This document shows, one piece after another, positions 1-64,000 of a stretch of 64,000 bases of DNA. Where the stretch lies: NCBI GenBank assembly GCA_947630765.1, contig CANRIX010000001.1, forward strand, positions 26,399 through 90,398. Direction: 5' to 3'. Positions within the stretch are counted from its first letter, which is position 1. Each line of letters opens with the position of its first letter. Both the position numbers and the translations under genes were made by a program. This DNA is from an uncultured Clostridia bacterium. Lineage in GTDB: Bacteria; Bacillota; Clostridia; Oscillospirales; CAG-382. The notes beneath the pieces were generated by a model. The model had not been told where the DNA came from, did no database searches, and saw only the letters and a program-made list of their open reading frames with translations.

Positions 1-1
1 C

Positions 2-1378
2 AAGGGCGGCGTGGGGAAGATCGTCGAGTACGCCGGGGAAGGCGTCGAATCCCTCTCGGTCCCGGAACGGGCGACCATCACGAACATGGGCGCGGAACTC
101 GGCGCTTCGACCTCGATTTTCCCGTCCGACGAGGTGACGAGGGCATTCCTGAAAGCGCAGGGAAGGGAAGGGGACTGGATCCCGCTTTCCGCCGACCCGG
201 ATGCCGTCTACGACGAGGAGATCATGATCGACCTGTCCTCGCTCGAACCGTCCGCCGCCTGCCCGCACAGCCCGGATAACGTTAAAACCGTCCGGGAGAT
301 CGGACCGATGCGGGTGGATCAGGTCTGTATCGGCTCCTGCACGAATTCCTCGCTTTCGGACATGCTGAAGGTCGCGTCGATCCTGAAAGGCAAAACGGTC
401 GACGAGCACGTCAGCCTGTCCATCGCGCCCGGCTCGAAGCAGGTCTATAATATGCTCGCCGCCTGCGGTGCGCTTTCGGACATCATTTCCGCCGGTGCAC
501 GCGTACTGGAATGCGCCTGCGGCCCGTGCATCGGCATGGGGCAGTCGCCGAACAGCGCAGGCGTATCCCTGCGGACGTTCAACCGCAACTTCGAGGGACG
601 CAGCGGGACGAAGGACGCGCAGGTGTACCTCGTCAGCCCGGAAACGGCGGCGTATTCCGCGCTTCGCGGCGTGCTGTCCGACCCGCGGGAGCTCGGCGAG
701 CAGCCGGAATTCCCCCTGCCGGAGCATTTTCTGCTCAACGACAACATGATCATTCCCCCCGCATCCCCGGCGGAAGCGGAACAACTGGAGATCCTGCGCG
801 GACCGAACATCAAGCCGTTCCCGGTCAGCGGGCCGCTCGCCGAGGATATTTCCTGCGAATGCACGCTGAAGGTCGGCGACAACATCACGACCGACCACAT
901 CATGCCCGCCGGAGCGAAGATTTTGCCCTATCGGTCGAATATCCCGTACCTTTCCAAATTCTGTTTCGCCGTCTGCGACGAGGGATTCGCGGAGCGCTCC
1001 AAGCAGAAGGGGAGCGGGATCGTCGTCGGCGGGGAGAACTACGGACAGGGCTCCTCGCGGGAGCACGCGGCGCTCGTGCCGCTGTACCTCGGCGTCAAGG
1101 CGGTCGTCGTCAAGTCGTTCGCCCGCATCCACGTCGCGAACCTGATCAATGCCGGGATCCTGCCGCTGACGTTTGCGGACCCGGCGGACCACAAAAAAAT
1201 TTCGCAAGGGGATTCCCTGCGGCTCGCCAGGATCCGCGAAGCGATCGCACACGGTTCGACCGCGACGCTTGAAAACCTGACAAACGGGGAAAAGATCCCG
1301 CTGAAGGTGGAATTTTCCGAGCGGCAGCGCCGCATCCTGCTCGCGGGCGGACTGCTCAACGACACGAAAGGAGCCTGA
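2..1378 (+). CDS. aconitate hydratase, C-terminal ~455 aa (gene starts left of the window)
   Basis: Reading frame is open to the left edge. Aconitase-family Fe-S ligand motifs IGSCTNSS and CACGPCIGMG, plus swivel-domain block ENYGQGSSREHAA. icd follows 7 nt downstream. Confidence 0.85.
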   Translation, partial: KGGVGKIVEYAGEGVESLSVPERATITNMGAELGASTSIFPSDEVTRAFLKAQGREGDWIPLSADPDAVYDEEIMIDLSSLEPSAACPHSPDNVKTVREIGPMRVDQVCIGSCTNSSLSDMLKVASILKGKTVDEHVSLSIAPGSKQVYNMLAACGALSDIISAGARVLECACGPCIGMGQSPNSAGVSLRTFNRNFEGRSGTKDAQVYLVSPETAAYSALRGVLSDPRELGEQPEFPLPEHFLLNDNMIIPPASPAEAEQLEILRGPNIKPFPVSGPLAEDISCECTLKVGDNITTDHIMPAGAKILPYRSNIPYLSKFCFAVCDEGFAERSKQKGSGIVVGGENYGQGSSREHAALVPLYLGVKAVVVKSFARIHVANLINAGILPLTFADPADHKKISQGDSLRLARIREAIAHGSTATLENLTNGEKIPLKVEFSERQRRILLAGGLLNDTKGA

Positions 1379-1384
1379 ACGTTC

Positions 1385-2581
1385 ATGGACAAGATCCAAA
1401 TGAAAACGCCTCTCGTCGAGATGGACGGCGACGAGATGACCCGTGTGATCTGGCAGGAGATCAAGGAGATCCTGCTCCTTCCGTTCATCAACCTCAAGAC
1501 GGAATACTACGACCTCGGTCTTGCGCACCGCAACGATACCGACGACCAGGTGACGGTCGACGCTGCGGAAGCGACCAAAAAATACGGCGTCGCTGTCAAG
1601 TGCGCCACCATCACGCCGAACGCGGCCCGTATGGACGAGTACCGGCTCAAAAAAATGTGGAAAAGCCCGAACGGGACCATTCGCGCCCTGCTCGACGGGA
1701 CGGTATTCCGCACGCCGATCGTCGTCAAGGGCATCGAGCCCTATGTCAAGTCCTGGAAAAAGCCGATCTCCATCGCCCGTCATGCGTACGGGGACGTCTA
1801 CAAAGCGTCCGAAGTGCGCGTCCCGGCGGGCGCGAAAGCGGAAATTCTCGTCACCGACCGCGACGGCAGCCAAACGCGGACGCCGATCCACGATTTTCAG
1901 GGCGACGGCGTCGTGCAGGGGATGCACAACCTCGACGGCAGCATCGCCTCGTTCGCCCACGCCTGCTTCCGCTATGCGCTGGAGCAGAAAAAGGATCTGT
2001 GGTTCTCGACGAAGGACACCATCAGCAAGACCTACGACCACCGTTTCAAGGATATTTTCGCCGAAATTTACGAGCGGAACTATCGCGCAGACTTCGAGAA
2101 GGCGGGGATCACCTATTTCTATACGCTCATCGACGACGCGGTGGCACGGGTGATTCGCTCGGAAGGCGGATTCATCTGGGCCTGCAAGAACTATGACGGG
2201 GACGTGATGTCCGATATGCTCGCGACCGGTTTCGGGTCGCTTGCGATGATGACGTCGGTGCTGGTGTCGCCGGACGGCGTTTACGAGTACGAAGCCGCGC
2301 ACGGCACCGTGCAGCGCCATTACTACAAGCACCTCGCCGGGGAGGAGACTTCGACGAACTCTATCGCGACCATTTTCGCGTGGAGCGGTGCGCTCCGTAA
2401 GCGCGGCGAGCTGGACGGTCTGCCGGAGCTCTGCGCGTTCGCGGACAGACTGGAAAAGGCGTCCATCGACACGATCGAAAGCGGGGTCATGACGAAGGAC
2501 CTCTACCTGATCTCCTCGCTGTCCGATAAAAAGGCGGTCAATACGACCGAATTCCTGCGGGAGATCGCCAAACGGCTGTAA
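1385..2581 (+). CDS. icd: NADP-dependent isocitrate dehydrogenase (about 400-aa homodimeric, eukaryote-like subfamily)
   Basis: 398-aa ORF with blocks [31 protein letters not shown] and ARHAYGD typical of this IDH subfamily. Sits directly after aconitase. Confidence 0.9.
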
Positions 2582-2592
2582 AACACTCCAAA

Positions 2593-3378
2593 ATGGATTT
2601 CACAAACGAAAGCATTTTGCGAATCGCCATGCGGCAATCCGCGATCGACGCGAACTGCCGCGAGGAGGATTTTTTGCGGGACGAGAACGTCGTCGTTTCT
2701 TCGGCGAAAAATCCGTATGCACGAAAATACCTCGAACTGCCCTTGGACTGCAACCTGATTTCCTACGGGAACAATATCGTCGCTTCGGTCCGTGAAACCT
2801 ATCGCGGAATCGTTTCGGATTACATCGGTCGTTTTCCCGTCGCACATTGCTTTGAAACGCCGAATCTGCACATTCTGAACGACGAAATGCAGAAAAACGG
2901 GTTGCGCGTCTGCTTTATGGCGGAGTATTTCCTGCCCGACGTCACGGCGCTGAAAGCCCTTGACTGCCCCTACGCGTGCAGGACGCTGTATCCGGCGGAT
3001 TTCCAAACCCTCTATACGGACGCATGGCGCAACGCGCTGTGCGAAAAGCGGCGCGAACTGGACGTTTTGGGCGTCGGTGCATACGACGGCGAAACGCTTG
3101 TCGGGCTTGCCGCCTGCTCCGCAGACTGCGAAACGATGTGGCAGATCGGCGTGGACGTCCTTCCCGGGTATCGCAGGCGGGGCGTCGCGTCGGCGCTCAC
3201 GAGCCGATTGGCGCTTGCGATTCTGGAGCGGGGGAGGGTCCCGTTCTACTGCGCCGCGTGGTCGAATCTCCCGTCCGTCCGCAACGCGATCCGAAGCGGA
3301 TTCCGCCCCGCATGGGTGGAAACCACCGTCAAAAGCGCTTCTTTCGTCGATGAAATGAACGGCATACGCCCCCGATAA
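2593..3378 (+). CDS. GNAT family N-acetyltransferase
   Basis: 261-aa ORF. Acetyl-CoA-binding block QIGVDVLPGYRRRGVASALTSRL lies in the C-terminal half. Confidence 0.7.
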   Translation: MDFTNESILRIAMRQSAIDANCREEDFLRDENVVVSSAKNPYARKYLELPLDCNLISYGNNIVASVRETYRGIVSDYIGRFPVAHCFETPNLHILNDEMQKNGLRVCFMAEYFLPDVTALKALDCPYACRTLYPADFQTLYTDAWRNALCEKRRELDVLGVGAYDGETLVGLAACSADCETMWQIGVDVLPGYRRRGVASALTSRLALAILERGRVPFYCAAWSNLPSVRNAIRSGFRPAWVETTVKSASFVDEMNGIRPR

Positions 3379-3406
3379 AGGACGTATGCCGTTCGTTTTG
3401 TTTTTT
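3361..3406 (+). terminator. rho-independent terminator candidate after the GNAT gene
   Basis: Hairpin GGCATACG (3361-3368) / CGTATGCC (3383-3390), followed by gttcgttttgtttttt. The stop codon lies in the loop. The site sits between convergent genes. Confidence 0.55.
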
Positions 3407-4764
3407 CAGTTCTTCAGCGAATGGATCGGGGCGGGGATCAGGCCGCCGCGCGAAATGAAGCGGCTCGGGTCGGCCCGGTTGATCCGCATGACCGGCGCGT
3501 CCCCCAAAAGTCCGCCGAAGGAAAGGGATTCGCCTTCCTTTTTTCCGATGGCGGGAATGACGCGGACCGCCGTCGTCTTGGTATTCGCCACGCCGATGGA
3601 CAGCTCGTCCGCGATCAGCGCGGAAATGACCGCGGCGGACGTGTCGCCGGGGATCGCGATCATATCCAGCCCCACCGAGCAGACCGCCGTCATCGCTTCC
3701 AGCTTTTCGACGGTCAGACAGCCGCTTTTCGCGGCGGCGATCATGCCTTCGTCCTCGGACACGGGAATGAACGCCCCGGAAAGCCCGCCGACCCGCGAGG
3801 ACGCCATGACGCCGCCCTTCTTGACCGCGTCGTTGAGCAGCGCCAGTGCCGCCGTCGTCCCGCAGCCGCCGCAGCAGCCGACGCCCATCGCCTCTAAAAT
3901 CCGTGCGACCGAATCGCCGACGGCAGGCGTGGGCGCGAGGGACAAATCGACGATCCCGAAGGGGACGCCGAGCCGCCTGCTCGCTTCCCCCGCGATCAAC
4001 TGCCCCATGCGGGTGATTTTGAAGGCGGTTTTCTTGATGACCTCGGCAAGCTCCTCAAACGGGGCGTCCGGGCATTTTTCGATCGCCGCGCACACCACGC
4101 CGGGACCCGAGACTCCGACGTTGATCACACAGTCGCCCTCGCCGACGCCGTGGAACGCGCCCGCCATGAACGGGTTGTCCTCCGGCGCGTTGGCGAACAC
4201 GACCAGCTTCGCAGCACCGATGCACTGCTTGTCCTGCGTCAGTTCCGCCGTCCGGCGAATAATCTGCCCCATGCGGGCGACCGCGTCCATGTTCAGCCCC
4301 GCCTTGGTCGTCGCCGCGTTGACGGATGCGCAGACCCGCTCGGTGGACGAGAGCGCTTCGGGGATCGTGTCGATCAGGATGCGTTCGGATTCCGTCGCCC
4401 CCTTCGGCACCAGTGCGGTGTAGCCGCCGATGAAATTGATTCCGAGCGTTTCCGCCGCACGGTCCAGCGCACGGGCGATCCGCAGGAATCCCTCGGCGTC
4501 CTGCCCGGCGCCGACCAGCGAGATCGGCGTGACGGACACCCGTTTGTTGACGATCGGGATGCCGTATTCCCGTTCCAGCTCTTCGCCGACCCGAACGAGG
4601 TGCTCGGCACGGGTGGTGACGGTATCGTAGATGCGGTCCTCAAGACCCGTCGGTTCGCCCCCCGCACAGCGCAGGAGGGAGATCCCCATCGTGACAGTGC
4701 GGATATCGAGGTGCTCGGTTTCGATCATGCGGACGGTTTCGAGAATATCGTTGGTATTCAGCAT
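3406..4764 (-). CDS. UPF0210 / DUF711 family protein (function unknown)
   Basis: 452-aa ORF with the family-typical N-terminus [31 protein letters not shown]. Lies immediately downstream of its usual small ACT-domain partner. Confidence 0.75.
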
Positions 4765-4782
4765 ATGGAAGCCCCTTTCCGC

Positions 4783-5052
4783 TCAGATGCGGTGCATGGA
4801 GTTGAAAACGTCCTCGTGCATGGCGTGGATCTTCAGCCCGTTCTTCTCCGCGAGCTTTTCAAGCTCGTCCGCGAATGCGCCGAACGGGGTACGCATGCGG
4901 TCGAGGTCCACGAGCATCATCATCGCGAAGTATTCCTGCATGACCGTCTGCGAAATATCGACGATATTCGCCCCGTGCTCGGTGCAGAGCGCGGACACCG
5001 CCGCGATGATCCCCATGCTGTCCTTCCCGGTAACCGTAATAACTGCTTTCAT
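4783..5052 (-). CDS. ACT domain-containing protein (UPF0237-like)
   Basis: Start moved to MKAVITVTGKDSMGIIAAVSALCTEHGANIVDISQ (M24 of the track ORF). About 89 aa with an ACT beta-alpha-beta start. Paired with the UPF0210 gene. Confidence 0.7.
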   Translation of the reverse strand: MKAVITVTGKDSMGIIAAVSALCTEHGANIVDISQTVMQEYFAMMMLVDLDRMRTPFGAFADELEKLAEKNGLKIHAMHEDVFNSMHRI

Positions 5053-5191
5053 CTGTTCAGAACTGTCCTTTCCAATCGTTGCGATTACGCATAGTATACA
5101 CAATTTTCCGAAAAAAAGCAAGGTCTTTCCGAAAAAAGCGGTGTTTTTCCGCAGATTTTCCGTCGCAGGGGAGGCTTTTTTCGAAAAAAGA

Positions 5192-5220
5192 TTGACAATC
5201 CCGGGAAAGAATGGTATACT
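5192..5220 (+). promoter_or_regulatory. sigma-A-type promoter of the GT2 operon
   Basis: TTGACA (5192-5197), 17-nt spacer, TATACT (5215-5220), about 60 nt upstream of the ATG at 5282. Confidence 0.6.
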
Positions 5221-5281
5221 GATACACGGATTATTTTGCGAAGACCGCGAAATCGACCGTCAATTTCTATTGGAGGTTCCT

Positions 5282-6553
5282 ATGCAGACCGCAAGAACGG
5301 TAATCACCATTATCGAAATTGTTTTAACTGTTTTCTTCGCCCTGCTGTTTGTCTATCAGTTTTTTTATACGTTCTACGTCCTGTTTGCCCGCGAGAAGGA
5401 AAAGCCGTTGCTTCGGAACAAGCAGAACCGCTTCGGCGTGATCATTCCCGCCCGCAACGAGCAGCAGGTCATCGGGCAGCTTATCGACAGTATCCGCAGG
5501 CAGACCTATCCGACCGAGCTGATCCGCATCTTCGTCATCGCGGACAATTGCACGGACGGCACGGCGGAGATCGCGCGGCAGATGGGCGCCTATGTGCTCG
5601 AACGGCAGGACCGGGAGCTCGTCGGCAAGGGGTACGCGCTGGATTACTTTTTCAAGCACCTGCGCGAACGCGGCGACGCCTGCGACGCGTACCTCGTCTT
5701 TGACGCGGACAACCTTCTTGACGAACATTTCATCGAGGAGATGAACAACGGGCTGAACCGCGGGTATCAGGCGCTGACCTCCTACCGCAATTCCAAGAAT
5801 TACGGCACCAACTGGATCTCCGCCGGGTATTCCCTCTGGTTCCTGCGCGAAGCAAAGTACCTGAACAACGCCCGCATGCAGCTCAACACCAGCTGCGCCA
5901 TTTCTGGGACCGGCTTCTGCGTCAGCAGGGAACTGATCGAAAAGAACGGCGGCTGGCCGTTCCACCTCCTGACGGAGGACATGGAATTCACGATCAACAC
6001 CATCGTCAACGGCGGAAAGATCGGCTACTGCGGAAAAGCGATGCTCTACGACGAGCAGCCGGTCAAATTTTCGCAGTCGTGGAACCAACGACTGCGCTGG
6101 GCGAAGGGGTTCTATCAGGTGTTCGGCCGGTACGCCGGGAAGCTGTTCAAGGGCATTCTCCACGGGAGCTTCGCCTGCTACGATATGATGGTGACGATCC
6201 TGCCCGGGATCCTCGGGTTCGCCGTTTCCGTCATCTGCTCGATCGCCGACCTCAGCTTTTGGCTTCTCTATCCCGAAAGCAACAGCCTGCAAAGGGCGAT
6301 CACCATCATGATCATCTTTTTGATCTTCTACTACCTTTTGATGTTCTTCATGGGGCTTTTGACCATGCTGACCGAAGGGGACAATATCAGCGGGTGCTCC
6401 CGCGGACGAAAGCTCTGGTCGATCTTCACGTTCCCGTTCTACATGGCGACGTATCTGCCGATCGCGGTGGTCGCGCTGTTCAAAAAAGTCGGCTGGAAGC
6501 CGATCCAACATACGGTGGCAAAGTCCATCGACGACCTGAGCAAGAAGCAATAA
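5282..6553 (+). CDS. processive family-2 glycosyltransferase (PgaC/IcaA/cellulose-synthase-like polysaccharide synthase)
   Basis: True start MQTARTVITII, preceded by RBS ggagg. The upstream part of track ORF 4631-6553 is antisense to other genes. Motifs VFDADN, HLLTEDMEF (TED) and QRLRWAKG (QxxRW). One N-terminal and several C-terminal TM helices. Confidence 0.85.
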   Translation: MQTARTVITIIEIVLTVFFALLFVYQFFYTFYVLFAREKEKPLLRNKQNRFGVIIPARNEQQVIGQLIDSIRRQTYPTELIRIFVIADNCTDGTAEIARQMGAYVLERQDRELVGKGYALDYFFKHLRERGDACDAYLVFDADNLLDEHFIEEMNNGLNRGYQALTSYRNSKNYGTNWISAGYSLWFLREAKYLNNARMQLNTSCAISGTGFCVSRELIEKNGGWPFHLLTEDMEFTINTIVNGGKIGYCGKAMLYDEQPVKFSQSWNQRLRWAKGFYQVFGRYAGKLFKGILHGSFACYDMMVTILPGILGFAVSVICSIADLSFWLLYPESNSLQRAITIMIIFLIFYYLLMFFMGLLTMLTEGDNISGCSRGRKLWSIFTFPFYMATYLPIAVVALFKKVGWKPIQHTVAKSIDDLSKKQ

Positions 6554-6578
6554 ATTCGGAAAATAGGGGAAACTTTTC

Positions 6579-7832
6579 ATGACGAAACGGATTTTGGCAG
6601 TCTGTGCACTTTTTGCGGTGCTTTGCTGCGGCGTCGCCGCGGTCCTGCCTGCGAATGCGGAAACCGGCTGGACTGCTGCGATTAATATCGAACGGACGGC
6701 GGAGGATACGGAAGCGGGAACGGTGACGGTCCGCGTTTCCGTCGAAGAAATCACCTGTCAAAGCGGGATCTTTCTTGCCGTGTATGACGTGTATTACGAT
6801 ACGTCCTTGCTGGAATTGATTTCCTGGGAAAACGCAAAACCGTCCGGCTGGAACTTCGCCGACGAAACGGCGGAGGACTGGACACATGTCGAGGAAGAGC
6901 CAGAGCCTTACCTTTCCTATACCATCATGAACGCGGGAACGTCGAACGGCGTGAAGCGGAATGGAGAACTGTATACCGACCTGACGTTCAAGGTGCTTTC
7001 GGATACGGCGGAATCCGCGTCCGTCACCGTGCGGAACATCCAATTCGCCGACGTATCCAACGAATCCATGCTGAATCCGTGCACACTGTCGGACCAAACC
7101 TGCGAGATCGGTTTGCACGGCAACGCAAGCACGCCGGTCGTCCCGATCGAGAGCAGCGAGCCGTCCGTTTCGGAAGACGCTTCGACGGCAAGCGAGCCGT
7201 CCGTGAGCGACGAAACCTCGCAAAGCAATTCGACCGTGCAGGGCGACGTCTCGCAGGATCGTGTGCCCGTGCAGGGCGACGCGCCCGTCGACAAAGAGGG
7301 CAATCACCGCATCACGATGTATATTACGGTCGAGGAAATTCGGAACGACACGGGGGTTTCCGGGATCTCCCTGCAGCTGAAATACAACGAGAGCTTCCTG
7401 CAATACCTCTCCCGCACCTGCATTACGCCGGACGGTTGGAGCGACGTGGAGGATCTTTCGACCCCGCCGGACAACGGAAAGATGACCCTATCGGTCGTCT
7501 GTCACGATGTGGGGAACGGTGCAAAGGAGGACGGCTCGCTCGGATTTTTGGTCGAATTTTCGTACAACGGGACGGATTTTGACCAGAGTATCTTCCAAAT
7601 CGAGCAAATTCACCTGACCGATGAATTCGGCAAGGAACTGGATTCGGACAGCTGCCGAGTCACCGTCAGTTACGAGATGGACGATATTCCGATGACGGCG
7701 GAGGACCTACAATTGCCGGATCCGTCGGAGGGAAGCGTTTGGAAGATCCTGCTGGCCGTCGCCGCGTCGGTCGTCGTGCTTAGCGCCGCAGTCGCGGGAT
7801 TCCTGATTTTCAGAAAGAAGAAGATGCTATGA
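6579..7832 (+). CDS. secreted, C-terminally membrane-anchored protein with two cohesin-like domains
   Basis: Signal peptide MTKRILAVCALFAVLCCGVAAVLPANA. Two similar modules (GTVTVRVSVEEITCQSGIFLAVYDVYYDTSLLELISWEN and HRITMYITVEEIRNDTGVSGISLQLKYNESFLQYLSRTC) are separated by an S/E/T-rich linker. C-terminal TM WKILLAVAASVVVLSAAVAGFLIF followed by RKKK. The cohesin assignment rests on pattern recognition only. Confidence 0.6.
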   Translation: MTKRILAVCALFAVLCCGVAAVLPANAETGWTAAINIERTAEDTEAGTVTVRVSVEEITCQSGIFLAVYDVYYDTSLLELISWENAKPSGWNFADETAEDWTHVEEEPEPYLSYTIMNAGTSNGVKRNGELYTDLTFKVLSDTAESASVTVRNIQFADVSNESMLNPCTLSDQTCEIGLHGNASTPVVPIESSEPSVSEDASTASEPSVSDETSQSNSTVQGDVSQDRVPVQGDAPVDKEGNHRITMYITVEEIRNDTGVSGISLQLKYNESFLQYLSRTCITPDGWSDVEDLSTPPDNGKMTLSVVCHDVGNGAKEDGSLGFLVEFSYNGTDFDQSIFQIEQIHLTDEFGKELDSDSCRVTVSYEMDDIPMTAEDLQLPDPSEGSVWKILLAVAASVVVLSAAVAGFLIFRKKKML

Positions 7833-8407
7833 ACCGTCTGCGTGAATTTTGGTCGGCGTATTCCCGAAATATCATCCGTTTCTGGACCAATCAGCTCGTG
7901 ATGTCCTTTCTCGGCATCAGCGTCGGGCTTGCGACGATCGCGTTGAAGAACGAAGCCGTGTCGGCGCTCGGGAGCGCGTTGTGTATCGGGATCCTTTGCT
8001 TCATGCAGTACGACAACCTGTTTCAGCTCGGAGAAAAGCACCATTTTCGCCCGGCGGATGCCAATCGCCCTGCGAAATCGCTCGGGCTGAAGATCGCACT
8101 GCTCGGTTCCTGCCCGCTTTTGCTGGTGATCCTGCTCGGGCTTCTTGTTTCCGTCGTTGCGTCGGACGATGTGCATGTAATTTTCATGCTGATCCATATC
8201 GCCCTGCACGGCAGCTACCTGTATCCGTTGACCTTCCTTTCGGTGGAAGGGACGATCGGCTGGCTGGGCGGACCGCTCGGCTGGCTGGTCTGCCTGCTGT
8301 TCCTGCTGCCGGAGGTACTGTTTGCCGGGCTCGGCTATCTGCTCGGCTCGAAGGATCGCCCGCTTCGCACGTTTTTCGGGATTCGCTACGGCAAAAAAGA
8401 GAAGTGA
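7829..8407 (+). CDS. polytopic membrane protein, function unknown
   Basis: 192-aa ORF whose ATG overlaps the upstream stop (ATGA), suggesting translational coupling. Four to five hydrophobic helices. I recognise no motif. Confidence 0.6.
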   Translation: MNRLREFWSAYSRNIIRFWTNQLVMSFLGISVGLATIALKNEAVSALGSALCIGILCFMQYDNLFQLGEKHHFRPADANRPAKSLGLKIALLGSCPLLLVILLGLLVSVVASDDVHVIFMLIHIALHGSYLYPLTFLSVEGTIGWLGGPLGWLVCLLFLLPEVLFAGLGYLLGSKDRPLRTFFGIRYGKKEK

Positions 8408-8483
8408 ATGGGCAGGGGAGGCATATTGCACAGCACGCTTTCATACCTTGTAATAAAACGCAAGGTGCAAAGGATGTGCGCAT

Positions 8484-9257
8484 ATGGAAACCCCTTCGTC
8501 CTCGGAATTTCGGGAACCGCGGTTCTTTCTGGTGCTTCTCAGTGTCGTGCTGGCCGTCGTGCTGGTGTTCTATTTCATAACGTCCATGGTGACGTCGGTC
8601 GGATACCACGCTTTCGCAGAAGCGGACGCGGAACCGGCAGGGGAGTCGCCCGGATTTACGATCCTCCTCGACGCGGGACACGGCGGAGAGGACCCCGGCG
8701 CGGTCGCCAACGGGCTGAACGAGAAGGATTTGAACCTGCAGATCGCTTTGAAAACCGCCGCATTCCTGCGCCTTTCCGGCTGCAACGTCGTCCTGACGCG
8801 CTCGGAGGACCGCCTGCTGTACAACAGCGGCGAAGAAAAGCGGAAAAAGTATTATGACCTGTATAACCGCCTGAAATGCGCGGAATCATACCCGGATGCG
8901 ATCTTTGTCAGCATCCATATGAACAAGTTTCCGATGGAAAACTGCCAAGGGCTGCAGACGTTTTATTCCGTGAACGACCCGCGCAGCGCTCTGCTCGCGG
9001 AGGCGCTGCAATCGTCCTCGACGCTCGTCATGCCCGACAATCGGCGGACCATCAAGTCGGACAATAAGACCATTTTCCTGCTAAAAAACCTGAAAATGCC
9101 CGCCGTTATCGTCGAATGTGGGTTCCTTTCCAATCCGACCGACGCGGAACACCTTGCGGACAAATCCTACCAGGACGAACTCGCGTTCGCGCTCGCGTCC
9201 GGGATCGGGCGGTACTGCGAAGCGGTGCGGGAGAACGGCGGCGCAGCGTCCCCATAA
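8484..9257 (+). CDS. cwlD: N-acetylmuramoyl-L-alanine amidase, CwlD-like (spore cortex)
   Basis: N-terminal TM segment followed by the amidase_3 block ILLDAGHGGEDPGAV...DLNL...IFVSIHMN...VECGFLSNP. Size and architecture match CwlD. Confidence 0.8.
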   Translation: METPSSSEFREPRFFLVLLSVVLAVVLVFYFITSMVTSVGYHAFAEADAEPAGESPGFTILLDAGHGGEDPGAVANGLNEKDLNLQIALKTAAFLRLSGCNVVLTRSEDRLLYNSGEEKRKKYYDLYNRLKCAESYPDAIFVSIHMNKFPMENCQGLQTFYSVNDPRSALLAEALQSSSTLVMPDNRRTIKSDNKTIFLLKNLKMPAVIVECGFLSNPTDAEHLADKSYQDELAFALASGIGRYCEAVRENGGAASP

Positions 9258-9273
9258 AACGGGAGGAAATAAG

Positions 9274-10671
9274 ATGTTGAAAACCAACTATGTTTGCGAA
9301 AATTGCGGGAATGTGACCGCAAAATGGTACGGAAAATGCCCGTCCTGCGGCGCGTGGAACTCTCTCGCAGAACAGGAAGCCGTCCCGGAACCGGCGCCGT
9401 CGCCGAAGGCGCGCCGTGCGTCCGCCCGCAACAATACCCAGACGGTCGAGCATTCCAAGGCGCTCCGTATCGACGAGATCACCTTCCAAAACGATATTCG
9501 TTTCCTGACCGGGCTCGGCGAATTTGACCGGGTGCTCGGAGGTGGATTGGTCGAGGGTTCGGTCGTGCTGATCTCCGGCGAGCCGGGCATCGGAAAATCC
9601 ACCTTGCTGCTGCAAATTTGCCAGTTTGTGGGGCAAAAAGCGAGGCTTTTATATGTCACCGGCGAGGAATCCATCTCGCAGATCAAGCTGCGTGCGAACC
9701 GCGTCGGCGTCGATACGCAGAACCTGCTCGTTTTGAGTGAAACGTCGGTCAATAAAATCATCCCGGAAATCAACACGGTACAGCCGGATGTGGTGATTAT
9801 CGACTCGATCCAGACCATGTACGACGAGAATTATCCGTCCTCGCCGGGTACGATCACGCAGGTCAAGCAGGCGACCATGCAGTTGATCGCCAAAGCGAAG
9901 GAGGACAAGGTTTCCATTTTGATCGTCGGGCACGTCAATAAGGACGGCGCGATCGCCGGTCCGAAGGTGCTCGAACATATGGTCGACGCCGTGCTCTATT
10001 TTGAAGGCGACAAGCAGCACGCATACCGCATCATCCGTGCGGTCAAGAACCGCTACGGCTCGACCAATGAGATCGGCATGTTTGAAATGTCGGACGACGG
10101 GCTGACAGAGATCGAAAAACCGTCCGAACGCATCCTCCAGCAGCGTCCGAAGGACGTTCCCGGCAACTGTGCGGCGGCGGTCATGGAGGGCAGTCGGCCG
10201 ATGATCACCGAGATCCAGGCGCTTTCCTCCAATACGACGTTTCCGTCGCCCCGCAGAATGTCTTCAGGTTTTGATTATAATCGGCTTTCGCTGCTGCTCG
10301 CAGTCCTTGAGAAACGGATCGGGCTACGCTTCTCGTCGCAGGACGTCTATCTGAATATCGCGGGCGGACTGCGGATCGACGAGCCGGCGTGCGACGCCGC
10401 CGCCGCGATGGCGCTGCTTTCCAGCTATAAGGAGATCCCGGTGCCAGAGGATCTGATCGTCATGGGCGAAGTCGGCCTCGCCGGCGAATGCCGCTCCGTC
10501 AGCGTGCTGGATCAGCGGCTGAGCAATGCCGCACGGCTGGGATTCAAGCGTGCCGCGATCCCGTACCACAACGCGGAACGGTTGAAAAACGCATACGGCA
10601 TGGAGATCATTCGTCTGCGGAGTATTTTCGATTTATTGCGTCTGCTGGACGCGCCAAAGAAGGAAGAATAA
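9274..10671 (+). CDS. radA: DNA repair protein RadA
   Basis: Start MLKTNYVCENCG after RBS gggagg. Zinc ribbon CENCG..CPSCGAWNS, Walker A GEPGIGKSTLLLQ, KNRYG motif, and a Lon-like C-terminal domain. Confidence 0.92.
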   Translation: MLKTNYVCENCGNVTAKWYGKCPSCGAWNSLAEQEAVPEPAPSPKARRASARNNTQTVEHSKALRIDEITFQNDIRFLTGLGEFDRVLGGGLVEGSVVLISGEPGIGKSTLLLQICQFVGQKARLLYVTGEESISQIKLRANRVGVDTQNLLVLSETSVNKIIPEINTVQPDVVIIDSIQTMYDENYPSSPGTITQVKQATMQLIAKAKEDKVSILIVGHVNKDGAIAGPKVLEHMVDAVLYFEGDKQHAYRIIRAVKNRYGSTNEIGMFEMSDDGLTEIEKPSERILQQRPKDVPGNCAAAVMEGSRPMITEIQALSSNTTFPSPRRMSSGFDYNRLSLLLAVLEKRIGLRFSSQDVYLNIAGGLRIDEPACDAAAAMALLSSYKEIPVPEDLIVMGEVGLAGECRSVSVLDQRLSNAARLGFKRAAIPYHNAERLKNAYGMEIIRLRSIFDLLRLLDAPKKEE

Positions 10672-10675
10672 GCGA

Positions 10676-10707
10676 CAGCGCGTCGGAAGAAATTCCGACG
10701 CGCTTTT
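10676..10707 (+). terminator. rho-independent terminator after radA
   Basis: Stem GCGCGTCGGA / TCCGACGCGC around loop agaaat, followed by TTTT. Confidence 0.7.
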
Positions 10708-11052
10708 CAAACAGACGAAAACGCAATATACAGGTATGTTCGCACAAATTCACCAAAGGGGTACGTTCTGGCGGTAGTCTCGAACGATACCAGCACGTCC
10801 GCAGCGTCCTAAACATCCCGGTAACGCCCGCTTTCCCGCCTTTTTCTCCTATTCACCCCTCTTTTATTATACAAAATTTGCATTTTGTATAATGATGTGC
10901 TTCGGAAAGGGGGGGAACAAAAAGGGTCTTCGCGCAGGCGCGGAAATGCGGGTCCGGCGCGTATCCCCCGCGGTTTTATGTCAGAACTGAAAGGCAGCGT
11001 CATATCGGAGCACATCCGACATCGCAACAGAAATACGCCACTCCTCACCGTT

Positions 11053-12768
11053 TTACGTCGTATCGTGGCGGAACTGCGACTGGTACAGGCGGTCGTACAC
11101 GCCGTGCTGCGCGAGCAGTTCGTCGTGCGTACCGTACTCGACGATGTCGCCATGCTCCATTACAAGGATCATTCCGCATTCGCGGATCGTCGACAGCCGG
11201 TGCGCGATCAAAAACGTCGTCTTTCCGCGCATGATCTCCCGGAAGGTTTTGGAAATACGCATTTCGGTCACAATGTCGACGTTGCTGGTCGCTTCGTCCA
11301 GAATCAGCATTGGACGGTTCACCAGCATCATTCGCGCGATCGCAAGCAGCTGCCGCTGTCCGGCGGACAGGTTGCTGCCCTCCTCCTCGATACGGGTATC
11401 GTACCCGTTCGGCAGACGCTCAATAAAAGCGTGCGCATGGGCCGCTTTCGCGGCGGCGATCATCTCGTCATCGGTCGCGTCCGGCTTCGCAAACAGCAGA
11501 TTTTCCCGCACCGTTCCGGCGAACAGCCAGCTTTCCTGCAGGACCATTCCAAACTGTTTTCGCAGTTCATCTCGTGGTATATTGGATATATCCATGCCAT
11601 CTATGGTAATTTTCCCGCCGTCCAATTCATAAAAACGCATCAGCAGATTGATCAGCGTTGTCTTCCCTGCGCCGGTCGGACCGACGATCGCGACCTGCGT
11701 TCCGGCGGGAATGTGCATGGTACAGGACTTGATCAGCGGCGTTTTGCCGTCGTAAGAGAAGCACACCTGTTCAAAGTCGATCTCACCGATCGGCTTTTCC
11801 GGCAGAGAGCGCGTGCCGTCCGGGGACATTTCCGGTTCGTCGAGCAGGGCGAACAGCCGCCGCGCGGACGCCATAGCGCTCTGGACCTGCATGGTCAGCG
11901 ACGTGATCTCGTTGAACGGCTTGGAGAACTGCGACATATAGTTGAGAAATGCGGCGATACTGCCTGGCGACATGCGCACGAGCAGCGCGAAGATCCCGAC
12001 GAGGACGTACGCCGTGTTATTGACGAATCGGGTCGTCGGATTGACGAGCGCCGACGCGAACTGTGCGCGGTACCCCGCGTCGTACAGCTTTTGGTTGAGC
12101 CGGTCGAACTGTTCCGCCGAACGCCCTTCGTAACGGAAAAGCTTGACCGTATGGGCGGAACTGATAAGCTCCTCCGCGTAGGCGTTCACGTCGCCCAAAA
12201 TCTTCGCCTGTTCGCGGAAACGTTTTTTGCCATACTTCGTGATGGCACGACCGACGAAAAAGCAGAGCGGCGTCGCGATCAGAACGACGACGGTCACCCG
12301 CACGTCCAAATAGAGCATGAATCCGAGCGAGATCAGAATGGATGACACGCCAGAGAGCAGCTGGACGATACTGCTGTTCAGCCCGTCGCTGACCGCCTCG
12401 ACGTCGTTGGTGAAGCGGGAAATGATGTCCCCATGCGGCGTGCGGTCAAAATAGGAAAGCGGGAGACGCGACAGCTTTTCAAACAGGCTCTTGCGGAGCG
12501 TATTCGCCGCTTCCTGCGCGACGCGGACCGCTAACCGTGCGCTGAGCCACTGGAACAGCACGCCGATCCCGTAAAAAAGCAGCAACGAGAGCAAAAGGGA
12601 CAGCCACGGCTCCCCTGCGAAGATCGCGTCGATCGTCGAACCGATGCGCTTCGGCGCAAGGAGCAGGGCGACATTCCCGAGCAACACGAGCGCGAAGACC
12701 GCGAGCAGCGTCTTTTTCGACCCGCCGAGCAGACGAAGCAGGCGGCGGAAGGTGCGTTCCTTTTTCAT
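11053..12768 (-). CDS. ABC exporter, fused permease/ATPase subunit (heterodimer partner 2)
   Basis: 571 aa. N-terminal six-helix TM domain, Walker A GPTGAGKTTL, signature LSAGQRQ, Walker B ILILDEATS. Its start overlaps the upstream gene's stop by 4 nt. Confidence 0.9.
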   Translation of the reverse strand: MKKERTFRRLLRLLGGSKKTLLAVFALVLLGNVALLLAPKRIGSTIDAIFAGEPWLSLLLSLLLFYGIGVLFQWLSARLAVRVAQEAANTLRKSLFEKLSRLPLSYFDRTPHGDIISRFTNDVEAVSDGLNSSIVQLLSGVSSILISLGFMLYLDVRVTVVVLIATPLCFFVGRAITKYGKKRFREQAKILGDVNAYAEELISSAHTVKLFRYEGRSAEQFDRLNQKLYDAGYRAQFASALVNPTTRFVNNTAYVLVGIFALLVRMSPGSIAAFLNYMSQFSKPFNEITSLTMQVQSAMASARRLFALLDEPEMSPDGTRSLPEKPIGEIDFEQVCFSYDGKTPLIKSCTMHIPAGTQVAIVGPTGAGKTTLINLLMRFYELDGGKITIDGMDISNIPRDELRKQFGMVLQESWLFAGTVRENLLFAKPDATDDEMIAAAKAAHAHAFIERLPNGYDTRIEEEGSNLSAGQRQLLAIARMMLVNRPMLILDEATSNVDIVTEMRISKTFREIMRGKTTFLIAHRLSTIRECGMILVMEHGDIVEYGTHDELLAQHGVYDRLYQSQFRHDTT

Positions 12769-14537
12769 GTGTCCTCCCCCTCCCCCGTCACGTTTTGCGA
12801 ACGGCAGATCTCCCGATAGGCGTCGCAGGTGCGGTACAGGTCGGCGTGCTTCCCCGCACCGGCGAGCCGCCCGTCGTCGAGCACGAGGATCAAGTCCGCG
12901 TGACGGACCGTGCTGACCCGTTGGGAGATCATGAATAGCGTCACGCCGTGCAGTTCCCGGCGGATCCCTTCGCGTACCGCCGCGTCCGTCGCGTAGTCGA
13001 GCGCGCTGGTCGCGTCGTCGAGCACGAGGATCTCGCTTCCCGCCGCGATCGCACGGGCGATGGCGAGCCGCTGCCGCTGTCCGCCGCTGAAATTTCGTCC
13101 GCCACGCGCGACGGGAGCGTCGTAGCCGTTTTCCTTTTCGCGGATGAATCCGTCCGCCTGCGCGATCTTCGACGCGCGTTCGAGCGCTTCCCGCGAAACG
13201 TCCGGGTCGCCGAGCGACAGGTTTTCCGCCACCGTACCGGAAAAGAGCTGTACCTCCTGCGGGACGACGGCGATTTTCCGACGGAGCGCTTCGAGCGTGT
13301 ACGACCGCACGTTCACGCCGTCGATCAGCACCTCCCCGTCCGTGCAGTCATACAAACGGGAAAGCAGATGGGTCAGCGTGCTCTTGCCGGACCCGGTACC
13401 GCCGATCAGCCCGACGGTCATACCGCGTTCGACGGTGAACGAAATATGCTCGAGCACGTTCTTTTCGTGGTAGGAAAAGGACACGTCCCGGAAGCACACG
13501 GCGGCTTCACCCGGGATCCCCTCGGTCACTTCCCCGTCCTGCGTTTCCGGTTCCGTCCGCAGCACTTCGCAGACACGCTTGGCGCTGACGTACGCTTTCG
13601 CGTACAGCACGACGAGGTTGGAAACCACAAGGACCGCCGCAAGGATTTGGTTGACATAATTAATCAACGCGATGATGTCCCCGCTGCTGACGTCGCCGTG
13701 ATCGGCAAACAGCCAACCGCTGATGGCGAGAATCAGGACGACCGCGAAATTGAGGATCAGCTGCGTCAGCGGGCTGAGCAGGATGCCCGCCCGGTTCGCG
13801 CGAACGGCGGAGCGCATCCAGTCGTCCGCGTTTTCGCGGTAGCGCTCCTCCTGCTCCTTCGTGCGGGTGAAGGCACGAACCACCCGCACTCCGGACAGGT
13901 TTTCCCGCAGAATGGCCGTCAGACGGTCGTTTTTCTTTTGCGTTTCGGCGTGCAGCGGCACGCTCCTGCGGGTCACGAGCACCATCGCGAGCAACAGCAG
14001 CGGCACGGCGAAAAGGATCACGAGCGCCAGCCGCGCCTGCATCCAGAACGCCATTACGATCCCGCCGATACACAGGAACGGCGCACGGATGACCAAACGG
14101 ATCAGCATGGCGACGGCGTTCTGCAAGGCGTTCACATCCGCTGTCAGGCGGTTGATCAGGGACGGCGTTCCGAACGCATCCAGTTCCCGGTGGGAAAGCG
14201 ATTGGATCTTGCGGTAGAGCACGCTCCGCAGCCTCGTGCCGTACCCCTGCGAAACCTGGCTCGCCCAATACTGGCACAGAATCGCCGAGCAAAGCCCGAG
14301 CGCGACGATCCCGACGAGGATCGCCCCTTCCCGCAGCACATAATCGCGGTACGGCTCCCCTGCTGCCTGCAGTTCCAGCACGCGGTCGATGACACCCGCC
14401 AGCCGCAGGGGCATATACAGCTCCAAAATCGCCTCAAACAGCTTGCAGAGCGGTCCCGCGATGCACTTCCACAGGAACGGGCGCAGATAGACCGCCAGCG
14501 GACGAATGACCGGCGGATTCTGTTCGTTTTTCCGCAT
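12765..14537 (-). CDS. ABC exporter, fused permease/ATPase subunit (heterodimer partner 1)
   Basis: 590 aa. TM domain followed by Walker A GGTGSGKSTL, signature FSGGQRQR and Walker B ILVLDDATS. Confidence 0.9.
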   Translation of the reverse strand: MRKNEQNPPVIRPLAVYLRPFLWKCIAGPLCKLFEAILELYMPLRLAGVIDRVLELQAAGEPYRDYVLREGAILVGIVALGLCSAILCQYWASQVSQGYGTRLRSVLYRKIQSLSHRELDAFGTPSLINRLTADVNALQNAVAMLIRLVIRAPFLCIGGIVMAFWMQARLALVILFAVPLLLLAMVLVTRRSVPLHAETQKKNDRLTAILRENLSGVRVVRAFTRTKEQEERYRENADDWMRSAVRANRAGILLSPLTQLILNFAVVLILAISGWLFADHGDVSSGDIIALINYVNQILAAVLVVSNLVVLYAKAYVSAKRVCEVLRTEPETQDGEVTEGIPGEAAVCFRDVSFSYHEKNVLEHISFTVERGMTVGLIGGTGSGKSTLTHLLSRLYDCTDGEVLIDGVNVRSYTLEALRRKIAVVPQEVQLFSGTVAENLSLGDPDVSREALERASKIAQADGFIREKENGYDAPVARGGRNFSGGQRQRLAIARAIAAGSEILVLDDATSALDYATDAAVREGIRRELHGVTLFMISQRVSTVRHADLILVLDDGRLAGAGKHADLYRTCDAYREICRSQNVTGEGEDT

Positions 14538-14790
14538 CGCAGGCGACCTCCTTTCAAACTGTCGAAAAAATCAGAAATGAAATAAAATACAATGAAAATA
14601 TTGTCCCGTAGGCGGACATGCGCCGCCGAAGGGGCACCTTGAGAGAAAACCGGCGATGGCGGCGTCAGAAGTGGCGCAAGCCGAGCCGGTTTTCGATCAA
14701 AGGGGGGTATTCGGGGGGAAAAAGCAGAGCAAGGCGACGCGTAGCGACGACGCCGCGATTGCGTTTGCCACCCGAAAGACGCGTCGTTTC

Positions 14791-15786
14791 TTATCCGCGA
14801 TCCGTAAAGATCGGTTCGATCTCCTCTTCCTGCGGGCGTTCCTCCGGGTGATCGCGGTAGTACGGCTCGATCATATAGGTTTCGATGACCGGGTAGGCCG
14901 CGTAGACGCCGATATACTGCAATATCCCGAACGTAAAGACAACCGGCAGGAACGTCCCGAACACCGGGAGCATCACATACAGGTAGACATTGATAAAAAT
15001 AGCCAAAGCGGACCCAAGCAGGCACAGCAGGCTTCGCTTCCAGCCGAGGAAAACCAAAAACAGAGAATTTTTGAGCAGTTTTGTAAACTTCAGATCGAAC
15101 GTGACGAGGATCAGGTAGATATAACTCCGCATGACGAAATAGATGAGCGAGGAGAACAGCACGACGTAAAACGCCATCTGCATGAAGAAGGTGTTGGCGT
15201 TGGCGTAGTAGGCGATCAGGTCGTACCCGAGGAACAGGATCAGCAGCGCGTCGAGGATCGCGATCGGAAGCCCTTGCCGCAGATTCCTGCGGATCGCCGA
15301 AAAGAATTCGCTCCACGGGGAAAGCGGTTCGCAGCGCACGACGCTGCGCATATTATACACCGCGCCGAGCGTGGAGATTCCAAAGGTCAAAATCAGCAGG
15401 AACGCGCAGTACATCAGCACCCGCGAAGCGGTCGAAACGATGTTCACGGTCGTGCCGACGCCGAAAAGCCCGTGCAGCATGGAGAGCATCGGACTTCTCT
15501 CCCCCGCCAGTTCCATTCCGTAAATCGTCGCATAGACCGGCGACATTGGCGCAGGAACACTGCTGTCGAGGTTGCCGGAAAGTCCGAACAGAAACAGCAG
15601 GAATGGGAAATTGCAGAGCGAAAAGAGGATGCTGGTCGAGGAAATGTTGCCCATACGGTTCTTGAAAAGCCGGAAAAAGAATCCAAGCCCCATTTTCTTG
15701 TCCCGTTCGACCTGCTGCTTCGTCACGCCCTTGCCGCTTCGGTTGTTCGTCCCGGAAAAGAAGTTGTAAATTCTGCCTTTGCCCAT
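14791..15786 (-). CDS. DUF624/YesL-like polytopic membrane protein
   Basis: 331-aa ORF with N-terminal block FFFRLFKNRMGNISSTSILFSLCNFPFLLFLFG and multiple TM helices. The family call is from memory of YesL-type sequences. Confidence 0.55.
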   Translation of the reverse strand: MGKGRIYNFFSGTNNRSGKGVTKQQVERDKKMGLGFFFRLFKNRMGNISSTSILFSLCNFPFLLFLFGLSGNLDSSVPAPMSPVYATIYGMELAGERSPMLSMLHGLFGVGTTVNIVSTASRVLMYCAFLLILTFGISTLGAVYNMRSVVRCEPLSPWSEFFSAIRRNLRQGLPIAILDALLILFLGYDLIAYYANANTFFMQMAFYVVLFSSLIYFVMRSYIYLILVTFDLKFTKLLKNSLFLVFLGWKRSLLCLLGSALAIFINVYLYVMLPVFGTFLPVVFTFGILQYIGVYAAYPVIETYMIEPYYRDHPEERPQEEEIEPIFTDRG

Positions 15787-15789
15787 CGG

Positions 15790-16698
15790 TCATGCCCTCG
15801 GATGATATTTCATATAGCTTTTCTGCATCTTGTTCTTTAAGTATTGCGTGTATTTCTGCGTGGAGGCGAGGTCGCGATGACCGAGGATCTCCTGGATCTC
15901 GTGAATGTCCGCCCCGTTTTCGAGCAGGTGCGCCGCGAAGGAATGGCGGAGCGTGTGCGGCGTGATGTCCTTTTGGATATTTGCTGCCCGCACATAGCCC
16001 TTGAGGATCTTCCAGAAGCCCTGCCGGGTCATTCGTTCGCCGGAAATGTTGACGAACAGCGCTTCCCCGCTTTGCCCGGACGTCAGGATCGGACGGGAGC
16101 GGTGCAGATAGACCTCCAGCGCGTGCATCGCGACCGGGTAGAGCGGTATGAGCCGTTCGTTTTCGCTCCCGCCGCAGCGCACGCAGGAAAGGGCGAGGTT
16201 GACGTCGGTCAGGTTCAGTCCGATGAGTTCGGAAACCTTGATGCCGGTCGCATACAGCAGTTCGAGCATCGCCTTGTCTCGCATGCCCTTCACGTCGTTC
16301 GTGTCCGGCTGGGAAAGCAGCGTTTCCACCTCGGCGGAGGTCAGGACATTCAGTTCCTTCTTCGCCGCCTTGTCGTTGTGGACGCCGCGAGCGGGATTGC
16401 TCTGCATCTGCCCGACGGCGACGAGGTACTGGAACATCCCCCGCAGTGCGGACAGCGAACGGCTGACGGACGACGCGGAAAGCCCGGTCGAGGAAAGATA
16501 CCGCTTATACTGCTCGACGTCCTCCGGCGTCAGCTCCGTGAAGCTGTCCACCCCGCGGACGTCCGCGAAACCGAAGAACTTTTCGAGGTCCCGGCGATAG
16601 GCTTGTACCGTGTTGTCCGGGGAATGCCTGACGCCGGACAGGTATTCCAGATAATGATGCAATTGTAAGGTCAATTGTCCGGAATCGTTCAGCATCAT
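15790..16698 (-). CDS. xerD: site-specific tyrosine recombinase XerD/XerC type
   Basis: 302 aa. C-terminal catalytic block HTLRHSFAAHLLENGADIHEIQEILGHRDLASTQKYT. No phage or mobile-element neighbours. Confidence 0.8.
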   Translation of the reverse strand: MMLNDSGQLTLQLHHYLEYLSGVRHSPDNTVQAYRRDLEKFFGFADVRGVDSFTELTPEDVEQYKRYLSSTGLSASSVSRSLSALRGMFQYLVAVGQMQSNPARGVHNDKAAKKELNVLTSAEVETLLSQPDTNDVKGMRDKAMLELLYATGIKVSELIGLNLTDVNLALSCVRCGGSENERLIPLYPVAMHALEVYLHRSRPILTSGQSGEALFVNISGERMTRQGFWKILKGYVRAANIQKDITPHTLRHSFAAHLLENGADIHEIQEILGHRDLASTQKYTQYLKNKMQKSYMKYHPRA

Positions 16699-16710
16699 GA
16701 AACTCCCACA

Positions 16711-17301
16711 TTAAGATAAACTCGAAAAAGGCAGAAACAAAAGCTCCGCAGCTCGACACAACAGGTACGCAACCGGGAACAGCAGGCAGAACGCGAGAAA
16801 GGACTTGCAGCAAAAAACATTTTTCCAGCCGGAGCGGGTCCGCAGAGAGGTCAGGAACGCTTCGACCGAGAAGAGCAGGACGCTCAGATACAGCGCGAGC
16901 AGCAGGCACAGGCAGAGCGTTTCGCGCACCGTAGAAAGCGCAAACGACCCGGCGGCACAGCCGAACAGGAAGGAAAACCAGACGAGTCCGCCCGGAACAG
17001 CCGCAACGCCGAACAGCGTCATCCCGCAAAACAGCATCGCCGGCAAGAGGACCTGCGACGCACGGAGCAAAGGCAAAAAACCGACGGTCATTCCCTGCAC
17101 CGACGCGTAATAGCACCCGAGCAGGATCCCGAAGGCGGCGAGCAGCAGCGCAGAAAGGTAGTACCGCTTTCGCCGGACGAACAGGGCGTCCATCGACCGA
17201 AAGAGCCTGCGCAGGGTTCGGCGCAAAGCGGAAATCGGATGTTTCTGCTTCGGCGGCACATACGGGACGAGCGCACGGACAGGGGGATCCGAAAGCGTCA
17301 T
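16711..17301 (-). CDS. small polytopic membrane protein, possibly SpoIIM-like
   Basis: Start placed at MTLSDPP (M69 of the track ORF) to avoid overlapping proC. About 196 aa with 5 hydrophobic helices. Adjacency to xerD resembles the spoIIM neighbourhood in other Firmicutes. The functional call is weak. Confidence 0.4.
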   Translation of the reverse strand: MTLSDPPVRALVPYVPPKQKHPISALRRTLRRLFRSMDALFVRRKRYYLSALLLAAFGILLGCYYASVQGMTVGFLPLLRASQVLLPAMLFCGMTLFGVAAVPGGLVWFSFLFGCAAGSFALSTVRETLCLCLLLALYLSVLLFSVEAFLTSLRTRSGWKNVFCCKSFLAFCLLFPVAYLLCRAAELLFLPFSSLS

Positions 17302-17348
17302 GAAAATCACCTCGGAACACCATATGCCGCTTGTCCCCCCACATATGC

Positions 17349-18182
17349 CTACAGAGAAGCAGAGATCTCGTCGGCACGCTTCGTGCAGGCGTCCATCGCG
17401 CGGGCGACGGTGCCGGCAAAATCGGCGTCCGAAAAGACCTGCATGGCGGCGAGCGTCGTTCCGCCCGGACTGCACACCCGTCGGATCAGCTCGTCGATCG
17501 GGCAATCCGCCTGTTCGATCATCTTCACGGCGCCCGTCACCGTGCGCAGGAGCAGCGGGAGCGCCTGCTCAGCGGAAATCCCCTGCTGTGCGGCGCCGTC
17601 AAGCATCGCCTTCACGAACAGGTAGACGTAAGCGGGCGAGGAGCCGTTGACGGAAATGACTGGGTTGAGCTGCGCTTCCTCGAGCACGGCGACCGTCGCG
17701 ATCGAGGAGAACAGCCGGCAGACGGTTTCAAACGCCCATTTCGGGACGCGCCCGTTCTCGCACAGCGCGACCGTCCCTTCGCCGACCTGGATCGGCGTAC
17801 TCGGCATCGTGCGGACGACCGGGACATCCCCGCCGGCGGCTTCGCATATCAACGCACACGGCACGGAAGCGGCGACGGATACGAACACCATTTCCCTGCG
17901 GTAGCCGCTTGCGCGAACGCATTCCGCGACGACTTCCCGCACGGTACCGGGCTTGACGCAAAGAAAAAGAAAATCGGCGCCTTCCAGCGCCTCCGCGATC
18001 GAACCTGCGGTCCGAACGCCGATGGCGCGAAACGAAGGGTACTTGTCCGCATGCTTACAGCAGACCGTGATCCGATCCGGCGCAAGCGCGCCGGAGGAAA
18101 CCAGACCGCGAATGATCGCGCCGCCCATGTTTCCGCCGCCGATGAACGCGCACCGACCGCCGTTGCTTTCCCATTTGCCCAT
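17349..18182 (-). CDS. proC: pyrroline-5-carboxylate reductase
   Basis: Rossmann motif FIGGGNMGGAIIRG and C-terminal block CSPGGTTLAAM. Start placed at MGKWES. Confidence 0.88.
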   Translation of the reverse strand: MGKWESNGGRCAFIGGGNMGGAIIRGLVSSGALAPDRITVCCKHADKYPSFRAIGVRTAGSIAEALEGADFLFLCVKPGTVREVVAECVRASGYRREMVFVSVAASVPCALICEAAGGDVPVVRTMPSTPIQVGEGTVALCENGRVPKWAFETVCRLFSSIATVAVLEEAQLNPVISVNGSSPAYVYLFVKAMLDGAAQQGISAEQALPLLLRTVTGAVKMIEQADCPIDELIRRVCSPGGTTLAAMQVFSDADFAGTVARAMDACTKRADEISASL

Positions 18183-18515
18183 CTGCGTGCGCACTCCTTT
18201 CCGCCGGTTCTGTCTGAATGAACCGAATACATTCCTATCTTACCTCATTTTGCCGGAAAATTCAAGAGGTTATCGAGAAATTCCCCAATTTCGTAAAAAA
18301 TGTAAGATTATTTGAGCGAATTATGGTAACCGAATTATGTAAACCGATGAAACCGGAAAAGAAAAGGGCAGGATATTGTGCCGCAGAGGGTCGAACGCGC
18401 AAGATGTTGTTTGTGCATATTGCCCCTTCGTTTCCTGTCGAATCGACGAACGAAAAACAAAAAAACGACGGACATGCGCTTATCCGCCGATTTTTTGGAC
18501 GATTCGACAGGGTTA

Positions 18516-18728
18516 TCAATTCTTCGTTTCGCGGTGGAAAAGCCGCTTTCGCAGGGATTCCGCGTGATTCTTCAGCTGTTCGGTCGCTTCGCGGTCGACG
18601 GTCAGGCGCAGGACGTCGCCCTCCTTCGCGTTGGCCGGGAGCAGTGCGGTCGGGAGATCAAGCGTCTTGCCTTTCTCGTATTCGCAGACCGCGAGTTCCC
18701 CCTCGAATCGATCGATGATCAATTGCAT
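18516..18728 (-). CDS. DUF3006 domain protein
   Basis: 70-aa ORF MQLIIDRFEGELAVCEYEKGKTLDLP.. matches the DUF3006 pattern as I remember it. Confidence 0.6.
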   Translation of the reverse strand: MQLIIDRFEGELAVCEYEKGKTLDLPTALLPANAKEGDVLRLTVDREATEQLKNHAESLRKRLFHRETKN

Positions 18729-18755
18729 TGGAAACCCTTCCTTCCTCGAATTTTG

Positions 18756-19436
18756 TCAACCTGCGTCCGCTGTGATATCGTCAAAGACAACGGGAATCCT
18801 CTTCTGCAGTTCAGCAAGCAATGGAATGGTGACTTCTCTGATTTGCGGATGTGCGCTCGGCGCGGTACGCAATTTGAAAAACGCCCTCCACTCCCTGTAA
18901 TTCGCCGTGATAATAATATTTGTTTTTGTTGCGTTTGGCAAAACGGAACGCGCCATCTGCGATGTCGCTCCCAATTCAATCATTTTCATATAATGCCGTT
19001 CTGCATCTTTCATCGCATCGAGCCATTCCAAGTAAACTTTCTCGATGTACTCCGCGTCCATCTTTTTCATCCTGCCATCGTCGTCAATCCCATTTTTTAT
19101 ATCAATGACAGAGATTTCATTTCCGAATTTTTCTTTGGAATAATTCACATAGCGCGTACTTTCTTGCGCGAAACTCGCGAGTCTATGACGCACCATTTCG
19201 TGGGATACGCCCCTGTCTACCGTGAACAGTACAGATAATGTGCTATGCTCGATCATAGCTTCATGTCCGTTCGCGATCAGCATCCTCACAAATTGCTTTG
19301 CGCTTTCGCCGTCATCGGTAATTTTATCTTCGGATTTATAGCACACGCGTCCAATCCGTTCGATATGCTGCAATTCCTCGATTCCTGTATCCGAAATTGG
19401 TGTCAATATTTCGTATCCGGCTTCCAGAACTTTCAT
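18756..19436 (-). CDS. thyX: FAD-dependent thymidylate synthase ThyX
   Basis: ThyX signature RHRLASFAQESTRY (RHRxxSxxxxSxR). Start placed at MKVLEAGYE. Markedly AT-richer than its surroundings. Confidence 0.88.
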   Translation of the reverse strand: MKVLEAGYEILTPISDTGIEELQHIERIGRVCYKSEDKITDDGESAKQFVRMLIANGHEAMIEHSTLSVLFTVDRGVSHEMVRHRLASFAQESTRYVNYSKEKFGNEISVIDIKNGIDDDGRMKKMDAEYIEKVYLEWLDAMKDAERHYMKMIELGATSQMARSVLPNATKTNIIITANYREWRAFFKLRTAPSAHPQIREVTIPLLAELQKRIPVVFDDITADAG

Positions 19437-19454
19437 GATGTACCTCCGTATCAA

Positions 19455-19505
19455 TAACGCCCTCCACTCTCTGTAATGCGTCGTGATAATATGTGTTTTT
19501 GCTGC
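19455..19505 (-). pseudogene. relic of a second thyX 3' end (about 17 codons) fused in frame upstream of intact thyX
   Basis: The minus strand reads AAKTHIIITTHYREWRAL immediately after the GNAT stop codon. The intact gene has ATKTNIIITANYREWRAF at 18881-18932. Hand alignment gives about 85% nucleotide identity with one 3-nt indel. Confidence 0.6.
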
Positions 19506-20009
19506 TCAATGAAGGATAAAAACGAGGTCATCGCCGTCAAGCTCATCTGTCTTTTCAAATCCAATGGCTTGATACAGATTTTGGGCATTGGTATTGAGAG
19601 CTTCCGCGGAAAGCTTGATCGGCATTTTGGGGTCGGCAGTTCTCAGTATTTTTATCGCAAGCATTGCGGCCTTTTTCCCGTACCCCATGCCCTGAAATCT
19701 TTGATCAATGAAATAGCTCCAACTAAATCCCGGATCAGAGGCGCTCCATTTTCTAAAGACAATAAACCCGATCCGTTCACCGTCGGCTTTGCAGATCACG
19801 CACGGGACATTGTCGCCGGGAGCGAGATACGCTCTGCCGATTGAAAAACCTGCCGGATTGACAAACTCCTCCTGCCCCGGAAAAATGCTGCATTCGACAA
19901 CGGCGTACCAAAGGTCGTCGTCATTTTCAATTTTTCTGATACTTACGGTCTCAGATTGCCAAGAATCCTTTGGAATGTTTTTTATTAAATCCGAAAGTGA
20001 CTTTCCCAT
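19506..20009 (-). CDS. GNAT family N-acetyltransferase
   Basis: Start placed at MGKSLSDLIKNI (M43 of the track ORF). Motif-A block FIDQRFQGMGYGKKAAMLAI. Confidence 0.75.
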   Translation of the reverse strand: MGKSLSDLIKNIPKDSWQSETVSIRKIENDDDLWYAVVECSIFPGQEEFVNPAGFSIGRAYLAPGDNVPCVICKADGERIGFIVFRKWSASDPGFSWSYFIDQRFQGMGYGKKAAMLAIKILRTADPKMPIKLSAEALNTNAQNLYQAIGFEKTDELDGDDLVFILH

Positions 20010-20037
20010 AATTTTTCTGTTTCTTTTATTTCGAGTT

Positions 20038-21276
20038 TTAATTCGGATTCCCTTCTGTGTCCGACGGTTTGCAGGAGCCGCAGGGGGTATAGCCTTCTTC
20101 CTCGAGTTCGGCGACGGTCTTGTCGGATTCCGCACGGTTCTTCGGCGAAATCGAATCGACGTACTTGCAGTCCGGGCGGTGGATTTTGAAGCTGGAGGTG
20201 TTGAGCACCCACGTCGACCCGCTTTCCTCCGGCTCGCTTCCGTTCGAGGACGTATCCCCCACCCCGCTTTCCGACGGGTCGCTCCCCTGCTCGCCCTGCG
20301 TTTCGACGGTCAGCGTTGTTCCGTCCGTGCGAACCGTCACCGTGCCGACGAGGTCGGTCCGCAGGATTTCCGCCCCGCAAGCCTGCAGGCGGGAAAGCGC
20401 TTCCGTGTGCGGGTGTCCGTAGGAGTTCCCCTTCCCGCAAGAGATGATCGCATAGGTCGGCGTCGCCCGGCGGAGAAAGCCATCGCCCGACGCGGTGCGG
20501 CTGCCGTGGTGCCCGACTTTGAGCACGTCGCAGTCGATGTCGCCCTCCAGCGAATCCTCGATCGACGTGTCCGCGTCGCCCATGAACAGGAAGGTGCGCG
20601 TCCCATAGGTCAGCAGCAGGACCGCCGAATTGCGGTTCTGGTCGTCCCGATCGATGACCGACGGGGCGAGGAACCTCGCCTGCACGTCGCCGGACAGCAG
20701 CGTGACGCCCGCCTCTGCGACCTCCGCAGGAATATCCCGTTCCAGAATGGTTTCCGCCATCCCGACGTAGGTCGCTGTGTCGGCGCTGACGTCCGGCAGG
20801 TAGATGCAGCCGATCTCAAAGGATTTCAGCACCTGTTCCATTCCGCCGATGTGGTCGGCGTGCGGGTGCGTGGCGACGACGTAGTCGATACGGTCGTAGG
20901 AGAGCGCACGGATCGCGTCGACGATGCGGTCGCCGTATTCCGCGATTGACGCGTCGATGAGCATACATTTCCCGTCCGGCAGCTCGATAAAGATCGAGTC
21001 CCCCTGCCCGACGTCTAAGTAATGGACCGCGAGTTCCCCGTCCTTCGCCGGTTCGGGGGCCGACGAAGCGGTGCTGACCGCCACGCTTTCCTCGTCCGAT
21101 ACCGAAGAACCGACAGGTTCTCCATTCGACGACGCGTCGGTCGAATCGCTCGCGGCGACGCTTTCCGTGACGCTCGATCCACCGCCGGACGGTGAACCTT
21201 CCGGCGTCGCGCAGGCAAAGAGCGCCGCCAGCACGCAGAGCACGAGCAGGACCGTCAAACCCCTCTTGAATCCCAT
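20038..21276 (-). CDS. secreted lipoprotein with ComEC-type MBL-fold hydrolase domain and C-terminal Cys cluster
   Basis: Lipobox LAALFAC after MGFKRGLTVLLVLCVL. MBL motifs ATHPHADHIGG and VGHHGS. C-terminal KIHRPDCKYV...GYTPCGSCKP. Confidence 0.8.
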   Translation of the reverse strand: MGFKRGLTVLLVLCVLAALFACATPEGSPSGGGSSVTESVAASDSTDASSNGEPVGSSVSDEESVAVSTASSAPEPAKDGELAVHYLDVGQGDSIFIELPDGKCMLIDASIAEYGDRIVDAIRALSYDRIDYVVATHPHADHIGGMEQVLKSFEIGCIYLPDVSADTATYVGMAETILERDIPAEVAEAGVTLLSGDVQARFLAPSVIDRDDQNRNSAVLLLTYGTRTFLFMGDADTSIEDSLEGDIDCDVLKVGHHGSRTASGDGFLRRATPTYAIISCGKGNSYGHPHTEALSRLQACGAEILRTDLVGTVTVRTDGTTLTVETQGEQGSDPSESGVGDTSSNGSEPEESGSTWVLNTSSFKIHRPDCKYVDSISPKNRAESDKTVAELEEEGYTPCGSCKPSDTEGNPN

Positions 21277-21389
21277 AAAAACCTCCTTCTTTCGACGCTT
21301 TGCGTCGCATTTCGCGCCGCATAACGCGGACAGGCACCGCATACAATGCAAATAGGATTTCCCTCGGAAACGGAGCGTCCCGACCGCAC

Positions 21390-21989
21390 ATGAAAAAATG
21401 GAAACGCCTGCTCCTGCTGTTCCTTATCCTGACGCTGCTGACCTGCGGCGGCACGTTGTTCAGCCGAAGGCTGGAAACGGCGATGAAAACCTTCGCGCAA
21501 TCCTCCGGCAGCGCCATGCTGTCCCTCGCGCTGCAGCAGGCGCTCTACGGCGAAATCAGCGAGCGGGCAGAAGAATATGTGACCGTCGAACAGGACGCGT
21601 CCGGGCGCATCACGGCGGTTCGCGTTCATTCCGACGCGCTCTCCCTGCTTGCGTCGGAGCTGACCGTCGTGCTGCTGGAGACGCTGCGGGATTACGACGG
21701 GACCGCATTCGGCGTGCCGCTCGGCAACCTGACCGGTTCCGCTCTGCTTTCCGGGCGCGGACCGCTGATCCCCGTCCGCCCGGTTTCGGCGGGCAACGTC
21801 GCGAGCGAACTGCGCAGCACGCTCGAAAGCGCCGGTATCAACCAGACGCTGCACCGGGTCGCCCTGCATTTTACCGTGGCGGTCAACTATTTAGCGCCGC
21901 TGGAATCCTATATGGACACGCTTTCCTTCGACGTCTATATCGCGGAAACGCTGGTCGTCGGCGAAGTGCCGATCCTGTTTCACCCGTGA
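21390..21989 (+). CDS. yunB: sporulation protein YunB
   Basis: 199 aa. N-terminal TM MKKWKRLLLLFLILTLL, then YunB-like blocks GRITAVRVHSDALSLL...GVPLGNLTGSALLSGRGP...INQTLHRVALH. Confidence 0.7.
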   Translation: MKKWKRLLLLFLILTLLTCGGTLFSRRLETAMKTFAQSSGSAMLSLALQQALYGEISERAEEYVTVEQDASGRITAVRVHSDALSLLASELTVVLLETLRDYDGTAFGVPLGNLTGSALLSGRGPLIPVRPVSAGNVASELRSTLESAGINQTLHRVALHFTVAVNYLAPLESYMDTLSFDVYIAETLVVGEVPILFHP

Positions 21990-22750
21990 CGGCTTTTTTC
22001 CGAAAGCTGCCGCCCGATCTCGAACGAGATGATCGAGATTGCGCCGCAGGCGGGCAGCGAATAGTGGCAGTCCCGCGGATAGCGGATCTTCACGACCGCG
22101 TCGCAAAGTTCGAGCACCCCGGCGGAGATCCCGCGTTTCTCCCCGCCGTAAACTACGCAGAGCGGACGGCGGAAGGACGTGCGGTACAGGTCCCGCGCAC
22201 GGTCGGACTTCGCCGTCGCGACCAAACGGATCCCCTGCGCTTTCATCTGTTCGCACGCTTCGCGCAGGTCCGGCACGGCGCAGCAGGGCAAAAGCTCCGA
22301 CGCGCCCGCAGAGGAGCGCACGACCGCTTCGGTCGCCGTGAAGAAGTTCCGCTCGGGCAGAAACACCCCGTCCACCCCGGCGGCGTACAGCGTCCGCAGG
22401 GCGTAGCCGAAGTTGAACGGATCCTCGATGCCGTCCAGCACCGTGAAATAGCCGTTTTTCTTTTGCAGCAGCTCCTCCGGCGGGGAGAACCGCCGCTCGC
22501 CGACCTCCGCCGCGATGCCGCCCGCGCTCCCGCTGCCGACCAACGCGGAAAAGGCTTCTTTATCCATGTACGCCACCGGGACCCCGGCGGAAAGCAGATA
22601 CGCGTACTGCCGCTTCTCCGTCGCGCAAAAGTTGGACCGCTCGACCGCTTCATAGCGCTCCCGCTCGAGGAAAATTCGACTAACCTCCCGGCTTTTTGCC
22701 GTCAGGATACTCTTGACGGACACAAAACCGCTAACCGTTTGACGTTCCAT
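21980..22750 (-). CDS. TrmH/SpoU family RNA 2'-O-methyltransferase (RlmB-like)
   Basis: SpoU blocks GIEDPFNFGYALRTLYAAG, VYGGEKRGIS and LPACGAISIISFE. Confidence 0.8.
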   Translation of the reverse strand: MERQTVSGFVSVKSILTAKSREVSRIFLERERYEAVERSNFCATEKRQYAYLLSAGVPVAYMDKEAFSALVGSGSAGGIAAEVGERRFSPPEELLQKKNGYFTVLDGIEDPFNFGYALRTLYAAGVDGVFLPERNFFTATEAVVRSSAGASELLPCCAVPDLREACEQMKAQGIRLVATAKSDRARDLYRTSFRRPLCVVYGGEKRGISAGVLELCDAVVKIRYPRDCHYSLPACGAISIISFEIGRQLSEKSRHG

Positions 22751-24068
22751 CTTCCGTTTCGATGCCCGCCAGCGCCGAAAGGTGCGGCGGGTACTCCCCT
22801 TTCACGGTGTTGGTCACATAGGACAGGAACAGCACGTCGTGGAACGAACCGTCCGCGAACAGTTCCGCGAAGTCGCCCGGATAGGACGCGACGTCGACGT
22901 ACCGAATCTCCGTATAATTTTCGATCAGAAACGGAAGCATCGCGGCCGCACTGCCGTCCCCGACCACCAGAAGCCTGCGCCCGGAGGTGCAGGGAGATTG
23001 GATGCGGAAGCTCTGCCCGCCTCCGCCGAGGTAGACGTTGTATGCGCCGGACGCGTCCCCAGTCGCGTTCCCGGCGAGCGTGGCGGTTCGGTAGACGTTC
23101 CCGTTGCTGTAGACGGTCACTTTGCAGGCGTCCGTGTCCGCGTTGCGGTAGTAGCGGAAGGTGTCGGCGTTCCGCCGCAGGGATTCGGACTGCGTCGCGG
23201 TATAGAACGAACCGAGGAAGCCCTCGATCTGCTTTTCCTCATAAACGTCGAGCGAGACCGGCGCAAGTCCGCACGCTTCGCAGTACTGCAGGTACGCGAG
23301 GTAGGCGGCGTCCGCCGTCCAGTTGCGGTCGGTTCGGAAGAACAGTTCGGTATCCTCCCCGTAGGCACTTTGGAAGGATTCAAACAAATCGACAGTCGAA
23401 ACGTCCGGCGACAGCCGCTCCCCGACCGTGTCGAGGAAGCCTTCCTGCCAGGAGTTGAAGAAATTGTCCTCCCGCTTGATCTCGTCGCTGATCTCCTCAT
23501 AGAGGAACCCGATCCGCGTCGGGACCGGCATACAGTAGACCGCCGTGCCCTCCGGGACCTTCTGCGCGAGCGTACGGATCCCGTTGAGGTATTTTTCCAG
23601 CGTTGCGGCACTGTAATTGAATTGCTCGACGCCGACGCCGTGATAGAGATAGGTGTACCCCATCGCGTTGATGACCCAGCCGTGGGCAGGCTCTTCCGGC
23701 TCGGAGGTTTCCGGCTCGGAGGTTTCCGGCTCGGAGAGTTCCGGCTCGGAGGACGCGTTTTCGGACATTTCCGCGACGGGAAGCGAGATCTCTCCTACGC
23801 TTTCCTCCGAAATTTCCTGCGAAACAGCCTGCGATCCCTCCGGCGCTTCCTCGCCCCGGCGCATCAGCAGTCCGACGAGCAGTGCGCCGCTCACGACGAC
23901 GAGGAGCGAAAGCACCACGAGCAGCAGAATCGGCCCGACCGGGCGACGCGGATGTTCCGCCGGTTCGGTGTCTTCGCCGTCATCGAGCGGGACGAATGCT
24001 TCCGCCGGCTCCTGCGTTTCCTGCTCGTCATCGCTGTCGAACAGTCGATAGGTTTTTTCTTCTTCCAT
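22731..24068 (-). CDS. DHHW-family (AlgX/AlgJ-like SGNH) membrane-anchored protein with a degenerate signature
   Basis: Start placed at MEEEKTYRLF. One TM (ILLLVVLSLLVVVSGALLVGLL) and the acidic repeat SEPETSEPETSEPEEP. The family block reads FFRTDRNWTADAAYLAY where the family name-giving motif is DHHW. Confidence 0.7.
   Translation of the reverse strand: MEEEKTYRLFDSDDEQETQEPAEAFVPLDDGEDTEPAEHPRRPVGPILLLVVLSLLVVVSGALLVGLLMRRGEEAPEGSQAVSQEISEESVGEISLPVAEMSENASSEPELSEPETSEPETSEPEEPAHGWVINAMGYTYLYHGVGVEQFNYSAATLEKYLNGIRTLAQKVPEGTAVYCMPVPTRIGFLYEEISDEIKREDNFFNSWQEGFLDTVGERLSPDVSTVDLFESFQSAYGEDTELFFRTDRNWTADAAYLAYLQYCEACGLAPVSLDVYEEKQIEGFLGSFYTATQSESLRRNADTFRYYRNADTDACKVTVYSNGNVYRTATLAGNATGDASGAYNVYLGGGGQSFRIQSPCTSGRRLLVVGDGSAAAMLPFLIENYTEIRYVDVASYPGDFAELFADGSFHDVLFLSYVTNTVKGEYPPHLSALAGIETEDGTSNG
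23694..23753 (-). repeat. 4 tandem copies of a 15-nt in-frame unit (ttccggctcggaggt on the + strand)
   Basis: Read directly from the sequence: units at 23694, 23709, 23724 and 23739. Encodes the (S/L)EPET repeats of the DHHW protein linker. Confidence 0.9.
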
Positions 24069-24135
24069 CGTTGTGCTCCCTTTCCGCTTCTGCTTTCTCT
24101 TTCCAAAAGAGTATCGCCGAACGACGTAAAAATGA

Positions 24136-24178
24136 TACAAAAAGCGGGCGACAAACAACGCTTGCCCCCGCTTTTTTC
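24136..24178 (-). terminator. terminator after ftsH (bidirectional shape)
   Basis: Stem AGCGGG (24143-24148) / CCCGCT (24167-24172), flanked by an A-run on the left and a T-run on the right. Confidence 0.55.
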
Positions 24179-24183
24179 GGTTT

Positions 24184-26163
24184 TTAGGAGGAGAAGTCGC
24201 CGTCCTGCGCGGAATGTTCGGCGTCCGAGGGGATCTCCCCTTGCTTTTCCTTTTCCCGAACCGCCCGACGAGCGGTGTTCTCCGCACGGTTGGCGTCCTT
24301 CTTGCGGGAGGTGACCGCGACGAGCTGTTCCTCGGTCACGTCCTCGTTGAAGCAGAGCAGGAACTGCTCGGCGTCCATGGTTTCATGCTTGACAAGGTAG
24401 TCGGCGATGAAATGCAGGACCCGCATATTCTCCCGCAAGATCTTGTCGGCGAGCTTTTCCGCTTCATCGATGATGTTGTGGACTTCCTCGTCGATCTCCG
24501 ACGCGACCTTTTCGGAATAGTTCTGGGTGTGGTTGAAATCCTTGCCGAGGAACACCTCGTCATTCGACGAGCCGTAGGTGATCGGACCGAGGCGGTCGCT
24601 CATGCCGTAGCGCGTGACCATCTTCCGTGCGATCTCGCTTGCGCGTTCGATGTCGTTCGACGCGCCGCCGGAAACGTCGCCGAGGACCAGCAATTCCGCG
24701 GCACGCCCGGCAAGCAGGCTCGTGATCTCTTCCTTCAGTTCCTGGCGGAAAACACTGGTCTTATCCGTCGTCGGCAGGGCGAGCGTATAACCGAGCGCAC
24801 GTCCGCTCGGGATGATGGAGATCTGGTGGATCGGGTCGTGCGTCGGCAGGAGATGCCCGACGATGGCGTGACCCGCTTCGTGGTAGGCGGTCTTGCGTTT
24901 TTCGTCCTCGGTGATGACCAGCGAACGCTTCTGCGGACCGACGATGACCTTCAGCGTCGCGTCCTCGATGTCGGACATATTGATGACCGCTTTCTTCCGA
25001 CGCGCCGCGAGCAGCGCCGCCTCGTTGAGCACGTTCGCGAGGTCCGCGCCGGTCATGCCGACCGTGGACTTCGCCACGACGTCCAGATCGACGTCCTCGC
25101 CGATCGGCTTATTCTTCGCGTGTACCCGCAGGATCGCCGCACGACCCTTCAGATCGGGCAGGTTGACCGTGACCTGACGGTCGAAACGGCCGGGACGCAT
25201 GAGCGCCGGGTCGAGAATATCGGGACGGTTGGTCGCCGCCATGACGATGACGCCGTCGTTGACGCCGAAGCCGTCCATTTCGACCAGCAGCTGGTTGAGC
25301 GTCTGTTCCCGCTCGTCGTGACCGCCGCCCCAGCCGGCGCCTCTGTGGCGGCCGACCGCGTCGATCTCGTCGATGAAGATGATGCAGGGAGCGGTCTTTT
25401 TCGCGGTCTCAAACAGGTCGCGCACGCGGGACGCGCCCACGCCGACGTACATTTCCACGAAATCCGAGCCGGAGATCGAATAGAACGGCACACCGCTTTC
25501 CCCGGCGACCGCTTTGGCAAGCAAGGTCTTGCCGGTACCCGGAGGACCGATGAGAAGAACGCCCTTCGGGATCCGTGCGCCGAGGTCGGAAAACTTATCC
25601 GGCTGCTTGAGGAACTCGACGACTTCGCGCAGCTCCTCCTTTTCCTCGTCCGCCCCCGCGACGTCACGGAAGAACACCTTATTTTTTTCGTCCGAGCCGA
25701 GCTTGGTGCGGGCCTTGCTGAACGAATTCATGCGCCCGCCGAGCCCGCCGGTACCCCCCTTGGACGTCTTTGCGATGAAAAACCACCAGAAGAAGCCGAG
25801 CATCACCAGCACCAGCAGGTACGGCAAGAGCTGCACCCAGATGGAAACCGTCTGGGATTCATAATTGAAGGTAGTAAGGGTGCCGTTCGCCAGTTGGCGG
25901 CTGATCTCCTCGCCTAAGTCCTCATAGAACAGCCCGACGTCCCGCAGCTCATGCTCATAAATGACGTTGTCCTTGGTAAGGAAGGTCAGGACGTTGCTTC
26001 GATCGACGTTGAATTCGACGACCTGCTCCGCACGGAACATCTGCAGGACCTGGCTGTAGGGGACCTCTTTCGCCCCGCTTCCGCTCATCAGTGCGCTGAC
26101 GCAAAGGACCGCCAACGCGATCACGACGATCCAAATGATAATGGATTTTCCATTTCTTTTCAT
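24184..26163 (-). CDS. ftsH: ATP-dependent zinc metalloprotease FtsH
   Basis: Start placed at [20 protein letters not shown]. Walker [14 protein letters not shown] and zinc motif HEAGHAIVG. Confidence 0.95.
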
Positions 26164-27548
26164 CGGCTTTCGTACCACCTTTCGGGCATTCTTTCGGCAA
26201 TTTCCACCCGTACAACAAAGGACGCGGCGGTTTCTTCCCGCCGGCAAGCGCGGTCCGCGACCCCGACGAACGGGACGCATAGGACCCCTTGCGCATCTGC
26301 AAGCAGCGGGACGGCGTCCCGAACGAAAACAGGAAGCCCGCTTTCGGAAAATAGTTTTTTCACGCTCCGATTCACCCCGTGCAAGCGCAGGCGGTCACCG
26401 GGACGGCGTGCCCTATATTGAATCATGCCACAAATTCCCGCGCAAGACAAGGGAAACTCTGTGGATAAATTGTAAATAAATTCCCCGTCGTCGCAAGTTT
26501 TCCGCATTTTTTCCCCGCCGGGCGCAACGGTCAGACGCACCGCGCCGCCGCAAAGCAGGGTTTCGCCCGTGCGGAGTTCCCCAGGTTCCAAAGTCGGGAG
26601 CGGCGGATTGACCCGTTCAAAACGCAGTTTCCCGCCCTTGAGCAGGGCGCGGTATCCGCCCGGCAGACCGACGACGCCGTCCCTCCCCCGTTCCGCCAGG
26701 TCGCAAAGCGCGTCGAGGTGCGGAAAGCAGAGGGTTTTCCCGGTGCAAACCGTGTAATTCCGCGCGGCGACCCGCCGAAACAGCGCCGGGGGAAGCCCCG
26801 AAACGTCCTGGCACGCGTCGTACGGCGGCAGGAGCGAGCGCAGGAACGCTTCGTCCTCCGCAGCGCAGCGCGACAGCCGAAAAAGCGAATCGACGACGGC
26901 GGGATTGACCTGTTCCATCGCCGGAAGCAGCGTATGGCGCAGGTAATTGCGCGTATACCGCTCGCTGTCGTTGCTGGAATCCGTGCAATACGGCACGCCG
27001 CGTTCCTCTGCGTACGTCCGCAGCTCCGCACGGGTCAGCGGCAGGAACGGCCGAAGGTATTTTCCGCGTCGGGACGGGATTCCGCTAAGACCGCCGACCG
27101 CCGTACCGCGCAAAAGGCGGAACAGCACGGTTTCCGCCTGATCGTTTTTATGATGTGCAGTTGCGAAGAAATCAATTCCCTCTTTTTCCCCGAGCGCGTC
27201 GAACCACGCGTATCGCGCGTCCCGCGCTGCTTCCTCGAGCGATTTTCCGCTCGCCTTCGCGACCGCCGGGACGTCCGCGCTCCCGGTATAGAGCGTCACG
27301 CCGAGCGACGCGCAAACGGACGCGCAGAACGCTTCGTCCCGGTCCGCTTCCTCCCCGCGAATGCGGTGATTGAAATGGCAGGCGGAAAGGCTGATCCCGG
27401 TTTCCTCCCGCAGTTCGGCAAGCGTCCGCAGCAGCGCCGAGGAATCCATTCCGCCGGAAAAGCAAACGCATACGCGCGTCCCTGCGCCGACGCCGTTCTC
27501 CCGCAGGCAGGACAGGACGGCTTCCTCCGCCCTACTGCGCCGACGCAT
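26160..27548 (-). CDS. tilS: tRNA(Ile)-lysidine synthetase TilS
   Basis: PP-loop [12 protein letters not shown]. 462 aa. Its stop overlaps the ftsH start by 4 nt. Confidence 0.88.
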
Positions 27549-28914
27549 CCTGTTCCTCCCGTTCGTCCGAGGTCACGAAGCGGAAATATTTGCCGTACCA
27601 CGCCAGACGCACCCGCCCGGTCGAGCCGTGGCGGTTCTTCGCGACGATACAGTCGCACACCTCGTGGTCGGACAGCTCGTCCGCGTCCTGCTCCGCGACG
27701 CGGTAATACTCCGCACGGTGCAGCAGCATGACGACGTCCGCGTCCTGCTCGATGGCGCCGGAATCACGCAGGTCGGTCAACGTGGGTTTGCGGTGCTCCT
27801 CGCTCTGGCTCTTCTGGTCCTTCGGACCACGGGAAAGCTGAGAGCAGAGGATGACCGGCACGTCGAATTCCTTCGCGAGGACCTTCAGCGCATTCGTGAT
27901 ACCCTGGATCTCCAGAACACGGTTTTCCCGGCTTTTGGTTTCCTCGCCGTGCATCATCTGCAGGTAGTCGATTACGACCAGACCGAGGTTCTTGAGCTTG
28001 CGCAGCTTGGTCTTCATGGCCGTGACGGTGATCTGCGGGTCGTCGTCGATCCAGATCTCCGTTTCGTTCAGGACCGACATCGCGTCCCCGAGCCGCCGCC
28101 AGTCGTCGTCGGACAGTTTGCCGTCCCGCATACTGTAGCTGTCGATCAGCGCTTCCGAGCAGAGCAGGCGGGAGGAAAGCTCCTCCGTTCGCATCTCCAA
28201 AGAGAAGATGGCGACGTCCTTGCGGGTGCTCTTGGCGATGTTGCAGGCGATATTCAGGGCGAATGAGGTTTTTCCCATGCCCGGACGTGCGCCGACGATG
28301 ATGAGTTCCCCACCGCCGAGTCCGGCGAGGACGCGGTCGAGCTTTTCGTAGTTCGTGCGGAGTCCCGCCAGGGCGTTCGGATCGTTCTTGAGCAGAAGCA
28401 ATTGGTCGTAGTTCCGCAGGATCGCGTCTCGGATATGATCGAAATTCTTGTCGTACTTCCGGTCGGCGATCTGCGCGATGCTGTTTTCCGCCTCAGCGAG
28501 CTGTTCGCCCGCGTCGCCGACCTCGCTGAACGCCCGCTCAGAAATTTTCTGCGACGCGTCGATCAGCGCACGGAGCAACGCCTTGTCCCGCACGATATGG
28601 GCATATTCCACGATATTCGAGGCTCCCGTCGCCTGATCAATGAGGGTCGTGATGTATTTCGCGGCATCCCCCTCGGTATAGGTGCCCATGCGGGTGAGCG
28701 TGTCGATGAGCGTCACGACGTCCACCTGCCGGTCGTCTAAAAACATTCGAATCAGCGCGGAAAAGATCTGTTGATGCTGCGGAAGATAGAATTCCTCCGC
28801 CTGTAGGAACGAAATTTCATCAAATCGCACCGGGTCCATCAAAACGGTGCCGAGAATGGCTTTTTCCGCTTCGAGGGAATACGGCATCCTGCGGATACTC
28901 TCCAGCTCTGCCAT
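27532..28914 (-). CDS. dnaB: replicative DNA helicase
   Basis: N-terminal block PYSLEAEKAILG and Walker A GARPGMGKTSFAL. Conserved rplI-dnaB order. Confidence 0.93.
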   Translation of the reverse strand: MAELESIRRMPYSLEAEKAILGTVLMDPVRFDEISFLQAEEFYLPQHQQIFSALIRMFLDDRQVDVVTLIDTLTRMGTYTEGDAAKYITTLIDQATGASNIVEYAHIVRDKALLRALIDASQKISERAFSEVGDAGEQLAEAENSIAQIADRKYDKNFDHIRDAILRNYDQLLLLKNDPNALAGLRTNYEKLDRVLAGLGGGELIIVGARPGMGKTSFALNIACNIAKSTRKDVAIFSLEMRTEELSSRLLCSEALIDSYSMRDGKLSDDDWRRLGDAMSVLNETEIWIDDDPQITVTAMKTKLRKLKNLGLVVIDYLQMMHGEETKSRENRVLEIQGITNALKVLAKEFDVPVILCSQLSRGPKDQKSQSEEHRKPTLTDLRDSGAIEQDADVVMLLHRAEYYRVAEQDADELSDHEVCDCIVAKNRHGSTGRVRLAWYGKYFRFVTSDEREEQDASAQ

Positions 28915-28920
28915 TTCTTC

Positions 28921-29364
28921 TTACGCCCTTACCGAAATTTTCAGAGTTGCGCCGATCTCGCGGTAAAGCTTCACTTCCGCGGTGAAATCGCCGGTGGTCT
29001 TGATGGTCGCGCCGACGTCGATCTTCTTTTTATCGACTTTGATCCCGTGCTCCTGTTCGAGCTTTTCGCTGATGTCCTTCGCCGTCACGGCGCCGTACAG
29101 CCGTCCGTCCGCGCCCCCGGTCGTTTTGAAAACCAGGCAAAGCCCTTCGAGCTTGGTTTTCAGCTCCGATGCCGCCTTCCGATCCTCGGCTTCGCGGAAC
29201 GCCTGCGCCTCCTCGCGGTTTTTCAGTTCGGTCATCACCTGCGCGTCGGCGACCTTTGCGAGCTTGCGCGGGAACAGGAAGTTCTTCGCGTACCCGTCCG
29301 AAACGTTGACGAGGTCTCCCTTCTTCCCCTGCGCATTGACGTCTTCCAGCAAAATCACTTTCAT
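28921..29364 (-). CDS. rplI: 50S ribosomal protein L9
   Basis: 147 aa, starting [32 protein letters not shown]. Confidence 0.95.
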
Positions 29365-29388
29365 TTTTTCGCTTCTCCCTTCACGGAT

Positions 29389-31416
29389 TTATTGCGCCTG
29401 TATGCACTTGTCGATGGTCTGTTCGAGCATTTCCCGTGCCAGATCCATGTCCAGCACCGGGACGTTTATTTTTTCCTGCTTTTCTTCGTCCCAAACCAGC
29501 CGCATCAGCCGCGCACCGGCGGACTGGAAATGACCGCCCCCGCCGAGCGACTCGACGACCGGCAAAACGTTATATGTCCCATCCGACCGCGCGGACAGTG
29601 AAACGCCGTCCCCACGCATGTACAGCACGAAGGACGCACAGATCCCCTCAATTCCGACGAACCGCTCCGCGCACTTCGACGCGAGCACGACGTTCCGCGC
29701 ATCCGGCTCCTCGCAGTAGGAAATGATGAACCGATCGCGGAAACGGTACCGCCTGCGCTCGAAGCCCTCCATCATTTCGTACTCCTCCGGCGTGGTCTTG
29801 AACTTCATCTTCGCCTTGGCCGGGTCGGCGCCCGCCGAACGCAGGTAGGAGCAGGCGTGGAAGGTGCGCGAGCCGGTGTCGCGGGTGAAGAACTGCGTAT
29901 CGAGCAGGATCCCGAGCAGCAGCAGCTGCGCTTCCTCCGTCCGCAGCAAACCGTCCGGAATGGCGAGCTCGAGGATCTCGCACACCAGCTCGGACGCGCT
30001 CGAAGCGTTCGGGTCGATGTTCATCGGCGTGAGCACGTTATCCCCGAGGTGGGACGCGAGCGTGTGGTGGTCGATCACGATGACCCGGGGGGCCGTCTGG
30101 TAAAGGTCCGCCGAGAAGAACTGGTTCGGATTGGACGCGTCGGTGATGACGAGGAGCGTGTCCGGGGTCATCAGGTCCATCGCACGGCGGGCGTCGACGA
30201 ACATCGTCTCGTATTCCGGGAACGGAGAGAGCATTTCAAACGCTCCGGCGATGATGCTTTCCTCCCGGTCGGTCACGATTTGCACCGGCTTGCCGAGGAA
30301 GGACACCAGCTTCGCCACGCCGATATTGGACGCGATGGAATCGTAGTCCGGGCGAAGGTGCCCCATCACCAGAACGTTGCTGCTGACGCGGATCTGCTCC
30401 ATGAGCAGGTCGCGGCAGACGCGGGAACGAATGCTGGTTTGCCGCTGGGCGGATTTGACCTTGCCGCCGAACGCGATATACCCGCTTCTCTCCTTATCCT
30501 TGACGACCGCGATCGCACCGCCCCGCTGCAAAGCCGTCCGCAGGGCGGTCTGTGCGCTCTCCTGCTTCTCGGCAAGCGTCCCGGTTTCGTCCGAAACGCC
30601 GATGGATATGGTCAGCGGAAGCATACTGCTCTCCGACGTCAAAGCAGAAATTTCGTCGATAATGGCAAATTTGCTGTCGATCATCTCCTGCAGCCGGTCG
30701 TGCCGGAACAGCAGCAGGAACTTGCCGTCCTCGTATTCGAGCAGCACCGCCTGCATCCGCTTCGCCCATTCGGTCAGCGTCAGGCTGATCTTCGCCGCCG
30801 CGAGGCGGAACGTCTCTGCGGCGCTCTGGGACAGCTCGGACGCGTTGTCGACCGCGATCAGCGCGAGCATCGGCGCGTCGTCGATCAGCATTCCGCTTAG
30901 CTTCGCTTCGTTCGTCACGTTTGTCCAGACGGTCGCGTAGTAGGTCTTGTTCTTCGTCGCGATCGCGAGAATGTGTACCCGGTAGGTCTCCCCGCCGGTT
31001 TCAAATTCAAAAACGTCCTTTCCTTCCTCGCAGGCGTCCTCCAATTGTGCAAAGCAGAAGCGGTCGTCAAACAGCTTCTCCGTCGTAGACAGGAGCATGT
31101 GCGACGAAACCTGCGGCAGGCTTTCAAACCGCCTGTTCGCCCAGACGATCTTGTTTCCGCTGCCGACGATGAGCACCGGGTCGTCGATGGATTTGAGCAC
31201 GTTCACCAGTACGGACGCCATATCCCCCGCCGCATAGCGGTGCAGCCGGGGCCGTTTTTCCGTCCGGCGAGCCAAGCAAAAGACGACGTACAGCAGCGTC
31301 AGTGCGCTGAAAAGCAGCCCGAGCGGAACGGAAAAGCGAAACAGCACGAGCGACGACGCGACCAGCAGCAGCATCGCCGCCAAAACGTCTATGAGCCGTT
31401 GCACACCGTTTTTCAT
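29389..31416 (-). CDS. gdpP: GdpP-like DHH/DHHA1 phosphoesterase (probable c-di-AMP phosphodiesterase)
   Basis: Start placed at MKNGVQR after RBS aggaaagg. Two N-terminal TM helices, DHH motif VIVIDHH and GGGH motif ESLGGGGHFQSAGA. gdpP-rplI-dnaB synteny. Confidence 0.8.
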   Translation of the reverse strand: MKNGVQRLIDVLAAMLLLVASSLVLFRFSVPLGLLFSALTLLYVVFCLARRTEKRPRLHRYAAGDMASVLVNVLKSIDDPVLIVGSGNKIVWANRRFESLPQVSSHMLLSTTEKLFDDRFCFAQLEDACEEGKDVFEFETGGETYRVHILAIATKNKTYYATVWTNVTNEAKLSGMLIDDAPMLALIAVDNASELSQSAAETFRLAAAKISLTLTEWAKRMQAVLLEYEDGKFLLLFRHDRLQEMIDSKFAIIDEISALTSESSMLPLTISIGVSDETGTLAEKQESAQTALRTALQRGGAIAVVKDKERSGYIAFGGKVKSAQRQTSIRSRVCRDLLMEQIRVSSNVLVMGHLRPDYDSIASNIGVAKLVSFLGKPVQIVTDREESIIAGAFEMLSPFPEYETMFVDARRAMDLMTPDTLLVITDASNPNQFFSADLYQTAPRVIVIDHHTLASHLGDNVLTPMNIDPNASSASELVCEILELAIPDGLLRTEEAQLLLLGILLDTQFFTRDTGSRTFHACSYLRSAGADPAKAKMKFKTTPEEYEMMEGFERRRYRFRDRFIISYCEEPDARNVVLASKCAERFVGIEGICASFVLYMRGDGVSLSARSDGTYNVLPVVESLGGGGHFQSAGARLMRLVWDEEKQEKINVPVLDMDLAREMLEQTIDKCIQAQ

Positions 31417-31456
31417 ACAAAAACCTTTCCTATCAAACAAGTTTGGACCGTAGGAC

Positions 31457-31486
31457 AGTATACCATGCGAAATGACGTTCTGTCAA
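31457..31486 (-). promoter_or_regulatory. sigma-A-type promoter upstream of gdpP
   Basis: Minus strand reads TTGACA (31486-31481), 18-nt spacer, TATACT (31462-31457). Confidence 0.5.
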
Positions 31487-31494
31487 GTCCGTTT

Positions 31495-33699
31495 TTACGT
31501 TCCGTCCCCGCGTTCGTACGGGGCGCCGGTCGACGGGAGGTTCGCCTTTCGGTACCGCGCGGGGCGTTCGAGCGAGAGCTGATTCGGGTCATAGGGCTCG
31601 GCGGAAACAACGTTTCTCCCCTTTTTCAGCGTGAACACTGCGGCGCCGGCCGAGGTACGGGTGGTCTTTTCGGTGATCTGTTCCTCCTTCACGAGCAGCG
31701 CACGCCCGTCGTCCGTGACGAGGAAATATTCCGGCGCACTCCCGGCGCAGAACACCCCGACGGCAGGGCTGCCGCCGTAAAGCGCTGCGGTCAGCTTACG
31801 CCGGTTGGTCTTGGTCTGATAGCTTTCCAGCGGAATGCGGACCGCCTTGCCGTTGGCGAAAAAGACGTTCAGACTGCCCTCGTAGGATTTGAGCGGAAGC
31901 GCGGCGACGACGCGCTCGTTCGGCTCGAACGAAAGAGCGGCGGGCAGATAGGTTCCGAGGGAGGACGCCTTGCAGTCCTCAAAATCGCTCATGCGGGACT
32001 TGTACACCTGCGCAAGCGACGTGAAGAACAGCACCTCGCACCCGTTCGTGACCTCCTGCTTATACAACAGCGAATCGTTCTCCTTGAACTTCTGCACGTC
32101 GCTCCCGCGCAGGGACGCAGGCGTGCATTTCTTGAAGTACCCTTCCCTGCTTAGGAACAGCACGCACGGATAATCCTCAACCGGCTCGGAAAGGTCGATC
32201 TCCTCCGTCCCGTCCGGCTCGTAGAGCATGGTTTTTCGGGGTGCGCCATATTTTTCGGCGATCTTCGTCAATTGCTTCGCGATGACCGTGCGAATGCGCC
32301 GGTCGCTGCTAATGAGCAGATTCAGCTCCTCGATGGCCTTTTCGAGGTCCTCGATTTCGTCGATGCGGTTGATGATATACTCCCGGTTCAGGTTGCGCAG
32401 CCGAATCTCCGCGACGTATTCCGCCTGCACTTGGTCGATGCCGAACCCGTTCATCAGATTCGGTATGACCTCCTTCTCGCTTTCGGTCTCGCGGATGATG
32501 CGAATGGCCTTGTCGATGTCGAGCAGGATCTCTTTGAGCCCGTAGAGCAGGTGGAGCTTGTCGCTCTTCTTGGACAGGTCGAAAATATAGGTCCGGCGCA
32601 GGCATTCCGTTCGGAACGCGAGCCATTCGTCGAGAATCTCGAGCACGCCGAGCGTCTGCGGCACACCGCCGACCAGCACGTTGAAGTTGCAGGAGAAATT
32701 TTCCTCGAGGATGTGCAGTTTGTTGAGCCGGGCGATCAGTTTTTCCGCGTCCGTGCCCCGTTTAAGGTCGATGGCGAGACGCAGACCGCCGATGTCGATC
32801 TCGTCGCGAATATCGCTGATCTCCTTGATTTTCCCGCTCTTGACCTGTTCGACGATGGCGCTCTTGATCTTTTCGACCGTCGTCGTGTACGGAATCTCCG
32901 TAATTTCAATCCGATTCGCCTTCGCGTCGTAGGTATAGCGCGAACGAACCGCGAACGAACCGCGACCGGTCCGATAGATCTCGCGCAGTTTGTCGCGTTG
33001 GTAAAGCAGGATCCCGCCGGTGGAAAAATCCGGGCCCTTGAGCACGTCGAGCAGGTCGTCGAGGGTCATATGCGGGTCCTTGATAAGCCGCACGGTCGCT
33101 TCGCACACCTCGCGCAAATTGAACGAGCAAATCGTGCTGGTCATGCCGACGGCGATACCGTTGTTCGGCGAAACGAGGATATTCGGAAAGCCGGTCGGGA
33201 GCAGTTCCGGTTCGGTCGTCGTGCCGTCATAGTTCGGCACCATATCGACCGCGTCACAGTCGATGCCGTCGAAGATTTCCTCGCTAATCTTGGCGAGCTT
33301 GCACTCCGTATAGCGGGACGCGGCGTAAGCCATATCCGAATACTGCTTGCCGAAACTGCCCTTGGACTCGATGAACGGGTGGAGCAGGGCTTCCTTGCCG
33401 GTCGTCAGGCGGACGAGCGTTTCGTAGATGGCGGCGTCGCCGTGGGGATTGAGCACCATGGTCTGCCCGACGACCTTCGCGCTCTTCGCCTTCGGTCCGT
33501 TCAGCAGACCCATGCGGTACATCGTATAGAGCAGTTTGCGGTGCGCGGGCTTGAAGCCGTCGATCGCCGGGATCGCACGGGACACGATCACGCTCATCGC
33601 GTAGGGCATATAGTTGCTTTCGAGCACCTCCGTGATGCGGACGTCCAAAGGCTCGGCCGCCTGCACGGGAACGGGGGTCGGTTGTTTCTTTTTCGCCAT
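31495..33699 (-). CDS. parC: type IIA topoisomerase subunit A (ParC-like / second GyrA-like)
   Basis: Block YMPYAMSVIVSRAIPAIDGFKPAHRKLLY and catalytic Tyr context AASRYTE. At 734 aa the C-terminal domain is shorter than in typical GyrA. Confidence 0.8.
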   Translation of the reverse strand: MAKKKQPTPVPVQAAEPLDVRITEVLESNYMPYAMSVIVSRAIPAIDGFKPAHRKLLYTMYRMGLLNGPKAKSAKVVGQTMVLNPHGDAAIYETLVRLTTGKEALLHPFIESKGSFGKQYSDMAYAASRYTECKLAKISEEIFDGIDCDAVDMVPNYDGTTTEPELLPTGFPNILVSPNNGIAVGMTSTICSFNLREVCEATVRLIKDPHMTLDDLLDVLKGPDFSTGGILLYQRDKLREIYRTGRGSFAVRSRYTYDAKANRIEITEIPYTTTVEKIKSAIVEQVKSGKIKEISDIRDEIDIGGLRLAIDLKRGTDAEKLIARLNKLHILEENFSCNFNVLVGGVPQTLGVLEILDEWLAFRTECLRRTYIFDLSKKSDKLHLLYGLKEILLDIDKAIRIIRETESEKEVIPNLMNGFGIDQVQAEYVAEIRLRNLNREYIINRIDEIEDLEKAIEELNLLISSDRRIRTVIAKQLTKIAEKYGAPRKTMLYEPDGTEEIDLSEPVEDYPCVLFLSREGYFKKCTPASLRGSDVQKFKENDSLLYKQEVTNGCEVLFFTSLAQVYKSRMSDFEDCKASSLGTYLPAALSFEPNERVVAALPLKSYEGSLNVFFANGKAVRIPLESYQTKTNRRKLTAALYGGSPAVGVFCAGSAPEYFLVTDDGRALLVKEEQITEKTTRTSAGAAVFTLKKGRNVVSAEPYDPNQLSLERPARYRKANLPSTGAPYERGDGT

Positions 33700-33718
33700 A
33701 CGTCACCTCACGCCGTCG

Positions 33719-35704
33719 TTAAAAATCGGCAAGTTCATAGTATTTCGCCCCGTAAGCGGCGATCATTTCCTTCCGCCCCGCCAAATTGTCGCCGAGCAGT
33801 ACGTCGAACATCTCGCCGGTCTTTCTCTCGTCCTCCGGCATGACCCGAATGAGCCGGCGGGTCGCCGGGTGCATAGTCGTGCGGGACATCATGTCCGGGT
33901 CGTTTTCGCCGAGCCCTTTCGAGCGCTGGATGCTGTATTTCTGCCCCTCCAGCTTGGAAAGGATCGACTGCTTTTCATTCTCGTCGTAGGCGAAATAGGT
34001 TTCGTCCTTGCAGGTGATTTCGTACAGCGGCGTTTCCGCGATATACACCCGCCCCTCGCGGATCAGCGTCGGGAGCAGGCTGTAGAAAAGCGTCATGATC
34101 AGCGTGCGGATCTGGTAGCCGTCGACGTCCGCGTCGGTGCAGATGATGATCTTGTTCCAGCGAAGCTGGTCGAGGTCGAAGGTGGAAAGGTCCTTGCCCT
34201 TGTGCCCCTTCAGCTCCATACCGCAGCCGATGACCTTGATCAGGTCGAGGATGATGTCGCTCTTCATCACCTTGTCCGCGGACGCCTTCAGGCAGTTGAG
34301 CGTCTTTCCGCGGACGGGAATGATCGCCTGGAACTCCGCGTTGCGGGCGAGCTTGCAGCTCGTCAGGGCGGAATCCCCCTCGACGATATACAGTTCGCAC
34401 ACCTCCGGGTCGCGCGAACGGCAGTTGACGAATTTTTCAACCGTATTCGCGATGCTGTCGACCGGCTGGGTGAGTTTCTTTTTGATATTCACCCGCATCT
34501 GGTCGGCGGATTCGCGTGAACGCTTGTTGACGAGGATCTGCTGGCAGACCTGGTCGGCGAGGGCGGGATTCTCCGCGAAGTACGCGTCGAGCGACTGCTT
34601 GAAGAATTCGGTCATCGCCTTGGTGATGAACGCGTTGTTGATCGCCTTTTTGGTCTGGTTTTCGTAGGACGTGCGGGTGGAAAAGGAATTGACGACCAGA
34701 ACGAGGGAGTTCTTGACGTCGTCGAACGTGATCTTCGACTCGTTTTTCGTGTACTTGCTCTTATCGGAGCAGTATTTGTCCACCGCGTAGACGAACGCCG
34801 AACGGGTCGCCTTGTCCGGGCAGCCGCCGTATTCGAGGAAGGAGGAATTGTGGTAGTATTCCAGCAGGTTGACCTCGTTCGAGAAGCAGAAGGCGAATTC
34901 GATCTTCAGCTTGTAATCCGGCATATCCTGCCGGTCGCGCCCAACCCGTTCGCAGCCGTACTTCTGCACCGGCGTCAGCCCTGCGTCCCCGACGATCTCC
35001 GCCATGTAGTCGGCAATGCCGTTCTCATAGCAGAACGTGTGCGTTTCATGCGCTCCCTCGCTGTTCTGCCAATCGAGGTTGAGCGTCAGCCCGGCGTTGA
35101 CGACCGCCTGCTTGCGCAGGGTTCGCAGGAAGTATTCCAGGGAGATCTCGGTGTCCGTGAACACCTCCCGGTCGCTCTTCCAGCGCACGACCGTGCCGGT
35201 CTTATTCTTCGGGCATTCGGTCTTTTCGAGCGTGCCGACCGGCTCGCCGCGCGAGAAGCGGATGGAATACTTCGTCCCCTTCTGATAGGACGTGACCTCC
35301 ATGAACTCCGACGCATACTGCGTCGCGCAAGCGCCCAGCCCGTTGAGTCCGAGCGAATATTCGTAAGCGCCGCCCTCGTCGTTTTCGTACTTTCCGCCCG
35401 CGTACAGCTCGCAGTAGACCAGTTCCCAGTTGTACCGCTGCTCCTTCTCGTTCCAGTCCAGCGGCACACCGCGCCCGAAGTCCTCGACCGTCATGACCCG
35501 GTCGGCGTCCACCGAGACGTTGATGACCTTTCCAAACCCTTCCTTGAATTCGTCCACCGCATTGGAAAGGATCTCAAAAAACGAATGCTCGCACCCCTCC
35601 AGCCCGTCCGAACCGAAGATGACCGCCGGACGCTTCCGCACCCGGTCCGCTCCGCGAAGCATGGAGATGCTCTGACTGCCGTATTCCTGATTCTTCTTCG
35701 CCAT
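33719..35704 (-). CDS. parE: type IIA topoisomerase subunit B (ParE-like / second GyrB-like)
   Basis: GHKL region followed by TOPRIM blocks LYIVEGDSA, PVRGKTLN and DADVDGYQIRTL. Confidence 0.85.
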   Translation of the reverse strand: MAKKNQEYGSQSISMLRGADRVRKRPAVIFGSDGLEGCEHSFFEILSNAVDEFKEGFGKVINVSVDADRVMTVEDFGRGVPLDWNEKEQRYNWELVYCELYAGGKYENDEGGAYEYSLGLNGLGACATQYASEFMEVTSYQKGTKYSIRFSRGEPVGTLEKTECPKNKTGTVVRWKSDREVFTDTEISLEYFLRTLRKQAVVNAGLTLNLDWQNSEGAHETHTFCYENGIADYMAEIVGDAGLTPVQKYGCERVGRDRQDMPDYKLKIEFAFCFSNEVNLLEYYHNSSFLEYGGCPDKATRSAFVYAVDKYCSDKSKYTKNESKITFDDVKNSLVLVVNSFSTRTSYENQTKKAINNAFITKAMTEFFKQSLDAYFAENPALADQVCQQILVNKRSRESADQMRVNIKKKLTQPVDSIANTVEKFVNCRSRDPEVCELYIVEGDSALTSCKLARNAEFQAIIPVRGKTLNCLKASADKVMKSDIILDLIKVIGCGMELKGHKGKDLSTFDLDQLRWNKIIICTDADVDGYQIRTLIMTLFYSLLPTLIREGRVYIAETPLYEITCKDETYFAYDENEKQSILSKLEGQKYSIQRSKGLGENDPDMMSRTTMHPATRRLIRVMPEDERKTGEMFDVLLGDNLAGRKEMIAAYGAKYYELADF

Positions 35705-35728
35705 ATCCTCTTTCCTTTTCCCGTTTCC

Positions 35729-36733
35729 TTACCTGCGGGGGTCGTAGAAACCGACCTTGCGGTACACCTTCGCGAGCGTCTTATTGGCGGCGTAGGAAGC
35801 GCGTTCCGCCCCCTCGATAAGGACCTGATTGAGGAACGCCTTGTCCGCCATATACCGCTCGTATTCCTTCTGGATCCCGCTAAGCAGGTCCGCGACCGCT
35901 TCCCCGACCGCCAGCTTGAATTCGCCGTACCCCTTTCCGGCGAACTCCCGCTCGATTTCCCCGTCGGTCTTTCCCGTCACGGCGGAATAGATGTTCATCA
36001 GATTGTTGATCCCGTGCTTGCCCTCCGCACGGCGAACCTCGCCGTCGGAATCCGTCACCGCCTTGCGGATCTTCCGCAGGACGACGTCCTTCGGGTCCAG
36101 CACAAAAATCGTCCCGTCCCCGCTTTCGGACTTGCTCATCTTTTTGGTCGGATCGGAGAGGGAGCGGATGCTCGCACTGTTCTGCGTCGTGAGCGCTTCG
36201 GGGATGCGGAAGGTCTCGCTGTAGACCCCATTGAAGCGGTTGGCGATGTCGCGGGCAAGCTCGACGTGCTGCGTCTGGTCCTTGCCGACCGGGACGCAGT
36301 CCGCCTGGTACAGCAGGATGTCCGCCGCCATCAGCACCGGGTAGGTATACAGTCCGCCGTTGATATTATCCGCGTGCCGGGCGGATTTATCCTTGAACTG
36401 CGTCATGCGGTTCAGCTCACCCATCATCGTGTAGCAGTCGAGCACCCACGCGAGCTGGGAATGCGCCGGGACCATGCTCTGTAAAAACAGGGTGATCTTT
36501 TCCGGGTCCAGCCCTGCGGCGAGGTAGATAGCGGCGGTCTTGAGACAGTTTTGCCGCAGCTCCGCCGGGACCTGCCGTACCGTGATCGTATGCAGGTCCG
36601 CAAGCATATAGTAGCACAGGAAATCGTCCTGCATCTTCGTCCAGTTGCGCAGAGCGCCGAGGTAATTCCCGATGGTGAGCGTGCCGGACGGTTGGATGCC
36701 GGACAGGACGATTTTCTTTCTTGCTTCTTCCAT
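35729..36733 (-). CDS. trpS: tryptophan--tRNA ligase
   Basis: Start placed at MEEARKKIVLSGIQPSGTLTIGNYLGA (HIGH-class motif). KMSKS motif present. Confidence 0.92.
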   Translation of the reverse strand: MEEARKKIVLSGIQPSGTLTIGNYLGALRNWTKMQDDFLCYYMLADLHTITVRQVPAELRQNCLKTAAIYLAAGLDPEKITLFLQSMVPAHSQLAWVLDCYTMMGELNRMTQFKDKSARHADNINGGLYTYPVLMAADILLYQADCVPVGKDQTQHVELARDIANRFNGVYSETFRIPEALTTQNSASIRSLSDPTKKMSKSESGDGTIFVLDPKDVVLRKIRKAVTDSDGEVRRAEGKHGINNLMNIYSAVTGKTDGEIEREFAGKGYGEFKLAVGEAVADLLSGIQKEYERYMADKAFLNQVLIEGAERASYAANKTLAKVYRKVGFYDPRR

Positions 36734-36795
36734 AACGTTTGACCGTTCCTTCTTCCCGCTTTCTGCGGGAGGTTTTTGCAAAAACATACAAGTAT

Positions 36796-36824
36796 AGTAT
36801 AGCATAGAAACGGGCAAATTTCAA
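36796..36824 (-). promoter_or_regulatory. sigma-A-type promoter of trpS
   Basis: Minus strand reads TTGAAA, 17-nt spacer, TATACT, about 60 nt upstream of the trpS ATG. Confidence 0.55.
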
Positions 36825-37010
36825 TAAATTTCCTGCAAAAAAGTTCCAGGATTTCAAAAAAAATCCCCCTTTCGGGGCGAAAAAGACAGTTTTGCATATT
36901 TATTCGTTCGGCTTTTTTGCCTTTTCCTGTGTGGAAGTCTGCACCGCAAAATCGGATTTGGAAAGTATCACACCGGGATATTTTCCGAATGGCGGAAACT
37001 TTCCGCCGTC

Positions 37011-37050
37011 GAAAAAAAGGAAAACGGGCGGCTCGAAAGCCGTCCGTTTT
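37011..37050 (-). terminator. rho-independent terminator after the 37058-37579 ORF
   Basis: Minus strand shows stem ACGGACGGC / GCCGCCCGT around loop tttcga, followed by ttttccttttttt. Confidence 0.6.
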
Positions 37051-37057
37051 CGCTCGT

Positions 37058-37579
37058 TTACCCCTCGAAATCGAATCCGATGACGCGCCAGGTTTTCCGC
37101 CCCGCGTCCGTTTCGGAAGTAGTGCATGTAAATCGTATATGGAAGTAGAACACCTGCTGGTCGCCCCATTCGTCCGTCCGCGTGAAATCATATTCCGCGT
37201 AAGCGCTCGGCGAACCGTCCGAACCGAAGCCGCATAACGTCAACCCCTGCTCGTCCAGCGAGCTGATCCGCTCGCTGAACGCCCCCATGAGCGCGTCCTC
37301 GTCGGCGACAGTCAGCGCGGTCTTACGATCGCCTTTCAGGTAAGCGTTAAAGAAGCGAAACGCGGTGTTTTGCAGGCTCACATACCGTTCCGTCCCGCAA
37401 AAGGTTTCCAGTGTCAGCGGCATCCCATACGAGCCGCCCGCAAACGTGAGGTCTGTCGCGCTTTCCGCCGGAACGGGCGTCAGTTCGCACGAGAGGACCT
37501 TCCAATCCGCGTTCCAGTCCGCGTCTCCGGGGTTCGTGCAGCGACGCGGATACGCCTTGGTTCGCGTTTTGCAGGGCAT
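37058..37579 (-). CDS. uncharacterised 173-aa ORF, possibly the displaced C-terminus of the upstream M56 gene
   Basis: No signal peptide or convincing RBS. Same reading frame as the 811-aa gene. Its block SLQNTAFRFFNAYLKGDRKTALTVADE resembles the last 30 aa of the 811-aa protein (RLQQTVYRFLSDCIRTDQKGALAFARN). See the findings. Confidence 0.4.
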   Translation of the reverse strand: MPCKTRTKAYPRRCTNPGDADWNADWKVLSCELTPVPAESATDLTFAGGSYGMPLTLETFCGTERYVSLQNTAFRFFNAYLKGDRKTALTVADEDALMGAFSERISSLDEQGLTLCGFGSDGSPSAYAEYDFTRTDEWGDQQVFYFHIRFTCTTSETDAGRKTWRVIGFDFEG

Positions 37580-37690
37580 ACCGCACGGTCAGGTCCGCTT
37601 TTTGGGTGTCCGTCCCGTCGAGCGTATACGGTTCAAATCGGATCGACGTATACGCTACGCGGTCAAACGGTCCGACGACGACAACGGAAA

Positions 37691-40126
37691 CTATGCGGGC
37701 AGGGTGTCCACATTTCGCGCGAAGGCCAGCGCCCCCTTCTGGTCAGTGCGAATGCAGTCGCTGAGAAAGCGGTAGACCGTCTGCTGCAATCGCAGGAATT
37801 CGGGTTCCCGAACGAACGCGCCCATAGTAACCGCTTGCCCTTCCGACGGCGAACCGGGCCCGACGGAGGCATATACCGACGCGTCTTTCAAGTAAAGCAC
37901 GCCGTTTTCGTCACGTGAAACGACGCCGGTCAAAACTTTTTCGCCCGTCATGCCGTCCGGCAGGGATACGGCAAGGGTTTCGGCTTCGCAAAAATCGCAT
38001 ACGCCGTTTTCCCCCTCCACGCAGACGGTCAGCTCGTCCGGGAGACGCAGGGTGTAGGCGTATCCGTTCGACCCGTCCGCAAGCGTTCCGCGCACCGCGA
38101 TCTGTCGTTCGACGTAAGGGGCAAGCCCGGATGCGTCCTCGTATTGTGTACCAAAATTCAAAAGGAAGTAGTTTTTTGCGCTCCCGATCGGGAAGAAATC
38201 CCATTTCGCACTTATTTCGTATTCCACGTTGCTCAAAAACACATACCGAACATTCGCGCTGGTCGAAACGAAGGATTGATACCACTGCCCGTTCTCCAAC
38301 TGCACCATTTCCTGCGTTTCATACTGCAAGTCTCCGGGGTCGCGGTAGGTTTCCGGGTCCTGCGCATGAAGCGACAATGCGTTCACATAGGCGGCTTTCA
38401 AAGGCGTCGGAAGGAACAAGGCGACGTCCTTCAGGTAAAAGATCCCGTCCTCGTCCAGCATGACCACGCCGGTCACCATTTCCGAATCAAATTCGTCCTT
38501 ATCCCAGAACAGCGGACCCAGCCAGCGCGGAAGCGCGATCCTGTCCGTTTGGTAGAATGCACAGGTCCCGCCTTCCCCTTCCACGCAAACGGTCAGTTCG
38601 TCCGTAAGCACCAAGACGCGGGAATATTTTTCGCCATCTCCGCCGTCCAGTTCTCCCCATACCGCGATCGGGCGTTCGACGTAACGGGCGACGCCGGTCT
38701 CGTCCTCGAATCGTGCGCCGGCATTGTAGAGATAATAGGTTTTTTCGCTTCCGATCGGGATGAAGTCCCAATTCGCGTTCATCTCGTACTCCGCGTTGCT
38801 CAAGAACACATACCGAATGTTCACGTCGGACGCGACGTAGGACTGGTACCATTGCCCGTCCTCCAATTGCACCATTTCCCGCGTTTCGCTCTGCAATTCA
38901 CCGGGATCGCGGTAGGTTTCCGGGTCCTGCACATGCAGCGAGGAAGCATTTTTATAATCCGCCTCTATACCGGCGACGGTTGTCCCGCCGGATGTTTCGC
39001 CGGACGTTTCGTTTGATACCTCGCTCGACGTTTCTCCAGACGTTTCGTTTGATGTTTCGTTTGATACCTCGCTCGATGTTCCTTCAGATGTTTCACCTGA
39101 GGTTTCGTCCGATACCTCGCTTGATGCCTCCTCCGACGTTCCGGCAGCCGTGCATACCATCAGCGTCAGAAGTGCAGCGCAGAGGACGACGGTCAGGCAG
39201 ATCGCCCAAACGGGAATTTTTCCTTTCATAATACGCGTAATCCTCTCTTTCACACTGACTTTGCCAAAGGACAACGGTGAGAAGACGGGGCTTCCGCCTT
39301 GACTGACAGAAAGCAGCGCCAGCGAATACGCTTTCCTGTCCGCTTCCGCCATGTTTTTGACGGTTTTTTCGTCGCAGGCGTACTCGATGTCCTTGCTGAG
39401 CAGGAGGTACGCCGCCCAAACCAGCGGGTTGAACCAGTGTACGCAAAGCACCAGAAACGCGAGCGGTTTGAGGATATGGTCGAACCGCTTGATGTGCGAC
39501 TCCTCGTGTGCGATGTAGTACGGCCAGTCCGCCCGGTTCGCGGATGCCGGGATATAGATCAGCGGGCGGAAGAACCCGGACACGAACGGGGAACAATTTT
39601 GCCCCAGCACGCGCACCCGGCTGTCGTAAACGACCGCGTCCCGCACCTGGTAATGCAGCAGCAGCGAACTCGCAGTCAGGTAGCCGAGCATGACAATGAT
39701 CCCGCACACCCAGACCAAGGAAAGGATTTCGACCACGTCCACCGTCGATTCCTCCGGCGATGCGGCGCCCGGGACGGGTTGCGCAACGTCAGTGTCCAAC
39801 GTCGGGACGCTGTCCGGGACGACGTTCGGCACGTCGGTGTACGGCGTGGAGACGGTACCCGGGACGACGTTCGGCACATCATTCTGCACCGCCTCCGACA
39901 CGGACTGCGAAACGATTTCCTCCGCAGGCGACGGAAAGGGCGAAACGGAAGCCGGAAGCTCGATCAGCCCGACGGGAATGACCAGCCGTGCGAACACGAC
40001 CGCCCAAATCACGCACCGAAGAAAGGACGGGCCCTTCTTCAAAAGCGGGCGCAGGAGAATCGCCGCAAGCACGGCGATCGACGGAATGATTGAAGCGCTG
40101 CACAGACCGAGAAACAGTTCTTTCAT
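37691..40126 (-). CDS. M56 (BlaR1/MecR1-like) membrane sensor-protease, paralog A, with a large novel ectodomain
   Basis: 811 aa. TM helices, the M56 zinc site YIAHEESHIKRFDH, and FNPLVW..EYACDE. This is followed by a further TM, an S/E/T-rich linker and two about 180-aa tandem domains. Confidence 0.85.
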   Translation of the reverse strand: MKELFLGLCSASIIPSIAVLAAILLRPLLKKGPSFLRCVIWAVVFARLVIPVGLIELPASVSPFPSPAEEIVSQSVSEAVQNDVPNVVPGTVSTPYTDVPNVVPDSVPTLDTDVAQPVPGAASPEESTVDVVEILSLVWVCGIIVMLGYLTASSLLLHYQVRDAVVYDSRVRVLGQNCSPFVSGFFRPLIYIPASANRADWPYYIAHEESHIKRFDHILKPLAFLVLCVHWFNPLVWAAYLLLSKDIEYACDEKTVKNMAEADRKAYSLALLSVSQGGSPVFSPLSFGKVSVKERITRIMKGKIPVWAICLTVVLCAALLTLMVCTAAGTSEEASSEVSDETSGETSEGTSSEVSNETSNETSGETSSEVSNETSGETSGGTTVAGIEADYKNASSLHVQDPETYRDPGELQSETREMVQLEDGQWYQSYVASDVNIRYVFLSNAEYEMNANWDFIPIGSEKTYYLYNAGARFEDETGVARYVERPIAVWGELDGGDGEKYSRVLVLTDELTVCVEGEGGTCAFYQTDRIALPRWLGPLFWDKDEFDSEMVTGVVMLDEDGIFYLKDVALFLPTPLKAAYVNALSLHAQDPETYRDPGDLQYETQEMVQLENGQWYQSFVSTSANVRYVFLSNVEYEISAKWDFFPIGSAKNYFLLNFGTQYEDASGLAPYVERQIAVRGTLADGSNGYAYTLRLPDELTVCVEGENGVCDFCEAETLAVSLPDGMTGEKVLTGVVSRDENGVLYLKDASVYASVGPGSPSEGQAVTMGAFVREPEFLRLQQTVYRFLSDCIRTDQKGALAFARNVDTLPA
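37868..38959 (-). repeat. two tandem domain repeats of about 175-190 codons inside the paralog A ectodomain
   Basis: aa ~390-578 (YKNASSLHVQDPETYRDPGELQSETREMVQLEDGQWYQSYV...) versus aa ~579-753 (YVNALSLHAQDPETYRDPGDLQYETQEMVQLENGQWYQSFV...). Both end with G(I/V)(F/L)YLKD(V/A). Confidence 0.85.
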
Positions 40127-40230
40127 TTTCTATCCCCTCCCTGTCGTCGTTGAAATCTCGTTTTGATTGGTATTGCTTGTTATTCCTTGAGACTAGTATA
40201 TCACACTATACCTATCTTGTCAAGAGGTTT
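39150..40230 (-). repeat. copy 1 of a roughly 1.1-kb direct duplication (promoter, leader, first ~325 codons of the M56 gene)
   Basis: Protein residues 1-325 are near-identical to paralog B. From EILSLVWVCG to AALLTLM only two residues differ (KGKIPVW vs KGKNPAW). Upstream promoter sequence is also shared. Boundaries are approximate. Confidence 0.85.
40195..40223 (-). promoter_or_regulatory. promoter of M56 paralog A
   Basis: Minus strand reads TTGACA, 17-nt spacer, TATACT, with an extended -10 TG (gTGaTATACT). Confidence 0.6.
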
Positions 40231-40324
40231 TTGAAAATTTTTTTGATCGCACGCTCTCGCATGACGGTCGTGACAGCCGCACCGTTCCTCTCGCGACGCG
40301 GAAACCCCGTTTTCCCCTTCTCTG

Positions 40325-42082
40325 TTACGGACGAATCTGCGTTTCGGAAACCGGTTTGCCGACTTTTTGGTTCTGAATCAGGTCGAGAAGGGTCTCGGAC
40401 GATACCGTATAGTATGTGCGGTCGGAATCGTCCCCGCTTTCCTCACCGGCAGCAAGCAGCAGGAAATCCGGCTCCATGCTGTCCCCGTCCTGCGTCTGGA
40501 AAAGCTGTATTTCGTCGATTTGTTCCGCTTCCGACGGACTTTCGATCAATTCGCGGGAGGCGCCTGCCGAAAAATCGTAAAAGTACACGGCACTCTTCGC
40601 ATCCTCGCGCAGGAGATACAAAAAGCCGTAATTACTTCCCTGCGGGTCATACCAGGTCAGCCCCGAAACCGTCTGTCCGTCCGAAAGGTCCGCGAGTTTT
40701 TCCGTTTCCTTGAGGTCCGCATTGAAAAACCAAATCGCATTGTCCGACGCGACCGCCGCCCCGACGTCATTTACGCCGATCGAACGGATCTCGTCCGCTT
40801 CAAATACGATTTCGCAGCCCGAACCGTTCGCGTATTCGCTCAAAAGCAGGACGTTCCGGCTGCTCTCGTCGTCATAATCGTATTCCACATGGTACAGGAA
40901 TCGCTGATACCCGTCCAAACGGTAAACGCTGTGCAAATAAAAATCGGTGGAGCCGAGCCCGTATTCGCTCAATTGCTTTTTCAGTGCCTCGATCTCCGCG
41001 TTATCCAAAGGCAGATTTTGGCCATCGCCCGACGCATCGGAATCGGCGCTCGTATCCGCGTTATCGCTTTCGTTCGTCGCGTCGCCCGTCGGTGTGCTTC
41101 CGAGCGAGCACGCCATCAGCGTCAGAAGTGCCGCGCAGAGGACGACGGTCAGGCAGATCGCCCAAGCGGGATTTTTTCCTTTCATAATACGCGTAATCCG
41201 CTCTTTTACGCTGACTTTTCCGAAGGACAGCGGTGAGAAGACGGGGCTTCCGCCTTGACTGACGGAAAGCAGCGCCAGCGAATACGCTTTCCTGTCCGCT
41301 TCCGCCATGTTTTTGACGGTTTTTTCGTCGCAGGCGTACTCAATATCCTTGCTGAGCAGGAGGTACGCCGCCCATACCAGGGGGTTGAACCAGTGCACGC
41401 AAAGTACCAGAAATGCGAGCGGTTTGAGGATATGATCGAACCGCTTGATGTGTGATTCCTCGTGCGCGATGTAGTACGGCCAGTCCGCCCGGTTCGCGGA
41501 TGCCGGGATATAGATCAACGGGCGGAAGAACCCGGACACAAACGGGGAGCAGTTCTGCCCCAGCACGCGCACCCGGCTGTCGTAAACGACCGCGTCCCGC
41601 ACCTGGTAGTGCAGCAGCAGCGAACTCGCAGTCAGGTAGCCGAGCATGACAATGATCCCGCACACCCAGACTAGGGAAAGGATTTCGACCACGTCCACCG
41701 TCGATTCTGCTGCCGAATCGGCGCCCGGAACGGGTTGCACAACGTCAGTGTCCAACGTCGGGACGCTGTCCGGGATAATGTTCGGCACGTCGGTGTACGG
41801 CGTGGAAACGGTACCCGGAACGACGTTCGGCACATCATTCTGCACCGCGTCCGGCATAGATAGCGAAACAGTTTCCTCCGCAGTCGACGCGAAGGGCGAA
41901 ACGGGAGCCGGGAGCTCAATCAGCCCGACGGGAATGACCAGCCGAGCAAACACGACCGCCCAGATCACGCAGCGAAGAAAGGACGGGCCCTTCTTCAGCA
42001 GCGGGCGCAGGAGAATCGCCGCAAGCACGGCGATCGACGGAATGACCGAAGCGCTGCACAGACCAAGAAACAGTTCTTTCAT
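40325..42082 (-). CDS. M56 (BlaR1/MecR1-like) membrane sensor-protease, paralog B, with a different ectodomain
   Basis: 585 aa. N-terminal ~325 aa as in paralog A, including HEESHIKRFDH. The C-terminal ~255 aa (LGSTPTGDATNESDN...YRLDGYQRFLYHVEYDYDD...) is unrelated to paralog A. Confidence 0.85.
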   Translation of the reverse strand: MKELFLGLCSASVIPSIAVLAAILLRPLLKKGPSFLRCVIWAVVFARLVIPVGLIELPAPVSPFASTAEETVSLSMPDAVQNDVPNVVPGTVSTPYTDVPNIIPDSVPTLDTDVVQPVPGADSAAESTVDVVEILSLVWVCGIIVMLGYLTASSLLLHYQVRDAVVYDSRVRVLGQNCSPFVSGFFRPLIYIPASANRADWPYYIAHEESHIKRFDHILKPLAFLVLCVHWFNPLVWAAYLLLSKDIEYACDEKTVKNMAEADRKAYSLALLSVSQGGSPVFSPLSFGKVSVKERITRIMKGKNPAWAICLTVVLCAALLTLMACSLGSTPTGDATNESDNADTSADSDASGDGQNLPLDNAEIEALKKQLSEYGLGSTDFYLHSVYRLDGYQRFLYHVEYDYDDESSRNVLLLSEYANGSGCEIVFEADEIRSIGVNDVGAAVASDNAIWFFNADLKETEKLADLSDGQTVSGLTWYDPQGSNYGFLYLLREDAKSAVYFYDFSAGASRELIESPSEAEQIDEIQLFQTQDGDSMEPDFLLLAAGEESGDDSDRTYYTVSSETLLDLIQNQKVGKPVSETQIRP

Positions 42083-42250
42083 TTTCTATTCCCTCCCTGT
42101 CGTCGTTGGAATTCTTTTGCCAGATCCACTTTTCCGGGGAAATGCATGCCTTTGCGATTCCGATGTACGCATCTCGCTGTCTCGTTTGAATTAGTATTGT
42201 TCGTTATTCCTATGCGGTGAGTATATCACAATATACCCATCCTGTCAAGA
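41105..42250 (-). repeat. copy 2 of the roughly 1.1-kb direct duplication
   Basis: Same as copy 1, but the leader carries an extra 68 nt (42112-42179). Boundaries are approximate. Confidence 0.85.
42220..42248 (-). promoter_or_regulatory. promoter of M56 paralog B
   Basis: Minus strand reads TTGACA, 17-nt spacer, TATACT (tTGtgaTATACT context). Homologous to the paralog A promoter. Confidence 0.6.
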
Positions 42251-42333
42251 GGTTTTTGAAAGATTTTATATTTTTTTCAAATTCCATGAAATATGGCTCC
42301 TTGAGCGGCACGAAAAAAATTTTTTAATGCCTG

Positions 42334-42362
42334 TTGACAAATGTAAGTGCATGTGTTATACT
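42334..42362 (+). promoter_or_regulatory. promoter of the blaI operon
   Basis: TTGACA (42334-42339), 17-nt spacer, TATACT (42357-42362), with an extended -10 TG. Confidence 0.65.
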
Positions 42363-42383
42363 GCACTTACAAAAGTAAGTGGA
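42343..42383 (+). promoter_or_regulatory. putative BlaI operator: three half-sites forming two overlapping palindromes
   Basis: GTAAGTGCA (42343-42351), 10-nt spacer, TGCACTTAC (42362-42370), aaaa, GTAAGTGGA (42375-42383). The first pair is a perfect 9-bp inverted repeat spanning the -10. The second pair (CACTTAC-aaaa-GTAAGTG) covers the +1/RBS region. Confidence 0.6.
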
Positions 42384-42397
42384 AAGGGAGCACCCAT

Positions 42398-42775
42398 ATG
42401 GAACTGAAAGAAATTCATCTCGGAGAAGCGGAGACGCGCTTCGCAAAAATCGTCTGGCAGAACGAACCTGTCACCACGAGCGCACTATATCGCCTGAGCA
42501 AGGAGGCGCTCGGCTGGACCAACAGCACGACCTTCACCGTTTTGCGGCGACTGTGCAAAAAGGGACTTTTTCGGACGGAAGAAGGCGTTGTCACGTCCCT
42601 CGTCTCGCGAAAGGACTTCTTTGCCGAGCAAAGCCAGAAATTCGTCAGCGAGAGCTTCGACGGGTCGTTCCCGTCCTTCCTCGCCGCCTTTTCGGAGCGG
42701 CAGAAACTCACCCCGGAGGAGATCGAAGCGGTCCGCAGCATGATCGAAAAATTTGAAAAGGGGGAAGGATCATGA
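42398..42775 (+). CDS. blaI: BlaI/MecI/CopY family transcriptional repressor
   Basis: 125 aa from MELKEIHLGEAETRFAKIVWQ. Winged-helix block TTFTVLRRLCKKGLFRTEEG and C-terminal dimerisation-type helix. Overlaps the next gene by 4 nt. Confidence 0.85.
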   Translation: MELKEIHLGEAETRFAKIVWQNEPVTTSALYRLSKEALGWTNSTTFTVLRRLCKKGLFRTEEGVVTSLVSRKDFFAEQSQKFVSESFDGSFPSFLAAFSERQKLTPEEIEAVRSMIEKFEKGEGS

Positions 42776-44046
42776 ACCTGGAGCAATTGTTTTTGTCCCT
42801 GCTCAATCGCAGCCTTGCGGCGTGCTGGCTGATCCTTGCGATCATCATTCTGCGTCCGTTTCTGCGCAGAGTGTCGCGGTCGCTTTGCTGTGCGTTGTGG
42901 GGTCTTGTGGCGTTTCGGTTGCTTTGCCCGTTCCCGGTTCGGAGCGTGTTGAGCCTGATCCCGAGCGTGGAAACCGTTCCGACGGATCTCGCTTCGGCGA
43001 CGACCATCCTTGACGGGCTCCTTCCCGTAGGATCGCAAACGGGAGACGCTCTTACGTCCTCCCCGTCCGACGTCCCCGCGACCGCACCCGCCGCGCTAAC
43101 GCTTTTGCAGGTCCTGACGTGGATATGGCTGATCGGGGTTGCGATGCTCCTCCTATATGCGTTGGCGTCCTCCCTGCGGATATACCGCTGTGTGCGGGAG
43201 TCTGTTCGGCAGGAAGGCGGGTACTGGATGTGCGACCGGGTCGATTTTCCGTTCGTGATCGGCTTTTTCCGCCCGCGTATCATTCTGCCGTTTGAAGTGG
43301 ATCGGCAGGACCTTCCGTACATTTTAGCGCACGAGCGGGCGCATATGGCACGGCACGACCATTGGCGCAAGCCGATCGCATTCCTGCTCCTTTCCGTGTT
43401 CTGGTTCCAGCCGGTGTTCTGGATCGCCTATCATCTGCTTTGCAGGGATGCGGAATTTGCCTGCGACGGGCGTGCGCTCCGCAGTCTGGGAATCGACAAG
43501 GAAAGCAAGGCGGGCTACGCGATGGCACTGCTGAAAAGCTGCCCCCAGCGCTCCTACGCCGCAAAGCTGACCGGCCCGTTGGCGTTCGGTGGTCTGCAGA
43601 TCAAGCGTCGGGTGGATTCCGTGCTGACGTATAAGCGACCCACGACGGTGCGGATGCTGGCGGCGCTGCTGATGTGCGCGGTGCTGGCGGTATGCTTCCT
43701 GACCGACCCGGAAGTCGAAGCGCATGCGGTCGCGGACACCTCCCCGGCGGAAACCGCCCCGATCGAAACCCCTCCCGAAGAGGACGCGACGTCCCTGCCC
43801 GCCGAAGCGCCGGAAGGAATGACGGCGAACCGATCGGAGCAGGAGGACGAAACCACAATATGGTATCTTTCTGAAATCTTTCAGTATTTCGTGGAAGAGC
43901 TTGGATACGACCCGCAGTACATCTTGGACTGGGCGATCGATCAGGTAAATCGTGAATATCCGGACGGCGAAAATTTTATGTTGATCATTGATATTGACGT
44001 CGCCACCTATCTGGAAACGGGCAAAATGATCAAGGTCGCGCAATAA
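42772..44046 (+). CDS. M56 (BlaR1-like) membrane sensor-protease, paralog C (cognate of blaI)
   Basis: 424 aa. Blocks FFRPRIILP, zinc site ILAHERAHMARHDH and FQPVFW..EFACD. A short acidic linker precedes a unique ~90-aa C-terminal domain. Confidence 0.85.
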   Translation: MNLEQLFLSLLNRSLAACWLILAIIILRPFLRRVSRSLCCALWGLVAFRLLCPFPVRSVLSLIPSVETVPTDLASATTILDGLLPVGSQTGDALTSSPSDVPATAPAALTLLQVLTWIWLIGVAMLLLYALASSLRIYRCVRESVRQEGGYWMCDRVDFPFVIGFFRPRIILPFEVDRQDLPYILAHERAHMARHDHWRKPIAFLLLSVFWFQPVFWIAYHLLCRDAEFACDGRALRSLGIDKESKAGYAMALLKSCPQRSYAAKLTGPLAFGGLQIKRRVDSVLTYKRPTTVRMLAALLMCAVLAVCFLTDPEVEAHAVADTSPAETAPIETPPEEDATSLPAEAPEGMTANRSEQEDETTIWYLSEIFQYFVEELGYDPQYILDWAIDQVNREYPDGENFMLIIDIDVATYLETGKMIKVAQ

Positions 44047-44087
44047 GCTCTCGTGGAAAAATTCCGACAAAAAAAGAAAAGGGGGAA

Positions 44088-45044
44088 ATGAAGATGAAAG
44101 TTACACGGCAGTTTCCAAAACTTTTGGCGGTGGGTTTGGTTCTCGCAATGACCCTTTCGTCCCTTTCCGGGTGCGATAAGGAGGAACAGACCTCGGCGGG
44201 GATGGTCAGCGATTTTGAGTCGCAAACGCACATTCAGGTCAGCGCACCGGCGGCGGAATCGACTTCCGGCGAAACAATTTCCGGCGAAACGAGCGATAGC
44301 ACGTCGAAAGAACCGCTTTCCGGCGAATTTGTCGTCAGCGAAAAGAAGTACGATTACAAAGATGGGAATCTGGAACTGCTCTACGTCGAAAATCAAACGA
44401 ACCGGCATTGCAACGTGACAATTCACGGGAAATACCTCGACGAGAACGGCGAAACGATTCGGGAGGAAACGCAAACCTATATTTGTTTCTCTGCAGGCTG
44501 GGCGAATTACTTTCAATTCTATCCGAGAATGACATTTAACGGTTTTTCCTACGAGATAGAAACCGAAGAATATGTGAAGGAACCGCTTTATAGCGACGAG
44601 AACGGAACGCCGCTTGTGTCTTACCTCAATATCCGTTATGTGAAAAATATGTATTGGATACGCGATTTTTTTACCGGAGGCGTAGAGGCAAGGACCATGG
44701 TATTCGATACTGTCATAGAAAATCATCACCCGACAGTATCCATCAGCGCAGAGTACTACGTCATTGTATTTGACGAACAAGGGGAAATCTATTTATTGGG
44801 TACCGAATATGACGATATGGCTTTTGGAGTTGGAAATGGTGTCTTTGGTACGTGTATCGACCCGGTCGGGACGGGGGACAATGGGGAAACGCGCGTTCCT
44901 ACACCGATTTGGATGCAGGAGTTAGGACAGGATGAAACGGTTCCGGAGAACGTGCAGGGCGTCTTTACCGCCGTTTACGCTTTGATCGATGTGGTCGATT
45001 ATCAAGAATATGTGAAGCAACTTCATTCGGACGGGATTGGGTAA
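44088..45044 (+). CDS. lipoprotein, paralog 1 of an uncharacterised tandem family
   Basis: Lipobox LSSLSGC, a TSGET-type linker, then conserved blocks EFVVSEKKYDYKD, NRHCNVTIHGKYLDENGETIREETQT and PENVQGVFTAV. Confidence 0.85.
   Translation: MKMKVTRQFPKLLAVGLVLAMTLSSLSGCDKEEQTSAGMVSDFESQTHIQVSAPAAESTSGETISGETSDSTSKEPLSGEFVVSEKKYDYKDGNLELLYVENQTNRHCNVTIHGKYLDENGETIREETQTYICFSAGWANYFQFYPRMTFNGFSYEIETEEYVKEPLYSDENGTPLVSYLNIRYVKNMYWIRDFFTGGVEARTMVFDTVIENHHPTVSISAEYYVIVFDEQGEIYLLGTEYDDMAFGVGNGVFGTCIDPVGTGDNGETRVPTPIWMQELGQDETVPENVQGVFTAVYALIDVVDYQEYVKQLHSDGIG
44262..44291 (+). repeat. 2 copies of the 15-nt unit acttccggcgaaacg (TSGET linker repeat)
   Basis: Read directly from the sequence. Paralog 3 has 3 copies of this unit. 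Confidence 0.85.
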
Positions 45045-45072
45045 AGAAAACGGAAGAAAGGAAGGATTGGTT

Positions 45073-45951
45073 TTGTACATGCAAGGGAAAAGGATTTTTA
45101 CGTTTGTTTTACTGCTCGCGATGACGATTTCCGTATTTTCCGGGTGTAACAAGGAGGAACAGACCTCGGCGGGGACGGTCAGCGATTTTGAGTCGCAGGC
45201 GCATTTTCAAGTCGGCGTGTCGGAGGGGGAATCCTCTTCCGGCGATACTTCAAATGCACCGGTTTCGGGTGAATTTGTCGTCAGCGATAAAAAGTATGCT
45301 TACAACGACGCGAATCTCGTGCTGCTGAATGTGGAAAACAAAACGGACCGCCACTACAATGTGACGATTCACGGGAAATACCTCGACGAGAACGGGGAAA
45401 CGATTCGGGAAGAAACGCAAACATTCGAGGCTTTTCCCGCCGGATGGTCGAACCACTTCATTTTCTACCCGAAAATCGCTTTTGACAGATTTACATTTGA
45501 ACTGGAAACAGAAGCGTACGTGCCTGACCGTCTGACCTCCGACAGCGAGGGGAACCCATTAGCGTCCTACATGGAATTATCCTACGAAAAAACTTTGCAA
45601 TGGCTGGATGGTTGGGGAAATGATCACGGTTCTCTGTATTTTACCGCATTTATGGAAAATCATCATCCGAGCGTGACGATCGGTTCAGATTTTCATGTGA
45701 TCCTGCTTGACGCGAATGGGGAAATCTATATAACGGATTATGAGTTCATTGATAATGGTACAAGCGGTACTCAGTGTACGCCTGTTGGCGGCGAGGACGA
45801 CGGGAAAAACAGTACGGAAATTTATCTCTTAGAACACATCCTTGAGGGAAGGGAACCGATCCCTGAAACTGTGCAGGGGAAGTTTACTGCAATTTTTGCG
45901 ATTGCGACACCGTGGGACATGGATGTAGCGGCGCAAAGGGGTTTGGTTTGA
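45073..45951 (+). CDS. lipoprotein, paralog 2
   Basis: Lipobox SVFSGC. The start is TTG at 45073 by analogy with paralog 3, or ATG at 45079. Shared blocks NVTIHGKYLDENGETIREETQTFEAFPAGWSN. Confidence 0.85.
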   Translation: MYMQGKRIFTFVLLLAMTISVFSGCNKEEQTSAGTVSDFESQAHFQVGVSEGESSSGDTSNAPVSGEFVVSDKKYAYNDANLVLLNVENKTDRHYNVTIHGKYLDENGETIREETQTFEAFPAGWSNHFIFYPKIAFDRFTFELETEAYVPDRLTSDSEGNPLASYMELSYEKTLQWLDGWGNDHGSLYFTAFMENHHPSVTIGSDFHVILLDANGEIYITDYEFIDNGTSGTQCTPVGGEDDGKNSTEIYLLEHILEGREPIPETVQGKFTAIFAIATPWDMDVAAQRGLV

Positions 45952-46028
45952 GTCATTCTGAGGAATGGCTGAGAACCGTGGTTGGTTGGACGGGTTGAGC
46001 CGAATGGGACAGAAAGGAAGGATTTGTT

Positions 46029-46982
46029 TTGTATCTGCAAGGAAAAAGGATTTTTACGTTTGTTTTACTGCTCGCGATGACGCTTTCCGTATTTTCCGGG
46101 TGCGATAAGGAGGAACAGACCTCAGCGGGGACGGTCAGCGATTTTGAGTCGCAAACGCATATTCAGGTCAGCGCACCGGCGGCGGAATCGACTTCCGGCG
46201 AAACGACTTCCGGCGAAACGACTTCCGGCGAAACGAGCGATAGCACGTCGAAAGAACCGCTTACCGGCGAGTTTGTCGTCAGCGAAAAGAAGTATGACTA
46301 TAAAGACGCGAATCTGGAATTACTCTACGTCGAAAACCAGACGAACCGGCATTGCAACGTGACGATTCACGGGAAATACCTCGACGAGAACGGCGAAACG
46401 ATTCGGGAAGAAACACAGACTTTCGAGGCATTTCCGGCGGGCTGGTCGAACAACTTCATTTTCTACCCGAAAATCGCTTTTGACAGTTTCACCTATGAAT
46501 TGGAAACGGAAGAATATGTAACCGACCCGATGTTTTCCGACGCGGACGGGAATCCCCTTGCGTCCTACATCGAATTGACGTATGAGAAAAAATTGTATTG
46601 GATCCGTGGATCAGCGGGCGTAGATGAGAACGGTCACCCTATAGAAGCAAGAGAATTGTTATTCGACGCCGAAATGAAAAACAATCATCCGACGGTAACA
46701 ATAGGGGCAGACTTTCATGTGCTGGTTCTCGATACGGACGGAAACATTTTTATGACGGATTATGATTATCCCGTTCCATATGGCAATAGCGGAGCTATAA
46801 CAGGTCCTGTGGGGAGTGAAGATGATGGCAAATCCCTTACGCAGATTTGTCTTTTTCAGCAAGAACCGGGGCTTGACGAGATCATTCCGGAGAACGTACA
46901 GGGAGTATTTACCGCGGTTTTTGCGATAAAAGATGCCCTTGATTTTGAGAAACTTGCGGCGCAAGTCAAACAGCCCGAATAG
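46029..46982 (+). CDS. lipoprotein, paralog 3 (mosaic of paralogs 1 and 2)
   Basis: TTG start after RBS aaaggaagga. Signal peptide as in paralog 2, the next ~90 aa as in paralog 1, the middle as in paralog 2, and the PENVQGVFTAV end as in paralog 1. Confidence 0.85.
   Translation: MYLQGKRIFTFVLLLAMTLSVFSGCDKEEQTSAGTVSDFESQTHIQVSAPAAESTSGETTSGETTSGETSDSTSKEPLTGEFVVSEKKYDYKDANLELLYVENQTNRHCNVTIHGKYLDENGETIREETQTFEAFPAGWSNNFIFYPKIAFDSFTYELETEEYVTDPMFSDADGNPLASYIELTYEKKLYWIRGSAGVDENGHPIEARELLFDAEMKNNHPTVTIGADFHVLVLDTDGNIFMTDYDYPVPYGNSGAITGPVGSEDDGKSLTQICLFQQEPGLDEIIPENVQGVFTAVFAIKDALDFEKLAAQVKQPE
46191..46235 (+). repeat. 3 perfect tandem copies of the 15-nt unit acttccggcgaaacg
   Basis: Units at 46191, 46206 and 46221. 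Encodes TSGET x3. Confidence 0.95.
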
Positions 46983-47016
46983 ACCGCACACGATTGGGAA
47001 GGAAGGGTGAGAAACG

Positions 47017-47784
47017 GTGTTATTCTTACGGTCCTTATGGAAAAGCAAATACGACTTCCTCGCGGCGACGGCGATTCTGGTCGTGACGACGCAACTCTGG
47101 GAAGAACAGCGAATCCTCACCGAACCGGGGGTGAACAACTTCTTTCAGTCGTGCGAACTGCTCGTGCCGTTCCTCGTTCTGCTGCCGGTGTCGTTTCTGC
47201 TGTACGACAATTACGAAATCGAATTGGGGCTTATCAACGGGGTCTCGACGCTGAAATTGGCGCTCTGCAAGTTCTTTTCGACCGTTGTCGCGACGCTAAT
47301 CCCGTCGGTCGCGTGCTGTTTGCTCGTGCGGGAGAAGTACTACTGGTGCAACCCGCTGAGTGTTCGGATTCCGCTGGAGGTGCCGGAACACTTCAGGCTC
47401 TATCTGGCGCTGTCCGCCGTCGTGACGACGCTGTTCTTCGCGTCGCTGTTCCTGCTGTTGCGGGTGGTTTTGCGGAACTGCTATGCGCCGGTGGGGCTGG
47501 GAATCCTCGTGTTTTCGCTGTTTCAGCCCCGTATGCAGGACGTTTGCGACCTGACCCTGCCGTTTTCGCAAGCCCTGTTCGACCCGTTCGTCACGCGCTA
47601 CCTTATCGGCGACGCGGTGGCGAACGCGGGATTTACCGTGGAGGCGACCGGGCAGGTCGTCGACCCGTTCCCGCATTTGTGGACGTATAACCGCCTGCTG
47701 TTCTTCGGTTTGGCGGTCGTGCTCCTCGCCGTAACCTGTATCCTGCTTCGGCGCGAAAACTTACACGAATCGTTCGGAGATTGA
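47017..47784 (+). CDS. polytopic membrane protein (putative ABC-associated permease component)
   Basis: 255 aa with a GTG start after RBS ggaaggaaggg and about 6 hydrophobic helices. Its stop overlaps the next ORF. Confidence 0.65.
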   Translation: MLFLRSLWKSKYDFLAATAILVVTTQLWEEQRILTEPGVNNFFQSCELLVPFLVLLPVSFLLYDNYEIELGLINGVSTLKLALCKFFSTVVATLIPSVACCLLVREKYYWCNPLSVRIPLEVPEHFRLYLALSAVVTTLFFASLFLLLRVVLRNCYAPVGLGILVFSLFQPRMQDVCDLTLPFSQALFDPFVTRYLIGDAVANAGFTVEATGQVVDPFPHLWTYNRLLFFGLAVVLLAVTCILLRRENLHESFGD

Positions 47785-47798
47785 AAGGAGAACGCCCT

Positions 47799-48677
47799 AT
47801 GAACATCGAAATTACCAACCTGACGAAAATCTACCCGCGCGGGAAGAAAAAGGCGCTCGACGGCGTCCATATCACGATTGGTTCCGGCATTTTCGGACTC
47901 ATCGGTCGGAACGGCGCGGGAAAAACCACGCTCATGCGGATTTTAGCGACCATTATGAAGCCCACCGACGGGATGATTACCTTCGACGGGAAGGATTTGC
48001 AGGAACACAAAGAAGAATTCCGTTCCTCGCTCGGCTACCTGCCGCAAAGCACGAAACTCATGCCGCGTCTGAACATCGTGGAGTTTCTGGACTACGTCTG
48101 TATTCTCCGCAAGAGGAAGGACAAGAAGGAACGCAAGGAAATCATCGCGAACGCGATTGAAACGGTCGGTCTCGTCGGCGAGGAAAAGAAACTGTTGCGT
48201 AGCTATTCCGGCGGGATGCTCCGGCGCGCGGGCATCGCGCAAGCGCTGATTGGCAACCCGAAAGTGCTTATCATCGACGAGCCGACGACCGGGCTTGACC
48301 CGGAGGAACGGCTGTACTTCCTGAACCTGCTTTCCCGTATCGCGGCGGAGCGAACGATCGTCTTTTCGACGCACATCACGGCGGACATCGAGCATTTGTG
48401 CAACAACATTTGCGTGCTGGAGCAGGGAAAAGTCGAGTACCTCGGCGACAAGACGTCGTTCGTGTCGCGTATCGACGGGAAGCTGTTCGAGCTGACCGGC
48501 ACGCCGGAGCAGGAGGCGCTGTTGCGGCAGAATTCCACCGTTACGTCGGTCGCGTATGTGGACGGCAAGCCGCAAGTGCGGTATGTCGCACCCGCGCCGG
48601 TCGTGGAGGGCTCGCAACCCGTTTCCCCGACGCTGGAGGACGCGTACATCTACGCCCTCGGCGGCGTGAAACGGTAA
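47799..48677 (+). CDS. ABC transporter ATP-binding protein (ABC-2/bacitracin-lantibiotic-type ATPase)
   Basis: Start placed at MNIEITNLTKIY. Walker A GRNGAGKTTL, signature YSGGMLRR, Walker B LIIDEPTTGLD. C-terminal extension of about 70 aa. Confidence 0.9.
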   Translation: MNIEITNLTKIYPRGKKKALDGVHITIGSGIFGLIGRNGAGKTTLMRILATIMKPTDGMITFDGKDLQEHKEEFRSSLGYLPQSTKLMPRLNIVEFLDYVCILRKRKDKKERKEIIANAIETVGLVGEEKKLLRSYSGGMLRRAGIAQALIGNPKVLIIDEPTTGLDPEERLYFLNLLSRIAAERTIVFSTHITADIEHLCNNICVLEQGKVEYLGDKTSFVSRIDGKLFELTGTPEQEALLRQNSTVTSVAYVDGKPQVRYVAPAPVVEGSQPVSPTLEDAYIYALGGVKR

Positions 48678-48692
48678 AGGGGGGTGGACGGT

Positions 48693-49559
48693 ATGTTCCG
48701 AACCATCTACAAAAATACATGGAAAACCCTGTTCCGCTCGGTGACGTTCTGGCTCGCCGTGCTGGTCCTGCTGGGGATTTCCGTGTTTCACGTTTCCACG
48801 CAAGTGTCCTTTTACTGGGAATCCGCCGAAAACGTTCAGCGGTTCGAGCCAGAGTACGTCCCCGAAGTCCTTCCGGAAAGTCTCGTGCAGGAGGTCGACA
48901 ATGTCGTCAGCGGCGGCTTTCTGGTGTATCAAATCGCCGTTTTCGCAATCATCGCGACGGTGCTGGTGCTGAACCGGGACTACGGCGACCAATTTTTCGA
49001 GATTGAAAAAGCCGCCGGGGTGTCGCCGTTCCGCTACACCGCCGGGCGGCTGGCGGCGCTTCTGACCATTTCGGTGGTCGCACTGGAGGTCTTTTCGTTC
49101 GCGGCCCTGCACGCGCTGCTCATCGGCAAAGGCGGCGTCGTGGGGCAGAGCGCCTTGCAGACTATGCTGACGACCTTCCCGCGCCTGACGTGCGGCGTGC
49201 TGTTCAAGGGGATCCCGCACCTGTGCTTCTACATCGGGTTGACCTACCTGTTCGGCACGCTGTTCCGCAACGGGCTCGTCGGCGGTGCGGCGGGGTTTGC
49301 GAACGCGATTTTCTACTATGTGACCTATATGCTGTATCGGTATGACGACGGCTGGGTCACCTACTTTCAATACTTTTGTCCGTCGCCGAATGTTTTGCGC
49401 TTCTATGTGGGCTACTTCGGGACGGCGAATGGGGAGCGTATCTTCGCGATGTACGGCGTTACGACGGGCGGCATGGTGTTTTGCGTTGCCTTCCTCGTCG
49501 GGGTCGCGCTACTGTGCGCGGCGGTGTCCTATTGGCGCACCCGCCGCCGCGAGACTTGA
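48693..49559 (+). CDS. ABC-associated polytopic membrane protein, paralog a
   Basis: Begins MFRTIYKNTWKTLFRSVTFWLAVLVLL. Shares NRDYGDQFFEIEKAAG with the next gene. Confidence 0.75.
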   Translation: MFRTIYKNTWKTLFRSVTFWLAVLVLLGISVFHVSTQVSFYWESAENVQRFEPEYVPEVLPESLVQEVDNVVSGGFLVYQIAVFAIIATVLVLNRDYGDQFFEIEKAAGVSPFRYTAGRLAALLTISVVALEVFSFAALHALLIGKGGVVGQSALQTMLTTFPRLTCGVLFKGIPHLCFYIGLTYLFGTLFRNGLVGGAAGFANAIFYYVTYMLYRYDDGWVTYFQYFCPSPNVLRFYVGYFGTANGERIFAMYGVTTGGMVFCVAFLVGVALLCAAVSYWRTRRRET

Positions 49560-49579
49560 AGTCCGGGGGGCGAGGGGGT

Positions 49580-50410
49580 GTGCTGTATCGGACGATCTGT
49601 AAAAACAGTTGGAAAACCCTTTTGCGGTCGTGGTCGTTCTGGCTTGCCGTGGCGGTCGCGGCGGCGATCGCGGTGCGCGAGGGCTTTACGGAGTATGTCA
49701 CATATGCTTCGGGGTACGAGCCGGCCGTGTTGTCCTACGAGCGTTATGTGCAGGGGATCTATCACAGGCTGCCAATGCTGCTGTCGATCGCTTTGCCGTT
49801 CCTTACGGTGATAACGACGGTTCTCGTTGTACATCGGGATTATGGGGATCAATTTTTCGAGATCGAAAAAGCTGCGGGGATCAATCCCGCAGACTACCTG
49901 TTCGGTCGGTTCAGCGTGATTGCTATTACGACGGCGGCCGCGCAGTGGGTGATCGGCTTTCTGTGTATCTCGGTATTTGTCGTTCGGAAAGGCGGCGTGT
50001 ACGGTCTGACCGCATGGCAGTCCTGTCTTGATTCCGCGTGGAGATTGCTTTGCATTGATTTGTGTGCGGCCCTTCCGATGATCCTGTTTTATCTTGGTCT
50101 GACGTATTTGCTCGGCGCCTTGCTTCGGAGCGGAATTGCAGCGGCGATCGGCGGTCTGGGGTGCAGTGTGGCAAATTATGCGTTCACGATCCTGTACCAG
50201 TACCGCGCATTTCAAACGTATTTCGATTATGTTTCGCCGCCGCCGAAGATGCTGCTGCGATATGTGGTCTACCATCGGGAGGCAAACGGCGGTATCCAGT
50301 TGATGGGCGCCACGTTTGAAAAAGCGCTGCTTTCCGCAGGGATTTTGGTCGCCTTTTTTGCCGTGTGCGCGGGATGCTGTTACGGCTTGGTCAAAAGAAG
50401 GGAATGTTGA
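49580..50410 (+). CDS. ABC-associated polytopic membrane protein, paralog b
   Basis: GTG start at 49580 after a G-rich RBS, giving (M)LYRTICKNSWKTLLRSWSFWLAVAV, parallel to paralog a. Contains HRDYGDQFFEIEKAAG. Confidence 0.7.
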   Translation: MLYRTICKNSWKTLLRSWSFWLAVAVAAAIAVREGFTEYVTYASGYEPAVLSYERYVQGIYHRLPMLLSIALPFLTVITTVLVVHRDYGDQFFEIEKAAGINPADYLFGRFSVIAITTAAAQWVIGFLCISVFVVRKGGVYGLTAWQSCLDSAWRLLCIDLCAALPMILFYLGLTYLLGALLRSGIAAAIGGLGCSVANYAFTILYQYRAFQTYFDYVSPPPKMLLRYVVYHREANGGIQLMGATFEKALLSAGILVAFFAVCAGCCYGLVKRREC

Positions 50411-50411
50411 T

Positions 50412-50445
50412 ACAAAAAAGGGCTTCCGGGAAACCCCGGAAGCCA
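50412..50445 (-). terminator. strong hairpin terminator between convergent operons
   Basis: GGGCTTCCGGG / CCCGGAAGCC stem (50420-50444). On the minus strand it is followed by TTTTTTG. It serves the GGGtGRT operon and probably also blocks the plus-strand operon. Confidence 0.7.
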
Positions 50446-50465
50446 TTAAAAATGATTGCTATGCC

Positions 50466-51467
50466 TTACTTTTTCATCGCTTCCTCGACCGCGACGGCGC
50501 AGGCGACGGTCGCGCCGACCATCGGGTTGTTGCCCATGCCGATCAAGCCCATCATCTCGACGTGCGCCGGGACCGACGAGGAGCCCGCGAACTGCGCGTC
50601 GCTGTGCATACGTCCCATCGAATCGGTCAGACCGTAGGACGCGGGACCCGCCGCGACGTTGTCCGGGTGAAGCGTGCGCCCCGTGCCGCCGCCGGACGCG
50701 ACGGAGAAGTACTTCTTGCCCTTCTCGACGCATTCCTTCTTGTAGGTGCCGGCGACGAGATGCTGGAAGCGGGTCGGGTTGGTGGAGTTGCCGGTGATGG
50801 AAACGTCCACGCCCTCGTGCCACATGATCGCGACGCCCTCGATCGGGTCATTCGCGCCGTAGCAGCGGACCTTCGCCTTTTCGCCGTCGGAATAGGCGAT
50901 CTCACGCACGATGGTCAGTTCCCCGGTCTTGAAATCGTAATCCGTCTGGACGTAGGTGAACCCGTTGATACGGGAGATGATCATCGCAGCATCCTTGCCG
51001 AGACCGTTGAGGATGACCCGCAGCGGCTCCTTGCGGACCTTGTTCGCCGTACGGGCGATCCCGATCGCGCCTTCCGCAGCGGCAAAGGACTCGTGCCCCG
51101 CGAGGAACGCGAAGCACTTGGTTTCCTCGCGCAGCAGCATCGCGCCGAGGTTGCCGTGCCCAAGCCCAACCTTCCGCGTCTCCGCGACGGAGCCGGGAAT
51201 GCAGAACGCCTGCAGACCAATCCCGATGGCTTCCGCCGCGTCGGAAGCGTTCTTGCAGCCCTTCTTGATCGCGACCGCACAGCCGAGCGTATACGCCCAG
51301 ACCGCGTTCTCGAAGCAGATCGGCTGTACGCCGCGAACGATGGCGTCCGCGTCGACGCCCTTTTCTTCGCACAGCGCCTTGGCTTCCTCCAGCGAGGAAA
51401 GCCCGTATTCTTTCAGACAGGCATTGATCTTTTCAATCCGTCTTTCGTATCCTTCAAATGTTGCCAT
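50466..51467 (-). CDS. GGGtGRT family protein (function unknown)
   Basis: 333 aa carrying the eponymous motif SVASGGGTGRTLHPDN. Confidence 0.85.
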   Translation of the reverse strand: MATFEGYERRIEKINACLKEYGLSSLEEAKALCEEKGVDADAIVRGVQPICFENAVWAYTLGCAVAIKKGCKNASDAAEAIGIGLQAFCIPGSVAETRKVGLGHGNLGAMLLREETKCFAFLAGHESFAAAEGAIGIARTANKVRKEPLRVILNGLGKDAAMIISRINGFTYVQTDYDFKTGELTIVREIAYSDGEKAKVRCYGANDPIEGVAIMWHEGVDVSITGNSTNPTRFQHLVAGTYKKECVEKGKKYFSVASGGGTGRTLHPDNVAAGPASYGLTDSMGRMHSDAQFAGSSSVPAHVEMMGLIGMGNNPMVGATVACAVAVEEAMKK

Positions 51468-51482
51468 GTTCCGTTCGCCTCC

Positions 51483-52178
51483 TTATTCCTTTCTCGGGTC
51501 GATATACTTGACCGCTTCGTCGTACCGGCCGTAGGTCTTGACGTTCTTTTCGTACGCTTCCGCCGGCGCGACGCCGTTGCGAATGGCTTCCATCATCTTG
51601 CCGAGGTGAACGAATTTATACCCGATGACCTGGTCGTCCTTATCGACGGCAAGGTTGAGGATGTACCCTTCCGCCATTTCGAGGTAGCGGACGCCCTTCG
51701 CGTTGGTCGCGAAGATCGTGCCGACCTGCGAACGGAGCCCCTTGCCGAGGTCGTCGAGAGAGGTGCCGACCGGCAGACCGTTCTCCGAGAAAGCGGTCTG
51801 CGAACGACCGTAAACGATCTGCAGGAACAGTTCGCGCATCGCGACGTTGATCGCGTCGCAGACGAGGTCGGTATTGAGCGCTTCAAGGATGGTCTTGCCC
51901 TGCAGGATCTCCGCCGCCATCGCCGCGGAATGGGTCATGCCGGAGCAGCCGATCGTCTCGACGAGCGCTTCTTCGATGATGCCCTCCTTGATGTTCAGGG
52001 ACAGCTTGCAGCAGCCCTGCTGCGGAGCGCACCAACCGATGCCGTGGGTAAAGCCGGAAATGTCCTTGATCTCGTACGCCTTGACCCATTGCCCCTCTTC
52101 GGGGATTGGGGCCGGTCCGTGCTTCGGACCTTTGGCGATCGGACACATCCGTTCAACTTCGCTGGAATACTGTAACAT
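51483..52178 (-). CDS. NifU-N/IscU-like Cys-containing protein (annotated type: Fe-S scaffold-like)
   Basis: 231 aa. Cys-containing blocks GIGWCAPQQGCCKLSL and ETIGCSGMTHSAAMAAE resemble the IscU/NifU N-domain. Confidence 0.6.
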   Translation of the reverse strand: MLQYSSEVERMCPIAKGPKHGPAPIPEEGQWVKAYEIKDISGFTHGIGWCAPQQGCCKLSLNIKEGIIEEALVETIGCSGMTHSAAMAAEILQGKTILEALNTDLVCDAINVAMRELFLQIVYGRSQTAFSENGLPVGTSLDDLGKGLRSQVGTIFATNAKGVRYLEMAEGYILNLAVDKDDQVIGYKFVHLGKMMEAIRNGVAPAEAYEKNVKTYGRYDEAVKYIDPRKE

Positions 52179-52215
52179 GTTCTTTCTCCTTTCGGGATCG
52201 TATATCGTTTTCTTT

Positions 52216-52785
52216 TTACGGGATAATTTCGCCGAACACCTCGCCGGACAGCCCGGCCGCGTTCGCTTCGTCCGTGTCGAGGTGGACCGCAGGCGCGTAC
52301 TTATCGCTGACGCGGACGACGACTTCGCCGAAGGTCAGACCGCGTTCGCCGTCGACCTTGACCGAAACCACCTGCTTGTCCTGCAGACCCATCTCCTCCG
52401 CCGTCGCCGTATCGAGGTGCAGATGGCGCTTCGCGGCGATGACGCCGTGGTCGATCTCCAGTTCGCCCGCCGGACCGACGATCTTGATGCCTTCCGTGCC
52501 GGCGAGGTCGCCGGATTCCCGGATCGGCGCCGTGACGCCGAGCGTGCGGGCGTCGGTCAGCGAAATTTCGACCTGCGTTTCCTTGCGGACCGGCCCGAGG
52601 ATCAGGACGTTGTTGATGGACTTTTTCGGACCGACGAGGTTGACCCGTTCGTTGCTCGCGAACTGCCCCGGCTGGGAAAGCATCTTCTTGACGGTCAATT
52701 CCTTGCCCGGACCGAGCAGGACTTCCAGATCCTCCTGCGTCAGATGGACGTGTCTTGCGGAGGTTTCCACGATGATCTTTTTCAT
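52216..52785 (-). CDS. pduL: phosphate propanoyltransferase PduL-type phosphotransacylase
   Basis: 189 aa with the two PduL half-repeats ETSARHVHLTQEDLEVL and AAKRHLHLDTATAEEMGL. Confidence 0.85.
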   Translation of the reverse strand: MKKIIVETSARHVHLTQEDLEVLLGPGKELTVKKMLSQPGQFASNERVNLVGPKKSINNVLILGPVRKETQVEISLTDARTLGVTAPIRESGDLAGTEGIKIVGPAGELEIDHGVIAAKRHLHLDTATAEEMGLQDKQVVSVKVDGERGLTFGEVVVRVSDKYAPAVHLDTDEANAAGLSGEVFGEIIP

Positions 52786-52818
52786 AACAAACCCTACCTT
52801 CCTTTTGACTCTCCTTCA

Positions 52819-52847
52819 ATTATACAACGCTTTGCCGGAAAAGTAAA
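52819..52847 (-). promoter_or_regulatory. promoter candidate for pduL / NifU-like / GGGtGRT
   Basis: Minus strand reads TTTACT, 17-nt spacer, TATAAT, about 30 nt upstream of the RBS aaggaagg. Confidence 0.45.
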
Positions 52848-52907
52848 GAGATTTTTCGCAAAATTTCCGTCTCGTCCGAAAAAGTTTCGCGAAAAAAGCG
52901 GTTTCCG

Positions 52908-52943
52908 CGCAAAAAGGCAAGCCCCATATCGCGGGACTTGCCT
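52908..52943 (-). terminator. terminator after the glycerophosphodiesterase gene
   Basis: Minus strand shows GGCAAGTCCC / GGGGCTTGCC stem with one mismatch, followed by TTTTTG. Confidence 0.55.
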
Positions 52944-52960
52944 TGCGGAAACACGGAAAA

Positions 52961-53698
52961 TCACTCGAGAATATTCGAGGTGATCTGATCGACGCCCATG
53001 GCGATGAGGTTCTGCGCGTCCTCCAGACGGTCGACCGTCCAGCAGTTGACGACGATGCCCTTCGCGTGCAGGTCGTCGACGGCTTCTTTGGTCAGGCAGG
53101 TGAAGAGCGCGTCAAGGTCGATCTTGTTGTCCACCAGCTTTTGGACGGTTTCCGGGTTGACGTCGCAGGTCAGCCACTGGGCGTTCGCTTCCGGCCAGAC
53201 CTTGCGCAGGTTGAGCAGGTTATCCAGCGAGAAGGAAATGAAAATGATACTGTTTTCGTATTCAAAAGAACGAATGATGTCCAGCACTTCCTTCGCCTGC
53301 TCCACGGTATAGCTGCCCTTGAATTCCAGCACGCCGACTTTGCCGTAACGCTTGCAGATCTTGACGTACTCCTGCAGGGTCGGCATCATCAGGTCGCCGC
53401 GGTCGAAGGTTTCGTCCTTGTCCTTATACTGCAAACGGCGCAGGGACTGGAACGTGGACACCTCCGGGACCAGCTTGTCGATGCAGTTGCGGGCGGTGTC
53501 GTCGTCATGGCAGAGCACGAAATGCCCGTCGCTGGTCTTGCGGACGTCCGTTTCGATGCCGAAATAACTGCGGTTGCCCGCCGCGACGAAGGCGGAGCAG
53601 GTGTTCTCCCGCTCGATGCCGGAAAGACCGCGGTGCGCGACGATCTTGGTCTTGCCGTGGTCGGGGATTTTGATCGTATCCATCATTTTGCTATGCAC
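52961..53698 (-). CDS. glycerophosphodiester phosphodiesterase
   Basis: GDPD block IVAHRGLSGIERENT plus ...FGIETDVR... 245 aa. Confidence 0.85.
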   Translation of the reverse strand: MHSKMMDTIKIPDHGKTKIVAHRGLSGIERENTCSAFVAAGNRSYFGIETDVRKTSDGHFVLCHDDDTARNCIDKLVPEVSTFQSLRRLQYKDKDETFDRGDLMMPTLQEYVKICKRYGKVGVLEFKGSYTVEQAKEVLDIIRSFEYENSIIFISFSLDNLLNLRKVWPEANAQWLTCDVNPETVQKLVDNKIDLDALFTCLTKEAVDDLHAKGIVVNCWTVDRLEDAQNLIAMGVDQITSNILE

Positions 53699-53816
53699 TC
53701 CTTACGGGATTGGATTGATACCGGTCGCCCGGTTCTTCGCACCCAGTATACCCCCGGTGCGATAAAAAGTCAACCACGTTTTCGCCGTTTTTTGGGGCAA
53801 AAATGGGAAAATTCGG

Positions 53817-54755
53817 TTATTTTTTCGGATGCTGCTGGTCTGCGTAGAACCGCTCGAACGCGTACCCGTCGAAACCGGGGTCGTCCTCGCGCAGATCCGC
53901 TATCGCCACTTCCCCGCCGCCCGTCTCCTTCGACTTCTTCCCGGCGAGCATGATCTTCACGCCCATCGTCATATCCGGGACGGAAACCAGGTCGTTCGGC
54001 TTGCCTTCCAGCCACGCGCAGACGTGCTTGAGCATCGCTTCGTACAGCTTGTTGACGTCCAGCTTATAGGCAAAGCTGGTCTTGTTCGTCATGACCAGCG
54101 CCGTGGACGGCTGCCAGCCCTTCAGGCAGATGTGGTAGCACGCGGTCGCGCCGGAGACGAAACGGACGAAATAGGAGTCCGTCGGAACGTCCCCGACGAG
54201 CCCGGTCCCGATAAACCGGCAAGAAACCGCCTTGTCCCCCTGCAGGAAGCCGAGAATGGATTCGACGGAATGAATGGCGTAGTTAAATTCGTCCACGCCA
54301 ACCATCGTCGAAACGTGCAGGATCTGTCCGCGTTCCTCGGCGGGAACGGTGAAGAAGCTGTCGCGTTCGTAGGTGTAGCGCATCGCGGACGTGCCGAGAA
54401 TGACCTTTCCGCTCGCCGCGAGCGATTCAAGCGTTTTGCAGTCCCGCAGATTGCCGACGATGGGCTTGTCGATAAACACCGGGACGCCTGCGTCAAGGAA
54501 GGGCTTCGCCAGTTCGATATGACGGTCCCAGTTACAGCTCTGGATAAAAGCGATGTCGATGTGTTTCGCCATCTCCGCAAGGTCAGTGTAACGCTTTTCG
54601 AGGTGGAATTTCTCCAGGAAAGCGTCGACTTCCTCGTCCGTGCGGAAGCCGTCGTTGTAAATGGCGGTATAGCGGGCGACGTCCCCCTGCAGGAGGATCT
54701 CCGCGAAGGACGGCGCGTGCGACGTGTCGATATTGACGGTCCCGATTCTGTACAT
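53817..54755 (-). CDS. Gfo/Idh/MocA-family oxidoreductase-like protein
   Basis: Start placed at MYRIGTVNIDTSHA. N-terminal Rossmann-like half followed by block PVFIDKPI. The family call is from overall pattern only. Confidence 0.6.
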   Translation of the reverse strand: MYRIGTVNIDTSHAPSFAEILLQGDVARYTAIYNDGFRTDEEVDAFLEKFHLEKRYTDLAEMAKHIDIAFIQSCNWDRHIELAKPFLDAGVPVFIDKPIVGNLRDCKTLESLAASGKVILGTSAMRYTYERDSFFTVPAEERGQILHVSTMVGVDEFNYAIHSVESILGFLQGDKAVSCRFIGTGLVGDVPTDSYFVRFVSGATACYHICLKGWQPSTALVMTNKTSFAYKLDVNKLYEAMLKHVCAWLEGKPNDLVSVPDMTMGVKIMLAGKKSKETGGGEVAIADLREDDPGFDGYAFERFYADQQHPKK

Positions 54756-54872
54756 CTTTTCTACGCTCCTTTTTGCTTTTTGCAATTTGCATTGTAGCAC
54801 ACTTTTCCGCATATTGCAAGGGGGTACGCGAAAAAACCGCGGGCTGCTCCACGGCTTTTTTCGTTTGCGTTT

Positions 54873-57086
54873 TCAGTACAGCCGCACGGCGCAAACGGAC
54901 AGATCGTCCGCGCAGGAGGACTGCGTGCGGGCGGCGGTCAGCACCGCCGACGCGACGGCGTGCGCGTTGCCGGCGGACGCCATGGGGAGCTGGTTCGCCT
55001 CGGCGCGGAGTGCGCCGGAGGAATCGCCGACCTGCAGCACCCCGTCCGATAAAAGCAGCAGCATATCCCCCTTGCGGACGCGGAAGGTCCGCTTCTCGGC
55101 GATGATGTCCCGCATGATGCCGGCGGGCGGCGTCTTGGACTCGAACCGTCGGCAGACGCCGTCGCGGAACAGGAGCGTCGGCGCGGCGCCTGCCTTGATA
55201 AGCGTGGCGGAGCAGGTGTAGCGGTCGATCTCGAGCAGGTCGATCGTGGCGAAAACTTCCTTTTCCTTCTGCTGCAGCGCCTTATTAACCATCTGCAGTG
55301 CGTCGGCCTTGTCCGCTCCGACGGTCAGCAGTTTCTCCAGCATGATCGCCGCAAGCCGGGAACTGAGCGCAGCGTCCCGCCCGGACCCCATACCGTCCGA
55401 CAGCAGGCAGTAGAAGTAGCCGTCCTCCGTTTCAAAAAAGGAAACTGTGTCCCCGCTGACCTTTTCGCCCATCTTCGACGCCGTGCATTTGGCGTACTCC
55501 ACGCGAAGGCGGGGCGCGGAGGTCAGTTTCATGACCGCGTACTCCCCGCCGAGCAGGAACTCCGGCTCGGACAGATTCGTCCCGACCCGCTCCGACAGCG
55601 TCGCGGAAATGCGGGCGGCGGAAGCGGAGACTTCGCGCAGGCGCACCCCGAACACCTCGATGGTCCGCAGGCGTGTCCCGGTCACGCGGACCCCGTCGCA
55701 GGGGATCTTCATCTCCCGCAGGGAATCCCGCACCTTCACGGCGGCCGCCTTGTCGTTCGTCCGCGACGCCTCCTCCCGCCGTGCGGCAGCGTCGAGGAGG
55801 GAGGAAAGGTTCGCGTATTCCGCCGCCATACGGCGGATCCCCTTTTCGCTCTCCTTTTCGCGCAGGGTCGGCAGGTTGTTGACCGTCTTTGACATGGCGC
55901 GTATGCTCGGACAGCGACGGGTGATGTGCAGCGGCAGGTCGGGGACATGGATCACGCCCTGCTCCCGCATCCGGTCGACAAAGCAGTTGCAGATCTCGCT
56001 TTCGTCGAGGTCGCAGCCCTCGCAGTTTCGACAGAAGGCCCGCACGACGGTCTGAACCCCCTGCACGGTTCGGTCGACGCTCTGCGGGGCGGCGTTTTCG
56101 GAAACCGTGTAAAACAGCCCGGAGAGCGAGGAGAAGGCCGCTGCGTACTTTTCCAGCCGCAGATCCTTGACCTTCAGCGGGGACGCCGCAGGCGGGAGCT
56201 TCTTCGGGACGTACTTCTGCAGCGGCAGAAAGCCCGCGCAGGCCGCCAGCAGAAGCACCGCCGCCGGGAGCACCGTCGCGCTGTCTGCGAGGTACCAGTA
56301 GCCGGAAACCGAGATCATGTACGCCAGCAGCAGCGCCAGAACCTCCGAGCCGGGTGCGAGCAGACCGTAGGTGATGCCGACAACGCCGAGCGCCCCCGCC
56401 GCCGCGCCGCCTGCGGTCAATCCACAGAGCAGACCCGTCACGCAGCCGAACGCGAAGCCCTTGTTCCGCGACATGCAGAGCGTGAACACCGCGCCGACCG
56501 GCAGGGCGAGCGGCGCACCGAACGCGGCAAAGGGACGAAACACCTGCGTGAGCGCGAACGCGCAGCCGAGCAGGGACAAATCATAGAACCGTCCCTGCTG
56601 CAAAAACTGGCAGAACAGCCAGCAGAACGCGGGGATAAAGACCGAAAGCCCCGCCGTCATGACGGTCTGCGCCGGGGTGTCCGCACTAAGCAGACTCCCG
56701 ACCGCTGTGAGCAGCGCGGCGGTCGACGCGAAGAACATTCGGTACAGATTTTTCGCCGGTTTTTCCGCTTTTGCGGACGAGAACAGTTCGCGAAGTTTCG
56801 CCTTACCCGTTCTGCCTTTTCCGCGCTTCTCCGCCGCGCACAGCGCAAAATAACAGCCGAGCAGGCAGACGAGCAGTGCGAGCCGCCCCGACCCGCAGAA
56901 CGGCGTCGCCGCGACGCACCCGAGCAGGAGCGCCGGGCGGCATTTCTCCGAAGCGCAGAGCAGCGCGACGCCGAACGGGTGCGCCCCCTCCGCAAGCGAC
57001 GCGCAGGACAGCAGAAATCCGCCGGCGAAAGCGAGCAATTCCGCCCGTTTTTCCGCAAGTTTCCGTTTCAATACCGAAAAATCCAT
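54873..57086 (-). CDS. spoIIE: stage II sporulation protein E (PP2C phosphatase)
   Basis: Start placed at MDFSVLKRKL after RBS aggggaagg. About 10 TM helices, then a PP2C-type C-terminal domain with LLSDGMGSGRDAA and LLLLSDGV. Confidence 0.85.
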   Translation of the reverse strand: MDFSVLKRKLAEKRAELLAFAGGFLLSCASLAEGAHPFGVALLCASEKCRPALLLGCVAATPFCGSGRLALLVCLLGCYFALCAAEKRGKGRTGKAKLRELFSSAKAEKPAKNLYRMFFASTAALLTAVGSLLSADTPAQTVMTAGLSVFIPAFCWLFCQFLQQGRFYDLSLLGCAFALTQVFRPFAAFGAPLALPVGAVFTLCMSRNKGFAFGCVTGLLCGLTAGGAAAGALGVVGITYGLLAPGSEVLALLLAYMISVSGYWYLADSATVLPAAVLLLAACAGFLPLQKYVPKKLPPAASPLKVKDLRLEKYAAAFSSLSGLFYTVSENAAPQSVDRTVQGVQTVVRAFCRNCEGCDLDESEICNCFVDRMREQGVIHVPDLPLHITRRCPSIRAMSKTVNNLPTLREKESEKGIRRMAAEYANLSSLLDAAARREEASRTNDKAAAVKVRDSLREMKIPCDGVRVTGTRLRTIEVFGVRLREVSASAARISATLSERVGTNLSEPEFLLGGEYAVMKLTSAPRLRVEYAKCTASKMGEKVSGDTVSFFETEDGYFYCLLSDGMGSGRDAALSSRLAAIMLEKLLTVGADKADALQMVNKALQQKEKEVFATIDLLEIDRYTCSATLIKAGAAPTLLFRDGVCRRFESKTPPAGIMRDIIAEKRTFRVRKGDMLLLLSDGVLQVGDSSGALRAEANQLPMASAGNAHAVASAVLTAARTQSSCADDLSVCAVRLY

Positions 57087-57312
57087 GAACATCCTTCCCC
57101 TTTGCCATCCGTTTTCTGCCGACGGGCGTTGACCCGTGGCGGTATGTTTGATTATACGACGGACGGTCGGCGGGGCGTGTCGAAGGGACGGAACGGTTTT
57201 TCTGTTCTTTTGCACTCTTTTCGCCGGTTTCGGCTTTTGCGGCAAAAAAAGTCCCGCGTTTGTAAAAGACGCGGGAATATTCGGTTCCGAATGCTATTTT
57301 TGCGGGATTCGG

Positions 57313-58338
57313 TTAAACGGTGGCCTTCCCTGCCAGAATCCGCTGATAATCCTCGAAATTCCGCCGCAGCAGGGCAGGCGTATCCAGTCCGTACGGGCAC
57401 TTCGACGTGCAGTGTCCGCAGCGAATACAGTCGTCAACCTTTTGCATCATCGCCTGGCTTTCCGGCGTCAGCCAGCCGGCGGACGGACTGCGGCGTATCA
57501 GCTGGGACATGCGGGCGCAGGTGCTGATCTGGATCCCCTGCGGGCAGGGCATACAGTATCCGCACGCCCGGCAGAAGTCGCCCTGCAGTTCCCTGCGGTC
57601 CTTTTCGACGGCGGCAAGCAGCTCGTCCGTCAATGCCGGCGGGGATTCGCCGTAGGAGATAAATTCCTCCAGCTCTCGCAGCCGCTGAACGCCCCAGATC
57701 GGCAGGACGTTTTCAAACTGCGCCATCCACGCGAAAGCGGCCTTCGCGTTGGTCAGCAGTCCGCCGGAAAGCCCCTTCATCGCGATGAATCCGACCTGTT
57801 TTTCCGCGCACAGGCGGACCAGCGCAAGGTCCGGCTCCGACGCGAGGTGGCAAAACGGGAACTGCAGCGTTTCATACAGCCCGGAACGGACCGCCTCCTC
57901 CGCCGTGCGCAGGCGGTGATTGGTGATCCCGATATGGCGGACAAGCCCCTGCGCCTTCGCTTCGAGCATCGCTTCGTACAGCCCGCTGCCATCGCCGGGG
58001 GTCGGAACGGACGCAGGATTGTGGAACTGATACAGATCGACGTAGTCCGTGCGCAAATTCCGCAGGGATTCGTGCAGATCCCGCCAAAAGCCGTCGGCGT
58101 CCTTCGACGCGGTCTTGGTCGCAAGGAAAATCTGCGGTCGCACGTCCGCGAGCGCGAGTCCGATCTTGCGTTCGCTGTCCGAATAGGCGCGGGCGGTATC
58201 GAAAAAGACGATCCCCGCGTCGTATGCCCTGCGGAGCAGTGCGCAGGCGTCCTGTTCCGAAATGCGCTGGATCGGCAGGGCGCCGAAGCCGTTCTTGGGT
58301 ACCGTGACGCCGGTTTTGCCGAGGGTGACGGTTTGCAT
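57313..58338 (-). CDS. aldo/keto reductase with C-terminal 4Fe-4S cluster motifs
   Basis: AKR N-terminus FGALPIQR...FFDTARAYSDSE. C-terminal motifs CRACGYCMPCP and CIRCGHCTSKCP. Confidence 0.85.
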   Translation of the reverse strand: MQTVTLGKTGVTVPKNGFGALPIQRISEQDACALLRRAYDAGIVFFDTARAYSDSERKIGLALADVRPQIFLATKTASKDADGFWRDLHESLRNLRTDYVDLYQFHNPASVPTPGDGSGLYEAMLEAKAQGLVRHIGITNHRLRTAEEAVRSGLYETLQFPFCHLASEPDLALVRLCAEKQVGFIAMKGLSGGLLTNAKAAFAWMAQFENVLPIWGVQRLRELEEFISYGESPPALTDELLAAVEKDRRELQGDFCRACGYCMPCPQGIQISTCARMSQLIRRSPSAGWLTPESQAMMQKVDDCIRCGHCTSKCPYGLDTPALLRRNFEDYQRILAGKATV

Positions 58339-58425
58339 GGAGAATCCCCTCCTGTTTATAAAAAGATTATAAAAAGAATTGAAAGAAAACAGGGAGCGGA
58401 CGCGCCGCGTCCGCCCCGATCAAAT

Positions 58426-59028
58426 TCAGTTGTCCTTGGCGAACGCGCAGATGACGTCCGCTGTCTTTTCGATCCCGAGCGCACCGCTGTTGAGCAGCAT
58501 GTCGTAGTTCCGGCGTGCGCCCCAGATGCTGTCGGTGAATTCCTCGTAATGGCGCGCACGGCGTTTATCCGACTGCGTCATCAGCTTTTCCGCCTTCGAC
58601 GGGTCCTCGCCGTACTCCTCGACGATGCGCTTGACGCGGGACTTCTTATCCGCGTAGATGAAGACGCGCAGGACGTCCGAACGGTCGCGCAGAATATAGT
58701 CCGCGCACCGACCGACGATGACGCACGGGGTCTCGGCGAACTTCAAAATCACGTCCCGCTGCGCGAGAAAGACCTGCGTATTCAGGTCAAGCGACGCGCC
58801 GGTCTGGTTGACGTAGCCGTAGCTCGTGCCGATGGCGAGGTCATAAAGGAAAGAGCGGGTGACGATCTGATCGTTTTCCTCGATTGCCTCCACAGCCAGC
58901 CCGGAGTGCTTCGCGGCTTCGTCCACCAACTCGCGATCGTAGTACGGTACGCCGAGCTTCTGCGCGACCAGCTTGCCGATGGTGCGTCCGCCGCTTCCGT
59001 ATTCGCGACCGATGGTGATGATTTTCAT
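58426..59028 (-). CDS. cytidylate kinase-like family protein
   Basis: Start placed at MKIITIGREYGSGGRTIGKLVAQKLGVPYYDREL, the typical N-terminus of this family. Confidence 0.8.
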   Translation of the reverse strand: MKIITIGREYGSGGRTIGKLVAQKLGVPYYDRELVDEAAKHSGLAVEAIEENDQIVTRSFLYDLAIGTSYGYVNQTGASLDLNTQVFLAQRDVILKFAETPCVIVGRCADYILRDRSDVLRVFIYADKKSRVKRIVEEYGEDPSKAEKLMTQSDKRRARHYEEFTDSIWGARRNYDMLLNSGALGIEKTADVICAFAKDN

Positions 59029-59192
59029 AAAATGACCATTCCCTTCCTTGGTATTCCGGCAAATACAGTATAGCATACTTCTTTCCGTTTGTCAACGAAA
59101 AAAGGGGTCAATCTATGAAAAAACCGCGTATTGTACGCAAAAGTGGTCCGTTTTTTGTGCTTTTTTCACGAGAAACTTAGGACAATTCGCCC

Positions 59193-59882
59193 TCAAAGGA
59201 AAGCGGCATTCTTCAGCATCGGACGGCACGTTTCTTCGGCAATGATGTAATGCTCGAGCAGCTTGACACCGTGCATTTGCAGGGTCAGGCGGACCTTTTC
59301 GGTAGACATCCGATCCTCCTCCGAAGGTTCGAGGGTCCCGTTCGGGTGATTGTGGGCGAGCAGGACCGACGCCGCTTCGAGGTGGGTCGCCGTATCGACG
59401 ATCGGGTCGAGCAGGAACTGCGCGGAACCTCCGTCGCCGACGATACACTGCCGGGAAAGCAGGCGGCCGGATTTATCCAGATAAAAGATGAGGAGATGCT
59501 CCTTACCGAATCCGCGGAATTGGGACGGCAGATAGACCTCCAGGAAACGCGGGTCCGAAAAGAAGAGCCGGGCGGACAGGTAAAGCGAACGGCTCAGCAG
59601 GTGCTGCATAAGGGCAAAGAAGGATTCCGTCCCAGACGAGAGCTTGGCGACCGAACGCAGCTCGTCCGGCGACGCAAGCAGAACGCTTTCAAGGCAACCG
59701 AAATGGTCGATGAGCGCCGCAGCGACGCCCGCCGTATCCACGCGCGGAATGGAATAGTACAGCAGGATCTCCATCAGTTCACATTCCGTCATTGCGCCCG
59801 GTCCGACCTCCGCCATGCGTTCCCGCATCCGCTGGCGGTGTCCTTCGTGGGGTCTGGGTTCCCGCGAGGTCTTTTTCGCCAT
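59193..59882 (-). CDS. radC: RadC-like JAB/MPN domain protein
   Basis: Start placed at MAKKTSREP. N-terminal block HRQRMRERM and JAMM block LAHNHPNGTLEPSEEDRMST. Confidence 0.85.
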   Translation of the reverse strand: MAKKTSREPRPHEGHRQRMRERMAEVGPGAMTECELMEILLYYSIPRVDTAGVAAALIDHFGCLESVLLASPDELRSVAKLSSGTESFFALMQHLLSRSLYLSARLFFSDPRFLEVYLPSQFRGFGKEHLLIFYLDKSGRLLSRQCIVGDGGSAQFLLDPIVDTATHLEAASVLLAHNHPNGTLEPSEEDRMSTEKVRLTLQMHGVKLLEHYIIAEETCRPMLKNAAFL

Positions 59883-59886
59883 GACG

Positions 59887-60525
59887 TCAACCTCCGTTTT
59901 CTTCCTGCGGATTTTTTGCTTCGAGCTGCTTTTTGATGACCTTCTGACGGGCAAACTCCTCCCGTTCCTTCTCCGAAAGCGCCTCCGTGATGACGGCGAT
60001 GGCTTCGGTATAGCGGGGGATCATGATGTTCTTCAGGGCGTTCGCGCGCTTCTGCGTCTTGCGGATCCCCTCTGCAAGGCGAAAGACGCCGCTTTCCAGC
60101 TCCGCGAGCTGCACCGTCAATTGTCGGGCCTCGTTGAACTTCAGATACGCGACGTCGAGGTTGACGTCGGTTCGGTGAAACCCGCCCGGGGCGGACGGCG
60201 GAACGTACTCGTCCCGCACCGACGGGATCTCCACCCCCATGACGCTCCGCCCGGACAGGCGAAGCGAGTCGTCGAGCGGGACGGACGCGGCGATCTCGTC
60301 GACGATGCCGAGCAGGATATTGGAGCGCCGCAGGGCGTCGTACGCCTCCTGATAGGTCTGCCGAATGCGCATCTGGATATCCTGCGCACGGTCGATCATG
60401 CCGAGCGTTTCGCGAATGAGGATGTTGCGCTTGCGGTCGAGCAGCTCATAGCCGTTCTGCGCGAGCGCAAGGGTTCGCTTGAGACGCAGCAGGTTGCTTT
60501 TGGTCGCGACGATCCGCTCCGCCAT
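59887..60525 (-). CDS. ntpD: V-type ATP synthase subunit D
   Basis: 212 aa, starting ATKSNLLRLKRTLALAQNGYELLDRKRNILI. Follows subunit B. Confidence 0.88.
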   Translation of the reverse strand: MAERIVATKSNLLRLKRTLALAQNGYELLDRKRNILIRETLGMIDRAQDIQMRIRQTYQEAYDALRRSNILLGIVDEIAASVPLDDSLRLSGRSVMGVEIPSVRDEYVPPSAPGGFHRTDVNLDVAYLKFNEARQLTVQLAELESGVFRLAEGIRKTQKRANALKNIMIPRYTEAIAVITEALSEKEREEFARQKVIKKQLEAKNPQEENGG

Positions 60526-60527
60526 GG

Positions 60528-61907
60528 TCAGTCACCCTCCCCAAAATGTTCGGCGAGCAGTTTCGGATCCAGACGGTCCATTTCGGATGCGGGCAGCAGT
60601 TTCAGCATTTCCCAGCCGAGGTCGAGCGTTTCCTCGATGGAACGGCTCTCGTGCTGTCCCTGCGCGATGAAGCGGGTCTCAAACGCCTGCCCGAACTGCA
60701 GGTACCGGCGGTCGGTTTCGCTCAGCTCGTCCTCACCGATGACGGCCGAGAGCGCACGGGCGTCCTGCACCTTGGAATAGGACGAAAATAACTGGTTCAT
60801 CAGCGACGCGTGGTCGGCACGGGTGTACCCCTCCCCGATGCCGTCCTTCATCAGACGCGACAGGCTGAGCAGGACGTTGATCGGCGGATAGATCCCCTTG
60901 CCGTTCAGGGCGCGGTCGAGCACGATCTGCCCTTCCGTGATATACCCGGTCAGGTCGGGGATCGGGTGACTGATGTCGTCGTTCGGCATGGTCAGGATCG
61001 GGATCTGCGTGACAGACCCGCTCTTGCCCTTGACCATTCCCGCCCGCTCGTACAGCGACGCGAGGTCGGAATACAGGTAGCCGGGGTATCCCTTTCGTCC
61101 GGGGATCTCCCCTTTCGACGAGGAAAATTCCCGCAACGCTTCGCAATAGGAGGTCATGTCCGTCATGACGACCAGAACGTGCATCCCGAGGTCGAACGCG
61201 AGGTACTCGGCGGCAGTCAGCGCACAGCGGGGCGTGACCGTCCGTTCGATGATCGGGTCGTTGGAGGTGTTGAGGAACATTGCGACGTGGTCGAGCACGC
61301 CTGCGTCCTCAAAGCAGCGGCGGAAATACGCCGCGACGTCGTTTTTGACCCCCATCGCGGCGAACACGACGGCGAACTGCCCGCGTTCCTCGCCGGCGAT
61401 CTTCGCCTGGCTGACGATCTGGACGGCAAGCTCGTTATGCTTCATGCCGTAGCCGGAAAAAATCGGCAGTTTCTGCCCGCGGATCAGCGTGGAAAGCGCG
61501 TCGATCGCGGAAATGCCGGTGCAGATATAGTTGCGGGGGTAGACCCGTTCGACCGGGTTGATCGCCGAACCGTTGATGTCCCGCACGCAGTCGGAAAAGA
61601 CCGGGCCGAGCCCGTCGCGGGGCTTGCCGGTCCCGTCGAACACCCGTCCGAGGATCCCGGCGGACAGCGGAAGCGACATGGGACGTCCGCGAAATACGGT
61701 TTCCGTGTTTTCCAAGGAAAATCCCGACGTCCCCTCGAACACCTGCACGATGACGCGGTCGCCGTCGATGCGGGCGATCTTGCCGGTACGGACCGTGCCG
61801 TCCCGCATACGGATCTCCGCCTGCTCCTCGTAGCCGACCCCCGTCACGCCCTCGAGCGCGATGAGCGACCCGGAAACTTCGTTTAACCCCTGATAGGAGA
61901 TGATCAT
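60528..61907 (-). CDS. ntpB: V-type ATP synthase subunit B
   Basis: 459 aa with blocks [20 protein letters not shown] and [20 protein letters not shown]. Confidence 0.93.
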
Positions 61908-61929
61908 CTGTCCGTTCTGCCTCCTTCCG

Positions 61930-63696
61930 TTACTGGGCGGCGAGCCGCTCGACGGTCTGGTCGATCTCGGCGTCGAGCGTGTCGAACCCGGAAAGGTCCG
62001 TGTTGGGAATGTCGAATTTCATGCGGATCAGCTTTTCATAGAGCCCGCTCTCCGCAACGCGCGAAGCGGGTTTGCCCTTCTCGATCAGCGTCCGGGACGC
62101 GTCGTAAAGGTGCAGGATGGTCTTCATCATGTGGAACTGCTTTTCGAGCGGGACGTAGGTGTCCTCGGGGTGGTAAGCGTTCTGCTGCAGAAAACCGACG
62201 CGAATGACCCGGGCGATGTCGATGATCAGCCGTTGATCGTCCGGCAGGACGTCCGCGCCGATGAGCTTGACGATCTCCATAAGCGAGCTTTCCTCCAGCA
62301 GCAGCGAAACGATGCGGCGGCGGTATTCGCCGAAATGCGGGTCGATCCGGGCGTTGAAATACGGGGCGAGGTCCGGCTCGTATTCGCTGTAGCTGTCCAG
62401 CCAGTTGATGGAGGGGTAGTGCCGCGCATAGGCGAGGGACTTGTCGAGCGCCCAGAAAACGCGGGTGAACCGCTTGGTATTCTGCGTGACCGGCTCGGAA
62501 AAATCGCTCCCCTGCGGAGAGACCGCGCCGATGACCGTCACCGAGCCACGGCGGCCGCACAGCGTCGTCACGCTCCCCGCACGCTCGTAAAACGCGGACA
62601 GGCGGGACGGCAGATACGCCGGGAAGCCTTCCTCGGCAGGCATCTCCTCCAGACGGCCGGAAATCTCCCGCAGCGCTTCCGCCCAGCGGGAAGTCGAATC
62701 CGCCATCATCGCCACGTCGTAGCCCATGTCGCGGAAGTACTCCGCGAGCGTGATGCCGGTGTAGATGGACGCTTCACGCGCCGCGACCGGCATATTCGAG
62801 GTGTTGGCGATGAGAATGGTGCGTTCGGTCAGCTTCTTGCCGGTGCGGGGGTCGATCAGTTCGCCGAACTCGTCGAGCACCTGCGTCATTTCGTTGCCGC
62901 GCTCCCCGCAGCCGACGTAGACGATCAGGTCCGCATCGCACCACTTGGCGAGCTGATGCTGGGTCATGGTCTTGCCGGTGCCGAATCCGCCCGGGATCGC
63001 GGCCGTGCCGCCCTTGGCGATTGGAAATACCGAATCGATGACCCGCTGTCCTGTGATCAGCGGAATGGTGAACGGCAGACGCTCCCGGAACGGTCGAGGC
63101 TGCCGGATCGGCCATTTCTGCGCGAGGCAGACCGGGTGTTCCTCCCCGTTCATATCCCGCAGGCGAATGATCGGCTCCTCGATGGTATATTCCCCGTCCG
63201 GTGCGGTCCAGACGACCATGCCGGAAAGCTCCGGCGGGACCATCGAGCGATGCAGGAAGCTCTCGGTCTCCCGCACCTCCGCAAAGACGCTTCCGCCGGA
63301 AAGCTCCTCCCCTTCCGAAACGATCACATGGGTCTCCCAGCGCTTCTGCGTGTCCAGTCCGCCGACCTGAGCGCCCCGCCCGATGAACACGCCGTCCTTC
63401 GCGGCGATGGCGCGAAGCGGACGCTCGATCCCGTCGAGGATGTCCCCGACAAGCCCCGGACCGAGCGTGACGGAAAGCGGCACACCGGCAGGTTCGACCG
63501 GGTCGCCCGGACGGACGCCCGTCGTTTCCTCGTAGACCTGGATGAGCGTCTCCTTCGACGTGACACGGATCACCTCACCGACCAGATGCTCCTTCCCGAC
63601 CAGCACCATTTCCTGCATGAAAAAGCTCTTGGTATCGCGAACGGTCACGACCGGGCCGTTCACGCCGTATACGACATTTCTCTGTGCTTCCATCAT
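61930..63696 (-). CDS. ntpA: V-type ATP synthase subunit A (catalytic)
   Basis: Start placed at [19 protein letters not shown] (M88 of the track ORF). Walker [17 protein letters not shown] and PAYLPSRL blocks. Confidence 0.93.
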
Positions 63697-64000
63697 GAAA
63701 TATCCAATCCCGCCGTTTCCGCAAAACGGCGTTTCTGCTCCGCAAGGAGCGTATCGAGCGTATCGTCCACCGTCACACGTCCGTCGGCAGAACGGGCGCG
63801 AAGCCCGCCGATGCGAATGGACTCGTCCCCGCAAAACGCCGTTCCTTCCGGGAAATACGGCTTGAGCAGCGACACGAACGAGAGATCCTTTTCGCGCAGG
63901 AACACCTGCGGCGCACCGTCCGGCAGCGCACGGGCGACCCGTTCCGCGGACGCGCACAGATGTCCCGCGTATTCTTCACCGGAAACGAACGCCAAAAGCC
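63693..64000 (-). CDS. V-ATPase operon protein upstream of subunit A, probably subunit F (possibly truncated by the window edge)
   Basis: Frame is open to the right edge and its stop overlaps the ntpA start by 4 nt. Position matches subunit F in I-K-E-C-F-A-B-D type operons. I did not recognise the sequence itself. Confidence 0.4.
   Translation of the reverse strand, partial: LLAFVSGEEYAGHLCASAERVARALPDGAPQVFLREKDLSFVSLLKPYFPEGTAFCGDESIRIGGLRARSADGRVTVDDTLDTLLAEQKRRFAETAGLDIS

Follow-up and report, generated by a model that had tools for sequence, protein, structure and literature searches.

A two-cohesin membrane protein beside a synthase-type GT2 in an uncultured Clostridia genome: probably a juxtaposition of separate modules

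The three tightly packed genes at positions 5192-8407 of the 64,000-nucleotide stretch of Clostridia DNA analysed here (the window) are probably three modules of separate function that came to lie side by side in one small lineage. These would be a bivalent scaffoldin, a stand-alone GT2 glycosyltransferase, and a membrane protein linked to cwlD and radA. The initial annotation had seen in the trio a single synthase-dependent exopolysaccharide system. That reading does not survive a look at the relatives, where the GT2 gene is solitary in most genomes, the family of the third protein is tied to cwlD-radA, and the cohesin family occurs without either. Conservation of the trio as a unit had been set beforehand as one test of such a system; the relatives do not show it, and each gene has its own distribution.

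The main value of the analysis is, of course, negative. What appears to be an exopolysaccharide system with a cohesin partner dissolves when gene neighbourhoods are compared across the genus, the family, and the order. The novelty of the locus is modest.

Gene layout and the encoded proteins

A putative sigma-70-type promoter (TTGACA-17-TATACT, 11 of 12 matches, with a TG before the -10 element) lies at 5192-5220 on the forward strand, as does everything that it precedes here. It is the sole promoter-like site between 4700 and 9400, and the closest relative (G001) carries an identical site upstream of its GT2 ortholog. The GT2 gene (5282-6553) is followed, after a gap of 25 nt with the ribosome-binding site AGGGGA, by the cohesin gene (6579-7832), whose stop codon overlaps the start of the gene for a 192-aa protein (7829-8407) in an ATGA at 7829-7832. 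Thus, the promoter, the tight packing, and the overlap are all as the initial annotation had described them.

The same cannot be said of the end of the unit. The genes are indeed tightly packed, but 8407 does not close the run, as a gene for a CwlD-like N-acetylmuramoyl-L-alanine amidase (8484-9257) and radA (9274-10671, the last gene of the run) continue in the same direction. The gaps before these two genes are 76 and 16 nt, and no terminator-like site was found in either. The promoter at 5192 probably drives all three genes as one transcript, which may run onward into cwlD-radA.

The amidase, a conserved downstream neighbour of the 192-aa gene, matches Pfam Amidase_3 (4e-47) and scores 179 bits with NCBIfam spore_cwlD, under the cut-off of 221.55. 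The radA gene, assigned from synteny and the Pfam domains of its orthologs, is 76-98% identical to those of relatives. Before cwlD, a strict sigma-E-like promoter motif is seen in this window only; its nearest relatives have the motif in a less strict form.

The first gene encodes an integral-membrane GT2 of the processive-synthase type (423 aa; Pfam Glyco_tranf_2_3, 6e-25, and Glyco_trans_2_3, 1e-19), present as a single copy in the genome. Its DAD (residues 141-143), TED (231-233), and QRLRW (269-273) motifs are invariant in the alignment of its orthologs (nine orthologs for DAD). By hydropathy, one hydrophobic helix lies at the N-terminus and three or four lie towards the C-terminus (peaks at 6-24, about 297-321, 342-360, and 381-399); these flanking transmembrane helices could form a channel. 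When a profile of the orthologs is compared with solved structures, the best matches are hyaluronan synthase 1 (8smm, 6e-12) and BcsA (5e-10), in alignments that reach the first C-terminal helices (query residues 129-359).

Motifs, helices, and structural matches together bear out the earlier description of a synthase-type enzyme, and suggest that it acts processively. Its exact class is another matter. With the PgaC/IcaA synthase model (TIGR03937) it scores 63.8 bits, where the equivalog cut-off is 422.3 bits, and it also lies far under the equivalog cut-offs of EpsU, NodC, and CelA. Most likely, it draws on a nucleotide-sugar donor to build a sugar polymer, whose chain it would pass through its own membrane helices.

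The second gene encodes a secreted membrane-anchored protein of 417 aa. Pfam Cohesin (PF00963) matches it in two stretches at 39.8 bits (gathering threshold, 24.1 bits), and matches its homolog in G012 at 57.3 bits. The AlphaFold2 model contains two confident beta-sandwiches with a pLDDT of about 85-95. These are module A (residues 29-185, 6663-7133), which covers the Pfam stretch 43-173, and module B (residues 236-372, 7284-7694), which a clade cohesin profile finds at E=5e-43. A disordered Ser/Glu/Pro linker is modelled at residues 191-240. The modules are 28% identical to each other, and 15-24% identical to characterised cohesins. In the Foldseek comparison, solved type-I cohesins rank best (5nrm, 6kgf, 3ul4, 2ccl, and 1aoh), with target-normalised TM-scores of 0.6-0.7 and E-values down to 1e-6.

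The protein ends in a transmembrane anchor followed by RKKK (residues 385-416 as a helix in the model, 7731-7826; hydropathy peak at 390-408), a tail kept in 16 of 16 homologs. A two-cohesin-like protein with a C-terminal anchor, as had been proposed from the letters, is therefore what Pfam, the model, and the fold comparison all return. Its means of attachment to the cell are a signal peptide, the C-terminal helix, and the RKKK tail; as it has neither SLH domains nor an LPXTG motif, it is assigned to a membrane-anchored subtype. Presumably, the protein is exported via the signal peptide and held in the membrane by the C-terminal helix, so that its two divergent cohesin modules would be displayed outside the cell.

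The third gene encodes a polytopic membrane protein of an unannotated family (called TM192 here), with five or six membrane helices in a model whose pLDDT is 84.8. It has no match in Pfam, NCBIfam, or PHROG, and a Foldseek search of its model against the PDB returned no fold match (best E-value, 0.74).

Distribution of the three genes among relatives

Throughout most of the genus, orthologs of the GT2 (57-59% identity) stand directly after a gene of the isocitrate-dehydrogenase family and before unrelated genes. In this window, the gene of that family, named from its ortholog, lies at 1385-2581. Orthologs from other families of the order (47-53% identity) are solitary too. Only eight species-level genomes (G000, which is the genome studied here, G001, G024, G222, G012, G008, G015, and G233) have the GT2 gene next to a cohesin gene; in G015 the two are about 150 nt apart on one contig. 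This arrangement is consistent with a single rearrangement. The GT2 would, on these neighbourhoods, be a stand-alone membrane-integrated enzyme of the synthase type with no dedicated partner.

The third protein keeps different company. Its profile matches 237 clusters (at 50% identity), and the family is found in 115 of the 201 genomes and 75 of the 120 genera of the order, in single copy in all genomes but one. The gene order TM192-cwlD-radA seen in this window recurs in 30 of 40 sampled loci, with no GT2 gene within 7 kb. A family this widespread, nearly always without a GT2 neighbour and with no match to a known family, does not fit the IcaD/PgaD-like co-subunit that had been suggested. Rather, the 192-aa protein appears to go with cwlD-radA downstream, a block kept throughout the order, and would not be specific to sporulation.

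A role in sporulation only was considered for TM192. Its correlation with sporulation is uninformative, because SpoIVA is present in 184 of the 201 genomes of the order. The role is disfavoured by two SpoIVA-negative genomes (G022 and G045), which have no cwlD at the locus, and where TM192 still adjoins radA.

One might, of course, ask whether the cohesin protein and TM192 form a dedicated pair, with the polytopic protein serving as platform or partner for a tail-anchored cohesin and the GT2 being unrelated to both. The two genes adjoin, with short gaps or an overlap, in genera g1, g19, and g23, and one metagenome-assembled genome (MAG) encodes a 477-aa cohesin-TM192 fusion whose topology is compatible with such a pairing. 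That fusion, however, lies on a single MAG contig of 6.7 kb, and could be the product of a one-base assembly error. TM192 itself occurs in 75 of the 120 genera, and most sampled loci outside this family have no adjacent cohesin gene; a cohesin gene stands beside TM192 in just 2 of the 30 loci, both within this family. The membrane-anchored cohesin proteins of three other genera (g121, g21, and g126) are encoded far from TM192, cwlD, and radA, and in G020, G021, and G006 no TM192 gene adjoins the cohesin gene, the two being on different contigs in G021. We consider a dedicated pair unlikely, and return to separate modules as the preferred reading.

The cohesin family and its candidate dockerin partners

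At E<=0.001, the only cohesin modules in the genome are the two of this gene, as judged with Pfam and a clade-tuned profile. Searches for further cohesins with tblastn, module HMMs, and the clade profile added only one sub-threshold candidate (C12:38571-39449, Pfam E=0.012), and the description of this gene as the sole cohesin gene thus holds at the level of significance only.

Dockerins, conversely, are plentiful. Twenty open reading frames score above the Dockerin_1 cut-off, with domains confirmed for 14. Their cargo domains include NAGPA, GDPD phosphodiesterase, GDSL esterase, CAP, BspA-type LRR, subtilase, GH25 muramidase, amidase, and DUF4127; no cellulase was found among these approximately 20 proteins. 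The dockerins fall into a major DYMLLKRHVLGTFKL-type group and a divergent group, the latter comprising those of two subtilases, a DUF4127 protein, and a giant LRR protein.

The earlier suggestion that the cohesin protein might recruit dockerin-bearing proteins gains from this search; because the genome holds about 20 such proteins, the cohesin protein may recruit them. Most likely, it is a bivalent anchoring scaffoldin for these dockerin-tagged secreted proteins, through predicted cohesin-dockerin binding. This, in turn, would mean that the lineage mounts, as it appears, some 20 non-cellulolytic proteins (hydrolases, proteases, and adhesin-like ones) on a single two-socket anchor tethered to the membrane.

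The rest of the family offers a broader view. In 61 genomes of the family, cohesin hits correlate with dockerin counts (Spearman 0.73, and 0.83 across 15 genera, both uncorrected for phylogeny), and the median dockerin count in these 61 is 16 with a cohesin versus 2 without. This co-variation is what supports the predicted calcium-dependent, high-affinity binding of cognate dockerins. Six genera have membrane-anchored proteins with a single cohesin and this C-terminal TM-plus-lysine tail, in three of them away from TM192, cwlD, and radA. Genus g18 fuses homologous cohesin modules to dockerins, an architecture known from adaptor scaffoldins. Elsewhere among relatives, the cohesin gene stands apart or follows a gene for a large metallophosphoesterase surface protein, which carries a membrane anchor of its own and in which no dockerin was detected; a search of this genome found that metallophosphoesterase to be absent. 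Identity between G000 and G012 is uneven, being 77% for the GT2, 52% for TM192, and 32% for the cohesin protein. To judge by sequence, the cohesin protein evolves fast and belongs to a class of membrane-anchored cohesin proteins found throughout the family.

Some non-cellulosomal cohesin-like modules bind carbohydrates or proteins. The modules here might likewise have a role of that kind and bind no dockerins, with the dockerin proteins attaching elsewhere. Their low identity to characterised cohesins would permit this, as would the relatives whose gene is coupled to a metallophosphoesterase having its own anchor and no dockerin, and the 14-22 dockerins in g22 and part of g122, where nothing matches this cohesin profile. 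Against it stand about 20 dockerins in a genome with no second significant cohesin, the strong co-variation of cohesins with dockerin number across the family, and the fusions in g18. Such a role is quite improbable, and an anchoring scaffoldin remains the interpretation used below.

Comparison with known systems

Cohesin scaffoldins anchored in the membrane by a C-terminal transmembrane helix have been predicted in non-cellulolytic Clostridia, among them Lachnoclostridium sp. MSJ-17, H. luporum, and C. cibarium (PMC11557425) as well as Ruminococcus difficilis and Ruminococcus sp. HUN007 (bioRxiv 10.64898/2026.02.05.704116). The present genome resembles these in having tens of dockerin proteins with few or no plant-cell-wall glycoside hydrolases. 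It differs in carrying two divergent cohesins per anchor, encoded by its only significant cohesin gene, and in a cargo that is mainly phosphodiesterases, peptidoglycan hydrolases, proteases, CAP proteins, and LRR proteins. The host differs as well, being an uncultured herbivore-gut Clostridia lineage of the spore-former type with a small genome (2.1 Mb).

Among the best structural matches are the monovalent anchoring scaffoldins OlpA and OlpC of Clostridium thermocellum (3ul4 and 4dh2) and ScaE of Ruminococcus flavefaciens. These too are small surface proteins with type-I-like cohesins, through which dockerin proteins are tethered to the cell directly. SLH domains or a sortase linkage to the wall attach OlpA, OlpC, and ScaE, which serve cellulosomes; the protein here, in contrast, is membrane-tethered and non-cellulosomal. 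With about 20 dockerin proteins and one two-socket anchor, the genome offers a very compact system for testing membrane-anchored cohesins.

The GT2 finds its counterparts in stand-alone processive synthases, namely the hyaluronan synthases (8smm), the BcsA catalytic core, NodC, and pneumococcal Cps3S. It shares with them a GT-A domain with D, DxD, TED, and QxxRW, set between one helix at the N-terminus and a bundle of helices at the C-terminus, and a length of about 420 aa, and its orthologs are solitary; it differs in its low equivalog scores and in having neither a PilZ domain nor a co-subunit. As in pga, ica, and bcs operons, a synthase-type GT2 here precedes genes for membrane or secreted proteins, probably within a single transcription unit. 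Unlike in those operons, the partner genes are not co-inherited with the synthase, and Pfam, NCBIfam, and neighbourhood comparisons gave no similarity of the partner proteins to PgaD, IcaD, BcsB, or deacetylases.

A single exopolysaccharide system, in which the GT2, with the 192-aa protein as its IcaD/PgaD-like co-subunit, makes a polymer that the cohesin protein tethers or decorates, is very unlikely: the one promoter, the 25-nt gap, the 4-nt overlap, the synthase-type GT2, and the arrangement kept in eight species-level genomes speak for it, but that arrangement, being traced to one rearrangement, counts as one event, neither partner lies near the GT2 orthologs of other families or of most of the genus, TM192 goes with cwlD-radA and not with GT2 across the order, and genomes such as G020 and G021 have the cohesin protein and no GT2 ortholog at E<=1e-20.

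Separate modules may nevertheless interact where they are expressed together. The tight packing, one strong promoter, and the ATGA overlap make co-expression possible, and with it some functional interplay in this lineage. In the eight-species sub-clade, three changes seem to fall on the same branch: the metallophosphoesterase gene was lost, the cohesin module was doubled, and the GT2 came with its promoter to the head of the operon. That these changes created a real coupling, for example a GT2-made glycan layer that embeds or spaces a membrane-tethered bivalent cohesin scaffold while the 192-aa protein acts as a common membrane platform, is a highly improbable proposal. If true, it would be a glycan-plus-cohesin display system undescribed anywhere.

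A second lead comes from the third gene. Its family of polytopic proteins of about 190 aa, unannotated and lacking a structural relative in the PDB, is encoded just before cwlD-radA throughout an order of Clostridia, and persists even where sporulation genes are lost.

The two-cohesin protein and the dockerins of its genome

The gene at 6579-7832 (plus strand) encodes a 417-aa protein that is a genuine two-cohesin protein, as the initial annotation had supposed in calling it cohesin-like and membrane-anchored. Behind a signal peptide come two beta-rich modules with a Ser/Glu/Pro-rich linker between them, and the C-terminus is a hydrophobic helix whose last residues are RKKKML. Pfam Cohesin matches the protein in two stretches at 39.8 bits (gathering cut-off 24.1). 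An AlphaFold2 model built from 16 homologs has two confident beta-sandwiches (pLDDT ~85-95); residues 191-240 form a disordered linker and 385-416 a helix. In a Foldseek comparison with the PDB, the best single-module matches are solved type-I cohesins with target-normalised TM-scores of 0.6-0.7, including Acetivibrio cellulolyticus ScaB Coh6 (5nrm), Clostridium acetobutylicum CohA2 (6kgf), and OlpA (3ul4) and CipA (1aoh, 2ccl) of C. thermocellum. A sequence-profile search of the PDB gave weak matches, all of them cohesins. Modules A and B are 28% identical to each other.

The genome of the window (G000) also holds the kind of dockerin-bearing proteins that such a protein had been suggested to recruit; 20 of its ORFs exceed the Dockerin_1 cut-off. 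Domains were confirmed by scan in 14 of these. They comprise two NAGPA phosphodiester glycosidases, a GDPD phosphodiesterase, a GDSL esterase, a CAP protein, two BspA-type LRR proteins (one of ordinary size, one of 3553 aa), two S8 subtilases, a GH25 muramidase, an Amidase_2, a DUF4127 protein, an F5/8-type-C protein, and one with a dockerin as its sole recognised domain. None of the 14 is a cellulase. Four more ORFs, judged by eye, look like a second CAP copy (on two contigs) and two further LRR proteins. The dockerins, again by eye, fall into two sequence groups. The major one, with the DYMLLKRHVLGTFKL-type repeat, has about 15 members with near-identical DYMLLKRHVLGT(F/Y)KL repeats; the smaller, divergent one has about five (both S8 subtilases, the DUF4127 protein, the 3553-aa LRR protein, and that of contig C13).

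Both Pfam Cohesin and a cohesin profile tuned to the clade find, in this genome, just the two modules of the 6579-7832 gene. Across 61 genomes of the family, matches to the clade profile co-vary with dockerin counts (Spearman 0.73; 0.83 over 15 genera). The median dockerin count is 16 in genomes with a cohesin and 2 in those without (Mann-Whitney p=2e-7, not corrected for phylogeny). Because the dockerins are there, because the only significant cohesins lie in this gene, and because the two co-vary, the 417-aa protein is most likely a bivalent, membrane-tethered anchoring scaffoldin, one that would bind the dockerins of its own genome. Possibly, the two dockerin groups map onto the two divergent cohesins. 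Such membrane-anchored scaffoldins were predicted earlier for other non-cellulolytic Clostridia (PMC11557425; bioRxiv 10.64898/2026.02.05.704116), and the protein thus joins an already known type.

A separate gene on contig C12 (38571-39449, minus strand) encodes a 292-aa secreted protein with a dockerin at its C-terminus and, at its N-terminus, a cohesin-like domain that stays below the Pfam threshold (E=0.012), which makes it a candidate adaptor scaffoldin. The gene lies just downstream of the one for the 1205-aa GDPD phosphodiesterase-dockerin protein (C12:39442-43059), whose end it overlaps by 8 nt.

The gene run and its candidate regulatory sites

A near-consensus sigma-70-type promoter-like site stands at 5192-5220 on the plus strand (TTGACA, 17 nt, TATACT, with TG preceding the -10), the sole site of its kind within 4700-9400. 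Downstream follow five co-directional genes: a family 2 glycosyltransferase (GT2; 5282-6553, plus strand, 423 aa; Pfam Glyco_tranf_2_3 at 6e-25, Glyco_trans_2_3, Glycos_transf_2), the cohesin gene, the gene for the 192-aa membrane protein TM192 (7829-8407), a cwlD-like gene, and radA. A 25-nt gap containing an AGGGGA ribosome-binding site separates GT2 from the cohesin gene, whose stop overlaps the TM192 start in ATGA (7829-7832). After 76 nt comes the Amidase_3 gene, which reaches 179 bits on the CwlD model TIGR02883, under its cut-off of 221.55; radA begins 16 nt past it. No terminator-like site was found in the gaps of the run. The first three genes are probably co-transcribed, possibly together with cwlD and radA. 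The initial annotation, one promoter and three tightly packed genes, was therefore correct in every feature it described, although the packed run continues past the 8407 at which it stopped.

A perfect 16-bp palindrome, CTTTTTTCGAAAAAAG, occupies 5175-5190, a single base short of the GT2 promoter's -35 hexamer, and is a possible operator. Farther upstream come repeated TTTCCG(AAAAAA) boxes (within 5101-5191). Between TM192 and cwlD, at 8422-8449, is the arrangement CATATT-14 nt-CATACCTT, which resembles the Bacillus sigma-E promoter consensus; cwlD may have a sporulation promoter of its own. The two closest relatives share the form CATATC/CATACCTT, which is not kept further out.

The synthase-type GT2 and the history of the gene order

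The GT2 has the motifs that had been read in it, DAD at 141, TED at 231 and QRLRW at 269, flanked by hydrophobic helices, one on the N-terminal side and three or four on the C-terminal side. A profile built from nine orthologs, compared with solved structures, matches hyaluronan synthase 1 best (8smm, 6e-12, query residues 129-359), then BcsA (5e-10), then plant CesA and CslF6. The NCBIfam equivalogs all score far under cut-off (EpsU 132/700, PgaC/IcaA 63.8/422, NodC 23.6/550), and G000 has no paralog. By these comparisons the enzyme is of the processive-synthase type, and would presumably be processive, without being an ortholog of a known synthase.

The order ACT/DUF711, GT2, cohesin, TM192, cwlD, radA recurs in metagenome contigs and six related genomes (G001, G024, G012, G008, G222, G233); G015 has ~150 nt between its GT2 and cohesin genes, both on the same short contig. 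Elsewhere in the genus, most species carry the GT2 ortholog (57-59% identity) at a different locus, directly after counterparts of window genes 11-1378 and 1385-2581 (the latter of the isocitrate-dehydrogenase family, from the Iso_dh match on its ortholog), with unrelated genes next. Other families of the order have orthologs at 47-53% identity, likewise solitary. At the cwlD-radA locus, other species of the genus have a large (~1150 aa) Metallophos and Flg_new protein, a single-cohesin membrane-anchored protein (~250-285 aa), TM192, cwlD, and radA. The large protein (~1110-1220 aa; L019:2409-5870, L020:6725-10066(-), L023:6798-10316(-), and loci L130-L132), encoded immediately before the single-cohesin gene, is secreted and carries a membrane anchor of its own at the C-terminus; its domains are Ig-like, Metallophos (calcineurin-like phosphoesterase) and Flg_new, and its gene is absent from G000. 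Membrane-anchored single-cohesin proteins were found in six genera of the family, their genes preceding TM192 in g23, g19 and g1 and located elsewhere in g121, g21 and g126; g18, a further genus, has a homologous module in fusion with a dockerin.

Given these differing distributions and neighbours, each gene of the trio follows a phyletic and positional pattern of its own, and the trio is not a conserved unit. The domain calls of the initial annotation stand and its view of the trio as one functional unit is not supported, so that its interpretation holds in part. The GT2-cohesin adjacency fits a single rearrangement, in an ancestor shared by eight species-level genomes. The same branch lost the large metallophosphoesterase gene, its cohesin protein going from one module to two. 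Identities between G000 and G012 (GT2 77%, TM192 52%, cohesin protein 32%, CwlD 56%, RadA 78%) point to sharply unequal evolutionary rates within the run.

The G012, G008, G222 and G233 branch has a ~2.2 kb insert between the ACT gene and GT2 (L015:1271-3359; equivalents in L016, L093, L094), so the GT2 promoter region there is unlike that of the window. Two ORFs lie on the insert in G012, one of 453 aa (membrane-like, minus strand) and one of 219 aa. The relatives are uncultured Clostridia MAGs from the guts of rabbit, yak, horse and other herbivores, one being named Candidatus Coliplasma caballi.

The TM192 family

A TM192 profile matched 237 clusters (50% identity), nearly all of 180-215 aa, and none of the family libraries searched covers it. 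The family is present in 115 of 201 genomes sampled across the order (75 of 120 genera), in single copy in all but one. Of 40 loci sampled, 30 have it immediately ahead of a cwlD-like gene and radA, with all three in the same orientation, and no GT2 was found within 7 kb at those 30. A cohesin gene stands beside it in only two sampled loci, both in the window's own family. We place TM192 with the cwlD-radA block, purely from gene position. SpoIVA is present in G000 and in 184 of the 201 genomes. Two nearly complete SpoIVA-negative genomes, G022 (contig C4, locus L113) and G045 (C13, L048), have no cwlD at the locus, yet TM192 still stands immediately ahead of radA in both, so the family is not specific to sporulation.

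The TM192 model is confident (pLDDT 84.8, pTM 0.80) and has five or six helices, and no structural relatives were found in the PDB. Invariant residues include QYD 60-62, G68, P81, G86, P96, G128, Y130, W152, P161, and GYxxGxxD 169-176.

On one MAG contig only, a single 477-aa ORF (L116:1057-2490; protein P0061) combines a cohesin-like domain, a membrane anchor and a domain of the TM192 family, and is followed by cwlD and radA. This polypeptide is either a real fusion or the product of a one-base assembly error.

Follow-up and report, generated by a model that had tools for sequence, protein, structure and literature searches.

Partial tandem duplication of a peptidase M56 sensor-protease gene and replacement of its extracellular domain in an uncultured gut Clostridia bacterium

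The window, by which we mean the whole stretch of DNA analysed here, comprises 64,000 nucleotides (64 kb) of contig CANRIX010000001.1 of an uncultured Clostridia bacterium (assembly GCA_947630765.1), and it holds one blaI gene and three genes of peptidase family M56. Two of the M56 genes, called A and B, follow each other on the minus strand, and the ORF list gives them 811 aa and 585 aa, as the initial annotation of this DNA had described; the third, paralog C, lies on the plus strand with blaI. That annotation saw three receptors facing a single BlaI, a count which is true in the window and extends no further than the window. The features of A and B up to the end of their common part are as follows.

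37691–40126, minus strand: gene A, M56, with protease core, S/T/E linker, two ectoA copies and a truncated tail
40325–42082, minus strand: gene B, M56, with A-like core, short acidic linker and ectoB
39149–40156, minus strand: repeat copy in A, with 30 nt of leader including the RBS, codons 1–325 and the first base of codon 326
41105–42112, minus strand: repeat copy in B, from the ungapped 1008-nt alignment (93%)
40195–40223, minus strand: promoter of A, TTGACA-17-TATACT with a TG-extended -10, conserved with B and with the relatives L001 and L002
42220–42248, minus strand: promoter of B, TTGACA-17-TATACT with a TG-extended -10
39743–39955, minus strand: outer loop TM2-TM3 of A (aa 58–128; in B 41699–41911), with 0 K/R, 10 D/E and hydrophobic flanks
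39494–39508, minus strand: HEESH zinc-binding motif of A (aa 207–211; in B 41450–41464), from alignment to 8exs/8exp

On local DNA alignment the two genes share one ungapped block of 1008 nt (39149–40156 against 41105–42112) with 938 identities (93%), by which the boundaries and identity of the repeat are fixed. The similarity ends at Cys325, where the last membrane helix reaches the outside. The two halves had been called almost exactly alike; this stands for the protein, with 17 amino-acid differences in codons 1–323 and a core identity of 98.4%, but not for the DNA, where 70 positions differ, mostly synonymously. Fourteen of the 17 differences fall within aa 60–125 (Fisher p = 5.5e-7) and the only ones over aa 126–323 are I304N and V306A, so that both the conserved stretch with just two changed residues and the gathering of N-terminal differences in one outer loop are borne out. 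The promoter TTGACA-17-TATACT is also common to both genes, as had been noticed. Their leaders are alignable, but that of B has 68 nt extra, missing from A, and it matches the leader of single-copy orthologs; no known RNA elements were found in the A and B leaders.

The assignment to family M56 is based on profile matches: PF05569 (peptidase family M56, BlaR1-type) scores 136.9 bits in A, 136.3 in B and 143.7 in C against a cut-off of 31, and the match in A covers residues 8–298. When the core was searched against PDB sequences with phmmer, BlaR1 came up at no better than E = 0.14, and this search served residue mapping alone, not the question of membership. In this mapping, H207EESH211 and E248YACD252 of A and B align to H201EYAH205 and E242xxxD246 of BlaR1 (S. 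aureus chains 8exs/8exp), while PLS286/F287GK and KER295 align with S283|F284 and R293-R294. Following the roles described for the BlaR1 motif residues (HEXXH, ExxxD, Ser|Phe and Arg; PMC9834060), Ser286|Phe287 is the predicted autocleavage site and Arg295 the predicted Arg that completes the active site, and all catalytic residues are intact in both A and B. Hydrophobic segments of the core lie at 6–24, 39–57, 129–147, 218–243 and 306–324; K/R is enriched in loops 25–38 and 148–305 and absent from loop 58–128, and the C-terminal part is acidic. This distribution of hydropathy and charge agrees with the BlaR1 topology, and the predicted arrangement has the N-terminus outside, then TM1-3, a cytoplasmic protease with a re-entrant segment, TM4 and a C-terminal domain outside. 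No transpeptidase or beta-lactam-binding domain was found in A or B, where Pfam has no match past residue 298, and NCBIfam blaR1_generic reaches 60–62 bits against a cut-off of 400, in the protease part only. With no penicillin-binding sensor domain in them, A and B are not canonical BlaR1/MecR1 beta-lactam sensors.

The outer loop is P/V/D/T-rich and the positional equivalent of the BlaR1 loop EL1, and between A and B it shows omega 0.48 against 0.02 for the core. It is hypervariable, with indels, across orthologs which all bear the A-type ectodomain (A and L001 are 89% identical in the core and 55% in the loop), and the A/B differences cluster in it because this hypervariability is found in all relatives. 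Co-evolution of the loop with a new ectodomain was considered and rejected, as orthologs that have one and the same ectodomain vary just as much in the loop, and its omega is below 1; relaxed constraint accounts for the clustering better than co-adaptation to a new sensor.

Past the common part, the following features were annotated.

38975–39151, minus strand: S/T/E-rich linker of A (aa 326–384), with degenerate 12-nt repeats, from translation
38399–38974, minus strand: ectoA copy 1 (aa 385–576), internal repeat, homologs found
37865–38398, minus strand: ectoA copy 2 (aa 577–754), beta-rich, AF2 pLDDT 90
37058–37864, minus strand: truncated tail of A (37694–37864), premature TAG (37691–37693) and remnant ORF (37058–37579), from comparison with L001
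40997–41107, minus strand: linker of B (aa 326–362), its first 9 codons (CSLGSTPTG) matching the L001 and L002 orthologs
40328–40996, minus strand: ectoB (aa 363–585), AF2 pLDDT 83

Pfam has no match in residues 326–811 of A. The two ectoA copies stand at dS 1.3 from each other, and the model of copy 2 has no match in the PDB (best Foldseek E = 0.06). Purifying selection acts on the ectoA domain (omega 0.16–0.27, with 0.27 for copy 2 against L001). At the same time, the L001 ortholog of A is a single 845-aa ORF spanning the tail and the remnant ORF, and relative to it the window has CAG->TAG in A and then deletions of 1 nt and 11 nt; the 3' end of A is decaying, and its sensor may be compromised. 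One could go further and regard A and/or B as redundant leftovers of rearrangement which are becoming pseudogenes and have no signalling role. The nonsense mutation and the frameshifts downstream of it are in keeping with this, and so are the truncated L002 ortholog, the number of ectodomain copies varying among close relatives (1, about 1.5 or 2) and a locus more diverged than its flanks. However, 195 core codons have kept omega at 0.02 since the duplication with the catalytic residues intact in both genes, ectoA is itself constrained, and both promoters are still near-consensus, so we consider such decay rather unlikely.

EctoB is predicted to be a small beta-propeller-like fold: its model, which was built on three sequences, matches propellers in the PDB (oligogalacturonate lyase, TolB, DPP4) with E down to 7e-6 and TM 0.5–0.58. 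Among 1.84e9 representative proteins it has two relatives only, both free lipoproteins, and among the JGI metagenomes none. A second M56-ectoB fusion was found in no database searched, gene B being known from GCA_947630765.1 alone, and proteins A and B were both absent on exact look-up in a public gene index. The DNA similarity of gene B to a free lipoprotein locus (L008, 67%) ends at the stop codon, with no likeness in the 3'-UTR. As to the earlier claim that the C-terminal regions are unrelated after the last TM, the comparison of ectoA with ectoB confirms it, for BLASTP gives E = 0.43, hhalign of the globular parts gives a probability of 0.6% (score 16.9 against 13.9 +/- 2.7 in column-shuffled controls), and the predicted folds differ, ectoB being propeller-like and ectoA a beta domain without match. 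Untrimmed profiles had given 89% probability of homology, a value which drops to the above 0.6% once they are trimmed to the globular domains and which we rejected as an artefact of the signal-peptide and linker columns common to both profiles.

Free lipoproteins account for 17 of the 21 ectoA matches and for both ectoB matches. They are laid out as signal peptide, lipobox Cys, acidic S/T-rich linker and globular domain, and their lipoboxes include LIAC, LCAC and LYGC (pattern used: [LVI][ASTVI][GAS]C after the signal peptide). Inside B, KGK with TM4 and LMAC fits this pattern; A has Val at -1 (LMVC). Two M56-ectoA fusions (P0006, P0019) are without Cys at the lipobox position, and most M56 homologs end differently, with a conserved VAVCF[LM]T.P. 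In this clade, TM4 and the lipobox Cys behind it might serve as an internal lipoprotein signal peptide, so that Lgt/Lsp would lipidate the ectodomain and release it once the protein is inserted, a reading to which we give little credence. It would parallel the documented cut by the signal peptidase SpsB after TM4 of S. aureus BlaR1. If it were true, the fused M56-lipoprotein genes and the split blaI-M56-lipoprotein operons would be the same two-piece sensor in two encodings, and the lipoprotein modules would be swappable at the lipobox/linker boundary.

Concerning their neighbourhood, some free ectoA lipoproteins are encoded immediately behind blaI-M56 genes (L017, L021) or ECF sigma genes (L016, L020), as the last gene of these operons, and this fused-versus-split pattern argues that ectoA lipoproteins work with such membrane signalling proteins. 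Other free lipoproteins adjoin Amidase_2 genes; given this repeated adjacency, the modules could possibly recognise cell-wall amidases or lysins, and within the 64-kb window tblastn found no Amidase_2 gene. A phage origin of the ectodomains, which was raised because P0014 and P0001 have holin and Amidase_2 neighbours, is not supported: the PHROG matches are weak (E 5e-4 to 8e-3) and confined to the signal-peptide/linker part of P0001, and no ectodomain match was found in 50,697 phage records or IMG/VR.

Two closely related MAGs, L001 and L002, give a view of the locus history. Each has a single A-type gene at the same place, with flanks 92–97% identical, and is without gene B and without an 8.1-kb blaI-C operon. 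The core dS is 0.22 between A and B and 0.35–0.37 to the L001 ortholog, and by these distances A and B come out as each other's closest relatives. In B both the leader and the first 9 codons of the linker are still of the ancestral form, and A has an L003-type linker start. The initial proposal of a partially duplicated signalling half with a replaced sensor domain is thus upheld, as A and B are mutual closest relatives and neither sequence nor predicted fold relates the one ectodomain to the other.

What did not hold is the proposal of a recent duplication or ongoing gene conversion. The dS of the repeat (omega 0.11 overall) is 0.21–0.225 in every part of it and exceeds the 0.14 of the neighbouring trpS between the window genome and L001, so the duplication, as dated by synonymous sites, is not recent, and it is purifying selection (omega 0.02) that explains the protein identity of the protease half. 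Under concerted evolution, gene conversion would overwrite one protease half with the other, or the duplication would be very recent. The high core protein identity speaks for it, and so does a contig from a related strain (L014), in which the A/B-distinguishing sites are blocked (16 runs against 25.5 expected, permutation p = 0.004) and the switches are partly only 2–8 nt apart, hence not an assembly chimera; this mosaic suggests some past exchange between the A and B lineages. In the window, however, when the repeat is cut into 12 bins of 84 nt, every bin contains 2–10 of the 70 differences, the longest identical run of 77 nt is what chance predicts (simulated mean 66, P(>=77) = 0.21 with 70 random differences), and synonymous changes far exceed non-synonymous ones, which is the mark of purifying selection. 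Together with the even dS above that of trpS, this makes concerted evolution improbable.

Since the source looks like a metagenome-type genome, the arrangement might also be an artefact of assembly, in which an ectoA allele and an ectoB allele of a single locus, each from a different strain, were mistakenly put in tandem or the repeat was mis-resolved. Assemblers do mis-thread this repeat, as seen in a contig from another sample (L013) with blaI, the B upstream region, a mosaic B/A/B/A core and then ectoA, with a stop codon inside HEXXH and 2.4x coverage; and no independent contig joins ectoB to M56. Nevertheless, both ORFs are intact with their own promoter and RBS, the B-to-A junction (40127–40324) consists of unique sequence, the differences between the copies bear the stamp of selection and there is the 68-nt leader indel as well, and the ancestral leader and linker start in B beside the L003-type start in A point to coherent evolution, not collapse. 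What is more, L013 and L014 show that the B-type upstream region is linked to blaI in other samples too. An artefact is therefore highly unlikely.

On the plus strand, the repressor gene and its surroundings are organised as follows.

42319–50413, plus strand: 8.1-kb stretch missing from L001 and L002, from synteny break, junction sequences and Pfam
42334–42371, plus strand: blaI promoter, TTGACA-17-TATACT, and inverted repeat TGTAAGTGCA-N10-TGCACTTACA, a putative BlaI operator
42398–42775, plus strand: blaI, BlaI/MecI/CopY repressor, 125 aa from ATG (PF03965 79.8 bits, cut-off 22.6)
42772–44046, plus strand: paralog C, M56, 424 aa, 32% identical to A/B, with a 114-aa acidic ectodomain
44088–46982, plus strand: three lipoprotein paralogs (then an ORF), in the 8.1-kb stretch
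47781–48677, plus strand: ABC ATPase, from Pfam, in the 8.1-kb stretch
48684–49559, plus strand: putative permease, no Pfam match
49376–50410, plus strand: putative permease, sub-threshold ABC-2 match

The inverted repeat over the blaI -10 is perfect, 10 nt with a 10-nt spacer (42342–42371), and its half-site occurs without mismatch nowhere else in the window. The promoters of A and B were not found to share an operator with that of blaI, the inverted repeat standing only at the blaI-C promoter. In sequence, the putative blaI operator differs from the classical TACA/TGTA box. The BlaI of the window aligns end to end with MecI (1sd6/1okr) and BlaI (1sd4); the MecI cleavage site N101|F102 (LVLN|F) aligns with its FLAA|F (A97|F98), the P1' Phe being conserved. 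The start of paralog C overlaps the blaI stop, and both are co-oriented. No beta-lactamase or PBP gene was found in the blaI-C operon, which has lipoproteins and an ABC transporter instead, nor is there at this locus a blaI-blaR1 operon divergent from a beta-lactamase or PBP2a gene.

Taken as one explanation, a partial tandem duplication of an M56 sensor-protease gene with a sensor swap and BlaI signalling seems to us reasonably probable. In an uncultured gut Clostridia/Oscillospiraceae bacterium, a BlaR1-family (peptidase M56) gene was partially duplicated in tandem. The duplicated unit starts some 30 nt ahead of the -35 element, takes in the leader and codons 1–325 and encodes the four membrane helices, the re-entrant segment and the cytoplasmic zinc protease. 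In B, the extracellular part past the first 9 linker codons was exchanged for an unrelated module. The swap point is the boundary of TM4 end, lipobox and low-complexity linker, since both modules are otherwise free lipoproteins of the same layout. As for signalling, we infer that a ligand bound by the ectodomain would send a signal through the membrane to the gluzincin domain, which would cleave the BlaI-family repressor before its conserved Phe and so derepress the operator-bearing blaI-C-lipoprotein-ABC transporter operon, while A and B would be transcribed from their own operator-less promoters. Since the flanks available for the L001 and L002 A-type orthologs, 1.7 and 8.4 kb on the upstream and about 10 kb on the downstream side, contain no blaI, A and B may act on a substrate other than BlaI, or on none.

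BlaR-like proteases which do not sense beta-lactams make up most of their family, and almost none has a known signal. The A/B locus shows how a new sensor came about in this one case: promoter and core are duplicated and held by selection, and a new module is spliced in at a low-complexity linker, coming from a lipoprotein pool itself encoded beside such signalling operons. With the same protease and two sensors, A and B are a natural matched pair, suited to asking what part the ectodomain has in activation and whether several sensors use one repressor.

Regarding known systems, A and B resemble BlaR1/MecR1-BlaI/MecI of S. aureus and B. licheniformis in the M56 gluzincin core with HEXXH, ExxxD and the Ser|Phe motif (PMC9834060), in four helices, a cytoplasmic protease, a TM2-TM3 extracellular loop and an extracellular C-terminal domain after TM4, and in having close by a BlaI-family repressor of winged-helix type, in which the P1' Phe is conserved and whose own promoter is overlapped by an inverted repeat. 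Unlike them, A and B are without a penicillin-binding sensor domain, an SXXK motif and a beta-lactamase or PBP2a gene, fall far below the NCBIfam BlaR1 cut-off, and are monocistronic, divergent from or distant to blaI with no blaI-blaR1 operon. In fact, BlaR-like proteins without a transpeptidase domain are the family majority and mostly linked to BlaI (PMC13081940), and non-canonical systems include CenIR and other BlaR-like genes of C. difficile, PvmSR of P. aeruginosa and mycobacterial BlaIR (PMC13081940; bioRxiv 10.64898/2026.08.03.742534). As in this group, an M56 protease that has no beta-lactam domain is paired with a BlaI-like repressor or lies close to one, one genome carries several such paralogs, whose C-termini are not homologous and some of which are away from blaI, and just downstream an exported protein is encoded, which in that group is controlled by the system (PMC13081940; bioRxiv 10.64898/2026.08.03.742534). 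BlaR-like paralogs with diverse non-beta-lactam C-termini are already described as widespread, and the gain here is incremental. Our locus differs from the group in that tandem duplication can be demonstrated for A and B and the breakpoint is mapped, and that their C-termini are not short unstructured tails but large predicted folded domains (pLDDT 83–90), which also occur in free lipoproteins. A further likeness is to RsiV, the lysozyme-binding anti-sigmaV factor, and receptors of its type, where one transmembrane protein has an extracellular domain for a macromolecular ligand and proteolysis decides the fate; the free ectoA lipoproteins that end ECF sigma/anti-sigma operons are a link to these systems. 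Family and logic are nevertheless different, for in RsiV the receptor is the substrate of proteolysis, whereas in A and B the receptor is the protease.

The M56 (BlaR1-family) genes of the window, hereafter A, B and C, lie beside blaI as follows.

37691-40126, minus strand: gene A, M56 ORF of 811 aa
40325-42082, minus strand: gene B, M56 ORF of 585 aa
42398-42775, plus strand: blaI, divergent from A and B
42772-44046, plus strand: gene C, the third M56 gene

Local DNA alignment returned for A and B one ungapped block of 1008 nt (39149-40156 against 41105-42112) with 938 identities (93%), and the similarity starts upstream about 30 nt 5' of the -35 element. Both genes are preceded by TTGACA-17-TATACT with a TG-extended -10, and their leaders align, 68 nt of the B leader being missing from A. 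The description in the initial annotation is accurate, with one correction: the two halves, called almost exactly alike there, differ by 7% in their DNA. Over codons 1-323 there are 17 amino-acid differences and 41 codons with synonymous change only; as had been proposed, the differences concentrate in one loop (14 of the 17 within aa 60-125) and just two residues differ beyond it, I304N and V306A being the only substitutions in aa 126-323. The repeat alignment, the promoters and the codon counts thus bear out the description, and the observation of duplicated M56 genes with swapped ectodomains is confirmed, while its interpretation is partly supported.

The same annotation took this pattern for a recent duplication or ongoing gene conversion, and the evidence speaks against either. 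Between A and B, dS is even, 0.21 in the outer TM2-TM3 loop (aa 58-128 of A) and 0.225 elsewhere; none of the twelve 84-nt bins is free of the 70 nucleotide differences; a longest identical run of 77 nt is as expected at random (simulated mean 66, P = 0.21); and dS exceeds that of trpS (0.14) between the window genome and L001, a locus of a related MAG. The identity of the protein core, i.e. the protease half outside the loop, is instead attributable to purifying selection (omega 0.02 over 195 codons). The A and B lineages may have exchanged some sequence in the past: on L014 (ERZ27249360), a contig from another sample that holds a real allele, 3.7% diverged and beside blaI, the A/B-diagnostic sites are grouped in blocks (permutation p = 0.004), and the switches are spaced too tightly for assembly chimeras.

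It is unlikely that the tandem arrangement is itself an assembly artefact. On L014, separately, blaI is joined with an upstream region and core of B type, A and B each possess an intact ORF, RBS and promoter, the junction sequences are unique, the differences between the copies are shaped by selection, and the two retain different ancestral features. On the other side, the ectoB-M56 junction (ectoA and ectoB denoting the extracellular domains beyond TM4) is found in no independent contig, and L013 (ERZ27249610), another contig from a different sample with 2.4x coverage, shows that the repeat misleads assemblers, since it runs from blaI through the B upstream region and a B/A/B/A mosaic core into ectoA, with a stop within HEXXH at one switch point. 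L013 is probably a chimeric assembly of the two paralogs, which would mean that both allele sets are present in that sample as well.

Close relatives of the locus were found in three MAGs, two rabbit-gut 'Lapin' (uncultured Clostridia) and one uncultured Ruminococcus. The L001 and L002 flanks are 92-97% identical to the window, and the proposed comparison of copy number across strains gives a single A-type M56 gene there against tandem A and B here; this gene lies directly between the equivalent of window position 50414 and the trpS side, the ectoB segment and the following string both being missing.

42319-50413, plus strand: 8.1-kb string absent from L001 and L002, with blaI, C, three lipoprotein genes, an unassigned ORF, an ABC ATPase and two putative permeases

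The string is located in a T-run behind the terminator of a GGGtGRT gene, and no mobility gene was seen within it. One putative permease has a sub-threshold ABC-2 match and the other no Pfam match; together with the lipoproteins and the ATPase they form a layout reminiscent of LanI/LanFEG-type bacteriocin immunity operons. The three tandem lipoprotein paralogs (44088-46982, plus strand, directly 3' of C; 318, 304 and 317 aa, 50-60% identity) each carry a lipobox and an S/T/E linker without family assignment, and GC falls to 0.48 around them.

Judged by core dS (0.22 between them, 0.35-0.37 to L001), A and B are mutual closest relatives. B keeps the long ancestral leader and the first nine ancestral codons after Cys325 (CSLGSTPTG; CSVGSAPTG in L001, CSVGNAPSD in L002), which places the ectoB breakpoint inside the low-complexity linker rather than in the helix, and the A linker starts like that of the L003 ortholog (CTAAG... 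vs CTAAR...). The M56 gene and its counterpart in L001 have diverged far more (core dS 0.35, loop 55% amino-acid identity) than has the adjacent trpS (dS 0.14, 97.8%); the locus at 35729-40126 carries alleles that are, against the genome background, older or exchanged.

Regarding the protease half, A, B and C all match Pfam Peptidase_M56 far over threshold, and their C-terminal parts have no match in Pfam or NCBIfam; the BlaR1 equivalog model is matched by the protease region alone, at 60-62 bits where the cut-off is 400. When aligned to BlaR1 chains from S. aureus cryo-EM structures, with residue roles from PMC9834060, H207EESH211 corresponds to H201EXXH, E248xxxD252 to E242xxxD, PLS286|F287 to the autocleavage site S283|F284, and R295 of A and B to R294. 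Hydropathy and charge predict a BlaR1-like topology for A and B.

aa 6-24: predicted TM1, then a K/R-rich loop
aa 39-57: predicted TM2, then an acidic 71-aa loop with zero K/R
aa 129-147: predicted TM3, then the K/R-rich protease region including a hydrophobic re-entrant segment
aa 306-324: predicted TM4, then the acidic C-terminal part

The outer loop is the positional counterpart of BlaR1 EL1 (residues 56-96), a loop that sits in the sensor active site and that beta-lactam displaces (PMC9834060), so that co-adaptation of the loop with the new sensor is attractive. It was rejected, as loop omega is 0.48, not above 1, and the loop is hypervariable with indels among orthologs sharing the A-type ectodomain. 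Identity between A and L001 is 89% in the core and 55% in the loop, and between A and B 98% and 80%; a P/V/D/T-rich spacer under relaxed constraint accounts for this more simply.

The C-terminal parts are composed as follows.

Gene A, first part: S/T/E-rich linker made from degenerate 12-nt repeats
38399-38974, minus strand: ectoA rep1, diverged domain copy of ~180 aa
37865-38398, minus strand: ectoA rep2, diverged domain copy of ~180 aa, then a short tail
Gene B: acidic linker, shorter than that of A, then the 223-aa ectoB

The linker repeats (38976-39143) encode SE(V/T)S(N/G)ET, and the linkers of A, L001, L002 and L003 are of unequal length, likely marking a slippage or recombination hotspot. 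The L001 ortholog of A is one 845-aa ORF; relative to it the window has CAG changed to TAG at 37691-37693 (minus strand), then 1-nt and 11-nt deletions, and the 173-aa ORF at 37058-37579 (minus strand; omega 0.36 against L001) is a remnant of the ancestral C-terminal end, now stranded. The L002 ortholog is likewise truncated. The window has two ectoA copies (rep1 vs rep2 dS 1.3), L002 has ~1.5, and L001 and L003 have one each, so the extracellular part of gene A is structurally unstable; its retained domains show omega 0.16-0.27.

As the initial annotation held, the C-termini of A and B are unrelated within reach of the tools: BLASTP between them gives E = 0.43, and a profile probability of 89% for ectoA against ectoB in untrimmed comparison dropped to 0.6% after trimming to the globular domains, with a score within the column-shuffled range. 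The ectoA model (AlphaFold, pLDDT 90) has no PDB match, the best being weakly OB-like (E 0.06), and the ectoB model (pLDDT 83, from three sequences only) resembles beta-propellers (oligogalacturonate lyase, TolB, DPP4; E down to 7e-6, TM 0.5-0.58). A search among 5.8 billion clustered proteins gave 21 ectoA relatives, four of them M56 fusions and 17 free proteins of 253-321 aa, each having a single domain behind a signal peptide at the N-terminus, a lipobox Cys and a linker rich in S/T/E. For ectoB, exhaustive HMMER search of 1.84 billion representatives gave two relatives, both free lipoproteins, and none was found in phage records, IMG/VR or JGI metagenomes; a phage origin of the ectodomains received no support from phage-database searches.

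Genomic contexts were obtained for six ectoA-type and two ectoB-type free lipoproteins. At L017 and L021 the lipoprotein gene is the last of a blaI-M56 operon, whose M56 protein is 893 aa long in one and 1222 aa in the other, and at L016 and L020 it ends an ECF sigma-led operon with a possible anti-sigma gene. An Amidase_2 (peptidoglycan amidase) gene adjoins three of the eight, across both families: P0014 (L015, with a holin gene ~8 kb off), P0022 (L018) and the ectoB-type P0001 (L008), the other ectoB-type protein, P0023, having no such neighbour. That these lipoprotein modules are in some genes fused to M56 and in other loci split from it suggests that they work with membrane signalling proteins. 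The blaI-C operon of the window, with three lipoprotein genes behind it, is laid out like the split blaI-M56-lipoprotein loci. More speculatively, KGK, TM4 and LMAC in B and the L001-L003 orthologs resemble, and might act as, an internal lipoprotein signal peptide; in S. aureus, the signal peptidase SpsB cuts BlaR1 after TM4 (PMC9834060). Against this idea, position -1 is Val in A, there is no such Cys in two of the M56-ectoA fusions, and among the M56 homologs compared (P0026-P0143) TM4 mostly ends in a conserved VAVCF[LM]T.P, the lipobox-like L[ML]AC[ST] being restricted to the A/B clade.

The window BlaI has a Penicillinase_R match and can be aligned over its full length with the MecI and BlaI structures. 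It retains the P1' Phe, A97|F98 being aligned with N101|F102, the known cleavage site of MecI. A perfect inverted repeat, TGTAAGTGCA-N10-TGCACTTACA, overlaps the blaI promoter as an operator-like site; the window has no further mismatch-free copy of its half-site, and the A and B promoters lack it. The architecture, the catalytic residues, the repressor and this operator-like site are all evident in the sequence. A and B are each most likely BlaR1-type ligand-gated membrane proteases whose sensor is of a non-beta-lactam kind. Signals received by the ectodomain would switch on the cytoplasmic gluzincin, which would cut BlaI, the presumed substrate, before Phe98 and so derepress the blaI-C-lipoprotein-ABC operon; A and B might converge on BlaI.

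Several of these traits recur in known systems. A 2026 preprint on C. difficile CenIR (PMC13081940) describes a strain with seven BlaR-like genes, of which four lie beside blaI and six have non-homologous C-termini and lack a transpeptidase domain; a beta-lactam-binding domain in only ~6% of ~15,000 BlaIR systems; a closely linked partner, sought as a BlaI-like protein within five genes, for ~96% of BlaR homologs; and an adjacent exported protein under strong control. The 120 M56 relatives listed here are diverse as well, with many kinds of extra Pfam domain; the coexistence of several M56 sensors with different ectodomains is thus already established, and the A/B locus contributes a duplication that is dated and has its breakpoint mapped, and ectodomains tied to free lipoprotein families.

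Follow-up and report, generated by a model that had tools for sequence, protein, structure and literature searches.

We consider the nine-gene operon at positions 42,398-50,410 of the window (the whole 64 kb stretch of DNA that was analysed) to be, with moderate confidence, a repressor-gated protection cassette (immunity or export) without biosynthetic genes that belongs to a ranthipeptide-like cluster family, mainly from ruminant-gut Clostridia. The original prediction had left signal and substrate unspecified, and these are now narrowed to one family of cysteine-rich peptides, a candidate for both the inducer and the substrate of the operon.

The operon and its control region

All nine genes were found on the plus strand, with junctions of -4, 41, 28, 77, 34, 14, 15, and 20 nt and a purine-rich ribosome-binding site ahead of each gene at the junctions, in agreement with the predicted run of nine genes that overlap or lie no more than 77 nt apart. 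The predicted gene identities, single-operon layout, and lack of blaZ and mecA also held, and neither a beta-lactamase nor a penicillin-binding protein gene is present among the nine. Housekeeping genes flank the operon. Two independent metagenome assemblies agree over the locus at 99.9% identity, which excludes an assembly artefact.

The first gene, blaI (42,398-42,775, plus strand), encodes a BlaI/MecI/CopY-family winged-helix repressor of 125 aa that matches the Pfam family Penicillinase_R (E = 1.7e-22) and aligns over its full length with the MecI and BlaI structures (E = 3e-9), while the C-terminal cysteine motif of CopY is absent from its sequence. The second, M56C (42,772-44,046, plus strand), encodes a BlaR1-like M56 zinc protease of 424 aa (Peptidase_M56, E = 9e-42) with about five hydrophobic segments by hydropathy and a HERAH motif; it reaches 78 bits with the NCBIfam model blaR1_generic (cut-off 400), over model positions 166-325 only. 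No penicillin-binding domain was detected in M56C, and its ectodomain, preceded by an acidic linker, is short (about 70 aa) and is kept in the related loci L006 and L007, not in L025.

This pair resembles the BlaI/BlaR1-blaZ and MecI/MecR1-mecA units of staphylococci and Bacillus, in which, likewise, a 4-nt overlap translationally couples the gene of a Penicillinase_R winged-helix repressor to that of an M56 membrane zinc protease, and TACA/TGTA-containing dyads lie across the promoter through which the system regulates itself. The differences are that M56C lacks the penicillin-binding (class D beta-lactamase-like) sensor domain of BlaR1, that the genes under control encode lipoproteins and an ABC exporter, that the repressor and sensor genes come first in the operon and are not divergent from the target, and that an alanine stands in BlaI at the residue aligned with the scissile asparagine of Asn-Phe, the BlaR1 cleavage site in BlaI and MecI. 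Furthermore, two repressor-less M56 paralogues lie next door. The divergent paralogue M56B (40,325-42,082, minus strand, 585 aa; Peptidase_M56, E = 1.6e-39) has a different ectodomain, no repressor gene of its own, and its own promoter at 42,248-42,220, where no copy of the blaI operator was found; it is possibly a further input into the same BlaI, which would link it to the operon. Downstream of it, M56A (37,691-40,126, minus strand, 811 aa) has an N-terminal protease part nearly identical to that of M56B and an ectodomain with an internal repeat.

A single promoter with a palindromic operator had been predicted at the front, and we confirmed a near-consensus sigma-70-type promoter, TTGACA-17-TATACT with a TG extension (42,334-42,362, plus strand; 11 of 12 consensus matches), together with a perfect 10 + 10 nt inverted repeat, TGTAAGTGCA-N10-TGCACTTACA, at 42,342-42,371 within the promoter region. 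The putative operator (42,337-42,381, plus strand), to which BlaI would bind, comprises two dyads, the second being ACTTAC-AAAA-GTAAGT (42,365-42,380), and a pair of direct half-sites, ACAAATGTAAGTG and ACAAAAGTAAGTG, at a spacing of 32 nt. Its 16-mer dyad occurs once in the window (chance expectation 0.06). Promoter and operator are kept in two other BlaI-headed loci, L006 and L025, in both of which the TTGACAAATGTA... promoter also stands 5' of blaI; in L025 the operator arms TGTAGACAC / GTGTCTACA show compensatory changes relative to the inverted repeat of the window. The strong hairpin predicted at the 3' end is real (50,421-50,444, between convergent genes; G+C-rich, 10 bp stem, 4 nt loop, -21.7 kcal/mol) but is oriented as the terminator of the neighbouring gene: its T-run lies on the minus strand, which makes it a canonical terminator of the convergent GGGtGRT gene (50,466-51,467), and the plus (operon) strand has only an upstream A-run.

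Lipoproteins and ABC transporter

Three paralogous lipoproteins of an unannotated family are encoded next on the plus strand: Lip1 (44,088-45,044, 318 aa), Lip2 (45,073-45,951, 292 aa; TTG at 45,073 and ATG at 45,079 are both possible starts), and Lip3 (46,029-46,982, 317 aa). All three carry a signal peptide and a lipobox (SGC; LSGC in Lip1), and none has a Pfam or NCBIfam match; Lip1 and Lip2 were placed by family alignment. By its AlphaFold2 model (pLDDT 88, pTM 0.80) and its identity per domain, Lip3 comprises, in order, the signal peptide, a conserved tether motif, a disordered S/T/E-rich linker, a conserved N-terminal beta-sandwich, and a variable C-terminal beta-sandwich. Identity is 69-82% in the constant N-domain and falls to 36-50% in the variable C-domain, and the paralogues are mosaics. 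Lip3 has 75 close homologues, and the wider family comprises 347 cluster representatives; some family members have SLH cell-wall anchors in place of the lipid anchor.

A fold search against PDB returned generic beta-sandwich matches only (TM < 0.2), and neither NisI nor SpaI, the immunity proteins proposed for comparison, was among the 50 matches listed. These weak matches include carbohydrate-binding modules and a surface glycan-binding protein of Bacteroides; the hosts are fibre-degrading gut Clostridia, and SLH anchors would also suit surface binders of polymers such as plant glycans, or adhesins, whose display would need a surface component exported by the ABC-2 transporter, with the peptide association being secondary. 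We regard such a role as very improbable, given that the matches are all generic at this TM, that CAZymes, sugar importers, and solute-binding proteins are absent from all loci inspected, and that it leaves the tight coupling to ABC-2 permeases and RiPP genes unexplained.

The lipoprotein block has 48.1% G+C versus 58% in the rest of the operon, and a GC3 of 0.54-0.55 versus 0.79 in Mem6, ABC7, and Mem8 and 0.80-0.84 in flanking core genes. The earlier hand counts of 43% (44,581-44,680) and 67% (20,401-20,500) were exact on recount. The accessory origin read from them for the AT-rich block is plausible, but related loci richer in G+C likewise have a lower GC3 in their lipoprotein than in their transporter genes.

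The last four genes, also on the plus strand, encode the parts of an ABC transporter. ABC7 (47,799-48,677, 292 aa) is an ATPase of the DrrA/GldA/NodI type that is 69-96% identical in every related locus. It matches ABC_tran (E = 3e-31). Its NCBIfam scores are 181 bits for GldA, 153 for DrrA, and 126 for galliderm_ABC, all under their cut-offs. An assignment as lantibiotic-protection (LanF) ATPase was rejected (126 bits, cut-off 310; GldA and DrrA score higher), and the permeases have no match with the LanE/G models. Mem8 (48,693-49,559, 288 aa; family alignment) and Mem9 (49,580-50,410, 276 aa) are ABC-2-type permeases that are 38% identical to each other, and Mem9 matches ABC2_membrane_2 (E = 1.9e-6, 27.8 bits, cut-off 27.2).

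Mem6 (47,017-47,784), encoded directly 5' of ABC7 wherever one contig holds both, appears to be a third ABC-2-type (type V) membrane domain, from a lineage-specific family with only 82 homologues in 5.8e9 proteins. Its model (pLDDT 89, pTM 0.87) matches type V ABC membrane domains, the top Foldseek matches being PmtCD, NosY, ABCG5/8, Wzm, and CcmB/C (probability 0.99-1.00, TM 0.46-0.60). The best of these, PmtCD (6xjh), belongs to PmtABCD of Staphylococcus aureus, a type V ABC exporter that removes and protects against membrane-active peptides (phenol-soluble modulins). PmtABCD differs in having two ATPases, two permeases, and no lipoproteins, and Mem6 is only about 11% identical to PmtCD. PmtABCD is controlled by the GntR-type PmtR.

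Related loci and cysteine-rich peptides

A neighbourhood survey had been suggested. When the window proteins were compared with 38 related loci by tblastn, a conserved cassette emerged in which Lip, Mem6, Mem8/9, and ABC7 occur together throughout; across about 40 related loci, Lip and Mem6 are always accompanied by this ATPase and the permeases. The Lip and Mem6 families are tiny, unnamed, and mostly from ruminant-gut Clostridia. The cassette is controlled by various transmembrane signal systems, namely ECF sigma factors (L015, L026, and L042), an OmpR/histidine-kinase pair (L009-L014), or, besides the window, BlaI/M56 (L006 and L025). In its broad outline, the predicted inducible, immunity-like envelope module is thus supported. 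The number of lipoproteins with variable C-domains reaches ten or more in some related loci.

Unannotated cysteine-rich peptides of about 85 aa (range about 80-90) are encoded next to the cassette in at least eight independent loci. They start with the leader MKKxIKLINNER and contain D-x(1-3)-C six or seven times. These genes adjoin Lip or Mem8 in L002/3, L006, L008, L020, L022, L026/27, L030/35, and L032; profile E-values range from 1e-24 to 1e-36 among the scanned loci L002-L027, and the copies in L030, L032, and L035 were found by tblastn. The peptide family forms 107 clusters in the big database, all of 46-101 aa and none named, and no NCBIfam model matched it. In three cluster types the cassette stands beside a PapB-like radical SAM (rSAM)/SPASM maturase, acyl-AMP ligases, a carrier protein, a CPBP protease, and a separate exporter. 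The best match of the rSAM/SPASM enzyme is the ranthipeptide maturase PapB (E = 1.4e-83), followed by the SCIFF and CcpM maturases, at 281 bits with the PapB model and thus under its cut-off of 340. In L042 the cluster is complete, with housekeeping borders and biosynthetic genes contiguous with the cassette; it has a separate ABC_membrane exporter, and the ABC-2 module is therefore left for immunity.

A PapB-like rSAM/SPASM maturase beside Cys/Asp-rich precursors recalls ranthipeptide and sactipeptide clusters (PapA/PapB of freyrasin, SCIFF, subtilosin Alb, and thuricin CD Trn), and the subtilosin and thuricin clusters also hold ABC immunity or export genes. The precursors of the relatives differ in having Asp upstream of Cys (D-x1-3-C versus C-x3-D), and their clusters add acyl-AMP ligases, a carrier protein, and, in some, FkbH-like genes. 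The window differs further in that no precursor, RRE, rSAM, AMP-ligase, carrier protein, or CPBP protease was detected in its 64 kb.

The window covers no more than 64 kb of the genome, so biosynthetic genes could be encoded outside it and the cassette could serve a producer, with the ABC-2 transporter and lipoproteins as the export, maturation, and self-immunity arm of precursor and rSAM genes beyond the window, and BlaI/M56C providing peptide-dependent autoinduction, as NisRK does for nisin. The closest syntenic relative, L006, has a precursor-like open reading frame between its two lipoprotein genes inside the BlaI-M56C operon, and clusters are sometimes split (IS110 interrupts that of L020, and L002 has precursor and Lip genes with no rSAM nearby). 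Nevertheless, we find this unlikely: precursor, rSAM, ligase, and CPBP genes are absent from about 42 kb upstream and 14 kb downstream of the operon, whose flanks are housekeeping genes; complete clusters keep their biosynthetic genes contiguous with the cassette; and the L006 peptide is short, diverges after 50 residues, and may be decaying.

Many related loci, including the giant arrays of L009 and L012, have no precursor on the contig, which would also suit a general envelope-stress or antibiotic detoxification pump unrelated to cysteine-rich peptides. M56C would then respond to damage of the wall or membrane, or to an unrelated compound such as bile, an ionophore, or a secondary metabolite of plants, which the transporter effluxes, with the lipoproteins as accessory shields. 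Amphiphiles of many kinds are exported by ABC-2 permeases that work with DrrA- and GldA-like ATPases, and BlaI/M56 pairs without a penicillin-binding domain occur commonly and govern functions unrelated to beta-lactams, with examples in P. aeruginosa and M. tuberculosis. Such a pump seems improbable in view of the very narrow cassette families (75 close homologues of Lip3, 347 cluster representatives of all Lip proteins, and 82 homologues of Mem6) and the expansion of lipoproteins with variable C-domains, which argues for many specific ligands. In addition, the repeated gene-by-gene interleaving of precursor, lipoprotein, and permease in relatives is hard to explain by a generic pump.

Weighing against the preferred reading, that of a protection cassette, are the many precursor-less loci, the PapB match under its cut-off, and the undescribed precursor family, as well as the unspecific lipoprotein fold matches, the alanine at the aligned cleavage residue, and the hairpin without a U-tract on the operon strand.

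A proposed model for inducible protection

Under the protection-cassette reading, a BlaI dimer on the dyads overlapping the -35 and -10 elements would hold the operon low in the resting state. The small M56C ectodomain would register an extracellular cue, most likely a mature peptide of the family from neighbouring bacteria or membrane damage by such a peptide, upon which the cytoplasmic zinc protease domain of M56C may cleave BlaI and derepress the operon, including blaI and M56C themselves. Antimicrobial activity is not well documented for ranthipeptides as a class (PMC13289728), and the term "immunity" may therefore be mistaken.

The analogy to LanI and LanFEG drawn in the original prediction stands as logic, since in many loci the cassette lies in or beside a RiPP-like cluster with a separate exporter (LanT plus LanI plus LanFEG), and fails as homology. 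As in NisI/NisFEG and SpaI/SpaFEG, a single ATPase and paralogous ABC-2-type permeases are joined by a membrane-tethered lipoprotein, induction runs through a transmembrane sensor, and the full clusters of relatives have, like LanT systems, a separate ABC_membrane exporter and precursor genes beside lipoprotein genes. However, neither by sequence nor, among the 50 fold matches listed, by structure are the lipoproteins homologous to NisI or SpaI, and they number three (elsewhere up to ten or more), with variable C-domains; there are three membrane-domain genes, the unique Mem6 among them; BlaI/M56 takes the place of the LanRK two-component system; and the cluster peptides are of rSAM type, not lanthionine type.

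The lipoproteins, predicted to be tethered to the membrane on its outer side, would contact the transporter through the tether motif and conserved N-terminal beta-sandwich and bind peptide variants with the variable C-terminal one. Two copies of ABC7 and Mem6 paired with Mem8 or Mem9 would form the ABC-2 transporter that drives the peptide out of the membrane. By analogy, the division of roles is that of LanI and LanFEG, and of PmtCD for phenol-soluble modulins.

Operon layout and the BlaI/M56C regulator pair

All nine plus-strand genes originally predicted are present in the ORF list at the predicted starts, from blaI (42398-42775) to the membrane-protein gene Mem9 (49580-50410). The eight junctions measure, in order, -4, 41, 28, 77, 34, 14, 15 and 20 nt, with a purine-rich ribosome-binding site at every one. 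The first product matches Penicillinase_R (PF03965, E 1.7e-22, 80.4 bits against a cut-off of 22.6, residues 8-117) and aligns over its full length with the crystal structures of MecI (1sd6/1okr) and BlaI (1sd4) (E 3e-9). It has the layout of this family, with about 125 aa, an N-terminal winged helix and a C-terminal dimerisation helix bundle. Its best score against the NCBIfam BlaI/MecI models is 42 bits (cut-offs 180-250), so by score it is not an orthologue of the beta-lactam repressors. It carries Ala-Phe at the position aligned with the Asn-Phe cleavage site of BlaI/MecI proper. A CopY/TcrY-type metal repressor was also considered; the score for this type was 40 bits against a cut-off of 122, and inspection of the C-terminal 70 residues found no Cys and thus no CxCx4CxC motif, so this reading was dropped.

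The second gene, M56C (42772-44046), encodes a Peptidase_M56 protein (PF05569, E 9e-42, 143.7 bits) with a HERAH (HExxH) motif and about five hydrophobic segments, and thereby resembles BlaR1 and MecR1, in which an M56 protease with HExxH is likewise part of a multi-pass membrane protein. The match to blaR1_generic (78 bits, cut-off 400) is confined to the protease part (model positions 166-325 of 585). The penicillin-binding sensor domain is absent from M56C, with no transpeptidase or beta-lactamase Pfam match; beyond the last membrane segment the protein continues with a linker rich in acidic residues and proline and ends in a globular tail of about 70 aa. This tail is conserved in L006, the closest syntenic relative, and in the related locus L007, both with lipoprotein genes directly downstream, and is replaced by an unrelated domain in L025, a third BlaI-headed locus. 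The original prediction that the locus lacks a beta-lactamase or PBP was borne out, as Pfam and NCBIfam scans detected none among the nine products and ten neighbouring genes. Known bla and mec systems combine a penicillin sensor domain with a beta-lactamase or PBP target, and the operon has neither; it is therefore not a bla or mec regulon.

A promoter (TTGACA-17-TATACT) lies at 42334-42362, overlapped by a perfect 10-nt inverted repeat, TGTAAGTGCA-N10-TGCACTTACA, at 42342-42371. A second dyad (ACTTAC-AAAA-GTAAGT, 42365-42380) occurs once in the window, with 0.06 occurrences expected by chance. The putative operator elements, TGTAAGTGCA-N10-TGCACTTACA and ACTTACAAAAGTAAGT, overlap the -35 and -10 boxes. 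The predicted palindromic operator at the front of the operon thus corresponds to a candidate site with a TACA/TGTA core, to which BlaI would bind at its own promoter. Both promoter and putative operator are kept in L006 and L025, and in L025 the two arms of the palindrome have changed jointly (TGTAGACAC / GTGTCTACA), a small phylogenetic footprint that favours a real repressor site.

At the other end, the predicted strong hairpin (50421-50444) is indeed strong (-21.7 kcal/mol). Its assignment as the operon terminator did not hold: the T-run is on the minus strand and the operon strand has only an upstream A-run, so that the hairpin serves chiefly as terminator for the convergent GGGtGRT gene. 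Rfam and tRNA scans returned nothing relevant.

The hand-counted G+C figures behind the originally proposed accessory origin of the lipoprotein genes were exact on recount. The lipoprotein block has 48% G+C and a GC3 of 0.54-0.55; GC3 is 0.79 in Mem6, ABC7 and Mem8 and 0.80-0.84 in core genes. Such a GC3 offset recurs in four G+C-richer related loci (L001, L004, L006 and L008), and the AT-rich block was for this reason dropped as proof of horizontal origin. The most AT-rich kilobase of the window is 19001-20000 (45% G+C, GC skew -0.14), with a G+C content lower than that of the lipoprotein block.

Divergent from blaI, the minus strand encodes two further M56 paralogues (37691-42082), M56B (585 aa) and M56A (811 aa), with a promoter at 42248-42220 (minus strand). 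Their N-terminal 330 aa or so are almost identical and their ectodomains unrelated, that of M56A containing an internal duplication of about 190 aa. Neither is accompanied by its own repressor gene, and their promoter has no copy of the blaI-type operator; it carries a different palindrome, GTATAT-CACA-ATATAC (42221-42236). A 255-aa ORF on the minus strand (36424-37191), between a class I (Trp/Tyr-type) tRNA synthetase gene and M56A, overlaps the 5' end of the synthetase gene; having no Pfam match, it could be a false call or another gene that lacks annotation.

The ABC transporter and the lipoproteins

The last four genes were originally described as a four-part ABC module. The ATPase, ABC7 (47799-48677), is a separate polypeptide with an ABC_tran domain (PF00005, E 3e-31, 109 bits), and its nearest models are DrrA, GldA and NodI. 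A PADLOC scan revealed no known anti-phage defence system, its sole matches being generic P-loop ones to this ATPase. Mem9 matches ABC2_membrane_2 marginally (27.8 bits, cut-off 27.2). Mem8 (48693-49559) has no curated-family match in Pfam or NCBIfam and is assigned as a putative ABC-2 protein through its 38% identity to Mem9. For Mem6 (47017-47784), which has no curated family by sequence, a search of 5.8 billion proteins found a family of just 82 members. BLAST showed no similarity between Mem6 and Mem8/9, and hhalign gave a probability of only 4.6% despite an EIE..GV motif common to both; profile searches with the Mem8/9 and Mem6 alignments against PDB sequences found nothing.

The relationship that sequence comparison failed to establish was settled by structural matches of Mem6. 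Its AlphaFold2 model (pLDDT 89, pTM 0.87) has as best PDB matches exclusively type V ABC membrane domains (probability 0.99-1.0, TM 0.46-0.60), with PmtCD first, and also including NosY, ABCG5/G8, ABCG1, ABCG2, Wzm, CcmB/C and KpsM. The module can therefore be described as one nucleotide-binding protein and three ABC-2-type membrane proteins, in agreement with the original description. With its separate nucleotide-binding domain and the six-helix ABC-2 fold modelled for Mem6, the transporter is predicted to be a type V (ABC-2/ABCG-like) exporter. A solute-binding importer was dropped, given the exporter fold and the absence of a match to any SBP family. In every related contig holding both, the Mem6 gene is directly upstream of the ATPase gene; the ATPases of related loci are 69-96% identical to ABC7, and these loci have several genes of the Mem8/9 type, interspersed among the lipoprotein genes. 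We infer that Mem6 forms a heterodimer with Mem8/9-type proteins as exchangeable partners.

Lip1 (44088-45044), Lip2 (45073-45951) and Lip3 (46029-46982) each begin with a signal peptide followed by an L/F-S-G-C lipobox, whose Cys25 is invariant in 40 family members; protein P0007 is the same as Lip1 with a different start codon. The three have no curated family in Pfam or NCBIfam (a weak FxLYD-domain match of Lip2, E 0.08, was not counted as evidence). A word-indexed search with Lip3 found only 75 homologues at E <= 1e-3, and an exhaustive profile search found 347 cluster representatives among 1.84 billion, none of them named. Pfam detected only SLH anchors and low-complexity matches in 50 distant relatives. 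According to the AlphaFold2 model of Lip3 (pLDDT 88), the lipobox is followed by a conserved SDFESQxH motif just C-terminal to the lipid-modified Cys, a disordered S/T/E-rich linker and two beta-sandwich domains. Among the three paralogues the N-terminal sandwich is 69-82% identical and the C-terminal one 36-50%. Foldseek of the whole model against PDB gave generic two-beta-sandwich matches only (arrestin, transglutaminase C-domains, CBM; E >= 9e-4, TM <= 0.2), and the Lip alignment profile matched nothing among PDB sequences.

The Lip genes are also mosaics (window 44082-46604): Lip3 has its signal peptide in common with Lip2 (92%) and its tether and linker in common with Lip1 (95-96%), which suggests recombination between paralogues, and the duplication units take in the intergenic spacers. 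Low-complexity linkers of the Ser/Thr/Glu-rich "SGETS" type are found in Lip1 (44230-44330), Lip3 (46170-46290) and the M56A ectodomain (39000-39200), and this likeness produced a spurious phmmer match (E 1e-4). Two independent metagenome assemblies hold the locus at 99.9% identity. Metagenome contigs of the same strain (99.9-99.97% identity over window 43642-48426) differ at the end of Lip3, where 22 nt (L040 3252-3273) stand in place of the 77 nt of window 46919-46995, covering the Lip3 3' end and spacer, so that Lip3 has 308 aa there and 317 aa in the window.

The original likening of the operon to LanI plus LanFEG stood as logic, backed by the genomic context described below, and fell as homology, every homology comparison having failed. 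The LanF model TIGR03740 gives ABC7 125.9 bits (cut-off 309.75) and ranks under GldA, DrrA and NodI, and no NCBIfam model, MutE/MutG-type permeases included, matched Mem6, Mem8 or Mem9 at E <= 0.1. Lip1-3 share the lipobox anchor with LanI proteins (NisI/SpaI), but the searches showed no likeness in fold or sequence, and NisI and SpaI are absent among the 50 Foldseek matches listed for Lip3.

Related loci and Cys-rich peptide clusters

We compared the window proteins with 38 related loci obtained from contig look-ups, a one-genome-per-species scan and a metagenome scan; those with a named source are MAGs of ruminant-gut Clostridia. The cassette of Lip, Mem8/9, Mem6 and ABC7 is conserved throughout, and in some loci it is expanded to single-strand arrays of more than 20 kb. 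The large arrays also contain another lipoprotein family without annotation, LipB (about 420 aa; L009 1747-3030, 5499-8024 and 14701-15939; L026 7837-9111), whose genes are interleaved with those for Lip and the permeases.

The regulators of the cassette vary. BlaI/M56 is found in the window, L006 and L025, and L007 has a fragment of an M56 gene. Embedded in the arrays of L009-L014 are an OmpR-type response regulator and a histidine kinase, and ECF sigma factors occur in L015, L026 and L042. No sensor domain common to M56C, M56A/B, the L025 M56 protein and the L009 histidine kinase was found, nor one shared with the anti-sigma candidate of L015, the sigma fusion of L004 or the MarR-like protein of L001; S/T/E-rich linkers are the sole feature common to the proteins compared.

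In four sets of loci (L020/21, L022/23, L026/27 and L042/43) Mem6-ABC7-Mem8-Mem9 lies downstream of a radical SAM (rSAM/SPASM) maturase gene, directly so in L020-L023. The best NCBIfam match of this maturase is the ranthipeptide maturase PapB (E 1.4e-83, scoring below the cut-off of that model); the SCIFF and CcpM maturases come next. In at least eight independent loci, small genes encoding Cys-rich peptides adjoin a Lip or Mem8 gene. These putative precursors have good ribosome-binding sites, an MKKxIKLINNER leader and six or seven Cys, each with an Asp one to three residues upstream. The family comprises 107 clusters in a large database, all but two of 66-101 aa and none named, and NCBIfam models did not match the three members searched. 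Maturase and precursor are both present in L020-23, L026/27 and L042.

The L042 cluster (3264-19792) is complete and lies between housekeeping genes. It encodes, in order, an ECF sigma factor, acyl-AMP ligase, carrier protein, second ligase, CPBP protease, rSAM/SPASM, Lip, precursor, LipB, Mem8, Mem6, ABC7, precursor, Lip, Mem8, precursor and a separate ABC_membrane-type exporter. Clusters of this type, with as many as three precursors that are rich in Cys and Asp and about 85 aa long, were also identified in L026/L027, L020, L022 and L002/L044, the last with an FkbH-like gene in addition to the two acyl-AMP ligases and carrier protein. The presence of ligases and a carrier protein suggests that the peptide may be acylated. 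We found no description of this cluster type in the literature.

Ranthipeptide and sactipeptide clusters likewise combine rSAM/SPASM with a Cys-rich precursor, whereas the window has neither; tblastn and a six-frame profile search (best E about 1) found no biosynthetic genes or precursors anywhere in the 64 kb. In L006 a precursor-like ORF (4421-4606) lies between two lipoprotein genes of the BlaI-M56C operon. Given its short length (61 aa) and the loss of similarity after residue 50 or so, it may be a decaying precursor, and its position inside the operon hints at a producer cluster as the origin of the BlaI-headed form.

Proposed peptide immunity and its possible signal

In the full clusters, precursor genes are paired with lipoprotein and permease genes as in classical bacteriocin self-protection, and the separate exporter, lipoproteins and ABC-2 transporter match the layout of LanT, LanI and LanFEG. 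The protein that Mem6 matches best in structure, PmtCD, likewise expels membrane-active peptides. This layout and this likeness led us to read the window locus as a protection arm, which in the 64 kb of genome visible would be cut off from biosynthesis and brought under the control of BlaI/M56. We classify it as a putative inducible peptide immunity system of a lipoprotein and ABC-2 exporter type, built from unannotated families and with an unusual regulator. The variable C-terminal domains and the multiple lipoproteins suggest recognition of several peptide variants. The most economical inducer would be the peptide itself or the damage that it causes. For the ranthipeptide class as a whole, antimicrobial activity is little documented (PMC13289728). 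Literature searches combining BlaI/M56 with ABC transporters, bacteriocin/RiPP immunity or Clostridia found no precedent.

Of most interest is the possibility of a BlaR1-type protease sensing a ribosomal peptide. In its fullest form, which we consider rather unlikely, M56C would be the first such receptor-protease: its small ectodomain, alone or with the lipoproteins encoded directly downstream, would recognise a Cys-rich peptide that bears rSAM modifications and is released by Clostridia nearby, and M56C would then cleave BlaI. A non-producer would thus "eavesdrop" on its competitors and switch on matched units of variable lipoprotein and ABC-2 immunity, while M56A and M56B would serve as further inputs, one repressor integrating three extracellular cues. 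If true, a new, modular system of bacteriocin immunity in the rumen microbiome would be defined by three families, Lip, Mem6 and the precursors.

M56 proteases that resemble BlaR1 but lack a penicillin-binding domain abound in Firmicutes and Bacteroidota, and very few of them have a known signal. The locus provides a candidate ligand class for them, Cys-rich peptides of about 85 aa, together with a matched output. It also brings out three unannotated, co-evolving families, namely Lip, Mem6 and the precursors of the peptides, as well as, in ruminant gut Clostridia, a RiPP-like type of cluster not described before. Should the cassette prove to confer resistance, it would be an example of non-producers gaining "orphan" immunity under a different regulator, and such immunity, if real, bears on the use of bacteriocins for steering the rumen microbiota.
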